A stretch of 64,000 nt of DNA, taken from NCBI GenBank assembly GCA_947447665.1, contig CANFJX010000002.1, positions 209,659 through 273,658 on the forward strand, read 5' to 3'. Position numbers and translations under genes: made by a program. This document shows, one piece after another, positions 1-64,000 of this stretch (the first letter of the stretch is position 1; every line of letters begins with the position of its first letter). The notes beneath the pieces were generated by a model, which was not told the origin of the DNA, searched no databases, and was given only the letters and a program-made list of their open reading frames with translations. This DNA is from Bacteriovoracaceae bacterium. GTDB lineage: Bacteria > Bdellovibrionota > UBA1018.

Positions 1-635
1 GCAGTTGATAGTGTTACTCCTTCGCGTACACAAGTCATCGCATCTTGAAGTGGGCGTCGCTCAGGTCGATGGTAGTGCACGTCGTTGGTAGCGATTACTT
101 TAAGATCCCATTCTCTCGCTTTTTTTAAAGTGAGCGCGGTACGTTCATCATCCATCCCGTCGAGATAGCGAGCCAGAGAGAGCGAGAATCGCTCCTCAAA
201 TGCGGTCTTGAGTGGTCCATACTGAAGTGATTTGGATGCTGGACAAGAGCCAAGCAAACCCTTGGACTCGGTTCTCTCTAAAAATTGAAGGAACTGCGCC
301 AGGGTAAGAATCCCATGACCTTTTTCTTTGCCCTGGTGAGCGGCAGTAAGAATGCGACACATAATTCCGTAAGCCGCGCGATCTCGGGCGATGAGTGAAA
401 TCGGTGGATGATCCTGGATTTTAAGTTCGCACCCGGAGATCAATCGAACTTGAGGAAACCGTCGGGTCGCCTCATAGGCTCGGGGTAAGGCATAGACTCC
501 GTTGAGATCCGTGATGGCGATAGCAGGGATTCCCATTTCAAATGCGCGCTGGATATATTCAGCTGCATCGGAAGCCCCGCGAAGGAAAGAGAAGTTAGTT
601 TTACACTGGAGTTCAACGTACGAGACCTTACTCAT
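1..635 (-). CDS. dnaE2: Error-prone DNA polymerase DnaE2/ImuC, N-terminal PHP domain (5' part only; the gene continues beyond the window start).
   Basis: Reverse-strand translation from the ATG at 635 gives MSKVSYVELQCKTNFSFLRGASDAAEYIQRAFEMGIPAIAITDLNGVYALP..., the hallmark N-terminus of DnaE-type PHP domains. It overlaps the imuB stop by 8 nt. It is absent from the ORF track because no stop codon falls inside the window. Confidence 0.8.
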   Translation of the reverse strand, partial: MSKVSYVELQCKTNFSFLRGASDAAEYIQRAFEMGIPAIAITDLNGVYALPRAYEATRRFPQVRLISGCELKIQDHPPISLIARDRAAYGIMCRILTAAHQGKEKGHGILTLAQFLQFLERTESKGLLGSCPASKSLQYGPLKTAFEERFSLSLARYLDGMDDERTALTLKKAREWDLKVIATNDVHYHRPERRPLQDAMTCVREGVTLST

Positions 636-1947
636 AGTAACCATGAACAAAATAGTGGTGTTGGGGATCTGAGAATATCCAAAGGGTGCGTCCACCTTCG
701 AGCTCGACTTGATAGTAGTTTCGAGCATGAGTATCGTTGAGCCAGTCGAGAGAGAGGCGCTCGAGTTTTGACCAGCAAATGGATTTAAATTTTCTCCCTT
801 TAAATAAAATTCTATCTTGAATAATAGAAACGGGAACAGGGGATTTAAAAATTCGGGTAGGTCGTTTTGGATAGCGATTTTCCAAGTCGGCTTGAGGAGC
901 TCCCTTTTGGGAACTTCTCACCCAACTCTTTTCTGGTAAGCGCTCCTCTGTCGTTCTTGCCCAAAAAACATGGTTCTTGCCTAGAAACTCCTCTAGCTCT
1001 CCAAAGAGAGAGCCTAGGACTTCTTGATGGTCTAAGTGGGAGTTTCCATCTTGATTGTTAAAGAAATCTTTTTGCGTGCTTCTTCCCGCTGTGGTCGCAA
1101 GGACAGAGCATCTCAATGTGTGAACAAAAGAGTGGATCGGTGCCTGGCTTAGATCTCGGTTCAGACGTTCGCGTAAGATCGGTAAGAAGCCGAGGGTTGA
1201 GCCCTGCGGGGTGATAAGCTCAAACGTCCACTCTCTTGTAGGGTTTTTCACGGTCGAGTATTTCTCAAGCTCTATTGCAAAAGAGATTCTCTCTGCTCGG
1301 AGTGATCGACCTCGGAGCCGACTAAAGAGTCGATCCAGCATGGCTTTAGAGTAAAACAGCAATGGCTCAATTTCGGAGCAGTACTCAGAAGGTAGAAGCT
1401 CGAGCTTTTCTTTAAAGTGCTCGGGCGGATTCCAGCTCGGCCAAAGCAGGTCGGAGGCACTTTCAAGTCTCTGTCGACACAAGAGACTGAGTCCCCCAAA
1501 TCGAGAAGGGAGACTGGCAGTGGGGATTTGTTTAAACTCGGACAGAGTCTCTACCCCGAGGCTTTTGAGTGATTCAATCATCACCCGAACCGATTTTCTC
1601 CCTAAGGGGTCCACGCCGAAAGGATCAGCAAAGTCGATGAGGGCCTCGATGGGGAGTGAATTGAGTGTTGATCCAGAAGCTCCTGAATGGCGCGCCAAGG
1701 CGAGAGATGAGGGGATGTCGTGGGAGAGTGCTATTTTTGCGACCCATCCCAGGCGACGAGCAAGAGACTGCGCTCGGAGAACAAAAGAGCGATCGGAGTA
1801 GAGCGATTTACACTTACCAATTTCAATGAAAATAGCCTCGGGCTCACGTACGGAGATTTGAGGACTGAATCTGAAACACGCTTCCGCAAGCGAGTATAGA
1901 CTCGACTGAGAACTCGACTCATGGAAAAAGAGGCAGGCCACTTTCAT
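628..1947 (-). CDS. imuB: ImuB, a Y-family polymerase-like mutasome subunit
   Basis: 439 aa. Y-family/DinB-like fold that lacks the canonical acidic catalytic N-terminus. It sits in the imuA-imuB-dnaE2 gene order and overlaps both neighbours. Confidence 0.7.
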   Translation of the reverse strand: MKVACLFFHESSSQSSLYSLAEACFRFSPQISVREPEAIFIEIGKCKSLYSDRSFVLRAQSLARRLGWVAKIALSHDIPSSLALARHSGASGSTLNSLPIEALIDFADPFGVDPLGRKSVRVMIESLKSLGVETLSEFKQIPTASLPSRFGGLSLLCRQRLESASDLLWPSWNPPEHFKEKLELLPSEYCSEIEPLLFYSKAMLDRLFSRLRGRSLRAERISFAIELEKYSTVKNPTREWTFELITPQGSTLGFLPILRERLNRDLSQAPIHSFVHTLRCSVLATTAGRSTQKDFFNNQDGNSHLDHQEVLGSLFGELEEFLGKNHVFWARTTEERLPEKSWVRSSQKGAPQADLENRYPKRPTRIFKSPVPVSIIQDRILFKGRKFKSICWSKLERLSLDWLNDTHARNYYQVELEGGRTLWIFSDPQHHYFVHGYYE

Positions 1948-2501
1948 GAGCTCTCCGATCGAGTGAACTTGGATTTAATCACTTCGACTGAGTAGGTGTG
2001 GACGCCTGGATGATTCCAATCCGCACTGAGCTGAAATGCAATAGCCCATGCATGCATCGGAACTTTCGATAGGAAAAAAACTGTCGCATTGGACTCTCGA
2101 GCAAAAAGTTGGAGGGCCTTGAGCATCTTAACTTCTTCAATCGCGCCGGGGAGCACGACACACTCGAAGAGTTTAGTTCTGAGCGCTTTCCTTAGTGCTT
2201 GAAATAATCGATCCCCTGCCTCTGCGATCAGAACTCGAGAAAGATCCACGCCTCGTTGCTGCATAGCAGTGGGGAGGATCGTGAGCTGCTCTTCGATCCA
2301 AAAAGTATGGAGTGATGGATTTTGCTGTAAGAGACGTAGAATCCACTCCGTACGCGCGGAGCCTGTGATCTCGCAAATGACACCACGAGGCACACCTCCG
2401 GGCACTGTGTCACAGTTTAAGAATTCTCTTTTTTGGATCCCATTCCATTGGGTCAGCTTCTCCCGAATTTCGGCAAGCTGGGGACGATCCTGTCTTTCCA
2501 T
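1944..2501 (-). CDS. imuA: ImuA/SulA-like protein (RecA-fold, lacks ATPase motifs), first gene of the mutasome cassette
   Basis: 185 aa. Position immediately upstream of imuB with a 4-bp overlap. RBS-like AGGGTGA lies upstream of the ATG. Confidence 0.55.
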   Translation of the reverse strand: MERQDRPQLAEIREKLTQWNGIQKREFLNCDTVPGGVPRGVICEITGSARTEWILRLLQQNPSLHTFWIEEQLTILPTAMQQRGVDLSRVLIAEAGDRLFQALRKALRTKLFECVVLPGAIEEVKMLKALQLFARESNATVFFLSKVPMHAWAIAFQLSADWNHPGVHTYSVEVIKSKFTRSESS

Positions 2502-3341
2502 TTTTGATCACCCTAACTGAGTTTTCGAATGATGACAAAATCCCCATCGGGAACTCCGTCTTCGATCATCAAATGACTTGAGACTTGGCGAAACAAGGTA
2601 CTGAGCTACCTCCGCATGGGAAAAGGCAAAACCTTGTTTTCACTTAAAATCATTGATCAACTCGATGAAGTACTCTCAGTATAAGCGTAGGTTTGGCGTA
2701 AGTCCAGTTTTTCCCGGGCGGGTACGGCTGGGCTAATTAATCACTCGTGAAGAACTCTTGAATGGCACTTCCACACTCCCTGCACTCAAGGGGAGGCAAC
2801 CCCAAGAGCTTTTCAATAGTAGGTCGAATATCGAGATGACTGAGCTCGCGGCCGGTAGTCGGGGACAGAGGAGAGCTCTTCGCAGAGAGCTTGACCTTTT
2901 TTAGCTGACTCAGCTGTCTCGACGATTTTGTCGAGCATTTGAACACCGTGTGCATCAGCTCCTAAAATTTGTTTTGAGAATTGAGCATATCTATCTATTG
3001 AGGACGTAGTTTTAAATCCTAACCGCCTCGCAGAATCTACAATTTTTTCAGAGTTGACTAAAACTTTCCTGTAATATCCTATATTCAATAATATCAAACA
3101 CTTAGTTCATGACGCGGGGTCCGATGTGGAACACATCTGATCCCGCCGACGATTTAATTATCATCTGATTTCCAGAACTCATTAACCACCTACTCTCATA
3201 ACTGTAACAACGATTCGCCCTGCGATGTGCAATTCGTCAGTCCCTATGACGCCTGACAAGTGGATTCTCGTTAAAACGGTCGTCAACCTAGAACTTGGTG
3301 TCGTTCAATTGACTTTGCTCCAGCTTGTTACAATTTTTACA

Positions 3342-3698
3342 TCATGCTATTTTTGAATCTACAGGAGCAATTCCATATCCATTTAAACTTGCGTCCACTA
3401 GATGGAATATCGCCGCATCCAAGTCTGCAAATGTTTGTCTCCAGTGCTTACCGCCTCGCTCCGACAAAAAGACTTCAAAACCATCGTCGCACTTCATTAG
3501 GTAGTATGCTTTTTTGTCTCTTGGATCGCCATGCCATATTTGGTCAATTAAGTCGGCTCCGTTTCCACCTAATTTCTTGTATTCGGCAATTAGCCCTTGA
3601 ATTGAAATCCTGTCCAAAACATTAGAGCCATATTTGCTAAGCAATTCTTTCTTTTGAAGTCCATTCAAGACATCGACTAATAGACAATTTTGATTCAT
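3342..3698 (-). CDS. Small acidic cytoplasmic protein (118 aa from the M10 start), candidate immunity or partner protein
   Basis: The ORF track gives 3342-3725. An internal ATG at 3698-3696 overlaps the upstream TAA stop as TAATG, and a GGAGG motif lies 6 nt upstream. No signal peptide. The protein has balanced composition, unlike the antisense ORF 3344-3625. Confidence 0.55.
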   Translation of the reverse strand: MNQNCLLVDVLNGLQKKELLSKYGSNVLDRISIQGLIAEYKKLGGNGADLIDQIWHGDPRDKKAYYLMKCDDGFEVFLSERGGKHWRQTFADLDAAIFHLVDASLNGYGIAPVDSKIA

Positions 3699-5884
3699 TA
3701 GAAACCTCCGCCGTTGGTGATCCATGTTCTAGGGACGATTTTATTTACGTAGACTTGATGCCCACCACCCAGAATTTGTCCAACGGGTGTTGGGTTGTTA
3801 AATCTTCTTAGCGCAACTTCACCAACAACGCCTTCATAGAATTTCTCACCTGATGGTACAGTAATTTCAACCCATTTTTTTGCCGAATTACCCCAAGAGG
3901 GGTCCAAAGCAGAATCAAGGACAGCTTGATAGGGACCAGTGGGCTTTACATGAGACCAGTAGGCTGATAGTTCTTTGCCGTCAGTTGCATACACTCGATA
4001 CAGCTTTACTGGCTCTTTCGTCACAATCTCCAGATAGCTAGAACTTCTAAAGGCATCCGCTACCGTTCCCACACCCTCGGTTATTGCGTGGAGTGGACCA
4101 TGATTTATTGGATTAAACTTCTGTATACTCGCCGCAGAATCTAGCATTCTCTGCACCCCTTCAATGCCCTCACTCCTGAGAAGGGTTGAGGCAAGGTCGG
4201 GGGCTTGATCCGCCAGAGCGTTCAGGTTGGTTGCCGCTGCCGCGGTCAGAGACCCTGCACTGTCAGCGGCTAAAACCATTTCTTGAGCTGCAAAGCGATG
4301 AACGACCAGTTCTACCCCTTTTTTGAGAGCGACCTGAGTCTCTGCGGCTAGGGGACATCCGAAAATCAATCCAGTGAGATCAGCCGTGAGTTCTCCGATG
4401 ATTTCGCCTTGTGTTTCCTCATCAGAGTGGATGAACGATTGCCATTTTTCTCGGATCAGGCCTTGAACTCCACTCTGAGATTCCGTAATTGCCTTAACTC
4501 CCTCATAAATGACGTAACCCACCGCTCCAGCTGCTAGGGTGACCGTAACGGCAGGAGGCAAAATAGCTGCTGCAACGACCCCCGCCCCAACGAGCACCCC
4601 TCCTCGAAGAGCTCCCCGGGTAAATCCCTTCAGAGCATCCAAACAGGGCCTTAGCTCCGATAGGGTGTGCTTGAAAGCTGCTGAATGGCCGCTAGCTCCT
4701 AAACGATCCGCCAATAATAAGCCCACTTTCAGACTCTCGGTATGAGAGTTGAAAAAAGAGCATCCCTCAGTATCAATTGCCCCTAGGCCAGGACACTGAT
4801 CTTGGACCATGCTCTGAGCCACGATCACTGTATTTACCGCGGTCCTCACCTCAAAACCCTCGGAGCTTCTGAGAGAAGTAGTCAGCCGAAGGCCCGTGTA
4901 ATCGACTCCGGGTAAATTGTGAATCAGCCCTTGATCATTCAGGATCCCGCGATCGATGAGTTGTTTTTCGATATAGTATCCGGAATTTTGGGTCACCCCA
5001 TCCTTGCTGTTTAGAAATGACTGAATTTCAGACAAAGCCTCTTCGACTGCGTCTAAATGTCTGGAACGATCCGCCCCGCTGAGAGCCTCCACTAACTGGG
5101 TTACGCTCTCATTGAGAATATCTTTAGGATGAGTCGCTCGTTTTGGGTCAAAGCCTCGAGCCTCCTGTTGCCAGACTGAAGCAGCTAAATTCGCTGCCTG
5201 TGGGCGCCGCTCTTGGACGATTTGCTGCTGCCGTTCTTCCATCCTGTTTGAAAATCGAAGGTCCCCGAAATCTCCGGAGGGTGTAACTCCCCGAGGTATT
5301 CCACTTCCGCCTAAGCCTGAGCCAACTGGGGTCAAACTCGCCTTGATGCCTTCTGTGTTTGCTCGTTGCACTCGGTTTAGCTCTCTACTCCAACCCTCAC
5401 GAGCAGCGTGGGAAGCTACTGCACCCCATCCCGAAGTGTCTTGGGACGGAGGCGAGATCATCCCTCCGGCAGGAGCATCTGTCGATCCTTCGTTCGTGGG
5501 CGCAGTTTGTGCTGGCAAACCTGGAGCTAGATCACGCAAATCAAAGCTGGCAGGGATATTCTGCCGCAGAGGGGTAGACTCCCCTGTATGCCGCGGAATT
5601 TGTGGGTTGGTCAGGCAATGACTAAAATAGTGTTCGACGGTGATCGCTCCTTCAACGGAGCGATGCTGAACCGACTGCTCCCAGCAAACCCGATCCACGC
5701 CTCGAAAATCTACGGTCCTTGGATCTTGGATGTATTCCTTATCCCCTCCCCTTTCGATAAAATATCGAATATCATCCTCGACGGCGTGAGAGGGCAGACT
5801 CGATAATCCGAATGCGAGCATCAAAATCGATGTAATTGACAGAGGTGTTCTACTCTTCATTTTTTTGTAAATTTTAGCTACCAT
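3698..5884 (-). CDS. Secreted 728-aa protein with a signal peptide, a central glycine-zipper segment and a C-terminal domain of unknown function
   Basis: N-terminus MKSRTPLSITSILMLAFGLSSLPSHA is Sec-like. The central segment GALRGGVLVGAGVVAAAILPPAVTVTLAAGAVGYVIY is a glycine zipper. The C-terminal ~130 aa (LYRVYATDGKELSAYWSH...GGGHQVYV) matches no family I can name. Confidence 0.65.
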   Translation of the reverse strand: MVAKIYKKMKSRTPLSITSILMLAFGLSSLPSHAVEDDIRYFIERGGDKEYIQDPRTVDFRGVDRVCWEQSVQHRSVEGAITVEHYFSHCLTNPQIPRHTGESTPLRQNIPASFDLRDLAPGLPAQTAPTNEGSTDAPAGGMISPPSQDTSGWGAVASHAAREGWSRELNRVQRANTEGIKASLTPVGSGLGGSGIPRGVTPSGDFGDLRFSNRMEERQQQIVQERRPQAANLAASVWQQEARGFDPKRATHPKDILNESVTQLVEALSGADRSRHLDAVEEALSEIQSFLNSKDGVTQNSGYYIEKQLIDRGILNDQGLIHNLPGVDYTGLRLTTSLRSSEGFEVRTAVNTVIVAQSMVQDQCPGLGAIDTEGCSFFNSHTESLKVGLLLADRLGASGHSAAFKHTLSELRPCLDALKGFTRGALRGGVLVGAGVVAAAILPPAVTVTLAAGAVGYVIYEGVKAITESQSGVQGLIREKWQSFIHSDEETQGEIIGELTADLTGLIFGCPLAAETQVALKKGVELVVHRFAAQEMVLAADSAGSLTAAAATNLNALADQAPDLASTLLRSEGIEGVQRMLDSAASIQKFNPINHGPLHAITEGVGTVADAFRSSSYLEIVTKEPVKLYRVYATDGKELSAYWSHVKPTGPYQAVLDSALDPSWGNSAKKWVEITVPSGEKFYEGVVGEVALRRFNNPTPVGQILGGGHQVYVNKIVPRTWITNGGGF

Positions 5885-5919
5885 AAATAAAAATCCATAG
5901 ATAAACTGATTGTCCTGGC

Positions 5920-6867
5920 CTACATCTGTGTTCTTGCAAAATTAATCCCATCTTCATGAATTCGATCTAACTCCTCTTGAGTCATAGGGATCACTCCTAA
6001 TAACCCAGGTTCGCCAACTACATTTTGGAGCATGGGCCTAATGGTCTCCCAATTCGGTAGTGGATCTGGCTTAAAATTCGCGTGGAAAGATAAGATTTCC
6101 CAATATTTCCTCCAAACGCGCTTGATTGGTGGGGGCGAGTTCGTATGGAATGCTGTGATTGCTGTCATTAGCAGTAAGTTGACTTCTCCCAATTCCTCAC
6201 GCTTCAAGACGGATGTTAGAATTTTAAAGTCATCCACCATTCCAGCAATGTTAAAACCGGCTCGACCTAAAAATTTTCCACATGCGACACCCCGTAATCC
6301 TGTTTCTGTTCCATCACCTCGGGTCGACCTAATTCTCTGCTCTGCCATTCTTCGGACCAGCCTAAAGTCATGGCGATTCATCCGCTCTCTCTCAAGAGAC
6401 TCTGTCCTTAGGTTCTCAAAACGGATTAATTGTTGAATCGCAGGCGCAATCTCAATTGAGCAATTTTGAAATTGCTCCAGATTAAAAACAAGTCCTTCGG
6501 CTCTTGGAATTGTGACCGCTTTTTCACCTCTAGGAACTCGTCGAACTAACTCGAAGTTCCTGATTTCATTTCTTAGAATTCCAAAATGCCGGTCTGTGTC
6601 TCTGATGAGAGTAGCGCTTCCTTCTTTCCCTTCAGACATCAGGTGACTGAAAGACTTTGTTTGAGGCGAGGCAGATGGGGCAGGATGGATCCTTTCCGAC
6701 AAAACGGTGCCAGAATTAAGGGCATCGACGGACAAACCCAGAATAAAATGATCTGGCTCAGACCTGAAGGTTAACTGTTCAGTCACAACGCGATCTGCGT
6801 AACTAGAAAAAGCCTCGCCGAACAAAACAGCAGAACACATTAAAAATCTATTCAAGCTTTTAATCAT
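5920..6867 (-). CDS. Secreted hypothetical protein (315 aa)
   Basis: N-terminal hydrophobic signal MIKSLNRFLMCSAVLFGEAFSSYA. Tightly packed in the operon. Confidence 0.55.
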   Translation of the reverse strand: MIKSLNRFLMCSAVLFGEAFSSYADRVVTEQLTFRSEPDHFILGLSVDALNSGTVLSERIHPAPSASPQTKSFSHLMSEGKEGSATLIRDTDRHFGILRNEIRNFELVRRVPRGEKAVTIPRAEGLVFNLEQFQNCSIEIAPAIQQLIRFENLRTESLERERMNRHDFRLVRRMAEQRIRSTRGDGTETGLRGVACGKFLGRAGFNIAGMVDDFKILTSVLKREELGEVNLLLMTAITAFHTNSPPPIKRVWRKYWEILSFHANFKPDPLPNWETIRPMLQNVVGEPGLLGVIPMTQEELDRIHEDGINFARTQM

Positions 6868-6883
6868 ATTAAAACAAATTCTT

Positions 6884-8182
6884 TCATTGCAAGGCTCTTC
6901 CGATAAGCGATGGTTTTAATGACTCCCATGGATCACTCGTCAATCGCGAAAACAATGCGTCGCCAATCACGAGGCTAGTCCAAAAATTCTGCAAAACACT
7001 ACCTCTGTCGATCACTGGTTCCCGAAGTTGAAAAAAATAGGGGGCAATCCCCTGTTTAATGAAAAGAAAAGATGCTCTACTTTCCTGCTGACGAATCGAA
7101 TATGACTTATCTAGTTCTGTGAGAACAGCGTCCTCAAGGTGTGGGAAGTAAGAGTCCTCTAAATCACTCATCAGCTCACTCCATCGATTTTTTAAACCTT
7201 GCCAATCTCCCTTGATACTTTCCACATAGGCTACTACCTGATTCAGGTGCTCCGAGTTGAGCTCCAGTGCAGCTTGAATCTTAGGTTCGAACTCAGGAAG
7301 CAAAAAATCTTCGCAAACCGCAGTAATCAGTAAAAGTGCGCCTTCATCGATTGCACTTATGGCGCGGATCTGGTGTTGTCGAATCTCCTGAATCAGCTCC
7401 CACTGACGGCTGATCTTGCCCGATTCGATTGCAGAATCAATCGAGCTCCAAACAGCTAGAACCGCAACAGCCACGACTGCGCCTACTGGTCCAGCTGCAG
7501 AAGTCGCGACCAAACCCTTCAGTACTCCAAGTTTGACTGCAGTACCAGCGGCGGCACCGGCGAGTGATCCGACAACACCCTTCGCATTGGTTCCGCCCTG
7601 AGAATGAGCCTCGCCTGCCGAATCTATTGAGATGGTGCAATCTTCTTGTGGAGGCAGAAGAGCAGCTAGATTAGGCAGTACAAAGATCTTCTTAGGTTGA
7701 TTGCGATCGAGAGCCCACTGCAATCGGTCGTTTGCGCATCGGGTTTTCCAAAATTCGGAGATTGAACTCAGATCGCTTCTCACGTTTCGAAGCGTAACAA
7801 GCTCATCTTCGAGATCTTTTTGGATGAGGAGTATTTTTAATACACTTTCGGAGAAAGATGCAGGTGTAGCCCGCATGATTTCTTGCATTTTTAGATCCCA
7901 ATTATTTTTGAGCTGCTCAGATTTATTTGAGGCAGTCTCTTGCATTTCTAACAGGATCTGAAAGGCGTCCCAGTAGTCGGATAACCGCTGTAAGAAATGG
8001 GTCTTAATATCTGATTTAAACTTTTTATCTACGTAATCCTTGTAGCTAACTTTGGTCTCATGGAGAATTTCTGATAAGAGCGTAATATTATCATCTAATT
8101 TGTCGGCAAAGGCAGGGGTAATTGTGTTGGAATTTAATGAAATACAAATAAAAATTGCGATTATTTTGTTTTTATTTTTCAT
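6884..8182 (-). CDS. Secreted coiled-coil and glycine-zipper protein (432 aa), paralogous in its central domain to the 728-aa protein
   Basis: Signal peptide MKNKNKIIAIFICISLNSNTITPAFA. The glycine zipper GVVGSLAGAAAGTAVKLGVLKGLVATSAAGPVGAVVAVAVLAV is followed by ESGKISRQWELIQEI, to be compared with ESQSGVQGLIREKWQSF in the 728-aa protein. Confidence 0.6.
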   Translation of the reverse strand: MKNKNKIIAIFICISLNSNTITPAFADKLDDNITLLSEILHETKVSYKDYVDKKFKSDIKTHFLQRLSDYWDAFQILLEMQETASNKSEQLKNNWDLKMQEIMRATPASFSESVLKILLIQKDLEDELVTLRNVRSDLSSISEFWKTRCANDRLQWALDRNQPKKIFVLPNLAALLPPQEDCTISIDSAGEAHSQGGTNAKGVVGSLAGAAAGTAVKLGVLKGLVATSAAGPVGAVVAVAVLAVWSSIDSAIESGKISRQWELIQEIRQHQIRAISAIDEGALLLITAVCEDFLLPEFEPKIQAALELNSEHLNQVVAYVESIKGDWQGLKNRWSELMSDLEDSYFPHLEDAVLTELDKSYSIRQQESRASFLFIKQGIAPYFFQLREPVIDRGSVLQNFWTSLVIGDALFSRLTSDPWESLKPSLIGRALQ

Positions 8183-8188
8183 ATTTTT

Positions 8189-10162
8189 TTAATTTCCAGC
8201 CAAACTCGTCAATACACTGAGGTGGAGAGATAATCTCTGAATTGCGTCCTCTGGAGTAATCATTTTAAAACCGGTAATCACAGATGCGGGTGATACTAAT
8301 GCGGAATTGGGAATCAATTTCCTAACCTTTTCGATTTCGACTGTTTTCTGGTTTAAAAATAAAATATCAAAATTGGCATAAGCTGATTGGATAGCGATTA
8401 AATCTCCGAAAATTTTATCGAACCAGCCAAAAATATGAAAAAACCGGGATGAATGAGTCCGATCTAAAGCAACTCTTTCTGGATTTGGAGCCACCAGATC
8501 CGGAGATATGACTTCGGATCTGACATGATCTGGAACGGTTGAGTTGTAGCTTGGAAAGATATCATACTTAGCTTTTATGTTTTTAGGATCTCTCAAATCA
8601 GGATTGCCCAAGCAGACTGGGATCTCGAAATGACTTGTAAAATTAATAATTTGATCTTTAAGTCCTTCAGTTGCCTTGTTGTATTTTAAGCACTTTTGGA
8701 GTGATTGATGGAGACTCGATTTAAAAAAACTATCCACCTCGAACAGAGAGTCCTCCAATTGCTTTTTGATCAGCGTCAGATCGGGATGCGCATGATTAAT
8801 CTCTCGCATTGCCTCTAAAAGGGGTTCGGCTACCTGCAACAATTGATCACGCGAAACCACCGCACCTGGGACGTTTTCCTGTTCAGTAAGTGGCCGGACC
8901 AAGTGGCGGTCCCAAGCTTCAATCAAGGCTGCTCCCCGGGCCAGGAGGATGGGATTAATCTCCTCTGCAAGAAATTGAAGCTCTCCCGTAAAGATGTCAT
9001 CACTGTCTTTCCGAGAGAACAAATGGGTGATGCTTTCAGAAACGAGGAGCCGGAGAATCCGAGACCAGTGAAACTGAAACCAACTTCGAGCCACGTCAGT
9101 TCTCATCTGCTCCAACTCGTAAAAGTCTCGCACTACGGACCCTCGAGTTAACTCGAAACCCGCATCAAGGAAATTTTGATAGTATTCGTAATTTCCTGGC
9201 ACGGAAGGTCCAGGAGTACCGGACGGTCCTACCCCTAAACTCGAAGGGCTCGGGGTGCTAGAATCCACCTGACCACAGGCTCCTGGGCCCAGCTTCTTCG
9301 TGCCAAGGACTCGCCAACAAGAATCGCCGTCACCCCCTTGGCCAGGCCTTCCCTCGTCGCCCACTGGACCGCCTTCGCCTCCTGCTCCGCCTAATCCGGG
9401 AGAAGATTTTACGAAATTTAGCTGGAGCTCGCTTACGGTCTTTTTGGAAGTGAGAAAAACAATCGGAACTGAGCCACCACCCTTGCCTCCTGGGCCACCT
9501 TGGCCTCCCTGGCCTCTTTGTCCTGAATCGCCCCCATGGCCTGCTTCCCAGCTCCAAACAAGCCCAACCCAAGCCTTCTCGCCTCGGCCACCGGCGCCAC
9601 CGGTGCCACCCTTTCCACCGGTGCCACCTTGACCGCCTTTTTGTCCAGTTCCATCAATCGTTGGAGTTCCGATGACTTCAGCCGCAAAGACCAAAATCGG
9701 ACTTGGGGAGGCCTTTGCTGAAGGTCCAGTATATCCTGTGGCTCCAGTCCCTCCTACTCCCCCCTTTTCTCCATCATGCGTGCGCTCGCTTGATACATTC
9801 CTACAGGAATCACATCCAGTGGATCCTTGAACACCCACTGCAGGCATCAAATGGTTCCGCGCCATGGGGAGAGAATAAGCCTTAATCGTCGCGCCAGCCT
9901 TAAACTCAAGTCTGCGGGTATCGATCAGGAGCTGATGGCCCCGAGTCACAATGGTCCCATTAATGATGACTTCATCCGCTTTGATAACCGTGGGACCGGT
10001 CAAAACGTAAACTGGATTTCCCAATGTGACTCGATCATGCGACCTTCTCATTGCGCCTGAAAAATCTTCGAATTCGCTGGGGGGTGGCAGCTCAACACAC
10101 AACGCTTGATGTACCATTGTGAACCAAGCGCACGCCACCGTCCAAACGCTGAATTTACTCAC
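8189..10162 (-). CDS. Secreted bacterial collagen-like protein (657 aa): N-terminal beta-rich segment, several interrupted (G-X-Y)n runs, C-terminal helical domain
   Basis: Runs such as GEKGGVGGTGATGYTGPS, GQKGGQGGTGGKGGTGGAGGRGEK and GLGGAGGEGGPVGDEGRPGQGGDG keep Gly at every third position. The 8-bp start/stop overlap with the upstream gene is another sign of operon packing. Confidence 0.65.
   Translation of the reverse strand: MSKFSVWTVACAWFTMVHQALCVELPPPSEFEDFSGAMRRSHDRVTLGNPVYVLTGPTVIKADEVIINGTIVTRGHQLLIDTRRLEFKAGATIKAYSLPMARNHLMPAVGVQGSTGCDSCRNVSSERTHDGEKGGVGGTGATGYTGPSAKASPSPILVFAAEVIGTPTIDGTGQKGGQGGTGGKGGTGGAGGRGEKAWVGLVWSWEAGHGGDSGQRGQGGQGGPGGKGGGSVPIVFLTSKKTVSELQLNFVKSSPGLGGAGGEGGPVGDEGRPGQGGDGDSCWRVLGTKKLGPGACGQVDSSTPSPSSLGVGPSGTPGPSVPGNYEYYQNFLDAGFELTRGSVVRDFYELEQMRTDVARSWFQFHWSRILRLLVSESITHLFSRKDSDDIFTGELQFLAEEINPILLARGAALIEAWDRHLVRPLTEQENVPGAVVSRDQLLQVAEPLLEAMREINHAHPDLTLIKKQLEDSLFEVDSFFKSSLHQSLQKCLKYNKATEGLKDQIINFTSHFEIPVCLGNPDLRDPKNIKAKYDIFPSYNSTVPDHVRSEVISPDLVAPNPERVALDRTHSSRFFHIFGWFDKIFGDLIAIQSAYANFDILFLNQKTVEIEKVRKLIPNSALVSPASVITGFKMITPEDAIQRLSLHLSVLTSLAGN
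9170..9780 (-). repeat. Low-complexity GGN/ACC-rich coding repeats, e.g. ccaccggtgccacc units, that encode the collagen-like G-X-Y tracts
   Basis: The visible reiteration of ccaccggcgccaccggtgccaccctttccaccggtgccacc gives rise to spurious Pro-rich antisense ORFs. Confidence 0.6.
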
Positions 10163-12515
10163 TTTCGATCTCCTCTTGATTCTGGCTAAAACTGCCTAAG
10201 TCGCCCTTGGGTCCATCCGGATTCACAGGCCCTAGGGTTCCTGCTGGCAGCTCGAAGCTCCGCGTTTTAACTTGGGGTAAGATTTGGTGATCTAACAGGT
10301 CCTTGGCAGCTATTTGTTCCTGAAGAGCAAGAAGGGCTTGCTCGGCACGCGCACGAATACAATCTAAATTGATTCCTGGGCAAACTCGATTGAGTTTTTG
10401 AGCCTGTTGCGTGGGAGAGAGGTAGCTAAAGTCTTCCTTGATAAACACTTGAATTGTCGGATCCGTCTCAGACTTTCGTGTAGCCGACTCAAACAGGAGG
10501 CGTAGGTCATGAATAGATGGATTGTCTAAAAAATGATCGCCACTAGCGGTCGAAGCCTCAGCAGATCGCGATAAACTCCATCGCCTAGTAAATTGAATAA
10601 AAGTAGCTAAATCCAAGTCCGTAGCGTCGCCATCACCACCTCGTCGCGCAGGCACGGCCCTTTGTCCTGAACCACCTTGGCTCTCTAAGATAGGAAAAAA
10701 ATTCACTCGGGGCGCCTGGTCTGCCCCTCCAGGCCCAGGTCTCAATCTTACCCTGAGGCTACCACCAGAATAACCTTTCAAGGCTTTCGCAAGAGCAGCT
10801 CGACCCGGTTGGGCTTCTTTTTCGATCACATGGAGAACAAAATAATAGGTTCCCTGGCCCCTGGAGAAATCAGGATGGTTCACCTGGAAACCTACGATCA
10901 ACGGAAACGTGATCGCAGCATCTTCTTTTAGGGGACTCTCTGCGGGCAAGTCCGGATGCTTTAGGGCTGAGCTCAGATCAAATAAGGATCCATCGATTTG
11001 TGTAGTCACCCAATCTAAGCTCACATCAGGAGCGATGATAGCAGAGTCAAACGGCATATTCACTGTGGGTGTCTCTAGTTCAACCCGGGTCGGACCGACC
11101 GCTCCGTCAACAAAAGTGCAACCGCGCTCTTCTATTAGATGGGCTAAGTCTGCGGCATTTCCGACTGAAATTCTCCTTGAGGGAATACCAGCAGCATCCA
11201 GCGCACCACAAAACGATTGAATGGAAGCAGTCGTTGGGTGGAGATAGGCATTCAGTCGAAAGGTTAAAATTCGGTCAAGCAGAGTCAAGCTTGCAGGGAC
11301 CGGTAAAACGGGGACAGAGGCTAGTTCAGGAAATGCTACACTGGGCATGACTCGCTGAATTCTCAGTCGAAACCACATTGCATCCAACGATTGATGCGTA
11401 TATCCGCTGGGTAAGCTCTCCAAAAACTCAGAAATCGGCTGATTACTTCTCTGTAGTTCAGTCTCATAGCGTCGGTACAAGTCCTCAATCCAAGCAAGAG
11501 CGTGAACTGATGAATGGACAGGACTCAGTTTTCTCTCGATCTCTCGCAAGTCCATAAGTAAATTCCATCCCAGTCGAAGTTTGGAATATACCTGCTCTTT
11601 TTCAGTAGGTTCTCTTCCTCGATTCTGGAGTAGTTCAGAAAAAAAGGCCTGCTTCAGTCGATCGAGAAATTCGTTCAGTTGATCTTGTCTTAGGTTTAGA
11701 AAAATAGACTCGCTCGAACTCATGAAAAGTTGTATTAAATTGGAGAATCTAAATTTATTCAAAAGTAAGTTAAATGTTTCTGGGCTTTTAATGATGGAAT
11801 CAAGAGTCCTGTTTAGAAAATGAACATGCCCCAATTTTTTTAGATGAAATTGGACCAGTGAAATGACAAGAGAACTATTAGGGTTCTCTTCGGAAAGCAG
11901 GGACTCGACTACTTTTTGCCAAGTTGGAGCTGAAAAAATTCCAATCAACTCTCGCCAGTTAAGATTTTGATTCAGCTTTGATTCTTCAGTCAATAATTCT
12001 GCCAAATAGGTGGAATTCTCAAGAAGATCGATTGGATCCTGTTGACGGACTAATTGAGTGTTCAGCTCGGATAGAATTGCGCTCAGCGCATCAGGTGATA
12101 GAGGCGTGGTACATTTCTTAAGTGGCTTTAATAAGTAAGCTAGACCGTGAGCATGAGTGCGAGCAACCTCTCCAAAGGATTGGAAATGCTCGATTTGGCA
12201 AGAAATCGAATGTAATTGAAAAAGTTTATCTCGATTGTCGGGCTCAAGCTGGTCTAAAATATTTCTACTTAGAACCTCGCCCCAGAACTTAGACCACCCA
12301 AAGTCTGCTGGAATACTTTTTTTAATTCTGTCTAATGCTTGTGATCTCTCTTGGTTATTGGAGGCTTTTCTTAAAATATAGATTGCAGTATCTGCATTGA
12401 ATGTAGGGTGCACGCTGACGCCAACTAAGCCACGGCTGCAGCTAGTGGCAAAAAAAAGCGTTAGAACACATGGATAAATCAGCTGAAACAATGTAGTTTT
12501 TAAATCCATTTTCAT
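10155..12515 (-). CDS. Large secreted or lipoprotein-like hypothetical protein (786 aa), first gene of the operon
   Basis: N-terminus MKMDLKTTLFQLIYPCVLTLFFATSCS is a signal peptide with a possible lipobox. The rest is mostly helical with no recognisable catalytic motif. Confidence 0.6.
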   Translation of the reverse strand: MKMDLKTTLFQLIYPCVLTLFFATSCSRGLVGVSVHPTFNADTAIYILRKASNNQERSQALDRIKKSIPADFGWSKFWGEVLSRNILDQLEPDNRDKLFQLHSISCQIEHFQSFGEVARTHAHGLAYLLKPLKKCTTPLSPDALSAILSELNTQLVRQQDPIDLLENSTYLAELLTEESKLNQNLNWRELIGIFSAPTWQKVVESLLSEENPNSSLVISLVQFHLKKLGHVHFLNRTLDSIIKSPETFNLLLNKFRFSNLIQLFMSSSESIFLNLRQDQLNEFLDRLKQAFFSELLQNRGREPTEKEQVYSKLRLGWNLLMDLREIERKLSPVHSSVHALAWIEDLYRRYETELQRSNQPISEFLESLPSGYTHQSLDAMWFRLRIQRVMPSVAFPELASVPVLPVPASLTLLDRILTFRLNAYLHPTTASIQSFCGALDAAGIPSRRISVGNAADLAHLIEERGCTFVDGAVGPTRVELETPTVNMPFDSAIIAPDVSLDWVTTQIDGSLFDLSSALKHPDLPAESPLKEDAAITFPLIVGFQVNHPDFSRGQGTYYFVLHVIEKEAQPGRAALAKALKGYSGGSLRVRLRPGPGGADQAPRVNFFPILESQGGSGQRAVPARRGGDGDATDLDLATFIQFTRRWSLSRSAEASTASGDHFLDNPSIHDLRLLFESATRKSETDPTIQVFIKEDFSYLSPTQQAQKLNRVCPGINLDCIRARAEQALLALQEQIAAKDLLDHQILPQVKTRSFELPAGTLGPVNPDGPKGDLGSFSQNQEEIESE

Positions 12516-12596
12516 AAATTTTTAGTTTCTATTTAAAATAAACGGATGTATATTACGAAACGCATTTATAAGTCAACTATTCATTGTTGGTATTAA

Positions 12597-13304
12597 ATGA
12601 GAATTTTTAAACGAATTAATTCGAGTGAAAGCATGAAGATTTTTATTTTCATAATATTTTGCACCATTCTTGGTCCAGTAGTCCAAGCCGAAGACCTACC
12701 TGTTGCAATTAATTTAAACGAAGAGATTCCACAGAAGCTGATCTATGGCGATGTTTTTATTGGGCAAAGCATTGAACCTAACCAGCATAAACTTAACTCT
12801 TACATTCAGTATAGTTCAGGTACTAACAGTCCCCAGTACTCGCTCACAGGTGCTAATTTAGGTTCAGATTATTGGCTTCTAAATTCACTTATGGTTGGTA
12901 TGAGTCTAAATTACTATTCAAGTTCTCCACTTTTACTTCAAGAAGTTCTCAGTAATGAACTCCGACTCAATGCAGTTTCACTTAAATATTACAGCCCAAA
13001 ATTCGGAATCTACGCCCATTTGGGGTATGTCCCACTTCAGGGGATCTTCAATCTATTTGAGAAGTTTGTAATTAAATCGAGTCTCATTGTGGGACTCGGT
13101 TTAGGGACGACCCAATATAGTGATCACGCATTTTATCCAGGCATAAAGATCTTTATCGAAGAAAGACTCCTTCTCTACAAAACATTTGGAATTAGCTTGG
13201 GTATTACGCATTTCTGGGAAGGAAACCATCCTCAACTGGAATCTCAAAATACTCATTGGTTAAGCAGGGATCAAGTGGTTTCGGGGGTCTACCTTGAACT
13301 CTAG
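12597..13304 (+). CDS. Small secreted protein, probably an outer-membrane beta-barrel (235 aa; the start may be the internal Met at 12633)
   Basis: Signal peptide MKIFIFIIFCTILGPVVQA. Alternating hydrophobic pattern. It is divergent from the secreted operon across an AT-rich intergenic region. Confidence 0.5.
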   Translation: MRIFKRINSSESMKIFIFIIFCTILGPVVQAEDLPVAINLNEEIPQKLIYGDVFIGQSIEPNQHKLNSYIQYSSGTNSPQYSLTGANLGSDYWLLNSLMVGMSLNYYSSSPLLLQEVLSNELRLNAVSLKYYSPKFGIYAHLGYVPLQGIFNLFEKFVIKSSLIVGLGLGTTQYSDHAFYPGIKIFIEERLLLYKTFGISLGITHFWEGNHPQLESQNTHWLSRDQVVSGVYLEL

Positions 13305-13818
13305 AATTAAAACCACTTTAACCTTAGGGCTGACTGCATTCTTTCTTCTCGGGGCGCTAGACGGCTTTTCCTCCCAAGAAAGGGCCAACTTAGACCTGGG
13401 TCGCCTCATGAATGCCCAAAAGAAAAGCTACCTAGAAAGGAATTGGGATGCATTTTTTGGGACTGCTCAAGTGTATCGGCTCGCTTGGTGGAACGAGGTT
13501 CCATCCGTGACGCTGATCGCCCTCGAAGCTCTGGCGCTCGCTCGTCATTGCCGATATGCAGAGGCTGAATTGCTCATTGCCACCTTGGGTTCTCATTCAA
13601 GCGCCCGACGTGGTGAAACGGAGGCCATCCAGCAAGTCAAACACCTTCTGACTTCTGTTAAAAAGTTAGGCATCCAGGCACAAGAGAATTCCTCTCTCCA
13701 TATCTCGTCGAGAGCTAATCCCGAAGTATTTTGGCCGATCCAAAACTTATCACTTTGGAAGCGTTTACCGCCCACTTCCTTCCGTGTGCATATGGAGAGT
13801 AAATGTCGTTTAGAATGA
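13294..13818 (+). CDS. Secreted helical-repeat (TPR-like) protein, 174 aa
   Basis: Signal peptide MNSRIKTTLTLGLTAFFLLGALDG. Overlaps both neighbours. Confidence 0.5.
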   Translation: MNSRIKTTLTLGLTAFFLLGALDGFSSQERANLDLGRLMNAQKKSYLERNWDAFFGTAQVYRLAWWNEVPSVTLIALEALALARHCRYAEAELLIATLGSHSSARRGETEAIQQVKHLLTSVKKLGIQAQENSSLHISSRANPEVFWPIQNLSLWKRLPPTSFRVHMESKCRLE

Positions 13819-15773
13819 ATCTCATTCGATTGGCTCCTCTAGTGTTCGGCGCCTTTTCTCCGGCCTGGGGAGTCGCTCTCCCTTCGGTGGATGACGTCCG
13901 CCCTCCGGTCAAGGCGTCAGACACGATCTCATCAGCTTCCGCCCTTCTGGCGGCAGGGGAGCCAGAGCAGGCGATTACCATTTTAAGGGCGATTTTTTCT
14001 TCCAAAAGGGCAGGAGACATTCGGTTTAATGCGGCTCTTCTTTTGGCTTCATTTGGCCCAGGCACGAGTGCCTTCCCTGATCGTGCCGTTTATGCAGAAT
14101 TTGTTCTGAGTCATCCTCTGGCTGTCAGCAGGTTAAAAAATTCAGATCGAATTCGACTCCTCAGGAGCGCAGGACTCGGTTGGTTTAGTTTGGCGAGATG
14201 GCCCGAGGCCTCCCTCTCGTTCGAAAAGCTGCGGAACCTCGGAGGACCTGACGATGGCTCCCTCTCCGAGCTTCATCTCGGCTGGATTGAGTTGAACCAA
14301 AAGAATCCAAAGCTAGCTCTGCAGCGTTGGTTAAGTTTTCTCGGTCATCACCAGCATGAGGTCGATCAACCATGGGGACCCACGCTCATCCGGGACCTGG
14401 GTCATGTCTGGATTGAAGCTGGAGGGTTCCCGCCCGAGGTTGGTGAGCAAATCGACCGACTCATCCAAAGTCATGATGAACTCAAATATTTCCGGGAGGG
14501 GATGTCACAAGGACTAGGTTTGATTCCTTTGGATTCTCCCACATGGGCCAGTTTTCGGGGCTCAGCATTAAAAACTCGTATGAGTCGCCACCTAGCGGAT
14601 TTACTCCTCAAAAACCCTGAGGCAATCGAGTCACATCCCTGTGAAATCTTAGACTGGATCAAGCAGGACGGCTCCATCGGAGGCGGCGAAACTCAGGGTC
14701 AATTATTTGTCTCGCTCCAGAACTGCTTAAAGTCCCCTGGGATTACCGAAGGGGAAAATCGCAAAGTACTACTCACTTTATTGCATCCATGGATGTCTCA
14801 CCTCAGGAAGAGCTCGGGCATTTCGATTGAGGATCGGAGATTCGCTCTTCTTCATATTTTTTATCTTCAAAATGAACCAGACCTCAAAAAGAGGCAGGAG
14901 TGGTTAGAGAAATTTTACCCCAGCCCATCGGAAGTCAAAATCCTTAAGAATGGCCCAGTAGCTCTCCTGTGGTTGGAGGTTCTGCAAAGGCGCGCACATG
15001 ACGAAGATACTTCAATGATCAGAAAGTCATGGATTGATAATTTTTTAGAGAATCCGAGTCAATTTGAATTTGTACCCATACCTCCAGATGACCTCACACT
15101 CATTGCCTTGCAAATCAGTCAACAAGAACAAGTTTGGCTCCCGATCTGGAATTATCTCAATCGACTTGGGACAAAGATTTTCACTTCAGAAAGGGTTTTG
15201 GGATCACTTCACGTTTGGCTAACTAGCTTCATTTCACGTGCATTCTTGGACGGAAGCCTTCCGCCTGAGCCGTCAGTTGAATCGATTACTCAACCCTATT
15301 TTAATATCGTTCGATTTTTTATCTATTTGGAAAATCAATTTAACCAAAGTTTACAGCCCAGTGTTGAGTCTGACTTAGTTGGAGCATCCTGCCTAAAGGA
15401 TCATCTTAACGCTCAATTTAACACTCAATCTAGTCCGATATTTTCGGCCTACCATAGTACACGCGATGGCATAACTAGTTTAAAATCTGCATTAAAAATA
15501 AAAATCAAATTAGAATCTTCGCACTTCTTTAGCGACTTAAAAAAGCAAATAAGTTTCATCAAAAGTGGCTCATTATTTCTAAGAAAGGCTGGAATTTTAT
15601 TTCCGCCTGTCAAGCAAACCATGGCGAAAGTGTCAAATCTATATATTGACTCAATTCGATCTAACATTCAAGCGATAGAAGCACCCAATGAGTGGTCAGT
15701 GCCTGATCAAGAATCTTGGCGTGCCCAAAGGAAGCAGATTGCAGATGGCCTAAACGAGTGGAGAGCTGAATGA
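13803..15773 (+). CDS. Secreted 656-aa protein with an N-terminal TPR-like region
   Basis: Signal peptide MSFRMNLIRLAPLVFGAFSPAWG. The helical-repeat N-terminus includes AITILRAIFSSKRAGDIRFNAALLLASFG. Confidence 0.55.
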   Translation: MSFRMNLIRLAPLVFGAFSPAWGVALPSVDDVRPPVKASDTISSASALLAAGEPEQAITILRAIFSSKRAGDIRFNAALLLASFGPGTSAFPDRAVYAEFVLSHPLAVSRLKNSDRIRLLRSAGLGWFSLARWPEASLSFEKLRNLGGPDDGSLSELHLGWIELNQKNPKLALQRWLSFLGHHQHEVDQPWGPTLIRDLGHVWIEAGGFPPEVGEQIDRLIQSHDELKYFREGMSQGLGLIPLDSPTWASFRGSALKTRMSRHLADLLLKNPEAIESHPCEILDWIKQDGSIGGGETQGQLFVSLQNCLKSPGITEGENRKVLLTLLHPWMSHLRKSSGISIEDRRFALLHIFYLQNEPDLKKRQEWLEKFYPSPSEVKILKNGPVALLWLEVLQRRAHDEDTSMIRKSWIDNFLENPSQFEFVPIPPDDLTLIALQISQQEQVWLPIWNYLNRLGTKIFTSERVLGSLHVWLTSFISRAFLDGSLPPEPSVESITQPYFNIVRFFIYLENQFNQSLQPSVESDLVGASCLKDHLNAQFNTQSSPIFSAYHSTRDGITSLKSALKIKIKLESSHFFSDLKKQISFIKSGSLFLRKAGILFPPVKQTMAKVSNLYIDSIRSNIQAIEAPNEWSVPDQESWRAQRKQIADGLNEWRAE

Positions 15774-16036
15774 AAATTCTATCGAAAATGGCGATTATTT
15801 TCGTACTTTTTGTCTGCACAGCTGGACTGGTAATCCAAACCAAGGCTCAACCGCCTCAAGAAGAGGTTGACCTAGGGATCCTATCGGTTGAAGGCAGCAT
15901 TCGCTACCCAAGTTTCCAGGTGATCGAAAACCCTGAAACCCTCAGGAAGGTAACTCGCGAAGCATTGGGCCGTGAGCTGACTAGAATTGAGGAAGAAGTA
16001 CTCAGGTCTTGCGGGAGTGAAAATGAAACTGAATAG
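15770..16036 (+). CDS. Small secreted protein (88 aa)
   Basis: ATGA overlap with the upstream gene. Hydrophobic N-terminus MKILSKMAIIFVLFVCTAGLVIQT. Confidence 0.4.
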   Translation: MKILSKMAIIFVLFVCTAGLVIQTKAQPPQEEVDLGILSVEGSIRYPSFQVIENPETLRKVTREALGRELTRIEEEVLRSCGSENETE

Positions 16037-17120
16037 CCTTACTCAGATCTTTGCTCCCTGCCAAATTAGGGATAACCTTCGACTGAGCGTGGTGCCGCAG
16101 TCATTACTCCAGTCTCCCCCTCCCTTCGAGGCGAAGATGTCTCGAAACGGGCTTGAGATCCAGATCAAATCTTCTGACTCCCTTAAGGTCGTCAAAGCTG
16201 GGGTCGTCATTTATGACGGTAGACAGCTGATTTTTGAATCTAATTCTAATTTTCGAATTTTTGGAAGTTACGAGGACACTCTCGTGATTTCAAATCACTT
16301 CGGAGACTCATGGACTGTGTCGTTTAAATACGAAATGGCTTCGCCAGATGACCAGCAAGCGGGGATGTTTGCAAAATCATTTTTCGAGTCAGGCATGGCA
16401 CATTTGCTCCTCGTGATCCTGATAGCAGGGGCAATTTACGCCCAGAGCATACCCCTCCAACGATCGTCACCTCTCGACTCATCTTTAGGCCTCCGAATAG
16501 AAAGTAGAAATTCTGAGGCACCTTTAATTACATTTACGCCGTTTTCTGGGATGAGTCTGCGTGAATTTGAAATGCCAGAGTCATCGGAGCATTCAAATAC
16601 GAAGCGGACGTTTCAGCCTTTGAAGGCCCTTGGAAAAACGGCCTCATTTCTCAAATCATTCTTCGGCGGGAAGGCGAATCAGGCCCTCGAGATTACGTCA
16701 GGCCGATCCGCTTTGAGTGCAGTCGAGACAGCAAAAATTGACACCAGTCGACTGCTCGAGTCCACCCTAAAAAGGGACAACAGAATAGCCGGGGGCTCCG
16801 AGCAATTGGCAGCTCGAGCTAAGTCAAACGAACGAGAAAATAAATTAAGGCAAAAACTAGAGTCACTCAAACCAAAATTGACTGAAGCATTCGATCAAGC
16901 GGTTCGAATGGATCCGGCATTTTCTGTGAGTGTAACTATCGAGGGCTTGGTAAATAGTCGTGGACGGCTGTCCAGCGTCGAGCTCAAGTCTAGAGGTCAT
17001 TCTACTCCCCTGGCGCTAGCTGCCTTCGAAAGGCAAATCAGAAATATTCTTGAATCAGTAGAAATAGGCAATGAATTCTCAGGGCTCAAGTTACGAACGG
17101 AACATGTTTTTATCAAGTAG
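15987..17120 (+). CDS. TonB C-terminal-domain protein with atypical topology: about 125 aa come before the single TM helix (the start may be the ATG at 16023)
   Basis: TM segment MAHLLLVILIAGAIYAQSI at about residue 125. The C-terminus SVSVTIEGLVNSRGRLSSVELKSRGHSTPLALAAFERQIRNILESVEIG resembles the TonB-C fold signature. ExbB and ExbD genes lie directly downstream. Confidence 0.55.
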   Translation: MRKKYSGLAGVKMKLNSLTQIFAPCQIRDNLRLSVVPQSLLQSPPPFEAKMSRNGLEIQIKSSDSLKVVKAGVVIYDGRQLIFESNSNFRIFGSYEDTLVISNHFGDSWTVSFKYEMASPDDQQAGMFAKSFFESGMAHLLLVILIAGAIYAQSIPLQRSSPLDSSLGLRIESRNSEAPLITFTPFSGMSLREFEMPESSEHSNTKRTFQPLKALGKTASFLKSFFGGKANQALEITSGRSALSAVETAKIDTSRLLESTLKRDNRIAGGSEQLAARAKSNERENKLRQKLESLKPKLTEAFDQAVRMDPAFSVSVTIEGLVNSRGRLSSVELKSRGHSTPLALAAFERQIRNILESVEIGNEFSGLKLRTEHVFIK

Positions 17121-17150
17121 GAATAATTATTTTAGGAGGACAGTAATTTT

Positions 17151-17795
17151 ATGATTAAGACGTTGTTTGATATTTTTCTTTTTTTGGGATCTGAGTGGGT
17201 TTTGTGGATTTTGGGAGGTTGTAGCCTTCTTTGTATTGCAGTGATTTTTGATCGTAGACGGGCGATTAGCGCTCAGGATCGGGTTGGAGAGAGGCTTTGG
17301 GCGGGTGCACTAAGAGTTTGGGTTACGGATCAGGTTCCTGCCGACTGGGCACTTCAGGCACCTGAGTTTTTGAAGCGGTATCCTTGCGTAGAAGCTAGGC
17401 TCCTCAACTCGTTAGCCAATCGAAATCGTATCACTACCGGTGATATTGAAAAGATCAGCCTAAGTGTTTTAGCCGCCGAAAGATTAGAGTTAGAACGAAA
17501 CCTGGCAATCCTAGGTACCCTTGGAAATTCTGCCCCATTTATCGGTCTTTTTGGAACCGTTCTGGGAATTATCAAGGCTTTTTCGCAACTCGATCAGGCC
17601 GCCAGCGGAAGCGGACTTAATTCAGTGAGCGGTGGCCTAGCTGAGGCGTTGGTCACGACCGCGGCAGGCCTTTTAGTTGCCCTTCCGAGTGCGATAGCAT
17701 TCAATTACTTTCAGCGTAAAATAAAAGCGATTTTCTCTAGATCCATGAGCATAGCTGGTGCAGTGGGCTCAAGCCACAAAGAGGAGCGAATATGA
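17151..17795 (+). CDS. exbB: MotA/TolQ/ExbB-family proton channel
   Basis: 214 aa, three TM segments. Motif GTLGNSAPFIGLFGTVLGIIKAF is typical of ExbB/TolQ. Confidence 0.85.
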   Translation: MIKTLFDIFLFLGSEWVLWILGGCSLLCIAVIFDRRRAISAQDRVGERLWAGALRVWVTDQVPADWALQAPEFLKRYPCVEARLLNSLANRNRITTGDIEKISLSVLAAERLELERNLAILGTLGNSAPFIGLFGTVLGIIKAFSQLDQAASGSGLNSVSGGLAEALVTTAAGLLVALPSAIAFNYFQRKIKAIFSRSMSIAGAVGSSHKEERI

Positions 17796-18202
17796 ATGTA
17801 CATGATTTAGAGTCTGATGGACTCATCACTGAGATCAATGTCACACCCTTTGTCGATGTAGTATTAGTGCTACTCATCCTCTTCATGCTCGCAGCCCCGG
17901 CAGTCTACCAGTCAGCGCTTAAAGTAAAATTGCCTACTGTCACTTCTGCGAGTAAGGTGAAGCATGTCACACTTCATTTTTTTGTGAGTTCCAAAGGGGA
18001 GATTCAGGTGGATCGCGAGAGGATCCAAGCCCACGCAGTTGAGGCGCTTGTGAAGCGCGCAATTTCAATCGATCCAAACGCTGACGCGATGATCTCAGCA
18101 GATAAAAGCGTCGCCCATGGCAACGTAATTGAGATCATTGACCTGATCAAGACGAGTGGAATTCATGAAGTGGCTTTGGCGGCCACTGAGAGAAAGATTT
18201 AG
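17792..18202 (+). CDS. exbD: ExbD/TolR-family biopolymer transport protein
   Basis: 136 aa. The single TM helix carries the conserved Asp (PFVDVVLVLLILF). ATGA overlap with exbB. Confidence 0.85.
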   Translation: MNVHDLESDGLITEINVTPFVDVVLVLLILFMLAAPAVYQSALKVKLPTVTSASKVKHVTLHFFVSSKGEIQVDRERIQAHAVEALVKRAISIDPNADAMISADKSVAHGNVIEIIDLIKTSGIHEVALAATERKI

Positions 18203-18608
18203 CGGGCGCAACGAACTGATTTTGCATTGGCGTTGTAGTCGCCATGTGTGTAGCCATTATGTCCATTGCTAGCCGCAAAAGAAGTGGAGGACATGAGTGA
18301 AGGTCCCAGGGTCATTTGAGCCAACCATGCAAAAAATAGAACTTTATTAGGAATAAAAAAAAATTTAAATCTACTCATAAATAAATCACTTTTATTACTT
18401 AAATCGTTACTGGGCATCAAGACCACTGGTCAATCAATAGTTGATCACCCATGAGGCGTTAAAGCAATTCAAGTGCCAACTGGAAACAGTGTGACATTGC
18501 TTGAAATTTGAGGGTTTTTGCTTGTGATGTGTTTAGGTAGGGAAAGGGACTTACAGAGATGTCAAAAAGTTAATTGAAAAAAAGGCTCTCCAGCTCTAAT
18601 TCAAATGC

Positions 18609-19094
18609 TTAGAGCTGCTTTCGAGTGACGATCACGATCAGCTGTTCGCCTTGGAGCATGGGACAGGGCAAAACGAGATTCTTGCGAGTCTTACTTCCAG
18701 GGATCACTCGGACCACCTTCGACTCAAATAGACAACCCTCTTGAACAAAGATCTCTGCGTAATTAGCTTCTACTTTCGGCCAGTCACGGTCAAGGTAAGT
18801 CGAAACACGAATCTCAGGCGAGGGCGAAGACATCAAGTAATCGAATGTAGTGTCTTGGACGGCGACAGTGAGATCATCTGGGCTCTGAACCCCTTGCTGG
18901 ACCCGAATTTCAATCGTTTTCATCGCTTGTATATCGGCCATCAGCAGCTCAATGTCAAGCCGGAGGCGTTTTGGGTCTTCTTGGCTCAGACTTTGTTGAG
19001 CTAGGGTTGAGTTCCTATTTGCAGGAATCTCCAGGAGGCCGTAGTATTTTTTTAAGATCGACCTCGCTAGGAAGACTGATCGCCGCCTTGACAC
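18609..19094 (-). CDS. Hypothetical small protein (GTG start on the track; more likely about 110 aa from the internal Met), directly downstream of the 798-aa secreted protein
   Basis: The ORF overlaps the end of the 798-aa gene by 80 bp. No recognisable motif. Confidence 0.3.
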   Translation of the reverse strand: MSRRRSVFLARSILKKYYGLLEIPANRNSTLAQQSLSQEDPKRLRLDIELLMADIQAMKTIEIRVQQGVQSPDDLTVAVQDTTFDYLMSSPSPEIRVSTYLDRDWPKVEANYAEIFVQEGCLFESKVVRVIPGSKTRKNLVLPCPMLQGEQLIVIVTRKQL

Positions 19095-21411
19095 GGAATG
19101 AGCCGATGAGTTCCCGATTGTCCTGACTGATGTATCTCGAGCGATGATCAGTTGAGTCGATCCATTCGATTTTACGTGAAGGACTCATACTTGGCTCTTT
19201 TAGAAAATGGCTCAAGCCCTCATTGTATCGCTTTACCTCCAGGGTCGACGGGTAATCTTTGGTATGGCAAAAACTATCCAGGTAGCATATGCGCGCCAAG
19301 CGGATTAAGTTTTCTTCTTTCGATCGATCCATCTCCGAGAGAGCTACATAGATCAGCTCGGGGAAGGCCCCCTGATCCAACCCTCGCAGCTTTGAGTAAG
19401 GACATTCTGAGAAGAACTGCATTTTTTCTGCCTCGGTTTCGAATGGATGGTCAGCTAACTTGAGGGCGGCCACGAAAGCTTTCCACTTGCCGCGAAAATG
19501 AGGGAATTGAGACGCTTCAGCAAAGTCCATGGACTGGGGGAGTTTTCCGGTAGTTTGAGTCTGCTGGAGGACTAGATCAAGAATTTTTGGCCAATAAGGT
19601 TCAGATTTAACCTTGCTCATAAAGCTAAAAGCCACGGGCCATTGAAGATGACCTTGCATGGCTGTTTTCATCATCTGTTTAAAGAGTTCCTCTCGCACTG
19701 GATTAAATCGCTCGTCCCATTCAACTTCGCTTAAGAGTTCAGGGTCGCTTTGGTAGATGGACTCAAGATCGTTGCTCCGGCTGTAAGGGTGTTGATTTCG
19801 CTGGTTCAAAATGTCATCTAGGCTCACCGAAAGCTCACTACGCATAATTAGATATCTAGCCTTATTCAAGGGAGCGAGATCAGCAGATCCAAAACTACTT
19901 TGACTTCGATCTAAATTTAAAAAGATTCGTGCGGCTAGATGTTGAGCTTCGGTCAAATTTAACTGTCTAAGGACGTCAACTTGGTTCGTCTTCGAGTTGG
20001 GAGAGAGCTCTTCTGCAACTCCGCTTCGTTTTGGATCATCTAAAATTTGCGCAGCAAATAGCGCCCGCTGCAATAAATTCATTTCCGAAAATTTTGGAGA
20101 TGGAAGCTGAATTGGAACCTGTGAAATAGATTTCCAGCCCCGAGTCCGCTGAGGCAGCGTATCCAGTGATTCTAGAGACACCATCACTGCGGCGCTAATG
20201 TCGTTGGGGTTGTAATAGTTATGATATCCCGAGTGATCCTTTGCCTGAAATTTGGAAACAATCGAGAAGCCATTTGGCAATTCGACTTGCATTTTGATTC
20301 CTGATTTTGAAGTCATGGCCTGTCGAATGTCTGGGTGATTCACTAACGAATCATTCGCAAAAAAATTAGGTAAAATTAAATCATTCACGCCTGATTTTTT
20401 TGCAATCAGCTCCATGATTTTTTTAGCGTGATGCTCATGAAGGGCTGGGCCACTGATGGTCAGAATATAAGGCAGTTTCTTTCCGTCGGGCGTGGTCGCA
20501 TCGATGACGACGGTATACCCCTTGATTTTTTCACCTTCCTTAACCCAGTAAGCTTGAACTCCACGACTCAGAACGTAGTGAGGAACTGAGGCAATCGAGC
20601 AGTCACCTCCAAAGATACCTCGAAAGGGGGTAGCGGCAGTCGGGATCTCCTCTAGGGTGAGTGTTTTTGGGAAGAGATGGGCGCCTTCAGTGCTCACCGG
20701 GGTGGTAGCTTTCGCGATCTGCTTTCCGATAAAATCACGTTTCACTTGAACCCATCGCTCACCTAAAACTCCAAGTCCTGGAGTCACCCTCAGCTCGTCC
20801 ACCTGATTTTTAAGGTGTTCTAAATTAGATTGAGAGTAGATTTCGTTCAACTGATCACCCTTGACGGAATCGAGGAAGCTTTCAGGATTCCCTGGGGCTG
20901 CTTTTAAAATGGGATAGGCGCGGAGGTAACTTGAAACTCGTTTCTTAAAGTCCTCCTCTCGCTTTCTTACGTCTTTTTCCGAGCGAGCTGAGTCCTTCCA
21001 ATCTCTGAGAACCTTTTTAAAATCTAATGGGTCGGAACCACTCTTGATTGCAGCACGGAGGACAGCCAGGTCGTGAAAGAGAGAGTCCTGGATAGACTTG
21101 ATCGCCCTTGGGTCGACACGTCCTTCTGAGTCAAAATAACTGATCGAAAGCCTCTCGACGGAGTTAAAGGCCAAAGGCTTGGCCTCGGCCCCTAAAAGGT
21201 GATGAACCTCGTTAAGATTTTCAACGGTGAGCATCAGATTACGCCGATAGTCTAAATGAGTGGCAAAAAGTTTATCACCATAGAGGCGGTCGAGTGATCG
21301 CAAAAACGCTACGCGACTCAGTGCTGTCGATAGGTCAGGTTCGTCATTTCCCCCATAGCAAAGACTGCCATTCATCATCCATAAAATGACTATAACGATT
21401 AGGGAGCGCAT
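19015..21411 (-). CDS. Secreted hypothetical protein, 798 aa
   Basis: Signal peptide MRSLIVIVILWMMNGSLCYG. No confident domain assignment. Confidence 0.6.
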   Translation of the reverse strand: MRSLIVIVILWMMNGSLCYGGNDEPDLSTALSRVAFLRSLDRLYGDKLFATHLDYRRNLMLTVENLNEVHHLLGAEAKPLAFNSVERLSISYFDSEGRVDPRAIKSIQDSLFHDLAVLRAAIKSGSDPLDFKKVLRDWKDSARSEKDVRKREEDFKKRVSSYLRAYPILKAAPGNPESFLDSVKGDQLNEIYSQSNLEHLKNQVDELRVTPGLGVLGERWVQVKRDFIGKQIAKATTPVSTEGAHLFPKTLTLEEIPTAATPFRGIFGGDCSIASVPHYVLSRGVQAYWVKEGEKIKGYTVVIDATTPDGKKLPYILTISGPALHEHHAKKIMELIAKKSGVNDLILPNFFANDSLVNHPDIRQAMTSKSGIKMQVELPNGFSIVSKFQAKDHSGYHNYYNPNDISAAVMVSLESLDTLPQRTRGWKSISQVPIQLPSPKFSEMNLLQRALFAAQILDDPKRSGVAEELSPNSKTNQVDVLRQLNLTEAQHLAARIFLNLDRSQSSFGSADLAPLNKARYLIMRSELSVSLDDILNQRNQHPYSRSNDLESIYQSDPELLSEVEWDERFNPVREELFKQMMKTAMQGHLQWPVAFSFMSKVKSEPYWPKILDLVLQQTQTTGKLPQSMDFAEASQFPHFRGKWKAFVAALKLADHPFETEAEKMQFFSECPYSKLRGLDQGAFPELIYVALSEMDRSKEENLIRLARICYLDSFCHTKDYPSTLEVKRYNEGLSHFLKEPSMSPSRKIEWIDSTDHRSRYISQDNRELIGSFRVKAAISLPSEVDLKKILRPPGDSCK

Positions 21412-21465
21412 GATTAATTATTAAATAAATGGACGCCTCTGGCTAGCTTATAGTGAGTGGCCCAA

Positions 21466-22224
21466 TTATTCCTTGAGCGCCTGGACGTAATCCCGTCGCA
21501 TTTGAGCGATGGTGTCGATTGAAATTTCCTTTGGACAAGCAGCCCGGCACTCGCCGATATTGGTGCAGTTTCCGAAACCCTCTAAGTCCATCTTTTGAAC
21601 CATTCGGAAGACGCGCTTGGATCGCTCAGGATTTCCTTGAGGCAGCAGGCCGAGATGGGAGATCTTCGCTGCTGTAAAAAGGGACGCAGAAGCATTCGGG
21701 CAGGCTGCTACACAAGCGCCACAACCAATGCAGGTCGCGTTGTCCATGGCTTGATCGGCTACTGGCTTAGGAATTAAGTGAGAGTTCGCGTCTGGGTGGG
21801 GACCTGTTTTCGTTGAGACATATCCACCAGCAGCGATAATCCGGTCGAATGCCGAACGATCTACCACCAAATCCCGAATGACCGGGAACGCTTTGGAGCG
21901 CCAAGGCTCGATAATGATCGTGTCTCCATCTCCGAAGTGTCGCATGTAGAGTTGGCAAGTAGTCGTCGCTTGCAGAGGACCGTGAGCTTGTCCATTGATG
22001 ATGACTCCACAAGAGCCACAAATCCCCTCGCGGCAGTCACTATCAAACTCGACCGGCGCTTTGCCGGATTTGATGAGTTGCTCATTGAGTAAGTCGAGCA
22101 TTTCTAAAAAGGAGATATCATCATCAATGTCAGACAACTGGTAAGGCTCAAAGGAACCCTGGGCTTCTGGGTTTTTCTGCCGCCAAATTTCCAAGTTAAG
22201 CTTAAGTTTTGGCATAGTGCTCAC
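21466..22224 (-). CDS. sdhB: Succinate dehydrogenase/fumarate reductase iron-sulfur subunit
   Basis: Cys clusters [22 protein letters not shown] and [12 protein letters not shown]. Confidence 0.9.
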
Positions 22225-22233
22225 CTACTCTTT

Positions 22234-24162
22234 TTATTTATAACTTCTTTGGGAGAGTTTAATGCTCTCGAAATGGAGGTCTTCCTTATTCAGGGTCTCT
22301 GGCTTATTCTGGCCGGTATAACCCCAGGCTGCTACATAGCAAAAATTCTCGTCATCTCGTAATGCCTCACCTTCTGGAGTTTGGCTTTCCTCTCTGAAGT
22401 GTCCACCACAAGACTCGGATCGATTCAAGGCATCGGCAGCCATGAGTTCACCTAACTCAAGAAAATCAGCAACTCTTCCGGCCATTTCCAGGTTTTTATT
22501 GAACTCAGTTGCCTCGCCTGGGATCAAAACCTCATTCCAGAATTCTTCGCGAAGCCCTTGAACCTTTTGAATGACGGTTTTCAGTCCCTTCTCATTCCGG
22601 GCCATGCCGACATGATCCCACATGAGGTGACCCAGTTCGCGGTAGAATTCGAGTACTGTTTTCTTCCCTGTTTTTCCAACGGTGAGAAGCTTTTGAATTT
22701 CAGAGCGGACCGAATTCTCTGCATCGGCAAAAGCAGGATGTTGTGTATCCACTGCAGGCAAAGGGGTCGAAGCAATGTAATGCCCGAGGGTGTAGGGTAT
22801 TACAAAGTAACCATCGCAAAGACCCTGCATGAGGGCGCTCGCACCGAGGCGATTCGCTCCGTGGTCTGAGAAATTAGCCTCGCCTAGGACGTGGAGCCCT
22901 GGGATGTTTGACATCAAATTATAATCCACCCAGAGTCCACCCATCGTGTAATGGATGGCAGGGTAGATCCTCATGGGCGTCTGATAAGGATTCTCATTGG
23001 TAATTTTATCGTAAATCTCAAATAGATTTCCGTACTTTTCCTTAATCGTTTGGAGGCCATCGCGTTGAATCGCATCCTTGAAGTCGAGGTAAACTGCATA
23101 GCCGCTTGTACCCACTCCCCTACCTTCGTCGCAGACCTCTTTGTTATTTCGCGAAGCAACGTCACGTGGCACTAAGTTACCAAAGCTTGGGTACTTTCTT
23201 TCTAAGAAATAATCTCTTGCATCCTCCGAGATTTGGCTCGGAGGCTTTGAAGCGTCTTCTTTTCTTTTAGGCACCCAGACACGACCATCGTTTCTCAAGC
23301 TCTCAGACATGAGAGTGAGCTTGGACTGATGGTCTCCGGAGACCGGAATGCAGGTGGGATGAATTTGAGTAAAGCAAGGATTGGCGAAAAGTGCCCCACG
23401 CTTATGGGCGCGCCAGCTTGCTGTACAGTTGGAGTTAAACGCATTAGTCGAGAGAAAGAAAACTCGTCCATAGCCACCTGTAGCCAAGAGGACGGAGTCG
23501 CCTGCATAGCGTTCCATCGCGCCCGTAGTTAGGTTTCGGCAGATGATTCCTCGGGCCTTGCCGTCTATCATCACGAGATCCAGCATTTCGCGGCGGGAGT
23601 ACATCTCCACTTTGCCCGCATCAACCATTCTCATCAGGGCTTGATAAGCACCTAAGAGGAGCTGTTGGCCGGTCTGCCCTCGAGCATAAAAAGTTCTAGA
23701 AACCTGTGCCCCGCCGAACGAACGATTGGCGAGTTCGCCGCTGTATTCGCGGGCAAACGGGACGCCCTGAGCTGCACATTGGTCGATGATATTGGAACTG
23801 AGCTCAGCGAGGCGATAAACGTTCGCTTCTCGGGACCTGAAATCCCCGCCTTTGATGGTATCGTAGAAAAGCCGATAAACACTATCCCCGTCATTTGGGT
23901 AGTTTTTAGTCGAGTTGATTCCGCCCTGGGCGGCAATGCTATGGGCTCTTCGAGGAGAATCTTGAATGCAGAAGCATTTTACGTTGTATCCAAGCTCAGC
24001 GAGCGAGGCTGCTGCTGAGGCACCTGCGAGTCCGCTTCCTACCACTAAAACCGTGTGTTTTCGCTTATTCGCCGGGTTGACGAGCTTAATCGAGCCTTTG
24101 TGATTGCTCCATTTTTCCGATAAGTCACCTGAAGGAATTTTTGAATCTAGGTTCATACTCAC
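22234..24162 (-). CDS. sdhA: Succinate dehydrogenase/fumarate reductase flavoprotein subunit
   Basis: N-terminal FAD-binding motif [19 protein letters not shown]. The His for covalent FAD lies in the SIAAQGGIN context. 642 aa. Confidence 0.95.
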
Positions 24163-24170
24163 GATTTCCT

Positions 24171-24866
24171 TTAAATTGAAGCTCCGAAATAAATCCAGGC
24201 CGGGATAATCAGGAATCCTACGCCGAGCAAGACGCCAAGAATTGCGCCTAGCAATCTGAGCGGCGTGGTCGTCCGACTTCGAGTCATACCAAGAGATTGA
24301 AGAGCGCTCCAGATCCCATGTCTTAGATGCAGTCCGAGAAGTATCATCACAACGCTATAAAAAAGAAACATCACAGGATTTTTCAAGGTCTCAACAACTA
24401 GGCGGTAGAGGTCTCGAATCTGCTCCTGACCCTGGGTTGCAATATAGCCCTGACTCATTCCTGGGCCGAAGCGAAACTGCCAAATATGGATGCCCAAGAA
24501 CAATAGAATGAGTGAGCCAGAAACCGCCATATTTCTGGAGGAAAGATTGCTCGGCGTGTCGCCCCCTTTGGATCGCCACTGGCGGTAGGCAACTGGGCGG
24601 GCATCGAGATTTCGTTTTTTTGTCGTGAGTACGGTGACAATATGAATCAAGAATATTGCGAGAAGTCCTATTTCAGCAACCGCCAGGAGGGGACCAAAAC
24701 TCTCGAGCTTGGCAGCATAGGCGTTGAACGCTGCTCCGTCCGACCGTAGAAGGGTCAAATTGCCAAGAAGGTGAACCACGACAAATCCTACTAGGCCGAG
24801 TCCGGACAAGGCGATGAGGAGCTTCTTAAAAACAGTAGTAAAACTTTTAACTTGCGGGTAGCTCAT
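24171..24866 (-). CDS. sdhC: Succinate dehydrogenase cytochrome b membrane anchor (single-subunit, 5-TM type)
   Basis: 231 aa polytopic membrane protein directly upstream of sdhA. Confidence 0.75.
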
Positions 24867-25044
24867 GATTCAAGCTTCAACCTTTCTCGCATTTTTATTC
24901 TGGAAAGCTATTTATAGTGAAATAGATCAGCATTTCAAGAAAATGTTTTTTATTCTGGGCGGTCCTGGGAACAACCTCAGTGCAAAATGACCGGTCTCTA
25001 CGAAGCCTACCCTGCAAGTATGGTTGATTTGAGGGAGAAATGCA

Positions 25045-25080
25045 TTTTAAAAAGGCGAAAAAGTCGGAAGGATTCCGAGC
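25045..25080 (-). terminator. Rho-independent terminator downstream of the small Cys/His-rich gene
   Basis: Minus-strand RNA contains UCGGAA-UCC-UUCCGA, a perfect 6-bp stem with a 3-nt loop (plus-strand coordinates 25064-25078). It is followed by CUUUUUCGCCUUUUU. Confidence 0.5.
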
Positions 25081-25152
25081 TTTTCTTGGGTTCTTTTTCC
25101 GTCTTCTGATTGTCGAATTTTTGACGGGCCTTCAGTAGCTCCAGAGCCTGCT

Positions 25153-25530
25153 TTAATGGTGTCCGCCATGCCCTCCATGTTCGCCGTGCCCATGGTCGTG
25201 GTCGTGGCCTCCGTGTCCATAACCCCAACCATATCCCCCACCGTACTCGTAACTGTAATAGCAATCGCACAGGTTGCAGCAATAGCCACTCAGGTCGCAC
25301 GAGTAGTAACCACAACTATAGACAGTGTAACTCAGATGAGTGACTCCGTCTTCGCCGTCCTCCATAAAGTCGAGAACGTCCGGTTCTAGATATCCCTGAG
25401 TCTCTGCCGCCTGGGTCGCGTTCAAGTCAAGAGTCTCCTCTCCTTTTTTGAAGGAGTCAGCCATGATTGGCGTGCTCATTAAGTTCAGTCCAAACAAAGC
25501 AGCTGAAAAAATCATTAAATTGTTTTTCAT
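25153..25530 (-). CDS. Small secreted Cys/Tyr/Gly-rich protein with a His/Gly-rich C-terminal tail (125 aa), putative metal-binding
   Basis: Internal start MKNNLMIFSAALFGLNLMSTPIMA is a signal peptide with GGGAG 7 nt upstream. The mature part includes YSCGYYSCDLSGYCCNLCDCYYSYEYGGGYGWGYGHGGHDHDHGHGEHGGHGGHH. The 5' extension on the ORF track (to 25647) lacks an RBS and overlaps the EamA gene. Confidence 0.6.
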   Translation of the reverse strand: MKNNLMIFSAALFGLNLMSTPIMADSFKKGEETLDLNATQAAETQGYLEPDVLDFMEDGEDGVTHLSYTVYSCGYYSCDLSGYCCNLCDCYYSYEYGGGYGWGYGHGGHDHDHGHGEHGGHGGHH

Positions 25531-25583
25531 TTTAATCACTCCCAAAATAAACCGCTGCTTAGGGTGTACCAACAAACGATCAG

Positions 25584-26429
25584 CTACACTCGGTCTGCAA
25601 GGCAGGTCCCCGCCGAGGCAGATATAATGAGTAAGATCGCCAGACATTGAGTGAAAGAAAGACTCTCGTGCAAAAAAATAAATCCTGAAAGGGCGGCTAA
25701 GACGGGTTCTAAACTCATTAAGATGCTAAAGGTCTTGTGGGGTAACTTCTTGAGCGCGACCATTTCTAAGGAGTAAGGTAGAGCGCTCGAAAGGAGGGCT
25801 ACCCCAAGTCCCCACGGGAGCAACTCGGGCCGGAAAAGCTGAGCTCCTTGTTGAACTATGCCAAAAGGTAGAACGACTAGAGCAGCGACGAGCATACCTG
25901 CAGCGGTTGCCTGGCCGCTGTGGACGTCAGTTCCGATTCGCTTTCCAAAAACAATATAGAGCGCCCAGCAGACACCCGCACCGAGAGCAAAACCAACTCC
26001 TGATAGTGAAATATTCTGGGTGGCGGTTGCCTGAAGTGGGAGAATCAAAAGAATCCCGCAGGCTGCCAAAATAGACCATAGAAAGTCGAGTCCGCGCCTA
26101 GATGCCACCACAGCCACTACCAAAGGACCTGTAAACTCTAAGGCTACGGCGATCCCGAGTGGAACACGCTCTAGGGATAAGTAAAAGAGGAGATTCATCC
26201 ACCCTAGGGAGGCTCCATAAAAGCCGATCATGAGTAGCTCATGCCTCTTCCACTTTCGCCTCCAGGGCCGCCAGAGAACTAAAAGAATTAAGCTCGCAAA
26301 AGCTAATCGAAGGGAAGTTGCCCCTAGGGGTCCAATCTTAGGAAATAGATGCTTAGCAAAAGAGGCTCCGGTCTGGATCGATACCATTGCCAAAACTAAA
26401 CTCAACGAAGGGTGGCTAAAATTAAGCAC
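25584..26429 (-). CDS. EamA/DMT-superfamily transporter
   Basis: 281 aa with 10 predicted TM segments and a duplicated EamA-like architecture. Confidence 0.8.
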   Translation of the reverse strand: MLNFSHPSLSLVLAMVSIQTGASFAKHLFPKIGPLGATSLRLAFASLILLVLWRPWRRKWKRHELLMIGFYGASLGWMNLLFYLSLERVPLGIAVALEFTGPLVVAVVASRRGLDFLWSILAACGILLILPLQATATQNISLSGVGFALGAGVCWALYIVFGKRIGTDVHSGQATAAGMLVAALVVLPFGIVQQGAQLFRPELLPWGLGVALLSSALPYSLEMVALKKLPHKTFSILMSLEPVLAALSGFIFLHESLSFTQCLAILLIISASAGTCLADRV

Positions 26430-27744
26430 TCCTCGTGCTTAGCATAGTCTCCTGATTTTCTCCGAAAATCTGCCTCAGATCAGGCGTCAGAAAAACGGAG
26501 TGGGGATCCATTTCTTTTCTGAGCCTCTGAAATTCTTCCCACTTTGGGTAAATCGACCGCAACTCTCCTGCCCCTAGAGAATGCAATTTTCCCCAGTGCG
26601 GACGTCCCTCGTATTTTCTAAAGATTTTTTCCATCGCATCAAAATAAGCCCGATGAGGCATTCCTTGATACATGTGCACCGCGATGAGCGCTGAGTCTCT
26701 GCCATAAGCTGGGCTCAACCAAATTGAGTCCCGTTTGACAAATCGACACTCAATGGGGAAGTGGACGCGATGATGACTTTTTTTGATCTCGGTCTGAATT
26801 TCTTGGACTACTTCTGGGAAGCTCTCGATCGGTACTGCGTACTCCATTTCTAAGAACTTTACCCATCTCTCTGTGGCAAAAACGCGGTGACTCCAATCCC
26901 TTCGATGACTCTCGCCCGCAGCTGCGGCGCAAAACTGGCTCACTTTTGGAGTAATCGGGGGGATCCACCGACAAATTCCGCTCAGAGCACCGAGTGCCAT
27001 ATTCTCCAGAACGATGTCATTGAATTTCTGGCCCAAGCTCGGGCTTAATGGGGATTCTTGGCTGATGTGGGAGCGTTTAACTAGAGCTGTCTCGGTGTGG
27101 GGGAACCAGAAGAACTCAAAATTTCTCTCGTCTTGAAGTTCTCGGCGAAAGTTGCTCATCAACGATCCCAGTGACTCTTTGGTTTGCCGCATTTCTAGGA
27201 TGTATTTTGGCTTTAATTTAAGCTGAATTTTGGTGATGACTCCCAAAGCGCCGAGAGATACACGAGCCGCGTCGAGGAGATCTGCGTTTTTTTTCTCATG
27301 AATCTCAACTTTTTGACCGAGCCCGTTCCAAAGCTCCATCCCCACGACTTGCGTCGAGAGACTGCCTAAATCAATTCCAGTCCCATGGGTTCCAGTACTG
27401 ACAGCTCCGGCAATCGATTGGACGTCGATATCCCCCAAATTCTCCATAGCATACCCTAGATCATGGAGTTGGGTACCTAGGGCTCGAATCGGTGTACCTC
27501 CCCAAACCCAGCCTTCGAGTCGACCTGGGTCGATCGCGACCACGCCCTGAAGGCCGCTCAAGCTCATTGAAATTCCAGGGGTAGCTACCAAAGGATAAAA
27601 TGAATGGCCACTGCCTATCACTCGAAGGGGCAGCTTTTCGCGAACTGCCCGGTGGATCACCGCTTCGACCTGTTTCTCCGACTCGATGGTTTCAGTCGCA
27701 GCCGGGGTAAAACTAACATTGCCTGCCCAATTGGTTTTGTTCAT
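26422..27744 (-). CDS. FAD-linked oxidase of the D-arabinono-1,4-lactone / L-gulonolactone oxidase family
   Basis: N-terminal FAD-binding PCMH region (RVIGSGHSF...GTHGTG) and a C-terminal ALO-like domain. 440 aa. Confidence 0.75.
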   Translation of the reverse strand: MNKTNWAGNVSFTPAATETIESEKQVEAVIHRAVREKLPLRVIGSGHSFYPLVATPGISMSLSGLQGVVAIDPGRLEGWVWGGTPIRALGTQLHDLGYAMENLGDIDVQSIAGAVSTGTHGTGIDLGSLSTQVVGMELWNGLGQKVEIHEKKNADLLDAARVSLGALGVITKIQLKLKPKYILEMRQTKESLGSLMSNFRRELQDERNFEFFWFPHTETALVKRSHISQESPLSPSLGQKFNDIVLENMALGALSGICRWIPPITPKVSQFCAAAAGESHRRDWSHRVFATERWVKFLEMEYAVPIESFPEVVQEIQTEIKKSHHRVHFPIECRFVKRDSIWLSPAYGRDSALIAVHMYQGMPHRAYFDAMEKIFRKYEGRPHWGKLHSLGAGELRSIYPKWEEFQRLRKEMDPHSVFLTPDLRQIFGENQETMLSTRSA

Positions 27745-27751
27745 TCAATCC

Positions 27752-29080
27752 TCACATCCATTGTTGGCCTTCCCCTCGGTAAGTGGGGGTTTCTTGTATC
27801 CATTGACCATCCCGAATTAGCTGAAGAGATGAGAACCGCTCACAGAGCTCTCCTGCCTTAGGATGGCGAAAAAAGATGAGGTCCCCCAGATGGATTTGGG
27901 ACTCGTTTGGAGTTTGGTACCGGACCGGTGTTTGAACTTCTCCAGCTCCTTCGAGCGAAAGAAGCTCTAGGTTGCTCGGTAGGTAAGGCGTGGGTAGACG
28001 ATCTGATCCAGCAGAGCCCGAAGCTGGATACCCGCCTCCGTTGCAGGTGATAACACCATTTTGAGGGCGCCGTGAAACTCGCAGTGCAAAACCCAATGAG
28101 GGCTGCAGAGTTAAATCCCTAAACGAGTCAAACAGCACGGGAGCGTAAAAACCACTGCCAACAGTCACCTCGGTGATGGAAGGATCTTGTGAGGTCCAGG
28201 CAAGGCTCCCGGTACCCCCACCATTGACAAACTCTAGCTCGACGTCATGATTTCTTAAGCAAGCAACGGCTTCTTGCCGTCTCTCTAAGACTTGGGACTT
28301 CGAACGTCTTTTTAAATGCTGAACCGCCCATCCTTTGAGCGTATTGGTGAGCGTATTGGAATAAAAATCTGGGACACCCGCAAGCTGGGCTTCATAAGCC
28401 ATGAGGCCGACCCATTCCACCCTAGGCCACTGTTTTCGAAGCGCTAACAGAGCGCTCAAGTCGTCGACCGTCTTAATCGACGACCGATACACGCCGAAAT
28501 GAAGAGGTCCAAAATCAGAGGAAACATCCAAATCGATTGCAACTCGGAGATTGAGACTCTCTGAATTGGCGTAATATTGGATCAAATCTAAATGCTCAGG
28601 TCGATCAGCCATCAAGGTGATTTGAGCTCCATTTTTTACCGCTTGGGCGAGTCCACGGAAATCGGCACTCTGTGCAGTGGGATATGCCACCAAGAAATCG
28701 TTCAAGCCCTTTTCAAAAAGCCAAACTGCCTCGGGAATGCTCATCGCTAAAATACCCTTGAAAATAGGGCTTCTTTTTAAAATAGTTTCCATTACCCAGC
28801 GAGACCGTAAAGACTTGCTGCCGATTCTTATTTTTTTTGAGTGAGACTGCTGTGAGATCCAATCCATATTCTTTTCGAATGCGACCAGGTCGAGCCATGC
28901 CAATGGGGCCATTTTTGATTTGAGGGCTTGACTGTATTCTACTAATAATTTTGATTTTAGTTCTTGAGAGATTTGGATGATACCCATCTGTTCACATTGT
29001 ACCCTCCTCTTTTGTTGAGGGCGAGAGTCATGATTTTGTCGGTCATTCAGAGCTTGGTCCGGGGTTTGCATGCTGCGCAA
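27752..29080 (-). CDS. PLP-dependent protein with an alanine-racemase-like N-terminal fold (DSD1 / D-threonine aldolase-like). The true start is probably internal.
   Basis: Core from about MAPLAWLDLVAFEK resembles D-serine dehydratase-like/YhfX-family proteins. The about 55 aa of 5' extension look non-native. Confidence 0.55.
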   Translation of the reverse strand: MRSMQTPDQALNDRQNHDSRPQQKRRVQCEQMGIIQISQELKSKLLVEYSQALKSKMAPLAWLDLVAFEKNMDWISQQSHSKKIRIGSKSLRSRWVMETILKRSPIFKGILAMSIPEAVWLFEKGLNDFLVAYPTAQSADFRGLAQAVKNGAQITLMADRPEHLDLIQYYANSESLNLRVAIDLDVSSDFGPLHFGVYRSSIKTVDDLSALLALRKQWPRVEWVGLMAYEAQLAGVPDFYSNTLTNTLKGWAVQHLKRRSKSQVLERRQEAVACLRNHDVELEFVNGGGTGSLAWTSQDPSITEVTVGSGFYAPVLFDSFRDLTLQPSLGFALRVSRRPQNGVITCNGGGYPASGSAGSDRLPTPYLPSNLELLSLEGAGEVQTPVRYQTPNESQIHLGDLIFFRHPKAGELCERFSSLQLIRDGQWIQETPTYRGEGQQWM

Positions 29081-29102
29081 AGAACTTTAAAGGACGTCAA
29101 AA

Positions 29103-29912
29103 ATGAATTCAGACCCTCAAACCTGTTCTATTCCTCAGGAGTGCCAACGATCTGCTCAGTGCAGAAAGCGCGATGAAGAGCTAAAGATCCTCAAGTCGAA
29201 AATGAGTATGCTCCAATCTCGAGAGGAGCTCTGGGCGATTCTTTCGCATGAGCTAAAAAGCCCACTGACAGCACTATCTATGATGAGTGAGCTGATTGAA
29301 CGGGAAAAGGGGGAATCTGAAAAAAACACAATGACCCAACGACTTTCTCACACCATTAAAACAACCGTTCATCAAATGCTGACCCTGACGTCGGACCTCA
29401 TTGATCTAAATAAATTGGAACAGGGCCATCTCAGACTTGAGCTCTCCAAGGTATCAGTTGAGAACCTCATCGAGGCCGCCTTTACGACCCACACCTTCTC
29501 TGCGGAAGCGAAGAAGATCCAACTAGAGGCGTGCCTATCTCCTCGTCATCTTTCAGTCGTTTGTGATCCCTCCCGAATCCTCCAGGTCTTATCTAACTTA
29601 TTAGGAAATGCGATTCGGTTCTCCCCCTCAGGGGGTAAGGTCTCGGTAGAGGCCTTTGAGCAGAAAAAGGAGGTAGTCATCCGCGTCAAAGACCAAGGTC
29701 AAGGGATTGACTCCCATCAAATTCCTCATTTGTTTGAAAAATTTTGGCAAGCGAAGCACCAAAATGGCCTCGGATTTGGACTTGGCCTCTTTATCACGAA
29801 AAAAATCATCGATGCTCATGGGGGGCGAATCTGGGTAGAGAGTGCCCCGCTTCAGGGAAGTTCCTTCTACGCTAGTTTACCCAATCTGGGAGTCAGTGAG
29901 TCTCTTCAGTGA
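29103..29912 (+). CDS. Cytoplasmic sensor histidine kinase (HisKA + HATPase_c); no cognate response regulator adjacent
   Basis: H-box ILSHELKSPLTAL. N/G boxes LLGNAIRFS and GLGLGLFITKKIIDAHGG. Confidence 0.8.
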   Translation: MNSDPQTCSIPQECQRSAQCRKRDEELKILKSKMSMLQSREELWAILSHELKSPLTALSMMSELIEREKGESEKNTMTQRLSHTIKTTVHQMLTLTSDLIDLNKLEQGHLRLELSKVSVENLIEAAFTTHTFSAEAKKIQLEACLSPRHLSVVCDPSRILQVLSNLLGNAIRFSPSGGKVSVEAFEQKKEVVIRVKDQGQGIDSHQIPHLFEKFWQAKHQNGLGFGLGLFITKKIIDAHGGRIWVESAPLQGSSFYASLPNLGVSESLQ

Positions 29913-30778
29913 GTCTCTGATGAATTCGGGCTCTCCAAAGCCTTCACCGAACTAAAGTAATAGTCGCCAATGACGTGCCCTTCCTGAAATATTTGAAAGT
30001 GGTCCAATAAAGAAGTCGTAGCATTGAACTCAAAATGAACTTCATAGAAACTTTTTGGAACGGAAATCTTGACTGGTTTTTTTCTGACAAACACATCTCG
30101 CAAAGAGTCGAACTGATCGCGATTTTCTTGGAAAATAATATAGGCTAAAGTACCTAGCTGGTGTTCTAACTCAAAAATAGAGTCCGATGGCTGCAGAGTA
30201 ACCTGAGTTTTTCCAGAAAGGTGGGGTATGTATTTTACCTTACAAGTCCCAGGTGCTCCTAAGGAGAATCCACCCTCTGAACTCGACTTGACGCTCTCCA
30301 AAGATTTGCTCAGGATCCAAGCAAGAAAGTCAAATCCAGTACGATTAATCGTGAAAACCTCTCCTTCCAATGCACGGGCATCGAAAATCGACATCGAATC
30401 GCCGATCAGAGCTGAGGCAGCACTATTCGCAAAAAATCCTAGGACATTCGTGGAGCCTAGCTTGATTTTCAATTTTTCGCTCCCCGAGTACTCAACCTTC
30501 ATTCCATTATTGCGGATTCCCGTAGCTCCCGAATTCATGTACTTCATCTGAACTCGGTTTTTCGATCGCGAGACGGTTACCTCAATTTTTTCGTCATGGA
30601 GCTCTCTCCCCTGAATGTCCCATTCCTTTTTTAAAAGTACGGCCTCGTAATCAGGAAGCTTACGATTCGCTTCAATGAATTTTTCGATGCACACGATCGC
30701 CGATGGGTCCGATGCGGCCCGAGAATCAGACAAGAAACTGAAGAATAGCACAACAAATATGAAGGAGATGGGTCTCAT
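29906..30778 (-). CDS. Secreted hypothetical protein (290 aa, LolA-like / DUF-type)
   Basis: Signal peptide MRPISFIFVVLFFSFLSDSRAA. Confidence 0.5.
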   Translation of the reverse strand: MRPISFIFVVLFFSFLSDSRAASDPSAIVCIEKFIEANRKLPDYEAVLLKKEWDIQGRELHDEKIEVTVSRSKNRVQMKYMNSGATGIRNNGMKVEYSGSEKLKIKLGSTNVLGFFANSAASALIGDSMSIFDARALEGEVFTINRTGFDFLAWILSKSLESVKSSSEGGFSLGAPGTCKVKYIPHLSGKTQVTLQPSDSIFELEHQLGTLAYIIFQENRDQFDSLRDVFVRKKPVKISVPKSFYEVHFEFNATTSLLDHFQIFQEGHVIGDYYFSSVKALESPNSSETH

Positions 30779-30803
30779 AGCTTAAATTCTGTTTGATTTT
30801 CAG

Positions 30804-33206
30804 GTGCGAGTCAAGTCAGATCAAGGGATGAAAGCCACCCGTAACCGACCGATCAATCGTAGTCAGGCCTATTTCGATTGTAATGCTACTACTCCTGTAT
30901 TTTCCAAGGCAGCCAAGGCTGCTCTCGCAGTCATGCAAGAACAGTATGGGAATCCGAGTAGCTCTCATAAAATCGGACTCCAGGCTCGGCGCCTGTTAGA
31001 GTCGAGTCGAAAAACAGTAGCAAAATCTGTGGGGGCAAAACCTGAACAGATCGTTTTTACTAGCGGAGCGACCGAATCAATTCAGACCGCTATTTTTTCT
31101 TGTCTGCAATTCTGGAAGAACCATCCCAATCTCCCGGATCGGCCAAAAATTCTATTTTTATCCACTGAACACAAAGCGGTTCCAGAGGCGATTCATCATT
31201 GGGTTAAAACTCTTGAGTTGAATTACGAGCTCGTTGAGCTTCCAGTGGACTCCAACGGCCAGATCGAGTTTCAAAAATTAAAATCAGAACTCCCCAAGGC
31301 CATTCTTCTTTGTACGATGTGGGTTAATAATGAGACTGGCGTGATCCAGAAACTCGATGAGATCGAGAAGCTCCTAGTGCAGCAGAAGTCTCAAGCTCTC
31401 TGGCTCATCGACGGAGTCCAAGCACTCGGAAAATTGGACATGCACCTCAACTCCACTCGGATCGATTATGCAGTTTTCAGCGGGCATAAGATCTATGCAC
31501 CCAAAGGCATTGGATTTCTTTACTTTAAGCGGGAAGAGATCTTTCATCCTTTAATGGTGGGAGGTGGCCAGGAAAAGGGACATCGCTCGGGATCAGAAAA
31601 CCTCCCAGGAGTGGTTGGACTTGGGGTTGCGCTAGACGGCCTGAGCGATCGTGCAGGCCGGTCTCCTTTTCAGCCTTCCGCGAGGCTCTTTGAATATCGT
31701 CATCAAATTCTTACATCGCTCCGAGAATCTTTTCCTAGTGTGGTTTTAAATACCCCACTTGACTGCTCAGTCCCCACGACGATTAACTTCTCGATGCCGG
31801 GGTTTAAAAGCAGTGAACTTTTGGATGTTTTTGATTCGGTGGGCTTAAGAGTCAGCGCGGGCTCTGCCTGTACCTCTGCTTCGGCCGAGCCCAGTCACGT
31901 GCTCACAGCGATGGGCGTTCCGGACTGGAGGAGTCGATCATCTATTCGTTTGTCTTTCGGACCTCTCACGTCCCAAAAAGAAGTAGATCGAGCTTGCAAA
32001 TTACTCAAGAAGTCTGCTTCGGCGCTCTCGGATTCGGGACTTTTATCCCGCGCTGTTTCGAGGAAGACCATTTCAAACGATTTAAACGGGGTCATCCAGT
32101 TACGCTCAGGTCCGATCAATAGCTGGCTGATTTTAAATAATACGGCTAAAACCTGCATCATCATCGATCCAGTGTCATCAATTTTTGATCGAGTCACTCA
32201 GGTCGTAAGATCGCATGATTTTAAGGTTCTCGCGGTCCTCGACACCCACGACCATGCAGATCATGAAACGGCTCGACCGACTCTTCAATCTGAGCTTGTG
32301 GACCAGATCAGCTCCGAAGCTGTGTCTCTCGGATTGCTGGGTTGGCCTATGGTGGGTCGAAGTAGAACAAGAGTCCTCCTGAAAAGTGGCGATCTTGCAG
32401 ACGCTCTCATTTTAGAAACTCGAGGCGACTCGATGATCGTTCTTGCCCGAGTCGAGACCCCCGGACACACTGAAAATAGTACGACTTATTTATTTGGCTC
32501 TGCCCGAGAAGGGGCGGCTCTTCAGGTGCAAATGGCATTTTGCGGAGACTTAATTTTGAGCGGTGGGATCGGACGCTCAGACCTTGGTCCAGGCGATACA
32601 CAACAGCTTTTCTACTCTTTAGCCAAAATCAAGGAAATCACCCAAGAGAACACACTTTTTTGCTCAGCTCATGATTATGTCAATAGTTTTGCAACCACCT
32701 TTAAAAGAGAACTGAATACCAGTGAGATTCTAAGACTGACTCTCAATCCTGAAAGTCAGACAAACTTAACGTCATTTGTAAAAAATAAGAACCATCTCGA
32801 TGAAGAGCTTCGGGATCAAGGACAAAAACTACAGGCCGTTCTATGTGGGGTCACGTCTGCCCCATCGCTTGATCGGCAGTCATCGAGCTCTATTTCAATT
32901 TCTGAGCTCGATGCTTTTTTAAATCAAGTGTCTACTCCTCCCCTTCAATTGATTGATGTTAGAGAGCGACAGGAATTTATTCTATGTAAAAATTGGAAGC
33001 AATTAGGTCTTAAAGAAGCCCCGAGAAATGTCCCTCTCTCCCAGTTAGTTAATTTAATGAGCGAACTGTTAAACACCCAAGACCCTCAGCCCCGACTTCT
33101 TTTTCTTTGTCGAAGCGGAAATCGAAGTCTTCAAGCAGCTCAGGCCCTTCGGCAAATCGGCTACCTCTCAGTCTGGAGTTTAGAAGGCGGAATTTCAATT
33201 CTCTGA
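30804..33206 (+). CDS. Tri-domain fusion: class-V aminotransferase cysteine desulfurase (NifS/IscS-like), metallo-beta-lactamase fold (persulfide dioxygenase-like) and rhodanese
   Basis: Desulfurase PLP-Lys context SGHKIYAPKGIGF and active-site Cys SAGSACTSA. MBL motif LDTHDHADH. Rhodanese active-site loop CRSGNRS. 800 aa. Confidence 0.8.
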   Translation: MRVKSDQGMKATRNRPINRSQAYFDCNATTPVFSKAAKAALAVMQEQYGNPSSSHKIGLQARRLLESSRKTVAKSVGAKPEQIVFTSGATESIQTAIFSCLQFWKNHPNLPDRPKILFLSTEHKAVPEAIHHWVKTLELNYELVELPVDSNGQIEFQKLKSELPKAILLCTMWVNNETGVIQKLDEIEKLLVQQKSQALWLIDGVQALGKLDMHLNSTRIDYAVFSGHKIYAPKGIGFLYFKREEIFHPLMVGGGQEKGHRSGSENLPGVVGLGVALDGLSDRAGRSPFQPSARLFEYRHQILTSLRESFPSVVLNTPLDCSVPTTINFSMPGFKSSELLDVFDSVGLRVSAGSACTSASAEPSHVLTAMGVPDWRSRSSIRLSFGPLTSQKEVDRACKLLKKSASALSDSGLLSRAVSRKTISNDLNGVIQLRSGPINSWLILNNTAKTCIIIDPVSSIFDRVTQVVRSHDFKVLAVLDTHDHADHETARPTLQSELVDQISSEAVSLGLLGWPMVGRSRTRVLLKSGDLADALILETRGDSMIVLARVETPGHTENSTTYLFGSAREGAALQVQMAFCGDLILSGGIGRSDLGPGDTQQLFYSLAKIKEITQENTLFCSAHDYVNSFATTFKRELNTSEILRLTLNPESQTNLTSFVKNKNHLDEELRDQGQKLQAVLCGVTSAPSLDRQSSSSISISELDAFLNQVSTPPLQLIDVRERQEFILCKNWKQLGLKEAPRNVPLSQLVNLMSELLNTQDPQPRLLFLCRSGNRSLQAAQALRQIGYLSVWSLEGGISIL

Positions 33207-34478
33207 GCGCAGCGAACGATCGAGTCTCGCTAGTAAAATGAAACTGGGAACCGCGAGAAAAATCGCAATCAAGAAATAATTAGACCACCCGACCGAGTTA
33301 ACGAGCCAGCCGGCAGGAGCTCCAATGAGGGTACGACTGAGGGCCATCAAACTGGTGAGCAAGGCGAGCTGAGTCACTGTGTATTTCGGATGGCAAAGAC
33401 TCATCAAAAAAGCGGCATAGGCTGCATTACCCATCCCACTAAAGAAGTTTTCAGCAGCAATGGTGACAATCATCATCGTCATGTGATGACCCAGGTGGGC
33501 AAGAAGATAAAAGCAAGATCCAGAAATCCCCTGAAGGACCCCAAAAATCCAGAGCGAGCGCCGGATGCCCAATCGACTGAGCCAAAATCCGCCGACGAAC
33601 GTGCCTGCAAGTGTGGCGAAGATGCCAAACCCTTTTGTTACGGTTCCGATTTCTGTTCGAGTAAATCCCAAATCCATTAAGAAAGGAGTCATCATCGCTA
33701 GAGCAACCACTACGTCCAGCTTATAAAGAGTGATGAACGCCAGGATTTCAGCAGATCGCCTACGACTAAAAAACTCTCGAAAAGGCTCAATCACAGCAGA
33801 GTGAAGGTCGGGAGGCGCAATGGCCTGCCTGGTGGGCTCGGGTGCGAGGAGTGTGCTCAAGAGGCCGGCACCCAGGACAGCGGCCATGAGGAGGTAGACC
33901 CATCGCCAAGGAAGGTGATCCGAAAGAATCAGTGCGATCGAGCCTGAGAAGATCATCGCCAAACGGTACCCTAAATTAGAGATCGCAGAACCCTGGCCGT
34001 ACTCGAGAGTTTCCAATGCCTCGGTTCGATAAGCATCAATTACCATGTCCTGACTGGCTCCGCCGAGTGCGACTGAAAAGGCCAATAAACCCATGAGAAA
34101 TGGTGTCTGAGAGGGCTCACAAAATGCCATAGCAATCAGGCAAAGAACCACCCAGAGCTGAGCTAGGATAATCCACCCCCGCCTACGACCGAGAAATGGG
34201 GGGACATACCGATCCATTAATGGTGCCCAGAGAAACTTCAGCGTATACGGAAGTCCGACGAGAGAAAAAATACCGATCAAAGCATAATCTACGTGACTCG
34301 TGACCATCCAGGCTTGTAGAGTTCCACCGACAAGCGCGACTGGAAGGCCTGAGGAAAACCCAAGCAGCAAAATCGCCCAATAACGGCGGTCACTTAACCA
34401 GCTTGGCAAAATTTCCTTCCTCAGGCTCATGGCGAAACTCCTTAAGTTGAATCGTAAAATGAAGAATAGCACGAGCAC
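33195..34478 (-). CDS. ampG: AmpG-family MFS permease (muropeptide transporter-like)
   Basis: N-terminus LSDRRYWAILLLGFSSGLPVALVGGTLQAWM is typical of AmpG. 12 TM segments. Confidence 0.7.
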   Translation of the reverse strand: MLVLFFILRFNLRSFAMSLRKEILPSWLSDRRYWAILLLGFSSGLPVALVGGTLQAWMVTSHVDYALIGIFSLVGLPYTLKFLWAPLMDRYVPPFLGRRRGWIILAQLWVVLCLIAMAFCEPSQTPFLMGLLAFSVALGGASQDMVIDAYRTEALETLEYGQGSAISNLGYRLAMIFSGSIALILSDHLPWRWVYLLMAAVLGAGLLSTLLAPEPTRQAIAPPDLHSAVIEPFREFFSRRRSAEILAFITLYKLDVVVALAMMTPFLMDLGFTRTEIGTVTKGFGIFATLAGTFVGGFWLSRLGIRRSLWIFGVLQGISGSCFYLLAHLGHHMTMMIVTIAAENFFSGMGNAAYAAFLMSLCHPKYTVTQLALLTSLMALSRTLIGAPAGWLVNSVGWSNYFLIAIFLAVPSFILLARLDRSLRSEN

Positions 34479-34511
34479 GAATCATCGATCTATAAAGATC
34501 AAAAGGAAACT

Positions 34512-34829
34512 ATGACACAGCACATTAGTATGGATGACCTTCACGAACAGTTAGCCCAAATCGGGAACAAGGATCTGATCCTCGATGTTCGTACGCCGGA
34601 GGAATATGTTTCAGGTCACGTCCCCGGGAGTAAGAACATTCCTCTTGGCGAGATTGGCGGACGCCATTCAGAGCTTCATGGCTTTGATAAAATTTTTGTG
34701 TACTGCCAAGCTGGGCGAAGATCTCAAGTGGCTGCCATGACCCTAGAGAGTCTAGGCTTTAAAAATATTATTTGTATCTCCACGTTTGGGATGGGTCACT
34801 GGATTGCCTCAGGATTTCCAGTAGAATAG
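34512..34829 (+). CDS. Single-domain rhodanese sulfurtransferase
   Basis: 105 aa. Active-site loop YCQAGRRS. Confidence 0.8.
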   Translation: MTQHISMDDLHEQLAQIGNKDLILDVRTPEEYVSGHVPGSKNIPLGEIGGRHSELHGFDKIFVYCQAGRRSQVAAMTLESLGFKNIICISTFGMGHWIASGFPVE

Positions 34830-34904
34830 TAGATTTGTAATTATTCTGTACAATCTAAATCACCCCATGATAAACCGCTCATATAAGTATCTGGGGGGAT
34901 ATTT

Positions 34905-36731
34905 ATGCATATGGGGAGAGGGTGGCTTGGTTTTACTATAATTTTTGTTTTTCACTCTTTTTTCGGAACAATCGGGAATGCTGCGAGTAAAAAACCAAGA
35001 TTAATTACTGAGTTTGCTGATTTCACTCCTGGACAAAAAGAAGATCAAGTTCGATCAAAAATTGAGTTTCTAGATGGCGGACAAACCCGAAAGATCAGTA
35101 TCGCTGATCTTTCGGTTCCAGACGCGGTGAGCGGTTGCCCCGTTGACACCATGCCGATGGAGCTTTCGCTCATGATTTCTCAACTCACTAATAAAGTGGG
35201 TGCTCTGGTTCAAAAAATGGCTGATGATCAAGCGGATCATTGCTCCGCCCTCAGCTCTCGGCTGAAGGCCACCCAAAGTCAGGTAGGCACAGCGTTTCAA
35301 TATCGACTCGTTGCGGGTGGTCCCATTACTTCAGGTGCTAGCCAGGACATAATCAACCAACAGACTCAGCAGGCCAGTGCAGTCAATCAAATGATCCTCA
35401 CTACTTCTGACATTCTTCAAAACTGCGTGTCTCGAGAAACTTTAGGAGATCAGCAGGTCATCCAAAAGCTGATAGCTCAAATTGTGACGTTGACTGGGCT
35501 TTTTATGGGGGGATGGCAAGGTATCGCAATCGCTACAGGCGGACAGATTATCGGAGCCATTCCGTTGTTTACGGGAGATCTTGAAAATGCTCTGAAGCAG
35601 TTTAAGCGCTTCGATCAGATGGGCGAACGAGGGTCTTTTTTGTGCTATCTCAGGCAAATCCGAAAAACCTCTTGTCTCCTTTTTGCAAATGAAGATGATC
35701 AATTTATTAATGGTCTAGATCTTTCATTTAATACAGGACCAGTTCATACGACGATTGAGTCGATTGAAAAATTTAAGAAAGAAGCACCTCAAGCTGTCAG
35801 TGATCTTGAGATGCTTCGGAAAATAAAAGCTCAGAGTGATGATTTTATGACCACATTCACTCAAATCGAGGCTCAGGCTAATCGAGTCAATAACCCAAAC
35901 TTATCTCCTCTCCTCAAGGCTACCTTAGACCAAATGAACGCATTTTGTCATGAGGTGGCGCCGCTTCACGATCTGAGCGATCCAAGGATTTTCAACGAAG
36001 TCATTCAAACAGAAATTCGTGAGATGAGTAAAGTTTGTTCTCATGAAACTCAGCTGATTTCTCTCTCGTTTAGTCAGATATCAAATTTTTATTGGCAAAT
36101 CTATTCGCTGAGCTCTTTTTATCAAGAGATCATTAAAGACGAATCGACTGAAATTGGAAAAATCGGACGAACCATTGAATCGATGAAGTACTTCGAGGGA
36201 CTTAAGAAATCTGTCACACAATACGCAGATTCAAACGCAGGAAATCAGAACCGAATGCAATTTCTTGATCTCAGTCGTCAATTGAGTAAAAAGCTTGGAG
36301 TGAGTACTTTTAAAAAGTTATTCAAAGATGATTTTGAAAAATTTTTACGGTCTGAATCTATGATTCAGGGGTGCTATTATAGTGATGCTGCTCATGAGCC
36401 TAGCGAACACGGCGATGTGCGGGGTCGAGCCCTGCGAGCGATGATTGATCTCTGCATGACTTTTGATCCGACTTTGACTTGCATGGACGTAGGTAATCCT
36501 AAAAAGGATCCCCTTTTCAAAACCTGGATTCAGCACTGTGTAGGTCCAGAATCTAATCTCTGCCGAGATTCCCTCAGGCGGCGTGAGAGAGCCATTTTCT
36601 TAAAGGACCAGCGCTATCGAACCTACTTTGATTCACTCTGTGGCCCTGAGGAAAAAATTGAACCAGACCTAAGGCTACCGCCCGGCCTACCTAATCAGGA
36701 GAGTGCTCCGGGGGCAATTCACGCAGGCTAA
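34905..36731 (+). CDS. Secreted hypothetical protein (608 aa)
   Basis: Hydrophobic N-terminus GWLGFTIIFVFHSFFGTIGNA. Largely helical. Its 3' end overlaps the recombinase gene convergently by 41 nt. Confidence 0.5.
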   Translation: MHMGRGWLGFTIIFVFHSFFGTIGNAASKKPRLITEFADFTPGQKEDQVRSKIEFLDGGQTRKISIADLSVPDAVSGCPVDTMPMELSLMISQLTNKVGALVQKMADDQADHCSALSSRLKATQSQVGTAFQYRLVAGGPITSGASQDIINQQTQQASAVNQMILTTSDILQNCVSRETLGDQQVIQKLIAQIVTLTGLFMGGWQGIAIATGGQIIGAIPLFTGDLENALKQFKRFDQMGERGSFLCYLRQIRKTSCLLFANEDDQFINGLDLSFNTGPVHTTIESIEKFKKEAPQAVSDLEMLRKIKAQSDDFMTTFTQIEAQANRVNNPNLSPLLKATLDQMNAFCHEVAPLHDLSDPRIFNEVIQTEIREMSKVCSHETQLISLSFSQISNFYWQIYSLSSFYQEIIKDESTEIGKIGRTIESMKYFEGLKKSVTQYADSNAGNQNRMQFLDLSRQLSKKLGVSTFKKLFKDDFEKFLRSESMIQGCYYSDAAHEPSEHGDVRGRALRAMIDLCMTFDPTLTCMDVGNPKKDPLFKTWIQHCVGPESNLCRDSLRRRERAIFLKDQRYRTYFDSLCGPEEKIEPDLRLPPGLPNQESAPGAIHAG

Positions 36732-38076
36732 TTTCGCCCGGTAGCGCTTGCGAATCGGTGGGCTCGAGGAGCGGGAGACTTAAATTTTCACTTATCGGAG
36801 TTGAATCCGTAGGATTCGCAGACTCGGTGGATTGAGGTAGGATCCGATTCTCCGCACCGTAGGAGATGGCATGCGCCGCCGAATCCTCGACCGCGGTCCG
36901 TCGTTTATCGTATCGAGTAATCATATCGGGGGAAGCCCATCCGGCAAACTCCTGAATCGCACGATCAGGAACCTGATGGTCACGAGCATTGGAGATGGCC
37001 GTAGCCCGACATGAGTGAGGTGATACGCGATTCGCAATGCCAGCCAGCTTTGCATATTTGGTGACGATATAAAAAATCATGGAGGGGTCAATTGACTTCT
37101 TGGTATTCTCGGTCCGATTATTTCGGATTGGCATAAAAAGGGGTTGATCTAAAGCCATGTCACGGCGAGTGATCAAGAATAAATGCTTCAAGGCGTTCCA
37201 AACGGGAGGAATCATCACTATGACTCGCTCTGCGTTTCCCTTCCCTCTGAGACGCAGCACCCTCTGGTTGCGCTCGGTCCCTAAGTGAATTGTCCTCAGT
37301 CCACATGCCTCGGACCGTCTCAATCCGCAGTAAAACAACACCATAAGAACAGCATAATGAAGGGAGCCGACTCGAGTGTGAAGATCTGGCACAGCCAAGA
37401 TCTTTTTGACTTCTTCATCGCTAAATCCAATTGTTGTAGAAAGTCGCTTGGGGTTAAGAAATCGAACTCCGTCTGCAGGACTTCGGGTCAAGAGTCCGTC
37501 TTCGACAAGCCATTTAAAAAAACTTTTGAGGGTTGCCAAATGTCGATCGACCGTCGTGTGTTGGAGGCCCTCGGTCAGTAGAGATTCTTTATAGGCAATT
37601 AAAATCGTGCGATTCAGCTCGGAGGGGCCCAGCTTAAAATTCCTGAAACTCAAAAACATCATGAATCGTTTGAGATCTTTGCCGTAGGCGCGGCGGGTGT
37701 GCTCGGACCTCTGATCAAGTAAGAACCCTTCCATGCTTTGCTTCAGTTGGTCATTCGGCCGCATCAGCTCCGAACTGGAGAGGGATCGAAACTCAAAGGA
37801 CGTTTGAATCGACGGCTGAATAGAGGGTTGAATCGTAGGTTGAATCGTAGGTTGTATCGACGCTTGAATTTCTGGCGTGAGCGCAGGCAGTTGTGGCGGT
37901 TGAGGAACCTCTTTTTTCCCACACTTGCGAGAAAGCTTGATGGAAAGTTTAGATTGACTGGATTTTCTAGTAATCGACCTCTGAATTTTTCGTACAGGGG
38001 TCCGGCTCCGAGGGCTCTGGGAGCGCTTTGACTTTTTCTTAGTCCATCCCTGAAGGAGAAAGCGCCCTAATTTCAC
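36691..38076 (-). CDS. Tyrosine recombinase/integrase-family protein with an N-terminal basic plus (IQPx)6 repeat extension and a C-terminal tail
   Basis: Catalytic-domain motifs include LRRSEACGL (Arg I) and HSCRATAISNA (HxxR). The last 4 bp overlap the upstream BtpA-like gene. Confidence 0.75.
   Translation of the reverse strand: MKLGRFLLQGWTKKKSKRSQSPRSRTPVRKIQRSITRKSSQSKLSIKLSRKCGKKEVPQPPQLPALTPEIQASIQPTIQPTIQPSIQPSIQTSFEFRSLSSSELMRPNDQLKQSMEGFLLDQRSEHTRRAYGKDLKRFMMFLSFRNFKLGPSELNRTILIAYKESLLTEGLQHTTVDRHLATLKSFFKWLVEDGLLTRSPADGVRFLNPKRLSTTIGFSDEEVKKILAVPDLHTRVGSLHYAVLMVLFYCGLRRSEACGLRTIHLGTERNQRVLRLRGKGNAERVIVMIPPVWNALKHLFLITRRDMALDQPLFMPIRNNRTENTKKSIDPSMIFYIVTKYAKLAGIANRVSPHSCRATAISNARDHQVPDRAIQEFAGWASPDMITRYDKRRTAVEDSAAHAISYGAENRILPQSTESANPTDSTPISENLSLPLLEPTDSQALPGEISLRELPPEHSPD
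37802..37873 (-). repeat. In-frame 12-bp tandem repeat of about 6 units (plus strand ggttgaatcgta and variants) encoding IQPT/IQPS reiterations in the recombinase N-terminus
   Basis: Direct reading: ggctgaatagag ggttgaatcgta ggttgaatcgta ggttgtatcgac gcttgaatttct. Confidence 0.6.
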
Positions 38077-38909
38077 CTTCGCTTTTTACCCTTTTTCACG
38101 GGCTTTTTGGAGGCGGCGTCGAAAGCTCGAATAAAATCTCGTGTCCTTTTCAGGTCAAGGTCTGCGCCGGCCACTCCCCCAGTCCTCAGGTCGGAGCCGA
38201 CAATCACACCTTCTACATAGGGTCGAAGTTCCTGGATGCTCTCCCGAGTGACGCCGCTACCCAAGTAGAGGGGGATTTTGAGATGGCGTGCCGTGCGCGA
38301 AGCCACCTCGAGGGCAGCACGATCGACGAGTCGTCCAGTCGTTCGCCCTGTAATAATCACCCCATCAGCCAGGGATCTGGCTCCGACTTCCTCTAGAGCA
38401 ATTCCTAAATCTAAACTGGAAAAAGTCACTGCATGCTTCACATGCACATCAGCCAAAATAGCAACAGATGAGTGGATTCGATCACGTTCTCTTGCTAGAA
38501 ACGCAGCATCCCCTTCAATCCAGCCCTGATCAGTCGCGGCAACTCCGGATAGGACATTTACTCGGATAAAATCGCACCCAGTCACTGCCGCAATGGCTAG
38601 AGCTGATCTTGCGTCATTACGAAGAACGTTAATTCCGATCTGAACTTCTACCGTCTCTCGAACAGCTGCAGCGATGATCGCCATGCTGGCGATCGTTTCT
38701 GGCGGAACTTGAGTCTTATAAAAGGGGGTGTCGCCAAAATTCTCCAAAATAATACCATCATAACCGGCCTTAGCGAAAAGCTGAGCCTCGCGCACTGCTC
38801 TGAGCCCAGCATTTTGTAGTGCTTCAGCAGGTTGCTGTTGAAAGGCGCCCGGCGAACCAGGAAGGGGTGGAAGATGGACCACTCCAATGAGACGGGGTAA
38901 TTTCATCAA
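38073..38909 (-). CDS. BtpA/SgcQ-family TIM-barrel protein
   Basis: N-terminus [19 protein letters not shown] is typical of BtpA/SgcQ. 278 aa. Translationally coupled (4-bp overlap) to both neighbours. Confidence 0.65.
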
Positions 38910-39496
38910 GCGGAATCATCCTTTTTGCCAACCATCTTGCCCCAAAATTTGCCCAATTTGGAAGGTTCATGATCAGGGGATTGCGCCTGCTCAGGGATCG
39001 GCACAGATAGAAGCTGATCAGCCTGCTCGGGTGAGAGCTTTCCTTCGGCTACTGCTTTTGCAATAACGTCCTTCGCCTGATCTACGCTCATCTCGGGTGT
39101 GGACGGTGGGACGACTTCTGCCTCGATGGCAGGATTCATTTCTCCGAATTGTCCAGCCAGAGACATCATCAAATTTTGAAAATCTGGAGGGAGTCCCTTT
39201 TCAAACTCGGCTGCCTCAGCGGCCACATCTTTTCCGCTCATTGCTTTTTGCATCAGTGATTGGAGGCGTTGGATTTGGCCTTTGGGGAGTCGCTGCAATG
39301 CTTGCGACATTTGCATCATCATCTGGGGGTCAAAATTTCCCAAAGCGCTCGGATCCATCTGACCCGGGAAATTCTCGGCGGGCGCTTTCGGCTGGGAGAG
39401 TTTTGGAGCAGCGTTGGCTCCGCAACATCGTTTGTACTTTTTTCCACTCTTGCAAGGGCAGGGCTCATTTCGTCCAATCATCGGGGTTTCTGTCAT
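38906..39496 (-). CDS. SEC-C metal-binding motif protein
   Basis: N-terminal [14 protein letters not shown]. Confidence 0.6.
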
Positions 39497-39572
39497 GATC
39501 TCTTCCTTCTACCCAAGAGTTTTCATTTTGTCACTCTTGACCGATGGAATTTATCCAACTAACCTCTTCTAA

Positions 39573-40880
39573 GTGTGGAATACATCAAAAGCCAAACTAT
39601 CAGCTGTTCTGATCTACCTTTTCTGTCAGATTTTATTTTTATTTAATCTTCAATATCCCAGAGGTCAGAACTTTGATGAGTTCCATTACGTTCCATCAGC
39701 AAAACAATTCCTAGCCTTACAAGCTAATCAGAATTGGGAGCACCCTCCCCTAGGCAAACTGCTGATGGCCGTAGGCATCGGAATTTTCGGAGATGATCAG
39801 ATCGGATGGCGAGTCATGAGCACGCTATTCGGCTCCCTCTCTTGCGTTGGGGTTTACTTTCTCGCCTTGGTGCTTTTCCAAACTCAAGAAGCTGCACTCT
39901 GGACCGTTGGTCTAACGCTGGCCAATCAATTGCTTTACGTTCAATCGCGAATCGGAATGCTCGACACGTTTATGTATGCCTTTTTAATCTGGGCATTGGT
40001 GGCCTTTTGTGCAACTTGGTTGCCCGCCCAAAAGCGATGGAAAAGTTCAACGCTTTTTCGATGGACTGGCGCGCTCTTAGGCTACACCATCGCTTGTAAA
40101 TGGTTTGGAGTGGTTGCCTGGGGTGCGTGCGTGATCCTTTTTGTGGGAATTCGACTGATTCAGCAAACTCATTTTCAGTCCAAATCCCCTACCGAACAGT
40201 CATGGCAGCCCAAGCACCTGTGGCGTGATATTTCTTGGCTAGAGTTTGGACTCTCATTTGGGCTGATTCCTGCTGTTTGTTACTTCTCCACCTTTATCCC
40301 TTATTTGTTCCTTCAGGATGGTCTGACGCATTCTCCCCTGGATTGGTGGGACATGCAGTTTAGAATGTTTGATGGGCAGTTGAGGGTCATCACCCATCAC
40401 CCCTACATGAGTGATTGGACCGGGTGGCCGCTGATGCTACGTCCGATCTGGTATGCTTTTGAAGCCGAATTAGGAGATCCGAATTACGTACGAGGGGTTT
40501 TACTACTTGGCAATCCCATCATCATGTGGATCGGCCTTTTAGCTCTAATTCCCTGCCTAGTGGATGGGATTCGACGGCAAAGTCGTCAGGGCTTCTTAAT
40601 TGTCTTCTTCTACTCAGCATTTTATTTTTGCTGGAGTTTAATTCCCCGAAAAATTTCATTTTACTATTACTACTATCCCGCCGGCATGATGCTCAGCTTT
40701 GCCCTAGCTTATGTCTTTTTCCAGTGGAAGCCATTCAGAGCCCAAAAACTTCAAATCGGTAAATGGATCTTTTTAGGAACAGCATGCATCCTTTTTCTCT
40801 ATTTCTTTCCTGTTTTGGCGGGCTTTAAAATTCCTGCCAACTCTTTCCGACAGTGGATGTGGTTTCAAAGCTGGATCTAA
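39573..40880 (+). CDS. GT-C membrane glycosyltransferase of the PMT/ArnT (GT39/GT83-like) family
   Basis: Polytopic. N-terminal loop FDEFHY...EHPPLGK resembles the PMT_2 catalytic loop. Confidence 0.65.
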   Translation: MWNTSKAKLSAVLIYLFCQILFLFNLQYPRGQNFDEFHYVPSAKQFLALQANQNWEHPPLGKLLMAVGIGIFGDDQIGWRVMSTLFGSLSCVGVYFLALVLFQTQEAALWTVGLTLANQLLYVQSRIGMLDTFMYAFLIWALVAFCATWLPAQKRWKSSTLFRWTGALLGYTIACKWFGVVAWGACVILFVGIRLIQQTHFQSKSPTEQSWQPKHLWRDISWLEFGLSFGLIPAVCYFSTFIPYLFLQDGLTHSPLDWWDMQFRMFDGQLRVITHHPYMSDWTGWPLMLRPIWYAFEAELGDPNYVRGVLLLGNPIIMWIGLLALIPCLVDGIRRQSRQGFLIVFFYSAFYFCWSLIPRKISFYYYYYPAGMMLSFALAYVFFQWKPFRAQKLQIGKWIFLGTACILFLYFFPVLAGFKIPANSFRQWMWFQSWI

Positions 40881-41854
40881 CTCGTTGTTTGTTCTTGAGG
40901 TCGCTTTGCCAGAAGTGTTTCGTAAGACCGAAAGGCGTAGGTCGTTCTGAGTCCGAGTCGGGCCTGCACCTCCTGCTGGGAGAGCCCCTCAGAAAACCAC
41001 TGAATAATTACCGAGTGTCTAAAAGTCCGCGGAGTCAGCTCGGGATGCCCCAGTTTTGAGCCATAGGCTTTCACCAAGAGCTCTACACCACGAGCAGAGA
41101 TGGGTGCGCCCAGCGATCCAAACTTGTTAAAGCCGAGAAAGATCCAAGGGCTTTGCGTAGCGCCTTCACGCATGCGATGAACTTCCTTGAGCAGATCGGC
41201 AGAAACAGGGATATTTCGTGGGGATTTACCCAAAATCTCAACTTGTCCTATCTGTTCTGTTTTTTGAGTCCACTGCTCGTACCGAAAAGCGATGACCTCG
41301 CTCACCTGACAACCCGTCTCCGCGAGTACCCAAAGGAGAACTCGATTCCTCGCTTCAATCAAGGTCACGGCAGGAAGCTTCTTGATCCGATCCAAAAGCT
41401 CACGAGAAGAGACGGTGAATGGAATCCGCTCAATTTTGTGGGGGGCAGGAAGCTGAGTCGCTAAATTGGTGGGCAGCTTGTTTCTCTTAGACAGGTAAGT
41501 CAAGAACTGGGAAACGGTCAGGATTTTTCGTCTGCGAGTATTGGTCTTCAATCCCTTTTTTTGCAAAAACTGGCGATATCGAGTCAAATCATCAGCAGAA
41601 ATCTCAGAAGGTTGAATGAGCTTCCCAGAGTACTCCTCAATCAGGAATTCATGAAAAGCCGCAAGATCCAGGGAATAGTTCTTGATGGTATGGAGGGACT
41701 TTTGGGTCCCCTCCAAATATCCAACAAAACTCCGAATTGCTTGCGGGAAATTGATTTTCTTCTTCTGTATTTTTGTTGGCATTCGTTGACACTCACTCTT
41801 GGGTTGAATCATACTGAGATTGAGATCCTGGGTCAACCAGGTAGGGGAATTCAA
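40877..41854 (-). CDS. XerC/XerD-like tyrosine recombinase
   Basis: SAM-like N-terminal domain. Catalytic region includes ETGCQVSEV, TPRTFRHSVI and LRTTYAFRSYE (Tyr). 325 aa. Confidence 0.75.
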   Translation of the reverse strand: MNSPTWLTQDLNLSMIQPKSECQRMPTKIQKKKINFPQAIRSFVGYLEGTQKSLHTIKNYSLDLAAFHEFLIEEYSGKLIQPSEISADDLTRYRQFLQKKGLKTNTRRRKILTVSQFLTYLSKRNKLPTNLATQLPAPHKIERIPFTVSSRELLDRIKKLPAVTLIEARNRVLLWVLAETGCQVSEVIAFRYEQWTQKTEQIGQVEILGKSPRNIPVSADLLKEVHRMREGATQSPWIFLGFNKFGSLGAPISARGVELLVKAYGSKLGHPELTPRTFRHSVIIQWFSEGLSQQEVQARLGLRTTYAFRSYETLLAKRPQEQTTS

Positions 41855-41879
41855 AAGTTTGAATTAAGGGAGGGGTACT

Positions 41880-43082
41880 GTGAGTTACAAAAAAATTAGT
41901 GTACAAAATCGTTTTTTCACCGCCTATTTCATGGGCCTCCTGCTGTCACAGTGGATTTCGGGCTGTAAGCCTCACGCTCTGAGCTTATCCCAGGGAAATG
42001 TTCGAGAGCCCTCCGCGCAGAATCAAGCTACGATTCGCGTCGGCGAGGTGAGTTCCATGACTGGGTCTGAGGCTACTTTTGGGATTTCGACCCACCGGGG
42101 TATTGAACTCGCATTTGAGGAGATCAACCAATCGGGTGGGGTTTTAGGTAAGAAACTGCAGCTCATGACCCTGGACGATCAAAGTAAGCCCGAGGAAGCT
42201 GCAACCGCAGCTACCAAGTTGATTTCAGAAAATCAGATCGTGGCACTTTTAGGCGAGGTGGCGAGTTCAAGAAGCATCGCTATGGCGCCCATCGCTCAGA
42301 ACTCTAAAACCCCGATGATCTCCCCCTCCTCGACTAATCCAAGAGTCACTGAAATGGGGAACTACATTTTCCGCGTGTGTTTTATCGATCCTTTCCAAGG
42401 CGAGGTGATGGCAAAATTTGCGCTCAATGACTTGAAAGTAAAAAAAGTAGCTGTCTTAAGAGATGTTGATAGCGACTACAGCACCGGCTTGGCAGACTAC
42501 TTCACGACTGCCTTTAAAAAAGGGGGCGGCTCGGTAGTGATCGATGAAAGCTACACCTCATCAGACATGGATTTTAAATCGCAGCTGACCGCTATTCGGG
42601 CTAAGAAGCCTGAGGCGATTTTAGTTCCCGGCTACTACACCTCGGTGGGTCTCATTGCTCGCCAAGCGCGCGAGCTGGGACTTCAAATCCCGCTCCTGGG
42701 AGGGGACGGCTGGGATTCTCCTAAGCTTGTTGAAATTGGTGGAAAAGCCCTGGAAAACTCTTACTTTTCAAGTCATTACTCGACCGAAAATACTTCTCCT
42801 AAAATTCAGACCTTTGTCAGTAAGTTCCGCCAACATTACCAAGCAAATCCGGATGGAATGGCCGCGATGGGTTACGATGCTGCGATGATTCTAGCGGATT
42901 CAATGAAGCGATCGAAAACGCTTTCTAAGCAAGATCTCCGTGAGGCCATAGCTACGACTCAAAACTTCCCTGCAGTTACGGGGAATATTACGCTTAACGA
43001 AAAAAGAAACGCCGTCAAGCCGGCCGTGGTTTTGAAAATCGTAGACGGAGCTTTTCACTATCAAACCACGATTCAACCCTAA
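41880..43082 (+). CDS. livK: Branched-chain amino-acid ABC transporter substrate-binding protein (lipoprotein)
   Basis: Type I periplasmic binding fold. Possible lipobox LLSQWISGC. Confidence 0.8.
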   Translation: MSYKKISVQNRFFTAYFMGLLLSQWISGCKPHALSLSQGNVREPSAQNQATIRVGEVSSMTGSEATFGISTHRGIELAFEEINQSGGVLGKKLQLMTLDDQSKPEEAATAATKLISENQIVALLGEVASSRSIAMAPIAQNSKTPMISPSSTNPRVTEMGNYIFRVCFIDPFQGEVMAKFALNDLKVKKVAVLRDVDSDYSTGLADYFTTAFKKGGGSVVIDESYTSSDMDFKSQLTAIRAKKPEAILVPGYYTSVGLIARQARELGLQIPLLGGDGWDSPKLVEIGGKALENSYFSSHYSTENTSPKIQTFVSKFRQHYQANPDGMAAMGYDAAMILADSMKRSKTLSKQDLREAIATTQNFPAVTGNITLNEKRNAVKPAVVLKIVDGAFHYQTTIQP

Positions 43083-43108
43083 GTTGTTGAAAAAGAGGCG
43101 GAGAATCG

Positions 43109-44011
43109 ATGATTGAATTGGTCCAGCACCTCATCAATGGGCTTTCCATGGGGAGCATTTACGCGCTCATCGCACTCGGGTACACCCTTGTTTTCGGGAT
43201 ACTCCAGCTCATCAACTTTGCTCACGGCGATATCTACATGGTCGGTGCTTTTGCAGGGTTCTACGCGATCCGATTTTTTGGATTTGCGGAGCATCCCTCT
43301 TGGCTGGCGCTGGGAGTAACCCTTCTTTTTGCTATGCTCGGAAGTGGCTGCCTCGGTTGGTGCATCGAACGACTGGCCTACCGCCCACTTCGACGATCGC
43401 CAAGAATCAACGCTCTCATCACAGCGGTCGGGGTCTCATTGCTACTCGAGTTTTCTGGGCAGCTCATCTTTGGGGCCGACCCCAAGTTTTTTCCTCAAAT
43501 CCTTATATTTGACGGTGGATGGTCTTTTGGGGAATTAAAACTCAATCCACTCCAGATTTTGATTTTTCTTATTTCCATTGCCCTCATGCTCGCGCTCGAT
43601 TGGCTGATCTTTAGAACCCGGATGGGACGAGCTATGAGGGCAACGAGCTTTAATCCAGAGTGTGCGGCACTCATGGGTATTCCTACCGACCAGGTAATTT
43701 CACTGACGTTTGTTCTGGGTTCTGCTTTAGCAGGCGCAGCAGGTGTTCTCGTCGGCCTGGCCTACCCCAAGATTGATCCCTTGATGGGTGTCTTACCCGG
43801 GCTTAAGGCTTTTGTTGCTGCGGTACTGGGTGGAATTGGAAACGTGCGAGGAGCAGTCGCCGGAGCTATGATTTTGGGACTTTCCGAGGAATTTCTCGTC
43901 GGATATGGAGCCCCGACTTTTCGAGATGCACTTGCCTTTGGTTTGCTCATCATCATTCTTTTATTCAAACCGACCGGACTCTTTGGGATCAAGCGAGCTG
44001 AGAAAGTATGA
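43109..44011 (+). CDS. livH: Branched-chain amino-acid ABC permease
   Basis: 300 aa. LivH-type membrane permease. Confidence 0.9.
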   Translation: MIELVQHLINGLSMGSIYALIALGYTLVFGILQLINFAHGDIYMVGAFAGFYAIRFFGFAEHPSWLALGVTLLFAMLGSGCLGWCIERLAYRPLRRSPRINALITAVGVSLLLEFSGQLIFGADPKFFPQILIFDGGWSFGELKLNPLQILIFLISIALMLALDWLIFRTRMGRAMRATSFNPECAALMGIPTDQVISLTFVLGSALAGAAGVLVGLAYPKIDPLMGVLPGLKAFVAAVLGGIGNVRGAVAGAMILGLSEEFLVGYGAPTFRDALAFGLLIIILLFKPTGLFGIKRAEKV

Positions 44012-45009
44012 TCGACTCATTGAAACAAGGCAACAAAACCACTTTATTTTGGCTTTTCTCGCTTCTCGCTGTTTGGATGGCCCAGGCGACCTGGATTGAT
44101 CAACTCAATCCTTATTACCTTTCAATTTTGATCTATGCGGGCATTAATATCATCTTGGCCGTTAGCTTAAATCTCGTCAACGGCTTCACGGGGCAGTTCT
44201 CTATGGGACATGCCGGATTTATGTCCGTGGGCGGCTACTTCTCCGCTTTTTTAACCACTACCTACCTCGCTAAAAATCCTGAGCTCATGTCCGAATTTCA
44301 ATCATTTCTAGTTTTTCTAGGCTCCTTGCTCGCGGGTGGAACCATCGCAGCACTCGTTGGCTACGGTGTAGGCCTCCCCTCTCTGCGACTTAAGGGAGAT
44401 TATCTTGCGATTGTCACACTAGGGTTTGGCGAGATTATTCGAGTGGTCGTTCTCAATTTGGACGTAGTCGGAGGAGCGAGGGGATTGCCCAATATTCCAG
44501 GATTTTCTAATTTTGGTTGGGTTTATTCCGGTGTGATGATTTGCATCTTTGTGATTTGGAGAATCATCCACTCATCCTACGGCAGAGGGTTCTTGGCGGT
44601 CAGAGAAGACGAGATCGCTGCTGAAGCTATGGGCATTAATACCACCCAGGTCAAAGTGCGAGCTTTTGTTATCGGTTCTTTTTTTGCCGGTATCGCAGGC
44701 GGGCTTTTCGCTCACACACTTCGCTACCTCAATCCACAGACCTTTGATTTTAATCGGAGCTTTGAGATCATCATTATGGTGGTTTTGGGCGGCATGGGCA
44801 GTATTACGGGTTCCGTAGTTGCGGCCGTCTTTCTAACCACTCTTCGAGAGCTGCTCCGTCCCCTTCAGGAATGGACCCACATTGACTTTAGAATGGTGAT
44901 CTACTCCCTTATGCTCATCTTCACAATGCTCCTGCGGCCCCAGGGATTACTGGGAACTCGTGAGCTATTTCAACGTCGAAAACAGCTCGAGCCGGGAGTC
45001 ACCCCATGA
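44008..45009 (+). CDS. livM: Branched-chain amino-acid ABC permease
   Basis: 333 aa. LivM-type membrane permease. Confidence 0.9.
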   Translation: MIDSLKQGNKTTLFWLFSLLAVWMAQATWIDQLNPYYLSILIYAGINIILAVSLNLVNGFTGQFSMGHAGFMSVGGYFSAFLTTTYLAKNPELMSEFQSFLVFLGSLLAGGTIAALVGYGVGLPSLRLKGDYLAIVTLGFGEIIRVVVLNLDVVGGARGLPNIPGFSNFGWVYSGVMICIFVIWRIIHSSYGRGFLAVREDEIAAEAMGINTTQVKVRAFVIGSFFAGIAGGLFAHTLRYLNPQTFDFNRSFEIIIMVVLGGMGSITGSVVAAVFLTTLRELLRPLQEWTHIDFRMVIYSLMLIFTMLLRPQGLLGTRELFQRRKQLEPGVTP

Positions 45010-45821
45010 CCGCAACTCCTCTATTGGCTCTGAGGACTCAGGGGCTTTCGATACAGTTTGGCGGACTCAAGGCATTGACGGATCTGCATCTGGAAGTTCC
45101 GGTCGGTGGGATTTATGGTGTCATTGGGCCAAATGGAGCTGGAAAAACAACATTTTTTAATCTCCTCACGGGAGTGTATCAGCCGACCTCCGGAACTGTT
45201 GAAGTCTTTGGCGTGAGCATCCTGGGTCGCAAGCCTTTTGAGATTACAAAGTTGGGGATTGCCCGAACTTTTCAAAACATTCGGTTATTTAAGAACCTCA
45301 CGGTTTTAGAAAATATTCTCATTTCTTTAGATTCAAATGAAAAAATGAGTCAGCCGGGCTGGCCAGCCTCTATTTTTCGCTCCAAGAGATTTCACTTTGC
45401 TGAGAAACAGAAACGAGAAAAAGCCCTCGAAATTTTGAGTCACTTTCAGCTCTCTTCCAAGAGTGCAGAGCTTTCGAAGAGCCTTCCGTACGGAGATCAG
45501 CGAAGATTAGAGATTGCACGAGCTATGGGGACGGGAGCGCGTTTGCTCATTTTAGATGAGCCTGCAGCAGGAATGAATCCGGATGAAACCCTCAAACTCA
45601 TGGAAACCCTGAGAATCATCCAGAGGGATCACCAGCTTACCTTGCTCCTCATTGAGCACGATATGCGAATGGTCATGGGTATCTGCGAAAAAATTGTGGT
45701 TTTAGATTATGGCGTTAAAATAGCAGAGGGGTCACCCAATGAAATTCAACGTGACCCCAAAGTCATCGAAGCTTACCTAGGAAAGGCAGCCCCTCTTGAA
45801 TCCAACAGCACCCATTCTTAA
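45006..45821 (+). CDS. livG: Branched-chain amino-acid ABC ATPase
   Basis: Walker A GPNGAGKTT. Signature LSYGDQRRLEIARA. Confidence 0.9.
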   Translation: MTATPLLALRTQGLSIQFGGLKALTDLHLEVPVGGIYGVIGPNGAGKTTFFNLLTGVYQPTSGTVEVFGVSILGRKPFEITKLGIARTFQNIRLFKNLTVLENILISLDSNEKMSQPGWPASIFRSKRFHFAEKQKREKALEILSHFQLSSKSAELSKSLPYGDQRRLEIARAMGTGARLLILDEPAAGMNPDETLKLMETLRIIQRDHQLTLLLIEHDMRMVMGICEKIVVLDYGVKIAEGSPNEIQRDPKVIEAYLGKAAPLESNSTHS

Positions 45822-46524
45822 GGTCGACGGGATCCGAGTTCATTACGGAGTGATTCCTGCCCTCGCCGAAGTATCATTTGAGATCTTACCAGGTCAGATT
45901 GTAGCCCTCATCGGAGCCAATGGAGCTGGAAAGACCACGATTCTTAGATCAATTTCCAATCTGGTTCCGCTCTCCTCAGGGCAAATTCACTTTCTTGGAG
46001 AGCCCATCTCTGGCCTCCCCACTCACCAGATCGCCCGCCGAGGGATTTCTCATGTGCCCGAAGGGCGCGGCATTTTTCTGAACCTCTCTGTGGAAGAAAA
46101 TTTAGATTTAGGAGCTTGGGCCGCGCCCAATGCACGTTCTTATCGAGAGGATTTGGAAACCGTATACGAACTTTTTCCCCGCCTGGCTGAGCGGAGGAAA
46201 CAGAATGCCGGTACCCTTTCTGGTGGTGAGCAGCAAATGTTAGCCTTGGGGCGCGCCTGGATGTCCCAACCTCGCCTTCTACTTTTAGATGAGCCAAGCT
46301 TGGGGCTCGCCCCCCAAATGATCGAGAGAATTTTTGAACTGATCCAAGAACTGAATCGAAGGGGCGTCACCCTTCTTTTAGTTGAACAAAACGCCCTTCA
46401 AGCGCTCCAAATCGCTCACGAGGCCATTGTGCTGGAGACCGGAAAAATAGTAATGAAGGGAGATGCCCGAGCGTTGTCGAAAACTGACGAGGTCAGACGA
46501 GCTTATTTGGGTGGGTACCTTTAG
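45796..46524 (+). CDS. livF: Branched-chain amino-acid ABC ATPase
   Basis: Walker A GANGAGKTT. Signature LSGGEQQMLALGRA. Confidence 0.9.
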   Translation: MNPTAPILKVDGIRVHYGVIPALAEVSFEILPGQIVALIGANGAGKTTILRSISNLVPLSSGQIHFLGEPISGLPTHQIARRGISHVPEGRGIFLNLSVEENLDLGAWAAPNARSYREDLETVYELFPRLAERRKQNAGTLSGGEQQMLALGRAWMSQPRLLLLDEPSLGLAPQMIERIFELIQELNRRGVTLLLVEQNALQALQIAHEAIVLETGKIVMKGDARALSKTDEVRRAYLGGYL

Positions 46525-46592
46525 GTTTTAGTGTTTTAAAGAAGTTGAAGTGCTTAAGGATATGCGTACTTAAAGAAATGGATGGAATAACC

Positions 46593-47396
46593 ATGCTGAT
46601 GAAAACGAACTCGCACAAACGAACAACCCAGTTTCTTCTCCTTTCACTTGTTCTAGGGCGCCTCCACCTGGGTGCTTCGCACGCTTGGGCGGCGCTTCCC
46701 GAGCCCTCCATAAGTCCCTCTCCTTCACCTTCTCCCGTCGCAAAGCGAAAGTCGCTCGTGGTGGATATTGATGCACTCAGGCCTCAATTTGGGATTCAAC
46801 TTTTTACATCTCCCTCCCTGATTGATAACAAGAAAGCACGGCAATTTTTTACGCAGCAAGGGTTCACTGGGGGCACTGACTCAACCGGTAATCCGACTGC
46901 GCCGACTCCATCGATTAGCGCGATCGGCCTCATGTTGGACTACCAGCCTGCGTTTATGCAGTTTTTCGGCGTCCTCGATTTAGGGGCCTCAATTGCCATC
47001 AACCCGATTTTTCCTACTCCGAACACCTACGTCAATTCGATTTTGAGCCTCTATTCTGCTGGACTTCAGGCCCGCTACCAACTTCGATTTTTCCGAGGTC
47101 AGCCATTGGTTCCTATGATCGGTTACTACGCCGATGCTTTTTCATATAGCTTCAGCGGAAGCACTGCTCTCGGGGACTCCATCAATCTCAGCGGCAGGAC
47201 GATGATCCATGGACGGATAGTGGGAGCGTGGCTTTTACTCAACTGGATTGAGCCCACCGTTGCTCGCGAATATTTTATTGATTCGGGTGCGAGTCGGTCT
47301 TATTTAACTTTCGAGGCAAGGGAATTGCTTTCGAATGGGCCGAGCTTCAACGTCAGCGGTTGGTCTTATTTGTTTGGCTTTCGCAGCGAGTTCTAA
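46593..47396 (+). CDS. Putative outer-membrane beta-barrel protein with a C-terminal Phe
   Basis: Internal start MLMKTNSHKRTTQFLLLSLVLGRLHLGASHAWA is a signal peptide. The protein ends in ...FGFRSEF. Confidence 0.5.
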   Translation: MLMKTNSHKRTTQFLLLSLVLGRLHLGASHAWAALPEPSISPSPSPSPVAKRKSLVVDIDALRPQFGIQLFTSPSLIDNKKARQFFTQQGFTGGTDSTGNPTAPTPSISAIGLMLDYQPAFMQFFGVLDLGASIAINPIFPTPNTYVNSILSLYSAGLQARYQLRFFRGQPLVPMIGYYADAFSYSFSGSTALGDSINLSGRTMIHGRIVGAWLLLNWIEPTVAREYFIDSGASRSYLTFEARELLSNGPSFNVSGWSYLFGFRSEF

Positions 47397-47420
47397 TTTT
47401 TTTCGAGGAGTCTCCCTTCT

Positions 47421-48566
47421 ATGAATTTAAAAAAAATTACGACTCTAGCGATGGGCGGAATACTTCTAGCTAAGGTCCCTATCTCATTCGCTCAGCCGAC
47501 TGCCCAGGAGTTAAATAGAGAGTTTTGCGAGCAACTTCAAAACTACGTCATGAATGGTCATCAGACATCTCAGCGGCAAGATCAACTCCACCAGCTTTCA
47601 GAAGCCGCTACCAGAATCCAAGATCCCACCGTAGGCGAATGGGTGAGAGAGCTAAGCAATCTGCACTCAGGCGTGGTGAGTTCACCGCAACCGCCTGCAA
47701 CTACCCTCCCCTCTGCAAGCAGCGGAGCTTACGGCTCACCGCCAAGGCAATCCCAGAGGGACAGAAGCATCGAGATCAGGAGATCGTTCGCTATCCTTCC
47801 TCCCCTAGCAGGGACCCCTGAAGTAGTCCGAAGTTGCTTTTCGGAGATTCCCGATCCTCAGTTCCCTGTTGTGCCCACCTGTGGGAAAAGACTGCGCGGT
47901 AGCGAAATTCGATCGGTCTGTTTTCAAAAACCAGAAATTCTCTCTCAGATTTTAAAAATCTCCATGCTCGGAGACGCCGTTAGCTTTTGGAGTAGCTATC
48001 ACAAACAAGCTCTCCATCTCGTGCAACAAATCGCTACGAAGTCCTGTGGACCTACGGTGATTTCTATGCGCCTCCTCGACTTGGGATTACCTGGCCCCCC
48101 TTCCGCAAAGCGCGCACAAGATGGCCTCACTAACGTCGACGATCTAGAGCGTGAAATCCGAGGTTCCGGACCTGATCTTTTAACCACAGAAAAATTTAAA
48201 TTCAAAATTGCGTCTAAAAATCAGCTCTATCTGGAAAATACAACTGGCGAATTCGACAGTTTTAAAAAAGACGACCAGCCCACACTCAGCAAAGTGAGCT
48301 TCATTGATTTTTTAGAAAGACGCCTGAGAATCTATGGCCCAGTTATCACCAGTATCACTGACCCAAAATTAGGTGGGCACTGGATCATCGTAGACGAAGT
48401 TTCTAAAACTGACGGGAGCGTTCGAATTCGTGATCCCTATCATGGTCGGATGATCGACATCCCGATTGATGCTTTCATCAAGCGTTTCATCGCTAAAGGA
48501 GTCGATGAGGGCATGACCGAAACAATGCTCTGGGCGTGGAAGGAGCCACGAAACGAATCTCGTTAG
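47421..48566 (+). CDS. Secreted protein with a possible papain-like (Cys...His...Asp) peptidase domain at the C-terminus
   Basis: Signal peptide MNLKKITTLAMGGILLAKVPISFA. Candidate catalytic residues are the C of KSCGPTV, the H of GGHWIIVD and the D of DPY. Confidence 0.45.
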   Translation: MNLKKITTLAMGGILLAKVPISFAQPTAQELNREFCEQLQNYVMNGHQTSQRQDQLHQLSEAATRIQDPTVGEWVRELSNLHSGVVSSPQPPATTLPSASSGAYGSPPRQSQRDRSIEIRRSFAILPPLAGTPEVVRSCFSEIPDPQFPVVPTCGKRLRGSEIRSVCFQKPEILSQILKISMLGDAVSFWSSYHKQALHLVQQIATKSCGPTVISMRLLDLGLPGPPSAKRAQDGLTNVDDLEREIRGSGPDLLTTEKFKFKIASKNQLYLENTTGEFDSFKKDDQPTLSKVSFIDFLERRLRIYGPVITSITDPKLGGHWIIVDEVSKTDGSVRIRDPYHGRMIDIPIDAFIKRFIAKGVDEGMTETMLWAWKEPRNESR

Positions 48567-48595
48567 CGATTTTTTGGCGAATTGAATCCTCAAAC

Positions 48596-49519
48596 CTACC
48601 CTAGCCATTTTCTAAAATGGCGAACTGCCTGATCGCTTGGGAACAGAACTTCCTCGGTGGCTAACCTTACGTCAATGGGTTCTTGGCTCGTAACTACTTG
48701 CCGATCTTCATTTAAGATCCCCCGAGTGCGGCGGAGCATCAGAAAGTTGATAACCCTATTAAGGCCAGGAATATTTGCAAATTTGCGATAACTCTTAAGA
48801 TACAAATCAGTGTGCTGATCATCCACAGGCACGAAAGCTAGAGTAATGGAGTACTTCTCCGAGATCCGATTGATCCATACGTTCGGAAAACGGAATTCAA
48901 TAAAACTTTGCGGCTCTAAGCCGTCTGCGCGAGGGAAAAACCATTTAATCCGTTCTTCATCCATCTTAAATTCAGGATATCTCTGAATAGGCGTGGCGTA
49001 TTTTCCGATCGAATTTCGGTGGACAAACGGAAGATGGGCGTAATCCAGTTGATTTTCGACCGAACGTGAAAAATGAGTTTTCCAGCTGGCTTTCATGTAA
49101 GCAGTACAAAAGGTATCGTCAACTTCTGTAAACCAGGCGGGCATCTTGTCAGCGGGCTCCCCGTCTCCCCACCACATCCAAACCCACCCGTCTTTCTCCC
49201 TGTTCTGATAAGTTTTCACTGAGAGCTTCGGCGCTGCTCGGTTGAGCTCAGGCACCCACTGACAAGTCCCGACTGCATCAAATTGAAATCCGTGAAAGGG
49301 GCAGGCTAACTTCCCATTCTTTAACTCCCCCAAACTGAGCTGAGCACTTCGGTGCGGGCATCGATCATCCATAATCGTCAGTGCACCCTGGATATCTCTC
49401 CAAAGAACTAAACGCTGTCCGAAACGAGTCAGAGATAAAATTTTATTTTTCTTAATCTCGGGCGACCGAGCAATCACATACCAGTGCTTTGGTAGATTCA
49501 TCCTTAAACTATAGAACAC
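48596..49519 (-). CDS. Rieske [2Fe-2S] non-heme iron oxygenase (small alpha-subunit-type)
   Basis: Rieske motif CPHRSAQLSLG...CPFHGFQF. Confidence 0.8.
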   Translation of the reverse strand: MFYSLRMNLPKHWYVIARSPEIKKNKILSLTRFGQRLVLWRDIQGALTIMDDRCPHRSAQLSLGELKNGKLACPFHGFQFDAVGTCQWVPELNRAAPKLSVKTYQNREKDGWVWMWWGDGEPADKMPAWFTEVDDTFCTAYMKASWKTHFSRSVENQLDYAHLPFVHRNSIGKYATPIQRYPEFKMDEERIKWFFPRADGLEPQSFIEFRFPNVWINRISEKYSITLAFVPVDDQHTDLYLKSYRKFANIPGLNRVINFLMLRRTRGILNEDRQVVTSQEPIDVRLATEEVLFPSDQAVRHFRKWLG

Positions 49520-49602
49520 CTATATTGTTATGTAAATTTATCTTATTGAAAAAAATAAAAAGAGAATATCATATCTCCTTTGCTGATGATAGAGTACTTG
49601 AG

Positions 49603-50244
49603 ATGAGTATTTTGGCCTGGGCTCAAATAATTGCCCTTTTCAAAGTGATAGCGATTGACGTGACACTAGCTGTAGATAATGCGGTCGTTATGGCTGCCAC
49701 TGCTGCAAGGTTGCCCAGTTCAATACGAGGAAGAGCGATCTGGATCGGTGTCGGAGCAGCGGCTTTTTTCAGAATAATTTTCGCCTGCTTTGCAGTGCAG
49801 CTACTCAATATATTGGGACTACTTCTGGCCGGTGGGCTGCTACTCCTATGGGTGGCGTGGAAATTTTGGCGCGAGATTCGGTCAAACTCTAATCAACATG
49901 GCAAGATAGCCCAAGAACACATAACTACCCGCGTCAAAATTCGCGGAGATTCATCCAAACAGGCTGTTTTTCAGATTATTCTCGCTGATTTTTCTATGTC
50001 ACTCGACAATACTCTGGCCGTTGCTGGCGCAGCCCATAACCACTTCTGGATCATGACGATTGGACTTATTTTCTCTGTTGTTCTCATCGGGCTAGCCGCA
50101 ACTTTTTTGGCCCACTTGTTCCATAAGTACCGATGGATTTCCTACCTAGGACTCTCCATCGTCCTCTATGTAGCTCTATCCATGATTTGGGATGGTGCTC
50201 AAGCGGTTGGGCACGCTTATTTGACTGCGGGTTTGACTCACTAA
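49603..50244 (+). CDS. TerC/YkoY-family integral membrane protein (start taken at the internal Met)
   Basis: Two DNA-V/L motifs (LAVDNAVVMA and SLDNTLAVAG) in a polytopic protein. Confidence 0.7.
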   Translation: MSILAWAQIIALFKVIAIDVTLAVDNAVVMAATAARLPSSIRGRAIWIGVGAAAFFRIIFACFAVQLLNILGLLLAGGLLLLWVAWKFWREIRSNSNQHGKIAQEHITTRVKIRGDSSKQAVFQIILADFSMSLDNTLAVAGAAHNHFWIMTIGLIFSVVLIGLAATFLAHLFHKYRWISYLGLSIVLYVALSMIWDGAQAVGHAYLTAGLTH

Positions 50245-50350
50245 TCGCCCGCATCGAGGACCCTCTTGTTTGAGTCTCCTTAGTGGTGCTTTTCATACAT
50301 TACACTTTTCATACATTGCACTTTTTTAGGTCGACCATTATAACTATTTT

Positions 50351-50758
50351 GTGGCTGCAGAAACCCTACCCATCCAAATTAGAAGCTCCTCCGGCGTCCT
50401 CACCTCGGGGAGCCTTTCGGTTGAGCGATGGACTCCAGCCCAGCGTCGCGGCCGAGCACTTAAGTTTGTTTCTCGGATATTCATCAGATTCTTACTCGTC
50501 TGTACGTTCGCGATTTTTGTTCACCCGCTGATCATTCCCACGATCATTGCTCTGATCTTATCACCTGTGATTTTAACTTACCTTTACTCTTATCGAGCGG
50601 GGCAAGAGGCCACATTTCTTTTTGCCGAGGGCAAATGTCCGAATTGTGAGCAAGATGGAAAACTCAATCCCTACCTTTGGAACACGCTCGCGGACGAAAT
50701 GTCTGTCATCTGTCCTGGGTGTGGGCAAACCTGTCAAGTGATCCTACCTGCCTCATGA
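50351..50758 (+). CDS. Small membrane protein with a C-terminal CxxC...CxxC zinc ribbon (the start is uncertain)
   Basis: TM segments, then CPNCEQ...CPGCGQ. Confidence 0.35.
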   Translation: MAAETLPIQIRSSSGVLTSGSLSVERWTPAQRRGRALKFVSRIFIRFLLVCTFAIFVHPLIIPTIIALILSPVILTYLYSYRAGQEATFLFAEGKCPNCEQDGKLNPYLWNTLADEMSVICPGCGQTCQVILPAS

Positions 50759-51121
50759 CGTAGAAAGGCACATACGTTCGGGCGGCCTGATGAGTCTACC
50801 CAAAACCTATTAAGACTGAATCACTGTATCGGGCAACTCCGATTTTAGAAGCTCGGAAATCACCATGGGGTAGAGCTCGAGAGATATGAGCCTGCCGGTG
50901 AGAGATTCGCTAATCGCCTTACTACTCGAAAAACGCACCGATCCAGTGAGGACAAATTGCCCAGGCCTTTTGTTGTGCCGTACCCACTCCTTGAGTGCAG
51001 GAAAGATCTTGGGAGCATACTGGCACTCGTCAATCGCTGTGCATGTCTTGCTCTCACATGTGCCGTCATATTATCTGATAGTAGCGGTTTTACACTCAAC
51101 ACAATCTTCAAAGCCTATCAG

Positions 51122-54100
51122 CTACTCAGCGGCCTCAGGGCTTTCTAGTTTCGAAATCAGGCTATAAACGCATGGGACAACGAACAAGGTTAGGATTGTC
51201 GATGCGATGACTCCACCAATGATCGAGATCGCCATCGGGATCGTCGTCTCCGACCCAGGCCCCAGGGAGAGCGCCTCTGGCAATGCCCCAGCAACAGTAG
51301 CGACGGAGGTCATCAAAATGGGCCTAAGGCGAACGGGACAGGCCTGAATCAGTGCTGTTTGAACATCAGCCCCTTCGCGTCGACACTGATTGGTAAAATC
51401 GACTAACAAAATCGAATTCTTCTTCACGATCCCCATGAGAAGAATAAATCCGATCATACTATACATATTGATGGACTGATTGCAGAGCCAAAGAGCAATG
51501 AAAGCTCCTGAAAAACTAAAGGGTAGAGCCATCAGCACGGTAATTGGATGGATAAAACTATTAAACTGAGATCCGAGCACCATATAAGAGACTACAATTC
51601 CCAAGAGTAGTGCGATCATTAAACTTTGAAAAGACTCTCGAAAACTCTGCGAGCTCCCTATCATCTTCAGCGTGTATCCCGGAGGCAGCATGGACCGAGC
51701 TAACTTCTCTGAGTACTCCATAGCCTCTTGTTGGGAGTGACCTGGAGCTGGATTTCCGTAAACAGTAATAGCCCGAGCTCGATTAAGTCGAGAAATCAGC
51801 AGAAGATTAGGCTCTACCTTTACATCGACCAATTCTGAAAGTGGAACCCGCTGCCCGCGGTTATTACGAATCATCACATTCTTTAAATCAGGTAACTTAG
51901 CCCGTTCAGAAGCCTGAAGACGAACCTCGATCTCATATCGATGCATCGCCTTGGGATATTCCGTTTGTCCATTGAGGATCAATCCTCCCACTAATGTGTT
52001 GATGGTGTTCGTCACGGTTTGGACCGAGACCGCGTGCTGGGCTAATTTCTCGCGATTGGGAATAATCCTAACTTCTGGCATCCCACTTTGAACGTCCGTG
52101 TTCACATCCACGGCCAAGTGGGACTCCTTCATTTTATCCATGATCTTCTTGGTTAAGTCCGTGAGCTGCTCCCAGTTTGGCCCCTGAATAATGAACTCAA
52201 TTGGAAACCCCCGAGAGGCTGCAAACCCTCGAAGCGAGAGATCCTGAATGACACTTTCCATCCCAGGCACTAAATCCCGAATCTCTTTTCTAATTTTTTT
52301 AGTAAAATCAGCCTGGGAGACTTTCCTCTTATTTCGATCCACCATGGTAGCAAATGCCATACCTTGATTGACGGCGTCACCACCAAATCCACCTACGGCA
52401 CTAAAAATTCCGCTCACCTCAGGCTTCGTGAGAAGATAGTTTTCAACCTGCTTCATTTTTTCATTGGTCACACCGAGTGAGGTTCCAACGGGAAGTTTAA
52501 ACCTTAGCATGAACATCGACTGATCCTGAGGCGGCATCATTTCACCTGGAAGGCGCTTGGCGATGAGAATACTACAGCCAAAAAAAAGGAAAGTCACCCC
52601 GAGCGTCTTCCATCGATGTTTAAGCAAGACTCGAAGCAAGGCCTCGTAATTCCTCGCTAGCTTTTTAAACACCTGATCAACAAAATATCCCAACCCTTGC
52701 GAATTATGCTCGACTGTCAGATAGCGAGAGCAGCGCATCGGAGTCAGAGTCAGAGCCTCCAAAAGAGACAGCAGCACTGCTACTGTTACAGTCAGGCCAT
52801 ACTGGAGGAAATACCGGCCAATAATTCCCTTCATGAAGACCACGGGAATAAAAATCGCTACGACTGCGATCGTCGCGGCCATCGCTGCGAAAGTAATCTC
52901 CTCTGAGCCTTTTAAGGCCGCTGCAAATTTTCTCTCCCCCTTTTCGCGGTGCCTGACAATATTTTCAAGCATCATGATCGCGTCGTCGACCACTATCCCA
53001 ATCGCCAAGCTTAATCCTAATAGGGTGAAGGTGTTCAAGGTGAAATGAAAAAAGTAGAAGGAAATAAAAGTCCCAATAATGGACGTCGGGATCGCCATGA
53101 GGACATTCATGGTCGAGGTCCAAGATCCCAAAAACAAGTAGCATACTAAAGACGTGAGTAATGCCGAGAGCCCCAGAGTAAAGATGAGCTGATCAACGGA
53201 TTGCTTAATAAAACGGGTACTATCCGTCCGCATTTCGATATGAAATTGTTTAGGCAGAGTTTCTGAGATCTCAGCTAATTTCTTACGAACCCCTTGAGCG
53301 ACTTCAACGGCGTTTGCCCCGTGTTGTTTAATGACTCCGATACCGACTGCGGTCTTGCCATTCACTCTAGAAATTCTGCGAATGTCAGCGGTTCCCTCTT
53401 CGATCTTAGCAACCTGGTTCAGAAGGGTAGGTCTGTAGTTCACACCCTGAAATTTGCGAGTGTTAATCCGAATTTTCCCAAACTCCTCCGGACTTACCGC
53501 TTCACCGAGTACCCGCAAATTAAACTCACCTTGATTATTATGAAGTATGCCAGCCGGAGTCTCAATTTGCTCCTGCTGGATTGCAGTCACAATATCCCCG
53601 GGTCCAATATCAAATTGGTCCATTTTTTTAGCGTCAGCCCAAACTCGGAGTGCCGGATCGACATACCCACCCACCACAATATTGCCTACGCCTGGAACCA
53701 TTCCAAATTCATTTTGAAGATGGGTCTTTGCATAAATCATGAGATCAATGAGAGGCGTCTTAGGGTCATTGGCCATAAATCCCAGCCACATAATGGGTTG
53801 ATCTTCGGGATTCGTTTTCCTTAGGACAGGCGGGAAAAGCGCAGTGGGCAAAAGGTTTCGAACCTGCTGTATGTGATTTCTTACGTCCTGAAGGGCCTGG
53901 TCGATATCTTGATTGAGCTCGAACTCAACAGAAATACTGGCCGAACTCTGCTGTGCGGTGGACGTAATGCTTCGAATCCCATCTAATTGCATAATCGAGT
54001 CTTCGACCGGGTCCAAAACCTGACTTTCCATGACCGCGGGTGCTGCACCGTTGAGACTAAACGACACACTGACCACCGGAAAATCTACGTCCGGCAACAG

Positions 54101-54208
54101 ACTCACCCCAAGGCGGTGAAACGAGATCGCCCCAAATACGATCAGAGCTGCCATCAGCATCCAAGCAAAAACCGGTCGTCGAATTGAAATCTCAGGCAAG
54201 CTCATCAT
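51122..54208 (-). CDS. RND (HAE1-type) efflux permease
   Basis: 1028 aa, 12 TM segments with large periplasmic loops. AcrB/MdtC-like. Confidence 0.95.
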   Translation of the reverse strand: MMSLPEISIRRPVFAWMLMAALIVFGAISFHRLGVSLLPDVDFPVVSVSFSLNGAAPAVMESQVLDPVEDSIMQLDGIRSITSTAQQSSASISVEFELNQDIDQALQDVRNHIQQVRNLLPTALFPPVLRKTNPEDQPIMWLGFMANDPKTPLIDLMIYAKTHLQNEFGMVPGVGNIVVGGYVDPALRVWADAKKMDQFDIGPGDIVTAIQQEQIETPAGILHNNQGEFNLRVLGEAVSPEEFGKIRINTRKFQGVNYRPTLLNQVAKIEEGTADIRRISRVNGKTAVGIGVIKQHGANAVEVAQGVRKKLAEISETLPKQFHIEMRTDSTRFIKQSVDQLIFTLGLSALLTSLVCYLFLGSWTSTMNVLMAIPTSIIGTFISFYFFHFTLNTFTLLGLSLAIGIVVDDAIMMLENIVRHREKGERKFAAALKGSEEITFAAMAATIAVVAIFIPVVFMKGIIGRYFLQYGLTVTVAVLLSLLEALTLTPMRCSRYLTVEHNSQGLGYFVDQVFKKLARNYEALLRVLLKHRWKTLGVTFLFFGCSILIAKRLPGEMMPPQDQSMFMLRFKLPVGTSLGVTNEKMKQVENYLLTKPEVSGIFSAVGGFGGDAVNQGMAFATMVDRNKRKVSQADFTKKIRKEIRDLVPGMESVIQDLSLRGFAASRGFPIEFIIQGPNWEQLTDLTKKIMDKMKESHLAVDVNTDVQSGMPEVRIIPNREKLAQHAVSVQTVTNTINTLVGGLILNGQTEYPKAMHRYEIEVRLQASERAKLPDLKNVMIRNNRGQRVPLSELVDVKVEPNLLLISRLNRARAITVYGNPAPGHSQQEAMEYSEKLARSMLPPGYTLKMIGSSQSFRESFQSLMIALLLGIVVSYMVLGSQFNSFIHPITVLMALPFSFSGAFIALWLCNQSINMYSMIGFILLMGIVKKNSILLVDFTNQCRREGADVQTALIQACPVRLRPILMTSVATVAGALPEALSLGPGSETTIPMAISIIGGVIASTILTLFVVPCVYSLISKLESPEAAE

Positions 54209-54211
54209 GGC

Positions 54212-57200
54212 TTAGGCTCCTTCGACTTTCTCGGTGTGCTCAAATCGAGTCAAAAGACTGTAAACGCAAGGAACAACAAAAAGAGTCAGAACGGTCGATA
54301 CTAAAACACCACCAATAATAGAAATCGCCATGGGGACTCGAGTCTCTGCTCCCGCTCCAAAATTGAGCGCCTCAGGAATTGCCCCAGCAATCGTTGCTAC
54401 GGAGGTCATAAGAATCGGCCTCAATCGAACCGGGCAGGCTTCGAGTAGGGCTTGAGTCGGTGGCACCCCCTCAGCCCTTCTTTGATTGGTAAAATCAACG
54501 AGCAGAATCGAATTTTTCTTTACGATCCCCATGAGAAGAATAAGACCAATAATACTAAACAGACTCAAAGACTGATGGGTAAAGAAAAGGGCTGCCAGGG
54601 CTCCTGACAAGCTAAAGGGCAGGGCCATCAGCACCGTGATAGGATGAATAAAACTATTAAATTGAGACGCCAAAACCATGTAGGCCACGACAATTCCTAA
54701 AACAAGGGCAAAGAACAATCCACTAAATGCATCATGAAAAGCCTCCGCGCTCCCTGTGGCCTTCAATACGTAACCTGAATGAGGAGGAAGAACCTCCTGC
54801 CCAATTCGTACCACCGCCTCTAAGGCATCTTGCTGGGAGCGATGATTGACGACATTCGCATAAACAGGAATCGCCCGTGCCCGATTCACCCGCGAGATGA
54901 GTTGTGGTCCTGTGGTTAGCTCAACATCGGCTACCTCCGAAAGCGGAACAAGCGTGCCACCCGTTCCACGATCGTTACTCAAAAGGAGTTTTTTAATATC
55001 ATCGATGCTCCCACACTGGCCAGGTTCCGATCTAGTCCTTATGTAATAGCGATGTTCATCTTTAGGGTATTGGGTATTCGCGTTAAAGATTTGCCCGCCT
55101 ACCAGGACACTGACCTCTTGCCCTAAGGTAGTGGTCGATACACCGCGAGACGCTTCCTTTTCTCGATTAGGAATTACATGAATTTCAGGCATTCCTACTT
55201 GAAAATCAGTATTCAGATCTTCCACCAGCCCGGTCGCCCGAAGTTTTTGATTGATCACAGTAGTATAATCGATGAGCTTTTTCCAATCGGGGCCCTCAAC
55301 GGTGAACTCGACGGGAAATCCCCGAGATGCACTAAAGCCCGTCAGCGAAAGATCCTGAGTCGAGATCTCATCTTGCGGCAATATTTTTTTCAATTCACCC
55401 TTGGTACGGTCCATGATTTCGCGCTGACTCTGAGTCCGATACTTTGGATCCTTTAGGATGACGTAAATCACACCCGCATTCACTACATTATTGTTCTGGA
55501 AGTTCCCGATCGTGGTGTAGAGATCTTGTACTTCTGGCTGTTTTTTCAAGTAAGCTTCGGCCTTTTGATAGACTTGATCGGTAGCCTCAATAGCGGTGCC
55601 TGGAGGAGTCTTGATGGAAAGGAGAAACAGGGATTGATCTTGCGCAGGAATCAACTCCTTACGGAGAGTCACCATGAAAACCATCGAGCCTGCAAAAACA
55701 ACCAACGATAGCACAACGATCCGAGTCCGGTGACTCAGACACCAATGAAGCAAGCTACTGTATTTTTCACTCAAGCGGTCCATCAGCCTGTCCATGGTCT
55801 TAAGTGTCCACCCCGGATTTCCCGACTTACCTGAGTGTAAGAAACGAGCACAGCGCATCGGAGTGAGAGTCAAAGCCTCGAGTAGCGACAGAAAAACGGC
55901 CGCCGTAACGGTGATCCCGTATTGGTAAAAGAACCGACCTACTACCCCCTGCATAAAAATTACGGGAATAAAAATCGCTGCGATAGCGAGGGTTGTTGCC
56001 AAGGCTGCAAACGTGATTTCATTTGATCCATCTGTCGCCGCTTTTTTACGAGTCTTGCCCATATCAAAATGACGAACGATATTTTCTAACATCATGATCG
56101 CGTCATCGACCACGATCCCGATCGCCAAGCTGAGTCCTAAGAGAGTGAAGGTGTTGAGGGTGAAACCAAAAAAGTACAGCGCGCTGAAGGCCCCTACAAT
56201 CGAGGTAGGAATGGCAAAAAGGACATTAATCGTCGACGACCAAGAACCCAGAAAAAGAAAGCACACGATCGAGGTTAGAATCGCCGAGTAGAGCAACGTC
56301 ATATTCAGTTCATTGACCGAATCCCGAATATACTGCGTCGTATCGAGACGAACATCGACATGATAGCCGGACAAAAGCGACTTTTGAATTTGTGCGACCT
56401 TCTGGGTGACTAACTTTGAAACCTCTACAGCATTCGCACCGTGTTGCTTGACGATACCCAAGCCGACGGCTGTCTTCCCATTAAACCGAGAGATTTGGCG
56501 AAGATCCGAGATCCCCTCCTCAACCCGAGCTACCTCATGCAAAGCGATCGGCTGATAATTGGGAGCTCCATTTCGGGTATTGATTCTAATCTTCCCAAAG
56601 TCTTCTGCCGTCCGAGCTTCACCTAAGACTCGAATATTGGTTTCGTTCAGAGGTGACTCAATCCGGCCAGCGGGCTGTTCGACTTGCTCCGCCTGAATGG
56701 CAGACAAAATATCGGTCGAGGTCAGATTAAAATGATAGAGTCGATTGCGATCAATCCAAACGCGGAGGTTTGGATCGACGTAACCTGCAAATGTAATATT
56801 GCCTACTCCAGAAAGCGTCGAAAGTTGGTCTTTAATGGTATTACGAGCGTAGATCATTTGTCGATAGAGCGGAACGCCCTCATCCGCACTCACCATCACC
56901 CACATAATCGGCTGATCTTCCGGGTTGGTTTTAGTAATGACGGGTGGGTAGAGCAAAGTAGGTAGCAGATTGGAGGATTGTTGAATTCGATCTTCCACCT
57001 CTTGAAGCGCTACATTGACATTGTGATTCATTTCGAATTCACAGGTTACATTAGCAATACCCTGGCTGACATTTGAGGTAACCTTTTTGAGGCCCTGAAT
57101 CCCCATCACCGCATCTTCGATGATATCTACAACATCGACTTCCATCAGCTCGGGAGCTGCATTGTCGAGCCGAAGGCTAATATTCACTACAGGAAAATCA

Positions 57201-57319
57201 ACATCCGGCATTTGACTAATGCCCATTCGCTGAAATGAAATTGCCCCGAATAGAATTAGACCTAGCATGAGCATCCATGCAAAGACTGGGTTTCGAATTG
57301 ATACTTCCGATATACTCAT
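54212..57319 (-). CDS. RND (HAE1-type) efflux permease, tandem paralogue (MdtB/MdtC-like pair)
   Basis: 1035 aa. 4-bp spacing to the downstream RND gene. Confidence 0.95.
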   Translation of the reverse strand: MSISEVSIRNPVFAWMLMLGLILFGAISFQRMGISQMPDVDFPVVNISLRLDNAAPELMEVDVVDIIEDAVMGIQGLKKVTSNVSQGIANVTCEFEMNHNVNVALQEVEDRIQQSSNLLPTLLYPPVITKTNPEDQPIMWVMVSADEGVPLYRQMIYARNTIKDQLSTLSGVGNITFAGYVDPNLRVWIDRNRLYHFNLTSTDILSAIQAEQVEQPAGRIESPLNETNIRVLGEARTAEDFGKIRINTRNGAPNYQPIALHEVARVEEGISDLRQISRFNGKTAVGLGIVKQHGANAVEVSKLVTQKVAQIQKSLLSGYHVDVRLDTTQYIRDSVNELNMTLLYSAILTSIVCFLFLGSWSSTINVLFAIPTSIVGAFSALYFFGFTLNTFTLLGLSLAIGIVVDDAIMMLENIVRHFDMGKTRKKAATDGSNEITFAALATTLAIAAIFIPVIFMQGVVGRFFYQYGITVTAAVFLSLLEALTLTPMRCARFLHSGKSGNPGWTLKTMDRLMDRLSEKYSSLLHWCLSHRTRIVVLSLVVFAGSMVFMVTLRKELIPAQDQSLFLLSIKTPPGTAIEATDQVYQKAEAYLKKQPEVQDLYTTIGNFQNNNVVNAGVIYVILKDPKYRTQSQREIMDRTKGELKKILPQDEISTQDLSLTGFSASRGFPVEFTVEGPDWKKLIDYTTVINQKLRATGLVEDLNTDFQVGMPEIHVIPNREKEASRGVSTTTLGQEVSVLVGGQIFNANTQYPKDEHRYYIRTRSEPGQCGSIDDIKKLLLSNDRGTGGTLVPLSEVADVELTTGPQLISRVNRARAIPVYANVVNHRSQQDALEAVVRIGQEVLPPHSGYVLKATGSAEAFHDAFSGLFFALVLGIVVAYMVLASQFNSFIHPITVLMALPFSLSGALAALFFTHQSLSLFSIIGLILLMGIVKKNSILLVDFTNQRRAEGVPPTQALLEACPVRLRPILMTSVATIAGAIPEALNFGAGAETRVPMAISIIGGVLVSTVLTLFVVPCVYSLLTRFEHTEKVEGA

Positions 57320-57357
57320 GTTTTAACCTTCCCTAGAGTGAATGAGAGAGACGGGTC

Positions 57358-58791
57358 TTAGGGCTTTGGAATTTTAATCTCGTTGACCTCTGACCTTTGA
57401 CCTGTCGAGGCAAGGAGCTTGACTCCATCAGAATGGTACTGGATACGCATATGATCAAGCTGCCGCACCGCTACCTGATAAGTGGTCATTGCTTGAAAAA
57501 CATCTAGATTAGTGACCAGGCCACGGCGATAATATTCTAGTTCCGTTTCATAATTCTTTTTAGATATATCCAGGAGGTCAGTGAGCTTAATGACCTGTTT
57601 TCTATCAGCCTCAACCGCATCATAGTAAGTACGAACCTCTTGTTCTGCGAGGCGGCGGGTCTGAGACAAGACCAAACTATATTGTCTCGATACCGAATTC
57701 GCTTGCCGGACTTGGGACTGAATCACCCCCCCTTGAAACAGAGGGAAAGTAATCGCGATGGAAGCATCCCAATCAACATTTTTCAGAGCCCCGGGGCGAA
57801 ACAAATAGTAATCGGCGATTAAATCGATCGAGGGAAAATGAGCTCCAAACGCAATCGGAATTCCCTCGTTATTCGCTTTTACGTGATCGAGAGCTGAGCG
57901 TACGTCAGGACGATTTTCAATTAGATCTAAATAGGATTGAATTGGCTTTGGGGCATCCAGTACCCTTGCACTATTGGCACTCGACGATTGAGCACCTCGT
58001 TCGGAGGATCGAAAAAGAACCTCAGTATCTCTGAGAGTAGTGCCTCGATCCCATCCCGTCAAATAGGCGAGGACTTCTTTTGCAGTTTCGAGCTGACCGC
58101 GAGTCATTTCTAGCTGAGCCTCGAGAGAGGCAATATTCGCTTTGAATGTGAGCACGTCAGTCAGTTGTGATCGGCCAATTTTAAAGAATTCCTCTAGCTC
58201 TACCAGTCGCTTCTGATTCAACTCGATTTCAATCTGGTAATTGATCACATCTCGCTCGTAAGCCAAGACATTGTAATAAGCTGTGGAGAGATCATAGAAG
58301 AGTTGCTTTGCAGCGTTTAAGTAGGCTCCAACTTGTGCATTAACCAGAAGCTTTTTTTGCCGAAGCGCAGCAAAATCCCTGAGTCCTCGAAACAAAGGCT
58401 GATCGAGGGTCAGTTTGCCTGTATTTTGCGATGCGGGAAAAATCGCACTCCCAGTCGCACTGGCCGGGGTCTCTTGCCTTAAAAAAGAAAATGAACTGTT
58501 CAAAGTCGGAAATATAGCACCCACTGCTTGTGCATCGACTTCATGAGCTTGCACTAAAAGTTCTTCCTGCATGCCCACGGTTTCGCTTCGGCGAACCGCC
58601 GCCTCGAAGGCTTCCTGAAGACTCTTCGGTAAACCCAAGGGAGGAGCAGGCCTATGACTTGAGTCCAGACTCATCGAAAATCGATAGGCTTCACTCGGAA
58701 TCACATCCCCTTTAGCATCAGCAATCTGAGAGAAAAAATTAAAAAAGAAAAATAGAAGGCAAATCGATTGCATCCCTCGAGTTGAATTCAT
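57358..58791 (-). CDS. Outer-membrane efflux protein (TolC/OEP family)
   Basis: Signal peptide. Two OEP repeats rich in coiled-coil. Confidence 0.8.
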   Translation of the reverse strand: MNSTRGMQSICLLFFFFNFFSQIADAKGDVIPSEAYRFSMSLDSSHRPAPPLGLPKSLQEAFEAAVRRSETVGMQEELLVQAHEVDAQAVGAIFPTLNSSFSFLRQETPASATGSAIFPASQNTGKLTLDQPLFRGLRDFAALRQKKLLVNAQVGAYLNAAKQLFYDLSTAYYNVLAYERDVINYQIEIELNQKRLVELEEFFKIGRSQLTDVLTFKANIASLEAQLEMTRGQLETAKEVLAYLTGWDRGTTLRDTEVLFRSSERGAQSSSANSARVLDAPKPIQSYLDLIENRPDVRSALDHVKANNEGIPIAFGAHFPSIDLIADYYLFRPGALKNVDWDASIAITFPLFQGGVIQSQVRQANSVSRQYSLVLSQTRRLAEQEVRTYYDAVEADRKQVIKLTDLLDISKKNYETELEYYRRGLVTNLDVFQAMTTYQVAVRQLDHMRIQYHSDGVKLLASTGQRSEVNEIKIPKP

Positions 58792-59049
58792 ATTGAGAAT
58801 GGCCCCTTTAAGATCTTAAACTGTGGTGAGATGCGACTCATTTTATAGCCTAAAGTAACTGAATTCATTCAGAATTGAATCTTTTTTTTATTTTTTAATA
58901 TTTAAAAGTGGGAGTCCATGAAACATCATCCATGATAAAAAATTACAACCTGAGTTCGGATCTGAAATGAATCACCTCATGCGACGTGCTCGCCACTGGA
59001 GCGAGCATCCGAACCGGCCACAAAAATAGCGCTCGCTGAAAACCACCGC

Positions 59050-59078
59050 TTGACTCCGGGCGCAACTCCGATTACTAC
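59050..59078 (+). promoter_or_regulatory. Candidate sigma70-type promoter for tRNA-Leu
   Basis: TTGACT (59050-59055), a 17-bp spacer, then TACTAC (59073-59078), about 32 nt upstream of the mature tRNA 5' end. Confidence 0.3.
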
Positions 59079-59109
59079 AGGTCTCAGCCCTCACCTTGAG
59101 TAGCAGTTT

Positions 59110-59194
59110 GCGGTCGTGGTGGAATTGGTAGACACGTACGTTTGAGGGGCGTATACCGAAAGGTGTGACGGTTCAAGTCCGTCCGGCCGCACCA
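59110..59194 (+). tRNA. tRNA-Leu (anticodon GAG), type II with a long variable arm and encoded CCA
   Basis: Hand-folded. Acceptor GCGGTCG/CGGCCGC. Anticodon stem TACGT/GCGTA with loop TTGAGGG. T-arm GACGG-TTCAAGT-CCGTC. 3' ACCA. Confidence 0.85.
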
Positions 59195-59370
59195 TTCTTT
59201 TCTTCTTTACCCCTACCTACTGAAACTCTCCCAAAAGAAATCAACACTATCAAGCACTTAAGTTAAATCACTGAGGACACATTCCAGAAGCATCAAAAAC
59301 GTTTTATCCTTTAACTAGGGTAGTTTCGCCTTAGGCAATCTATCCCACAGGAGAACGTTGACGGTGTTGT

Positions 59371-60753
59371 ATGCTGAAGAATAAAAACACACGGCTTGCC
59401 CGACTTCGGCTCGGAGCTTTTACCCTCCTGTCGTCCTCACTCATGGGATGTATAGGCAACTCCATGGTAACAGGGATTCTGGTCGACGACTCCGCTTCAA
59501 ATTCCATTTCTTCACAAACCTCCCCCAACACTTGGACGGACTCGGCGGGCAATATCTTCATCGCTGACTCAGGAAACCATGCCGTAAGAGTCATTGCAGC
59601 CACTTCAGGATCCACTCCGATCCTTGGGATCTCACCTTCGCAGCTAGCATCCCCCGTGGGGAACTGGATCGCAGGTCATATTTATACCATTGCAGGCACT
59701 TTAGGGGTCCCTGCCGGATCTGGAGATACCGACTCCTCCCCCATTCTCGCAACACAAGCACAGCTCCAGACGCCTACCGCCATTGCTCTCGATGGCGAAG
59801 GAAACCTCTACATCGCGGACTCGGCCGATTGCACGATTCATGAAGTGAGCGCATCCACCGGAAAAATCGCCATTATTGCGGGCATATCGCAAAACTGTGA
59901 CATCAGCGGAGATGGTGTTGCGACCTCAGTTAAGTTAAATGGACCCGTCGGCCTCGCCGTCGATCGATCCAACCATCTTTATATCGCGGACCAAGGTAAT
60001 GCCGCGATCCGAGTGTTCATAAGTACTCCAGGGATCGCAACCATCGCTGGAATCACCCAAGTCTGGGAGGCGAGACAAATCTACACGATCGCAGGCACCC
60101 TAGGCTCATCTGGCAGCACGGGCGAAGACCAATCTGCTACTCAAACCGCACAGCTCCAGGCTCCATCCAGCATTACCCTCGATGCCTCGGGCAATCTCTA
60201 CATCGGTGACTATGTAGCGGTACGAGTCGTAACTAATACGACCGGTACCTATACGGTCGGTGGAATCACGAAGGCATGGACGGCTGGAAATATTTATACA
60301 GTAGCAGGGAGCCTGACCACATCGGGAAATAATGATCAAGCGTCTGCACTGGGGACCACTCTTGGAAGCGATGCATCAATTACCGCACTAACAACTCCTA
60401 TCAGTGGAGTGATTGTCGATACGTCGGGAAATCTCTACATTGATGACCCAGGAAATAACAGCATTCGAGTTGTGCCCAACTCGAGCGGCAGATTTAATCT
60501 CCTCGGAACAACGCTGGGTTCTCCTTGGCAAGCAGGAAACATTAATTCAATTATCCCGAACTTGTCCTACATCACCAATGCCATTTCTTTAGATTCTTCG
60601 GGTAACCTCCTCATCTCAGACACCTCTTCACATAGTATCCACAAGGTGAGCGGCTCAAGTGGCACTGCGACAGTCATCGCGGGAGGACAAGGCTCTGGCT
60701 CGACCGGCGACCAGGGGCCTGCGACCAGCGCACGCTTGAATACTCCATTTTAA
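59371..60753 (+). CDS. NHL-repeat beta-propeller lipoprotein
   Basis: Lipobox LSSSLMGC. At least six repeats of the form GNLYIADSxxxxIRV. Confidence 0.75.
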   Translation: MLKNKNTRLARLRLGAFTLLSSSLMGCIGNSMVTGILVDDSASNSISSQTSPNTWTDSAGNIFIADSGNHAVRVIAATSGSTPILGISPSQLASPVGNWIAGHIYTIAGTLGVPAGSGDTDSSPILATQAQLQTPTAIALDGEGNLYIADSADCTIHEVSASTGKIAIIAGISQNCDISGDGVATSVKLNGPVGLAVDRSNHLYIADQGNAAIRVFISTPGIATIAGITQVWEARQIYTIAGTLGSSGSTGEDQSATQTAQLQAPSSITLDASGNLYIGDYVAVRVVTNTTGTYTVGGITKAWTAGNIYTVAGSLTTSGNNDQASALGTTLGSDASITALTTPISGVIVDTSGNLYIDDPGNNSIRVVPNSSGRFNLLGTTLGSPWQAGNINSIIPNLSYITNAISLDSSGNLLISDTSSHSIHKVSGSSGTATVIAGGQGSGSTGDQGPATSARLNTPF

Positions 60754-60773
60754 GACGAAAGCCTCACTCGTAT

Positions 60774-61484
60774 TCACCAAGAAGAACAGCACCGTTGAGT
60801 CACATGAGGGACTAAGCCCCTCTCGACTTTTTGAGCGCCCCGTTCATCGATCGAGGCAGACTCGGGAGAAACCAAAAATGCAGGGACAGGAGCCGGAGCA
60901 ACGGCAGTTTCCTCAGCAGCGGCCTCGACGAGAGTTTCTGGCTCGAGCACGGCAACTGAAGTCACGGGAGACAAAGCGAGGCTGACCTCACCGATTCGGA
61001 ACTGAAGACCTCCCTCTTCGAAGGTTTTATCAGCTAAGACGGCGACGATTTCACCCGGGGGTCCGAAAGAAATTTTCTTATTGTCCTCAGAACAATTCCC
61101 TTCGAAAGTTTCCGATGCCTGAGCATAAGTCAAAGAGATCTGACCACCGGATGAATTGACAGTGAGAGCTCTCGACACGACGCAACCCTCTTGAACCTCG
61201 TGGGACAAAGTGCTGGAATTTTCGCTAATCGTCAAAATTGCGCCTGCCTTCATCAAGAACATGAAGCTTTTCATTGTTTCCGAACCATCCAGAGTTTCCG
61301 AATTATCCAGAAAATCATCTGAGCTTCCATTTGGACTCAGAAGTTGCCAACGTCCGCTCACGACCTTCACTGAGTCACTCGAGGAGCTCTCTACCTGACT
61401 TTGCTGACTCATCTGATTGCAAGCTGCTAATAGAAGACTCAACACCACACAGCTCACGAGCTTCAGTCTTGATGAATAATTCAT
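60774..61484 (-). CDS. Hypothetical lipoprotein
   Basis: MNYSSRLKLVSCVVLSLLLAACN lipobox. Confidence 0.5.
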   Translation of the reverse strand: MNYSSRLKLVSCVVLSLLLAACNQMSQQSQVESSSSDSVKVVSGRWQLLSPNGSSDDFLDNSETLDGSETMKSFMFLMKAGAILTISENSSTLSHEVQEGCVVSRALTVNSSGGQISLTYAQASETFEGNCSEDNKKISFGPPGEIVAVLADKTFEEGGLQFRIGEVSLALSPVTSVAVLEPETLVEAAAEETAVAPAPVPAFLVSPESASIDERGAQKVERGLVPHVTQRCCSSW

Positions 61485-61655
61485 TTTTTATTTCCCCTTT
61501 TATTCTGATCAATTTTTTGTGACTTATTCGGGATTATAGCGCGGCGCACTAAATAACAAGTAAAAGATCCATGATGAGTGATTGATTTGGCCGAAGGCCC
61601 GTCAAATCGACGACCCAAAATCTTGACCCCCCCCGATATTCTGCTAAAGTCTCGA

Positions 61656-64000
61656 AATGACTCAAGACTTAATCCTCTCCCCGCGTTCGCAGATGCTCAT
61701 CCATGCACTAGAAAACCGCATCCTCGTGATCGACGGCGCCATGGGTACGGCGATCCAGGATCTTCAACTCAAGCCGGAGGACTTCGGCGGACCGGACTTA
61801 GAGGGCTGCAACGAGATTCTTGTTTTCTCCAGGCCCGATTTGATCCTTCAAATTCATCGAGGTTACCTCGAAGCGGGCTGCGACATCGTCGAGACCAACA
61901 CGTTTGGCAGCACTGCTCTCGTCCTCAACGAATACCAACAGGGTCACCGAGCGCTTGAGCAAAATCGAATAGCAGCGCAGCTTGCGCGTGAGGCGGCGGA
62001 TGCTTTTTCTACCCCCGACAAGCCTCGCTTTGTGGCCGGGGCAATCGGCCCCACAACCAAGGCGATCTCAGTCACCGGAGGAATCACATTTGAAGAACTT
62101 CAAGAGAACTTCTCTACGCAAGCCCAGGGGCTTTTCGAGGGAGGCGTCGATTACTTCCTGATCGAAACCTGCCAAGACACCCGGAATATCAAAGCAGCAC
62201 TCATCGCCATTGAAACTCTATTCAAAAAAATCGGGCAGCGACTTCCGATTGCTATCTCTGGGACGATCGAAGCGATGGGCACGATGCTCGCGGGCCAATC
62301 CGTCGAGGCGCTTTTAGCCTCCGTCAGTCACCTGGATCTCCTTTACCTGGGACTTAATTGCGCCACCGGCCCTGAGTTCATGACGGATCCGATTCGATCA
62401 CTGGCCCAACTCTCCCCATTTCGTGTTTCTTGCGTTCCCAACGCAGGACTACCTGATGAGAACGGCTGCTACCTTGAGACGCCTGAAATGGTCTCTCAGA
62501 TCCTCTCTCGATTTGTGTCTCAGGGCTGGATCAATGTCTTAGGTGGTTGCTGCGGAACACACGCAGGGCATATTCGAGCTCTGAGTCAACTTGCCTCTCA
62601 GTACCCCCCGCGTAGGCCCTCCACTGCCCGCCGATCCTTTCTCTCCGGAGTTGATTATCTCGAAATTACCGATGAAATGCGACCAGTCATTGTAGGGGAG
62701 CGAACCAACGTCATCGGAAGTAAAAAATTTAAGACCCTCGTTTGTGAGGAAAAATTTGAAGAAGCCTCCGAAATCGCTCGCGCCCAAATCAAAAACGGGG
62801 CTCAGATCGTCGACCTTTGTCTTGCGAACCCGGATCGCGACGAGATTAAGGATATGCGAAGCTTTATGGAGTTTGCGGTGAAGAAAATCCGAGCCCCGCT
62901 CATGATCGACTCCACCGATGCTGAAGTGATCGAACTCGCGCTCACTTATTGTCAGGGCAAGGCCATCATCAACTCCATTAACCTCGAAGACGGCGAGGAA
63001 CGATTTGAACAGGTCATTCCACTCGCCAAGAAATATGGCGCAGCTCTCGTCGTGGGAACGATTGACGACGACCCGCACCAAGGGATGGGCGTCAATCGTC
63101 AGCGCAAATTAGAAATCGCCGAGCGCTCCTACGAGCTCCTCACTCAGAAGTACGGCGTCCAGCCTGAAGATATTTACTGGGACCCGCTGGTTTTTCCGTG
63201 CGCGACCGGAGACGCTCAGTATGTCGGATCAGCCGTTGAAACGATCGAAGGCATTCGCCTCATCAAGGCCCGGTTCCCCGCGACCCGGACGATTTTAGGC
63301 ATTTCGAACGTTAGTTTTGGACTACCCACGGCAGGACGGGAGGTGCTCAACTCCGTTTTTCTCTACCACTGCGTCCAAGCAGGATTAGACCTCGCCATCG
63401 TCAACTCAGAAAAACTCGAGCGCTACGCCTCGATCCCGGACGAGGAAAAACTCCTAGCGGAAAATCTGATTCGTTCCTCACCCGAGCAGTCTCAAGACGC
63501 GATCACAGCGTTTGCCGCTCATTTCCGTGAGCGTAAAAAAGTGGAGACCACTCGAGAGCGACTCCCACTGATGGAGCGCCTCCCTCGCTACATCATCGAA
63601 GGATCAAAGGACGGTCTGATCGAGGATCTCAACGAAGCACTCCAGAACCTCCCCCCCTTGGAGATTATCAACGGCCCGCTCATGAAGGGCATGGATGAAG
63701 TCGGACGGCTATTTAACTCCAATCAACTCATCGTAGCGGAGGTCCTCCAATCCGCTGAGGTGATGAAGGCGGGAGTTTCTCATCTCGAAAAGTTCATGGA
63801 GAGATCCGAGACCTCTTCTCGCGGCAAAGTGCTTTTGGCCACGGTCAAAGGGGACGTCCATGATATCGGAAAAAACCTCGTTGAAATTATTCTCGCCAAC
63901 AATGGATTTCAGGTCATTAATTTAGGAATTAAAGTCCCTCCCGAGCAATTAATCCAAGCCGTGCGCGAGCATCATCCCGACATCGTGGGGCTTTCGGGTC
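61656..64000 (+). CDS. metH: Cobalamin-dependent methionine synthase, N-terminal about 780 aa (Hcy-binding, pterin-binding and the start of the B12-binding domain). The gene continues beyond the window end.
   Basis: Translation from the ATG at 61656: MTQDLILSPRSQMLIHALENRILVIDGAMGTAIQ...GLNCATGPEFM...GGCCGTHAGHIRA...VKGDVHDIGKNLV. The last of these is the B12-binding DxHxxG region. It is absent from the ORF track because no stop codon falls inside the window. Confidence 0.95.

Follow-up and report, generated by a model that had tools for sequence, protein, structure and literature searches.

A seven-gene envelope module with a TolQ/TolR-type motor and a TonB-like force-transducer candidate, distantly resembling Glt clusters

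Organisation and conservation of the locus

The module lies at positions 12597–18202 (+ strand) of a 64-kb window, the whole stretch of DNA analysed here, and an ORF map places all seven of its ORFs at the coordinates reported in an earlier, sequence-only reading. In order, the genes encode a small outer-membrane (OM) β-barrel-like protein (12597..13304, 235 aa from the first ATG), a 174-aa secreted helical protein that is weakly TPR-like (13294..13818), a 656-aa secreted helical protein presumed to be a periplasmic scaffold (13803..15773), an 88-aa secreted protein whose gene lies 5' of the transducer gene and overlaps it (15770..16036), a 365-aa bitopic force-transducer candidate (16023..17120), a TolQ/ExbB/AglR-type proton-channel subunit of 214 aa with three TM segments (17151..17795) and a single TolR/ExbD-type subunit of 136 aa (17792..18202), all on the + strand. 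Neighbouring genes overlap by 4–16 nt, with the exception of a 30-nt gap 5' of the TolQ-like gene, and the seven genes form a translationally coupled operon. For the barrel-like gene, gene callers favour a start at 12633 (223 aa). The longest ORF of the transducer gene (377 aa) begins at a TTG at 15987, and orthologues back the 365-aa call from 16023. An 81-bp divergent intergenic region (12516..12596) separates the module from an oppositely oriented orphan operon and is likely to be the promoter region of the module. One sigma-70-like match was found at 12511–12539 (+ strand); since such matches are rarer here than in shuffled sequence, it is no evidence on its own.

The seven-gene order is repeated in four related loci (L004, L005, L006 and L008), while two others whose contigs end upstream (L007 and L009) hold the last five genes, from the large scaffold to the TolR-like subunit. 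Sequence identity to the window proteins is between 25% and 69% at these loci, and in the six lineages the divergence of the motor parallels that of the transducer. The arrangement recurs while the flanking genes differ and is thus beyond chance. The related lineages are metagenomic and divergent, two of them labelled Bdellovibrionota or delta-proteobacterium. The divergent operon, which encodes orphan secreted proteins and lipoproteins of the envelope, also adjoins the module in L004 but is absent beside it in L006 and L008, and therefore falls outside the conserved unit.

The cluster described previously (barrel, TPR-like proteins, TonB-C-like protein and motor pair) is therefore real, its ORFs and motor domains being confirmed, and the statement that it lacks a TonB-dependent receptor (TBDT) holds for the ORFs scanned: 40 window ORFs of at least 150 aa contain neither a Plug nor a TonB_dep_Rec domain, a set that took in every window ORF of at least 600 aa and all but seven smaller ones (176–307 aa), nor was a TBDT found among ten proteins of L008. 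The order exbB-exbD-tonB, taken as canonical in the earlier reading, is one among several common arrangements, so that gene order alone is not unusual.

The motor pair and the force-transducer candidate

Both motor genes were identified by strong domain matches, PF01618 (MotA_ExbB, 6.5e-29) for the channel subunit and PF02472 (ExbD, 4.9e-26) for its partner, in agreement with the original assignment to the ExbB/ExbD type. The channel subunit scores higher against the TolQ model (110.5 bits) than against ExbB (73.6 bits), both under the equivalog cut-offs, and among PDB sequences it matches TolQ over its full length (66 bits) and ExbB in the C-terminal part only (53 bits). The TolR-like subunit likewise favours the TolR model (90.4 bits, versus 67.7 for ExbD); this preference is reversed among PDB sequences (ExbD 56 bits, TolR 45), which leaves its placement ambiguous. 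The essential Asp, Thr and Pro residues of the motor are present: the channel motifs GLFGTV and TTAxGLxxAxP are kept in all loci, as is the PFVDVVLVLL motif of the TolR-like subunit (7/7), which has a conserved TM aspartate, D22 (nt 17855–17857).

The AlphaFold (AF2) model of the 365-aa protein (mean pLDDT 78) comprises a cytoplasmic β-sandwich, one TM helix, a non-proline linker and a C-terminal domain (CTD), and is confident for all but the linker. The N-terminal sandwich (residues 16–105, 16068..16337, pLDDT 92–96) has eight strands. Its Foldseek matches include no FHA structure, only low-probability Ig-like sandwiches, and Pfam finds no FHA domain across 31 family members; a weak match to a cadherin/Big_9 repeat protein was obtained with the profile of the family. 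The single TM helix spans residues 110–142 (16350..16448, pLDDT ∼96), or ∼122–154 in the numbering of the 377-aa ORF, and its earlier placement about 125 residues in was right. It carries an SxxxH motif in which S123 and H127 are conserved in at least 90% of the 31 aligned sequences; the pair corresponds to the first half of the 'SHLS' TM motif of TonB and TolA, which has a motor-docking role (PMC12204202). The linker that follows has low pLDDT and is rich in Ser, Leu and Ala rather than Pro. Within this disordered region the 31-sequence alignment reveals a PFSGMS motif (PFxGxS; residues 173–178, 16539..16556), with F174 and G176 near-invariant or invariant. It is a candidate for the 'motor box' (D-box) described elsewhere (PMC12204202) and, if so, would contact the TolR-like dimer.

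The CTD (residues 270–365, 16830..17117, pLDDT 90–98) is predicted to adopt an alpha-beta-beta-alpha-beta arrangement, and its top Foldseek matches in the PDB are TonB CTDs with probabilities of 0.92–0.99 (best match 6sly, E 0.041, probability 0.99; further matches 5lw8, 1u07, 2gsk, 7zc8 and 1xx3). Similar E-values have been published for GltG and GltJ. The TonB-C designation given previously is thus upheld at the level of fold, but the domain goes unrecognised by sequence libraries. The 365-aa protein matches nothing in Pfam or NCBIfam at E≤0.1 and no Glt or TonB model; none of the 31 family members matches Pfam, and TonB_C, TIGR01352 and the other TonB models are unmatched in all 31. An hhalign comparison of the CTD profile with Escherichia coli TonB picked the right region, and the match was not significant. 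Across the libraries a single model is matched repeatedly, NF033768 ('AgmX/PglI C-terminal domain', where AgmX is GltJ and PglI is GltG), which is found below its 40-bit cut-off in 15 of the 31 members, including the close relatives P0007 (3.7e-5) and P0009 (1.3e-4), and sits on the CTD in the correct register; one member matches NF033760 (GltG). These observations suggest that the CTD is distantly related to the C-terminal domain of AgmX/PglI (GltJ/GltG). The transducer family is rare and lacks a curated model above threshold: a word search returned three homologues and a full HMMER search over 1.84 billion representatives returned 48 clusters, all members being metagenomic 'hypothetical proteins'.

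Secreted and outer-membrane proteins

The barrel-like protein has an N-terminus resembling a signal peptide and weakly matches TIGR04565 (OMP_myx_plus, 6.2e-5) and PF03797 (0.025). Its homologues in L006 and L008 match TIGR04565 as well (1e-5 to 1e-4) and end in a C-terminal aromatic residue (...F) typical of OMPs. The description of this protein as an OM β-barrel is carried by the signal peptide and the weak TIGR04565 matches, and we consider it a candidate for the OM end of the machine, GltA/B/H-like in position and size.

The 174-aa protein has a hydrophobic leader at its N-terminus and orthologues at the same position in L004, L005, L006 and L008, of which those in L008 and L006 give sub-threshold TPR_19/TPR_14 matches (4.9e-4 and 0.03). 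The 656-aa protein itself has no match in Pfam, NCBIfam or the PDB; its orthologues, present in all six related loci, are 598–794 aa long, and those of L004 and L005 show sub-threshold TPR_6/TPR_2/TPR_16 matches (between 1e-3 and 5e-2). A region near its N-terminus (∼90–185) appears weakly TPR-like, and the protein is presumed to be a scaffold of the periplasm in a position like that of GltC/GltD. The label 'TPR-like' therefore finds support in orthologues but not in the window proteins themselves. The 88-aa protein has a signal peptide, is conserved in L004, L005, L006, L008 and L009, and shares the segment [IV]D[LV]G...[VI][EQ]G..R.P..Q.I[ED]. By size and position it may be GltF-like: GltF homologues range from 52 to 185 aa, and those adjoining a gltG homologue are mostly 82–90 aa. 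When compared with models of GltD, GltE, GltC, GltF, GltA and GltB, the three secreted proteins and the OMP showed no detectable homology.

Relation to known envelope machines

The module was compared with the paralogous Agl-Glt (gliding) and Agl-Nfs machineries of Myxococcus xanthus and with what have been called 'expanded core complexes' in Bdellovibrio bacteriovorus (PMC3169522; PMC3858216; PMC11761067). As in the Bdellovibrio Glt clusters, a TolQ/TolR-type motor is encoded beside the transducer; as in GltG, the transducer has a TonB-like CTD linked through a TM helix to a domain in the cytoplasm, and the small secreted protein immediately 5' of it recalls the GltF-GltG pair. Secreted TPR-like scaffolds, a small OM barrel of ∼220–250 aa and the absence of a TBDT are further shared features. 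The module order (OMP, TPR-like proteins, 88-aa protein, transducer, TolQ, TolR) is collinear with gltB/A-C-D-E-F-G of Anaeromyxobacter and also with the Bdellovibrio clusters ending in aglR/Q/S; among these clusters, GltG homologues are as short as 376–408 aa and GltF homologues measure 52–82 aa. The related loci belong to MAGs of the Bdellovibrionota type, and Glt-like clusters were already known from this phylum. However, there is one TolR-like gene in place of AglQ and AglS, whereas every Glt-associated motor has two TolR paralogues (Luciano et al., Table S3; PMC3169522); the cytoplasmic domain has the fold of an Ig-like sandwich and not of FHA; the large scaffold (656–794 aa) is shorter than GltD (∼1000–1200 aa); one barrel stands against GltA and GltB (and GltH); and the sequence signal is sub-threshold and confined to the CTD of relatives. 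GltI/J/K, CglB, AglZ and MglA were not seen in the window. The Agl/Glt likeness proposed by the sequence-only reading is thus partly supported, by the TolQ/TolR-leaning motor, the lack of a TBDT in the window ORFs scanned, the GltG layout, the NF033768 matches, the GltF-like neighbour and the Bdellovibrionota relatives, and is weakened by the missing FHA domain, the single TolR, the PDB ambiguity of the TolR-like subunit, the unseen GltI/J/K, CglB and MglA, and the lack of detectable Glt homology in the other components and of any Glt match in the 365-aa window protein. A role in motility would be pure analogy.

Alternatively, the module may be a novel TolQR-powered machine whose Glt likeness arose by convergence or reflects very deep TonB/TolA-type ancestry, with an output unrelated to motility, for example to position, release or anchor the orphan lipoproteins and secreted proteins of the divergent operon. 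Six of the seven proteins lack detectable Glt homology and, as noted, the transducer family is uncurated and entirely metagenomic; moreover, the divergent operon is kept beside the module in L004. Its absence from that position in L006 and L008 speaks against such an output, and the recurring NF033768 and GltG matches together with the collinear order are hard to obtain by convergence, so we regard this explanation as unlikely. Recent work has described other non-canonical transducers encoded beside TolQR-like motors and TPR genes, and the vWA-type transducers among them (MBE 2025, PMC12204202) share an SHLS-type TM helix, a motor box in a disordered region and the adjoining motor and uncharacterised TPR gene, but end in a vWA fold where the present protein has a TonB-like domain.

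A divergent TonB-ExbB-ExbD system, serving unlinked TBDTs or the co-encoded small barrel in nutrient uptake, is distinctly unlikely. It would share the 5:2 motor family, the SxxxH anchor and the CTD fold, and the TolR-like subunit is slightly nearer ExbD than TolR among PDB sequences; tonB genes are, in addition, often unlinked to receptors. Unlike in TonB, the anchor lies ∼110 residues in, preceded by a folded domain in the cytoplasm, the linker is not rich in Pro and no TonB model matches any of the 31 members, while the channel is nearer TolQ than ExbB, the motor and transducer are strictly inherited together with four secreted proteins that are not receptors, and the scanned window ORFs and ten L008 proteins contain no TBDT. 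We consider very unlikely a Tol-Pal-like role in OM tethering or constriction, with the transducer acting as TolA and the barrel and TPR proteins replacing TolB, Pal and CpoB. TolQ and TolR are the best motor models, the helical/disordered linker is TolA-like, Bdellovibrionales are reported to have unusual TolB-like OMPs, and the Tol-Pal operon includes a TPR protein, CpoB. Against this, neither a TolB β-propeller nor a Pal/OmpA peptidoglycan-binding domain occurs in the cluster or related loci, the motor scores far under the equivalog cut-offs (110 versus 221 bits for TolQ, 90 versus 127 for TolR), the genes run in the opposite order, TolA lacks a domain in the cytoplasm, and 48 clusters of very narrow taxonomic distribution are too few for a housekeeping system.

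We therefore return to the Glt-like reading, which we judge on balance probable: the module, carried by uncultured Bdellovibrionota-like lineages, would be a reduced and highly divergent relative of the Bdellovibrio and myxobacterial Glt clusters and not an iron-uptake system. Homology and conserved channel residues show an inner-membrane proton motor made up of five TolQ-like and two TolR-like subunits, on which the 365-aa protein may dock through its SxxxH helix and possibly the PFxGxS motor box. Spanning the periplasm, this protein could pull or hold partners by β-strand addition to its TonB-like CTD; the putative partners are the co-encoded helical scaffolds (656 and 174 aa) and the 88-aa protein and, through them, the small OM barrel. 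Its cytoplasmic β-sandwich may offer a regulator or track in the cytoplasm a point of attachment, the part played in GltG by the FHA domains. The output would be mechanical work at the outer membrane, such as translocating an adhesin or polymer at the surface in a gliding-like or Nfs-like manner, and not the import of a substrate by way of a TonB-dependent transporter. By analogy with these systems, the function of the module may be gliding or another role in surface transport or tethering.

Composition and conservation of the seven-gene module

The operon at 12597–18202 (+) probably encodes a TolQR-energised, receptor-independent module built around a TonB/GltG-like transducer. The cluster was recognised in the sequence-only reading, and it is confirmed here as seven consecutive plus-strand ORFs with solid motor domains. 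An OMP-like protein (12597/12633–13304, 235 or 223 aa) is followed by a 174-aa protein (13294–13818), a large scaffold candidate of 656 aa (13803–15773), an 88-aa protein (15770–16036), the transducer candidate (15987/16023–17120, a 377-aa ORF with a gene call of 365 aa), a TolQ-like protein (17151–17795, 214 aa) and a TolR-like protein (17792–18202, 136 aa). Overlaps of 4–16 nt at five of the six junctions form a pattern typical of a translationally coupled operon; the G+C content is unremarkable, and scans for promoters and terminators gave nothing informative. Proteins 1–4 each begin with a hydrophobic leader and protein 5 contains one internal hydrophobic helix.

The only solid family matches in the module are MotA_ExbB (PF01618, 6.5e-29) for the TolQ-like and ExbD (PF02472, 4.9e-26) for the TolR-like protein. 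The 174-aa, 656-aa, 88-aa and 365-aa proteins have no Pfam or NCBIfam match at E ≤ 0.1. For the earlier call of an outer-membrane β-barrel there are matches of the right type, all of them weak (TIGR04565 OMP_myx_plus, 6.2e-5; Autotransporter, 0.025). A family profile of the 656-aa protein returned itself alone in the word-indexed protein search and, against the PDB, an insignificant match to the EccA3 TPR domain alone (E 0.11), while NCBIfam and PDB searches for secreted scaffolds of the GltD/GltE/GltC type gave no match. The proteins had been described as TPR-like and secreted; secreted helical proteins do occupy the expected positions, but the TPR matches are all sub-threshold and come from orthologues alone (TPR_19/TPR_14 in the ~200-aa protein and TPR_6/TPR_2/TPR_16 in the N-terminal region of the large protein). 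The 88-aa protein agrees with GltF in size, signal peptide and position directly upstream of the transducer gene. It was also considered as a lipoprotein, which is ruled out because its cysteine is not conserved in the orthologues.

A word-indexed search of 5.8 billion proteins with the 377-aa query returned the transducer itself and two homologues at ~36% identity, and the contigs of these homologues (L004 and L005) carry all seven genes in identical order. Full HMMER with the resulting three-sequence profile against 1.84 billion representatives retrieved 48 proteins, most of 340–390 aa and alike in layout; those looked up are all metagenomic proteins without names. A profile of the distant subfamily located three loci in GTDB genomes, labelled 'MAG: bacterium' (L006), 'MAG: Bdellovibrionota bacterium' (L007) and 'MAG: uncultured delta proteobacterium' (L008), and a metagenome scan added one more (L009); a profile scan of genome contigs with the close-family alignment found no loci, and a profile of the C-terminal domain (CTD) had no match in the word-indexed protein search. 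L006 and L008 are complete (OMP, ~200 aa, ~780 aa, ~80–95 aa, ~370 aa, TolQ, TolR), and L007 and L009, whose contigs end upstream, retain the last five module genes. BLAST recovered a counterpart of each window protein at the matching position. Motor and transducer diverge in step, with identities across lineages of 67–69%, 52% and 37% for the TolQ-like protein and of 35–39% and 25% over the full length of the transducer, falling in the most distant loci to ~30% over the CTD only. L008 and L006 share no genes other than the seven of the module. Motor and transducer are strictly co-inherited with the four exported proteins. We read the cluster as a rare and compact Glt-like module of uncultured lineages, with related loci labelled Bdellovibrionota.

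An 81-bp gap separates the module from a divergently transcribed operon (5920–12515, −) for four envelope proteins, all orphans that neither Pfam nor NCBIfam recognises: 315 aa, 432 aa, a secreted protein of 657 aa with long Gly-rich GGxGGxG tracts, and 786 aa with a lipobox (ATSC). Among the related loci, L004 alone shares this operon, in the same position (33–52% identity); next to the L006 and L008 modules it is missing, so it was rejected as a core part of the system. Directly downstream lie a 161-aa ORF (18609–19094, −; no match in a scan of Pfam alone) and a secreted 798-aa orphan (19015–21411, −; no Pfam or NCBIfam match), both present in same-species contigs and not in L004. A succinate dehydrogenase/fumarate reductase operon follows (21466–24866, −; flavoprotein, Fe-S subunit and a membrane subunit of 231 aa whose one match, to Sdh_cyt, is weak) and accompanies the module in same-species contigs only. 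Further along, an 800-aa fusion (30804–33206, +) joins a class-V, cysteine desulfurase-like aminotransferase to metallo-β-lactamase and rhodanese domains. Between two tyrosine-recombinase genes of the phage-integrase family (36691–38076, − and 40877–41854, −) lie a BtpA-family gene, an ORF of 196 aa and a glycosyltransferase of the PMT type (protein O-mannosyltransferase-like); the stretch could represent a small integrated element or else an invertible region. At 51122–58791 (−), a tandem pair of AcrB-family RND pumps (1028 and 1035 aa) comes before a 477-aa outer-membrane efflux protein, and a single tRNA gene (59110–59191, +) is the sole Rfam match in the 64 kb at the gathering threshold.

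The transducer and its motor

The transducer family has no curated model that passes threshold: Pfam gave no match in any of the 31 members aligned, and the family profile returned only noise from PDB sequences. The 31-sequence alignment reveals conservation of S123 and H127 at the start of the transmembrane helix, where SxxxH is near-invariant, of F174 and G176 within a PFxGxS segment ~30 residues past the helix, and of G314, L316, G325, G354, E360 and F363 towards the C-terminus. TonB and TolA dock on their motors by a Ser-His-Leu-Ser motif, of which SxxxH represents the first half (PMC12204202); read directly from the alignment, the Leu and Ser positions are not retained in the window transducer. 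In both proteins, the disordered segment that follows the helix includes a conserved strand, the 'motor box' or D-box (PMC12204202), with which PFxGxS may be equated. The SxxxH helix is internal, behind a domain of ~105 residues, in agreement with the earlier observation that the transmembrane helix is not N-terminal.

AlphaFold2 produced a poor model from three sequences (mean pLDDT 47) and a considerably better one from the 31-sequence alignment (mean pLDDT 78). The latter predicts an eight-stranded N-terminal β-sandwich (residues 16–105, pLDDT 92–96), a long helix (residues 110–142), a low-confidence linker and an α-β-β-α-β CTD (residues 270–365, pLDDT 90–98). The best Foldseek match in the PDB is the TonB C-terminal domain 6sly (E 0.041, probability 0.99), followed by 5lw8, 8rd6, 1u07, 2gsk, 7zc8, 6fip, 2grx and 1xx3 (probabilities 0.92–0.99); target TM-scores of the TonB-CTD matches are 0.43–0.59 and E-values are modest, and the weaker three-sequence model gave an identical outcome. 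Published matches for the CTDs of GltG and GltJ have E-values of like size and also involve 6sly and 7zc8 (PMC11761067). At the sequence level, TonB models including PF03544 and TIGR01352 match neither the window protein nor its 31 relatives, and the CTD profile, compared with E. coli TonB by hhalign, aligned the right region, TonB 166–226, at a non-significant probability of 1.5%. The TonB-C domain assigned in the sequence-only reading stands as a predicted fold and not as a match to any TonB sequence model. Alignment and model together describe a bitopic protein that combines an SxxxH helix with a predicted TonB-fold domain in the periplasm.

The β-sandwich is probably cytoplasmic, since the TonB-like domain has to lie in the periplasm and the protein lacks a signal peptide at its N-terminus. 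An FHA identity was rejected for this domain: PF00498 matches none of the 31 family members, and Foldseek on the high-confidence domain returned low-probability Ig-like sandwiches only and no FHA structure. A profile of the domain (16068–16337, +) weakly matches P0046, an 879-aa RTX protein with cadherin-like/Big_9 repeats, in four stretches (E 2.9e-4), a sequence similarity that hints at an Ig-like sandwich. TonB-like proteins do not usually have an Ig-like domain in their cytoplasmic part.

The motor is a proton channel of the TolQ/TolR family in which the key residues are intact. The transmembrane aspartate of the TolR-like protein and the GLFGTV and TTAxGLxxAxP channel motifs of the TolQ-like protein are kept in all related loci, as seen in an alignment that also includes E. 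coli TolQ and ExbB. The affinity of the motor proteins was judged by comparison of HMM bit scores. Against NCBIfam, the TolQ-like protein scores 110.5 bits with TolQ and 73.6 with ExbB (TolQ equivalog cut-off 221), and the TolR-like protein 90.4 bits with TolR and 67.7 with ExbD (TolR equivalog cut-off 127.3); all scores fall below the equivalog cut-offs, so that by NCBI criteria the pair qualifies neither as bona fide TolQR nor as bona fide ExbBD. Among PDB sequences, the TolQ-like protein matches TolQ over its full length (66 bits) and ExbB over the C-terminal part only (53 bits), and the TolR-like protein is ambiguous (ExbD 56 bits, TolR 45). The window cluster and each of the six related loci contain one ExbD-family gene.

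Relationship to the Tol, Ton and Glt systems

A motor with TolQ affinity could belong to a Tol-Pal system; this is unlikely because neither TolB nor Pal/OmpA domains are found in the cluster. A standard Ton system would account for the TonB-like fold and is made unlikely by several observations together: the lack of any TonB-model match, a linker that is not Pro-rich as in TonB but Ser/Leu/Ala-rich (Ser 15.6%, Leu 11.7%, Ala 9.4%, with Pro outside the eight commonest residues), the presence of four strictly co-inherited secreted partners, and the lack of a receptor. The cluster had been reported to have no TonB-dependent receptor, and the search for a neighbouring one agrees, with no Plug or TonB_dep_Rec domain in the 40 scanned window ORFs of at least 150 aa, including every ORF of at least 600 aa, and no TonB-dependent transporter domain in the ten L008 proteins scanned.

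The resemblance to Agl/Glt machines proposed in the sequence-only reading is upheld in part. In the Myxococcus xanthus G1 cluster, gltD encodes a 1191-aa and gltE a 471-aa TPR protein, each with a signal peptide, gltF an 89-aa protein with a signal peptide, gltG a 640-aa protein with FHA, a transmembrane helix and TonB_C, and gltH a 209-aa OMP with a weak Autotransporter match; the ancestral Glt 'core complex' consists of gltC, D, E and G with aglR, Q and S, its function being unknown there, and in Anaeromyxobacter the contiguous order is gltK-B-A-C-D-E-F-G-H (PMC3169522, Luciano et al. 2011; the Anaeromyxobacter order from its Table S3). AglR contacts the machinery via GltG and NfsG. In gene order the module is collinear with Glt, with a barrel-like protein, TPR-like scaffold candidates, a small secreted protein, the transducer, and the TolQ-like and TolR-like proteins in succession, and its transducer has a GltG-like layout. 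The four Bdellovibrio clusters of the same table contain homologues of GltB (235–266 aa), GltC (355–713 aa), GltD (987–1237 aa) and GltG (376–707 aa), the module transducer being the size of the shortest of the GltG homologues; GltF homologues are of 82 aa in one of the four clusters and 52 aa in a fifth, partial locus, Bd3598–3601 (PMC3169522).

A sequence link to Glt is also seen. In an NCBIfam scan of the 31 members, the one recurring family is NF033768, 'AgmX/PglI C-terminal domain-containing protein', with 15 matches (best 3.7e-5), and one further member matches NF033760, 'adventurous gliding motility protein GltG' (7e-4); GltJ and GltG were earlier called AgmX and PglI, respectively (PMC3169522). 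For the members nearest the window protein (P0007, 3.7e-5; P0009, 1.3e-4; P0008, 3.5e-3; P0004, 0.025), the CTD aligns in register with the NF033768 model. The NF033768 scores are all below the 40-bit cut-off, that for NF033760 is likewise below cut-off, and the window transducer itself matches neither of these nor any other Glt model, so the link is transitive and remote.

Against these similarities, each of the four Bdellovibrio clusters has an AglR homologue with two TolR-like genes, and two TolR-like subunits accompany each of the Glt-associated motors in Table S3 (PMC3169522), as in Agl (AglQ and AglS), whereas the module has a single TolR-like gene. Furthermore, its transducer does not carry the FHA domain of GltG and NfsG, its large scaffold is shorter than GltD, a single OMP-like protein (223–235 aa) without a second barrel stands in place of GltA/GltB and GltH, and the remaining components have no detectable homology to Glt. 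Neither GltI, GltJ, GltK, CglB nor AglZ/MglA was seen among the 40 scanned window ORFs of at least 150 aa. On balance, we lean slightly towards the module being a divergent member of the Glt/Nfs lineage. That it drives gliding, a function assigned by analogy, appears unlikely.

Possible mechanism and significance

In the proposed mechanism, H127 and the PFxGxS segment would mediate docking of the transducer to the motor, and motor activity would pull the CTD, which may bind a co-encoded partner by β-strand addition; as this partner, the 88-aa protein and the N-terminal portion of the 656-aa scaffold are the best candidates. Force or position information could then pass through the scaffolds to the outer-membrane barrel, while the cytoplasmic sandwich may couple the unit to a cytoplasmic partner. 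Possible outputs are gliding, transport of a surface polymer or adhesin as in Nfs, and envelope tethering.

More tentatively, and with rather less confidence than the placement in the Glt/Nfs lineage, the module might be a minimal surface motor of the Glt type, not described before and restricted to uncultured Bdellovibrionota-like bacteria. Its TolR stator would possibly be a homodimer and its GltG-like transducer compact, with an Ig-like handle in the cytoplasm; a pair of scaffolds, a small adaptor and a single barrel would complete it. If true, it would be the simplest complete gliding or surface-transport engine, or else represent a new class of output for motors of the TolQR type.

A 2026 review (PMC13104615) still lists the motor of Bdellovibrio gliding as unidentified, and what the widespread Glt 'core complex' does in non-gliders has been an open question since 2011. 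Glt-like clusters are expected in Bdellovibrionota by specialists; it is the minimal composition and the single stator type that make the module useful. With seven genes, one stator type, a 365-aa transducer and a single barrel, it is compact and has stayed intact across distant lineages, and it would therefore be a tractable minimal model for structure prediction and for reconstitution of TolQR-type force transmission. The transducer family could join the catalogue of periplasmic force transducers, and the minimal model would address how force is passed to an outer-membrane complex without a TonB-dependent receptor.

Follow-up and report, generated by a model that had tools for sequence, protein, structure and literature searches.

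A candidate metal-binding mini-protein with an invariant Cys/Tyr core and a His/Gly/Asp tail, encoded between an EamA exporter and sdhCAB

What is the small gene that lies between an EamA-family exporter and the sdhCAB genes in the window (the whole 64,000-nucleotide stretch of DNA analysed), and what might its product do? A first-pass annotation had placed here, at 25045–25647, a stand-alone gene for a secreted protein rich in Cys, Tyr and Gly with a poly-His/Gly tail. The gene is real but these limits are wrong. Translation of the minus strand at 25153–25530 gives a 125-residue precursor and reproduces exactly the quoted strings CGYYSC, YCCNLCDC, YEYGGGYGWGYG and GHGGHDHDHGHGEHGGHGGHH. The longer span takes in the terminator at one end and, at the other, an in-frame ATG far upstream that overlaps the last part of the EamA gene, and the 164-residue reading frame reaching 25647 is an in-frame upstream extension of the true coding sequence. 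The identical small protein is called in five contigs from other samples. As first described, the gene has its own ribosome-binding site, GGGAG, located 8 nt before the ATG. The features of the gene and its surroundings are collected in Table 1.

Table 1. Features of the small gene and of the genes that flank it (positions within the window).
Feature	Position	Strand	Basis
Coding sequence, 125-aa precursor (TAA stop at 25153–25155)	25153–25530	-	Translation; orthologue frame kept
Predicted signal peptide, residues 1–24, cleavage IMA↓DS	25459–25530	-	Basic n-region, hydrophobic h-region and small residue at -1, read from sequence
Acidic fast-evolving spacer or pro-region, residues 25–72	25315–25458	-	Poor alignability; pLDDT <50
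Invariant Cys/Tyr core CGYYSCDLSGYCCNLCDCYY, residues 73–92	25255–25314	-	Motif in all five orthologues
Gly/Tyr/Trp-rich linker SYEYGGGYGWGY, residues 93–104	25219–25254	-	G, Y, W composition conserved; sequence and length vary
His/Gly/Asp tail GHGGHDHDHGHGEHGGHGGHH, residues 105–125	25156–25218	-	His-rich post-core region in all orthologues
Shine-Dalgarno GGGAG	25539–25543	-	Read from sequence; purine-rich counterparts in orthologous loci
Conserved block TTGGTACACCCTAAGCA, candidate sigma54-type -24/-12 promoter	25556–25572	-	Identity across orthologous loci
Terminator-like hairpin (AAAAGC-UCGGAA-UCC-UUCCGA-C-UUUUU), then second U-run	25049–25084	-	Terminator scan and fold
EamA-family (RhtA-like) exporter, upstream neighbour	25584–26429	-	Pfam EamA 1.4e-31; context only
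sdhC/frdC-like membrane subunit, first gene of sdhCAB, downstream	24171–24866	-	Weak Pfam Sdh_cyt match, then flavoprotein and Fe-S subunits; context

The protein and its four orthologues share one architecture of four parts: a signal peptide, an acidic spacer, an invariant core, and a Gly/Tyr/Trp stretch that leads into a His/Gly/Asp tail. The Sec signal peptide recognised earlier is of the n/h/c type (MKNN / LMIFSAALFGLNLM / STPIMA↓DS) and is present in all five proteins, with A↓D or A↓E at the equivalent cleavage site in each. The acidic region that was said to follow it corresponds to residues 25–72, with a net charge of about -10 (12 Asp and Glu versus 2 Lys and Arg). Across the orthologues this spacer measures 42 to 56 residues and is barely alignable. 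The mature protein, put at about 100 residues and called rich in Tyr and Gly, has 101 residues, among them 20 Gly, 12 Tyr, 10 His and 10 Asp. Seven Cys had been counted in it; there are six, at positions 73, 78, 84, 85, 88 and 90.

All six cysteines fall within the core, whose motif C-G-Y-Y-x-C-x3-G-Y-C-C-N-x-C-x-C-Y-Y is found in five of five proteins. Fourteen of its 20 positions are invariant (six Cys, five Tyr, two Gly and the Asn), and the remainder of the protein is only about 45% identical. In four of the five orthologues the Cys count is even, as would suit an exported protein that forms disulfides. An AlphaFold2 model built on a 3-sequence alignment has a mean pLDDT of 40 and a pTM of 0.20, and the protein is predicted to be largely disordered. 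Only the core reaches a pLDDT of 50–57, as a small beta-hairpin in this low-confidence model, which contains no helices except for one 4-residue turn.

The region after the core behaves differently: each of the five proteins holds 8–11 His and 14–21 Gly there while sequence, length and indels differ, and in the L088 protein it includes (GGH)5. The retention of these counts despite the turnover of sequence indicates that selection acts on the composition of the tail, as expected for multivalent metal ligation. Runs such as HDHDH and HGGH are typical of Zn- and Ni-binding loops. An origin of the tail by tandem-repeat slippage was considered and rejected, for the DNA is no simple tandem repeat and holds only two marginal arrays of 2.2–2.5 copies.

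The four orthologues all occupy the same genomic slot, between the EamA exporter and sdhCAB, and the family as a whole is confined to about five uncultured, probably Bdellovibrio-like bacteria. The reading frame, the six core Cys and 8–11 tail His are kept in four of four, so the homologues lacking the His tail or the Cys pattern that the first-pass annotation had named as a counter-argument did not appear. Neighbouring genes are 56–90% identical among the five species. The small gene has a dN/dS of 0.20 (L083 versus L090), which points to purifying selection, and it is the fastest-evolving gene of its neighbourhood, with a dN of 0.43–0.52 versus 0.05–0.33 for the neighbours. On this comparative evidence, the small gene is real and selected, and encodes what its signal peptide predicts to be a small exported protein.

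The suggestion that the protein belongs to no named family was borne out. Searches of 1.84 billion representatives, 5.8 billion clusters, Pfam, NCBIfam and PDB profiles returned orthologues only; no known family was found in Pfam, NCBIfam, PDB or the two very large protein collections. With the single protein as query, the word-indexed search of the 5.8 billion clusters gave the self-match only. A 3-sequence profile added P0004 (E=3), which was rejected as a compositional look-alike in an ECF-sigma/RsgI context. Of 279 pattern matches obtained by scanning metagenomes with this profile, none was confirmed, and a scan of viral contigs gave no matches. The sole match of a scan with the back-translated core motif, L084, is a chance one in an out-of-frame antisense ORF of an unrelated gene, and the matches to PDB profiles are chance antibody CDR3 segments of the type 'YYC...GYC' (E of 0.04 or higher). 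At E<=1, the five members match nothing in Pfam or NCBIfam except for two chance hits, both in the window protein only. One is BRANT (NCBIfam NF047414), set aside at 13.9 bits (E=0.085) against a 44-bit cut-off, as it covers only residues 7–41 in the signal peptide region of one of the five orthologues. Literature searches on BRANT, and on bacterial Gly/His/Tyr periplasmic copper proteins, found nothing, and one on Bdellovibrio and RpoN yielded nothing of use. The small gene is absent from the other Bdellovibrionota loci reached via SdhA, where unrelated genes lie upstream of sdhC.

The sequences on either side of the gene bear on its expression. Upstream, the block TTGGTA-N5-TAAGCA is identical in L001, L002, L083, L088, L089 and L090 and occurs nowhere else in 92 loci; the spacer outside it has diverged among the orthologous loci. 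The block stands 25–29 nt before the start codon at every locus. Its GG-to-GC distance is 12 nt, as in TGGCAC-N5-TTGCW, which is the basis for its candidate sigma54 identity. Three of its positions deviate from the sigma54 consensus, among them the T at -14 that is usually conserved. The window does contain a perfect consensus elsewhere (18463–18478), which favours the sigma54 reading. No enhancer-binding protein with a GAFTGA motif is encoded in the window or in the related loci. The three deviations and the lack of such an activator count against sigma54 control. A sigma70 reading, with TTGGTA as the -35 element, was rejected, since a matching -10 element is found in the window only and is not conserved.

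Downstream of the gene lies a hairpin that had been called a clean rho-independent terminator. It is terminator-like, but modest rather than clean: a 6-bp stem is lengthened by A/U pairs and followed by CTTTTTCGCCTTTTT, the region holds five terminator-like sites versus 2.5 expected, and the regional fold z-score is -0.78. A hairpin with a conserved CTTTTTAG run stands at the equivalent place in L083, L088 and L090. No Rfam elements were found near the small gene. The conserved block and the hairpin suggest that the gene forms a separate, inducible transcription unit. Its description as stand-alone is reasonably supported by the promoter-like block before it, by the hairpin after it, and by the presence of the upstream ALR-ALO module without the small gene in distant lineages.

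The EamA gene is indeed adjacent, ending 53 nt upstream on the same strand, and holds the same position in all orthologous loci; its NCBIfam RhtA score of 327.6 bits is below the 354-bit cut-off. Because EamA proteins move small molecules, this neighbour is probably irrelevant to the small protein. The block of ALR-like, ALO and EamA genes was also rejected as an explanation of the small gene. Distant relatives have a ceramidase after the ALR-ALO pair and lack the small gene there, so no functional coupling can be inferred. On the other side, a 286-nt spacer with a promoter-like site (TTGAAA-N16-TATAAA) separates the small gene from sdhC. An azurin-like Copper-bind gene directly follows the small gene, on its downstream side, in three of the five genomes; neither the window nor the P0002 contig has one. 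Where present, the azurin-like gene has its own promoter-like region and a palindrome, so that, the genomes being close relatives, the linkage may be a coincidence.

What, then, might the protein do? The first-pass annotation had offered a periplasmic metal buffer or chaperone, a biomineral or adhesive peptide, or a crosslinking substrate as candidates. The reading preferred here, tentative and somewhat less than evenly probable, is that of an exported mini-domain, stabilised by disulfides, whose flexible tail binds Cu, Zn or Ni. The precursor, made with its Sec-type signal peptide, would be translocated in an unfolded state and cut after Ala24. Once in the oxidising envelope, all six invariant Cys of the core (20 residues) would pair as disulfides; alternatively, only some of them would pair and the adjacent Cys-Cys would stay free. 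Pairing would produce a compact, Tyr-studded mini-domain, from which the Gly/Tyr/Trp linker and the His/Gly/Asp tail would extend as flexible segments. The 8–11 imidazoles of the tail, together with carboxylates, may bind several divalent metal ions, for which Cu2+, Zn2+ and Ni2+ are the candidates. Such multivalent binding would let the protein buffer, scavenge or donate metal in the periplasm or outside the cell. The acidic N-terminal spacer would keep the protein soluble and evolve almost freely, which its divergence partly shows. The gene would be transcribed from its own unit, probably with an activator-dependent sigma54-type promoter and an intrinsic terminator. A promoter of this type leads to the proposal that a specific signal switches the small gene on, rather than its expression being constitutive.

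Several observations bear on this metal-binding reading from both sides. It is favoured by the selection on tail composition and by the azurin-like neighbour in three of the five genomes. Against it stand the lack of any metal transporter or metal regulator next to the small gene and the very high Tyr content of the core, which metal binding does not explain. Periplasmic Cu(I) sites are usually built from Met and His, not Cys, and this also weighs against a role with copper. Evolution faster than that of every neighbour is more typical of surface, adhesive or conflict proteins, and counts against a chaperone-like role.

Known metal-handling proteins provide partial likenesses. The termini of ZraP are rich in Gly and His. 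ZraP, of the CpxP/Spy/ZraP family, is the periplasmic zinc-binding chaperone of Enterobacteria, and its own sigma54-dependent promoter responds to metal and envelope stress (PMC4987338). The small protein is likewise small and carries a Sec-type signal, whereas zinc binding and a sigma54 promoter, both features of ZraP, are only candidates here. ZraP differs in having a helical LTXXQ-type domain and no Cys-knot core; none of the five members matches a Pfam or NCBIfam profile of the ZraP/CpxP/Spy family, and no ZraSR-like pair is adjacent to the small gene. Bufferins, which sequester periplasmic copper, have a Sec signal, about 80–120 residues and 4, 6 or 12 conserved Cys; their clusters are defined by an adjacent MNIO (DUF692) gene and a DUF2063 partner (PMC11626156). 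A Sec-type signal and six conserved Cys are common to all five small proteins, but the gene has no DUF692 or DUF2063 neighbour in four loci, the proteins have no DUF2282 match, and bufferins as described in PMC11626156 lack a Gly/Tyr/His tail. Methanobactin MbnA differs in being a short leader-core peptide that lacks a signal peptide and whose gene has MbnB (DUF692) and MbnC beside it, whereas the small protein is a 125-residue precursor with a signal peptide. No DUF692 gene lies near the small gene. The C-G-x-x-x-C and C-x-C spacing of the core presumably resembles that of MbnA cores.

The dense Cys motifs of the core, with adjacent Cys-Cys and C-x-C, are like those of metallothioneins and CC-motif copper proteins (SmtA/BmtA, Cox17, CopG). 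In Cox17 and CopG, motifs of this sort handle copper within oxidising compartments. Classical metallothioneins have no aromatic residues, in contrast to the five invariant Tyr of the core; there is no Pfam match to metallothionein, CopG or Cox17, and the low-confidence model gives no support for a thioredoxin-like or CHCH fold. Hpn and the tails of HypB and UreE carry His runs amid Gly, Asp and Glu that bind several Ni or Zn ions. The SlyD tail, described in PMC3292732, is of this kind too. A resemblance to HypB, Hpn and SlyD had been proposed for the small protein, and in composition it stands; there is no homology, and those proteins are cytoplasmic, whereas the small protein is predicted to be exported. 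Hpn and the HypB, SlyD and UreE tails also differ in being attached to GTPase, PPIase or urease-accessory domains, where the small protein has its Cys/Tyr core. Eukaryotic low-complexity proteins (keratin-associated HGT proteins, Mfp-6, shepherins and His-rich worm-jaw proteins) are alike in Gly/Tyr/Cys or GGH composition only; they belong to a different kingdom, share no homology, and most are basic where the small protein is acidic. These eukaryotic proteins are secreted, bind metals or cross-link.

Other explanations of the gene differ widely in plausibility. That it is a spurious or decaying ORF, produced by biased nucleotide composition between EamA and sdhC, is already very unlikely because of its conservation. 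Several long alternative-frame and antisense ORFs do occur in the region and the product has no database name or known domain, but five species share the frame, the signal peptide, the Cys pattern and the tail, the dN/dS is low, and the gene is preceded by a ribosome-binding site and a conserved block. Unlikely, though to be taken more seriously, is a structural or adhesive matrix protein whose Gly, Tyr, Cys and His residues are cross-linked through disulfides, dityrosine or Cys-Tyr links and His-metal bridges. With comparable reserve, its sites would be an envelope layer, cyst wall, holdfast or prey-attachment structure. The mature composition (20% Gly, 12% Tyr, 10% His, 6% Cys) and predicted disorder suit a protein of this kind, as do the invariant Tyr flanking every Cys and the fast evolution outside the core, where composition is kept and not sequence; mussel foot protein 6 (Mfp-6) is a secreted Cys- and Tyr-rich protein (PMC13208468). 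Among animals, Mfp-6, the high-glycine-tyrosine (HGT) keratin-associated proteins and Gly/His-rich jaw proteins would be its analogues. Yet with a pI of about 4.5 and a net charge of -15 the small protein is strongly acidic, whereas adhesive mussel foot proteins are basic. It is also encoded in single copy with an unrepeated core and no anchoring signal, has no tyrosinase, peroxidase, laccase or sortase-type neighbour gene, and belongs to a tiny family in organisms where no such structure is known.

The protein could also be the precursor of a secreted antimicrobial or toxin, in which an anionic pro-region masks a disulfide-rich, Gly/His-rich peptide used against prey or rivals, possibly in a metal-dependent manner. 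The probability of this is low. Gly/His-rich shepherins and the Gly/His antifungal peptides of insects would be the comparable cases. Its layout (signal peptide, hypervariable acidic region, conserved Cys-rich C-terminal part), its place as the fastest-evolving gene of the neighbourhood and the (GGH)5 repeats of L088, which are shepherin-like, would agree with such a function. An SdhA match suggests a Bdellovibrionota-like lineage and would do so too, but this placement is weak, as the top SdhA matches also include Acidobacteriota. Moreover, the pro-region joins the core without a dibasic motif or other processing site, the C-terminal part carries no net positive charge at neutral pH, the gene has no immunity, export or protease gene beside it, and the dN/dS of 0.20 shows no overall sign of positive selection. 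More improbable again is a Sec-exported RiPP precursor of the bufferin or methanobactin type, with core Cys turned into metal-binding heterocycles by enzymes encoded elsewhere, for periplasmic copper chelation. The Sec-type signal, the six invariant Cys and the copper-protein neighbour in three of five genomes recall the copper-binding bufferin precursors, with their 80–120 residues, Sec signal and 4, 6 or 12 conserved Cys (PMC11626156). Against this, MNIO/DUF692 and DUF2063 genes are missing from L001, L083, L088 and L090 over 10 kb upstream and, depending on the locus, 4–10 kb downstream, no radical-SAM, YcaO or RRE-type gene lies nearby, and no Pfam or NCBIfam precursor model, DUF2282 included, matches any of the five members.

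If the tail of the small protein does bind metal, as the preferred reading has it, the protein would represent a type of exported metal handler that has not been recorded before. It would combine a tiny disulfide or Cys-Cys core with a natural poly-His/Gly tail, evolve by retaining composition and not sequence, and join a short list of periplasmic metal buffers (ZraP, bufferins and CopG-type proteins). It might also indicate a route for the metallation of a blue-copper protein in an uncultured predatory lineage. Practical reach is limited, with the family confined to about five uncultured species. For the 20-residue core, with its six Cys and five Tyr, a sequence-profile search of solved structures found no relative; the core could be of interest as a minimal scaffold.

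A bolder and doubtful extension would make the protein the founding member of a new class of bacterial exported mini-proteins. In these, a Tyr-studded six-Cys knot would anchor a Gly/Trp/Tyr/His tail of prion-octarepeat-like or GGH-like character. The protein would either deliver copper to a periplasmic blue-copper (azurin-like) protein or undergo metal-triggered self-assembly or cross-linking into an extracellular material, in both cases under sigma54 control. The extracellular-material variant can be likened to the metal-hardened Gly/His/Tyr proteins of marine invertebrates.

The small gene encodes a protein of 125 amino acids that contains every string quoted in the first-pass annotation. 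The span of 25045-25647 assigned to it there also takes in a 164-aa frame of the ORF list, which opens with an ATG at 25647 on the minus strand. That ATG falls within the upstream gene, EamA, at its 3' end. The true start is almost certainly the ATG at 25530, preceded at 8 nt by a Shine-Dalgarno sequence, GGGAG. A signal peptide of typical form occupies residues 1-24 (MKNN, then LMIFSAALFGLNLM, then STPIMA, with DS opening the mature protein). The mature protein of 101 aa contains 20 Gly, 12 Tyr, 10 His, 10 Asp, 8 Glu, and 6 Cys, with a pI of 4.5 and a net charge of about -15. The cysteines, earlier counted as seven, are at positions 73, 78, 84, 85, 88, and 90. The DNA encoding the tail is not a simple tandem repeat. 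Several long alternative-frame and antisense ORFs (25007-25389, both strands; two are tabulated as examples) overlap the small gene; its biased codon composition, and not coding function, appears to account for them.

Coordinates of the small gene and associated features (window positions unless a locus is named)
Feature	Position	Strand	Remarks
Small gene CDS	25153-25530	minus	125-aa translation
Orthologue of the small gene	L088 8228-8620		
Overlapping ORF	25156-25389	plus	77 aa
Overlapping ORF	25007-25315	minus	102 aa
Azurin/auracyanin-like blue-copper protein gene	L083 10515-11198; L088 8741-9424; L090 6489-7172		227 aa; ligand motif C-T-F-P-G-H-x-x-x-M
Perfect sigma54 consensus, TGGCACTTGAATTGCT	18463-18478	minus	upstream of another small ORF
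Small ORF	18199-18417	minus	72 aa; about 35 nt 3' of the perfect sigma54 site
Protein directly after sdhB	19015-21411	minus	798 aa
PLP enzyme-FAD oxidoreductase pair	26422-29080	minus	
The same pair in distant Bdellovibrionales	L093 3801-8062; L094 3718-8023		
Short histidine kinase	29103-29912	plus	269 aa
Fusion protein	30804-33206	plus	800 aa
His-rich protein of a Bacteriovoracaceae MAG	L077 13727-13908	plus	

The small gene is real. Five contigs from independent samples carry the identical protein, and a variant with one substitution (E95G) exists. Among 1.84 billion representative proteins, scanned exhaustively with HMMER, there are only two relatives, P0002 and P0003, and a search with the neighboring FAD oxidoreductase led to two further loci, L088 and L090, where an orthologue fills the corresponding slot. 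Metagenome and viral scans contained no genuine further member. All five proteins share one architecture: a signal peptide ending in Ala before Asp or Glu, an acidic spacer of 42-56 residues that aligns poorly, an invariant core (C-G-Y-Y-x-C-x3-G-Y-C-C-N-x-C-x-C-Y-Y), and a Gly/Tyr/Trp stretch that passes into a His/Gly/Asp tail containing 8-11 His. Each keeps both the His tail and the Cys pattern, whose loss in homologues would, by the first-pass annotation, have refuted its reading. The L088 orthologue begins MNRRFFGK, a twin-arginine (Tat-like) n-region in which the other four differ, and it has a tail made up of an almost perfect (GGH)5 repeat.

For L083 and L090, the closest pair of loci, the small gene has a dN/dS of 0.20, a clear sign of purifying selection, yet the highest value in a neighborhood whose other genes have 0.00-0.16. 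In more distant comparisons its dN is 0.43-0.52 versus 0.05-0.33 for neighboring genes. Between the window and L083, neighbor genes are 56-90% identical and the small protein about 47%, which is under the reporting level of tblastn. The picture from these comparisons is of a rigidly constrained core within segments that hold their composition rather than their sequence, with selection acting on that composition.

Pfam and NCBIfam give no credible match for any of the five members, which confirms the earlier statement that no named family has this composition. Beyond an aminotransferase fragment, they list only 'His-rich protein BRANT', at 13.9 bits against a cut-off of 44 bits, and that match spans the signal peptide of a single member. 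A profile search of the PDB returned only chance matches to antibody CDR3 segments, with no relative of the Cys/Tyr core among solved structures. AlphaFold2 on the shallow alignment gave a pLDDT of 40; the core alone reached 50-57 and is predicted to form a small beta-hairpin. Assignment to a known family is therefore not possible. The protein represents a new family of very narrow distribution, limited to a handful of uncultured genomes, and fits best among the broad kind of His-rich proteins that are putatively exported and metal-binding. Its composition and minimal Cys/Tyr core are unusual.

The spacer between EamA and the small gene, aligned for four loci, is divergent outside a single block, TTGGTA-N5-TAAGCA. 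Every orthologous locus has this block in identical form, and the other 86 loci compared lack it. It ends 25-29 nt 5' of the start codon and is regarded as a functional element, either promoter or operator. Its GG and GC, 12 nt apart, have the geometry of sigma54 promoters (TGGCAC-N5-TTGCW), although it departs from consensus at three positions, and a sigma54 identity is plausible but unproven. A sigma70 reading fails since the would-be -10 element is not conserved. The organism probably uses sigma54, given a perfect consensus site elsewhere in the window where about 0.015 would be expected by chance in 64 kb (an estimate). Neither the window nor the related loci encode an enhancer-binding protein. 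The 72-aa ORF beyond the perfect site, convergent with exbB/exbD, has a hydrophobic signal-like N-terminus and the C-terminus SNGHNGYTHGDYNANAKSVRCAR, and may represent another small, exported product controlled by sigma54. Past the stop codon of the small gene, at 62-90 nt, is a terminator-like hairpin (UCGGAA-UCC-UUCCGA, flanked by an A-run and CUUUUUCGCCUUUUU) with a counterpart in relatives; earlier called clean, it is modest. Together with the upstream block, it supports the description of the gene as stand-alone.

Gene order is the same in all five genomes: a fold-type-III PLP enzyme (Ala_racemase_N-like), a TIGR01679 FAD-linked oxidoreductase (ALO-like), an EamA/RhtA-like exporter, the small gene, and sdhCAB. 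In three of these (L083, L088, L090) an azurin-like Copper-bind gene separates the small gene from sdhC; it is found neither in the 64-kb window nor on the P0002 contig. It is preceded by its own AT-rich region with a conserved palindrome (AAGTTTA-N8-TAAACTT), and so forms a separate transcription unit. The distant Bdellovibrionales have an alkaline ceramidase after the PLP-FAD pair and lack EamA and the small gene, and in other Bdellovibrionota unrelated genes lie upstream of sdhC; the small gene is, by this comparison, a lineage-specific addition. Its neighbors offer little functional guidance. Lineage placement is only loose, since the best SdhA match, a Bdellovibrionota MAG at 76%, is followed by Acidobacteriota at 73-74%.

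In the most likely, though tentative, mechanism, the small protein would serve as a metal buffer, scavenger, or donor in the envelope, made on demand. It would be exported via Sec with removal of its signal peptide, and oxidation of its six-Cys core would yield a small, compact domain studded with Tyr, in which the adjacent Cys-Cys pair may stay available. Several divalent transition-metal ions would be bound by the flexible Gly/Tyr/Trp-His/Gly/Asp tail. Copper is hinted at by the azurin-like neighbor and by GGH and HGG(G) runs beside Trp and Tyr. HDHDH runs, for their part, hint at zinc or nickel, as does the resemblance to ZraP, a periplasmic zinc-binding protein controlled by sigma54 (PMC4987338).

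The first-pass observation holds with small corrections, and its interpretation is partly supported: no named family fits and the homologues retain the tail and Cys pattern, but function admits several readings. The invariant Tyr and fast evolution would be better explained by a cross-linking structural or adhesive protein, but this is unlikely for an acidic protein with neither a supporting enzyme nor an anchor. The layout of the protein and the predatory lineage would suit the secreted precursor of an antimicrobial peptide with an anionic pro-region; with no processing site, no cationic product, and no immunity genes, such a precursor is quite improbable. A bufferin-like, Sec-exported RiPP would share the signal peptide and six Cys (PMC11626156), yet the adjacent MNIO/DUF2063 pair that defines these systems is missing from the four loci with gene tables, which makes this a distant prospect. 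Conservation and dN/dS leave a spurious ORF scarcely conceivable.

Several other genes, in the window or in other loci, bear description. A small signal-peptide protein that is extremely His-rich (AHNHKADDSHYQHAGHDHHKNHHHNHHKDYHKHVHKK...) lies a few kb 3' of the sdh operon in a Bacteriovoracaceae MAG; it is cut off by the locus end and is not homologous to the small-protein family. The 798-aa protein has a signal-like N-terminus and no Pfam or NCBIfam match, and its slot holds a UbiE-type methyltransferase in L083, L088, and L090. The third partner of the conserved PLP-FAD pair, EamA in this clade and alkaline ceramidase (PF04734) in distant Bdellovibrionales, suggests an uncharacterized small-molecule pathway, possibly sphingoid or amino-alcohol. 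Divergent from the PLP-enzyme gene is the short histidine kinase (HisKA and HATPase_c domains only), with no membrane or sensor domain save an N-terminus with cysteines (C-x5-C-x5-C); L083 and L090 have this kinase, and L088 lacks it. The fusion protein joins a NifS-like class-V aminotransferase to metallo-beta-lactamase-like and rhodanese domains, has conserved counterparts of 792-797 aa in relatives, and is possibly an enzyme of sulfur trafficking.
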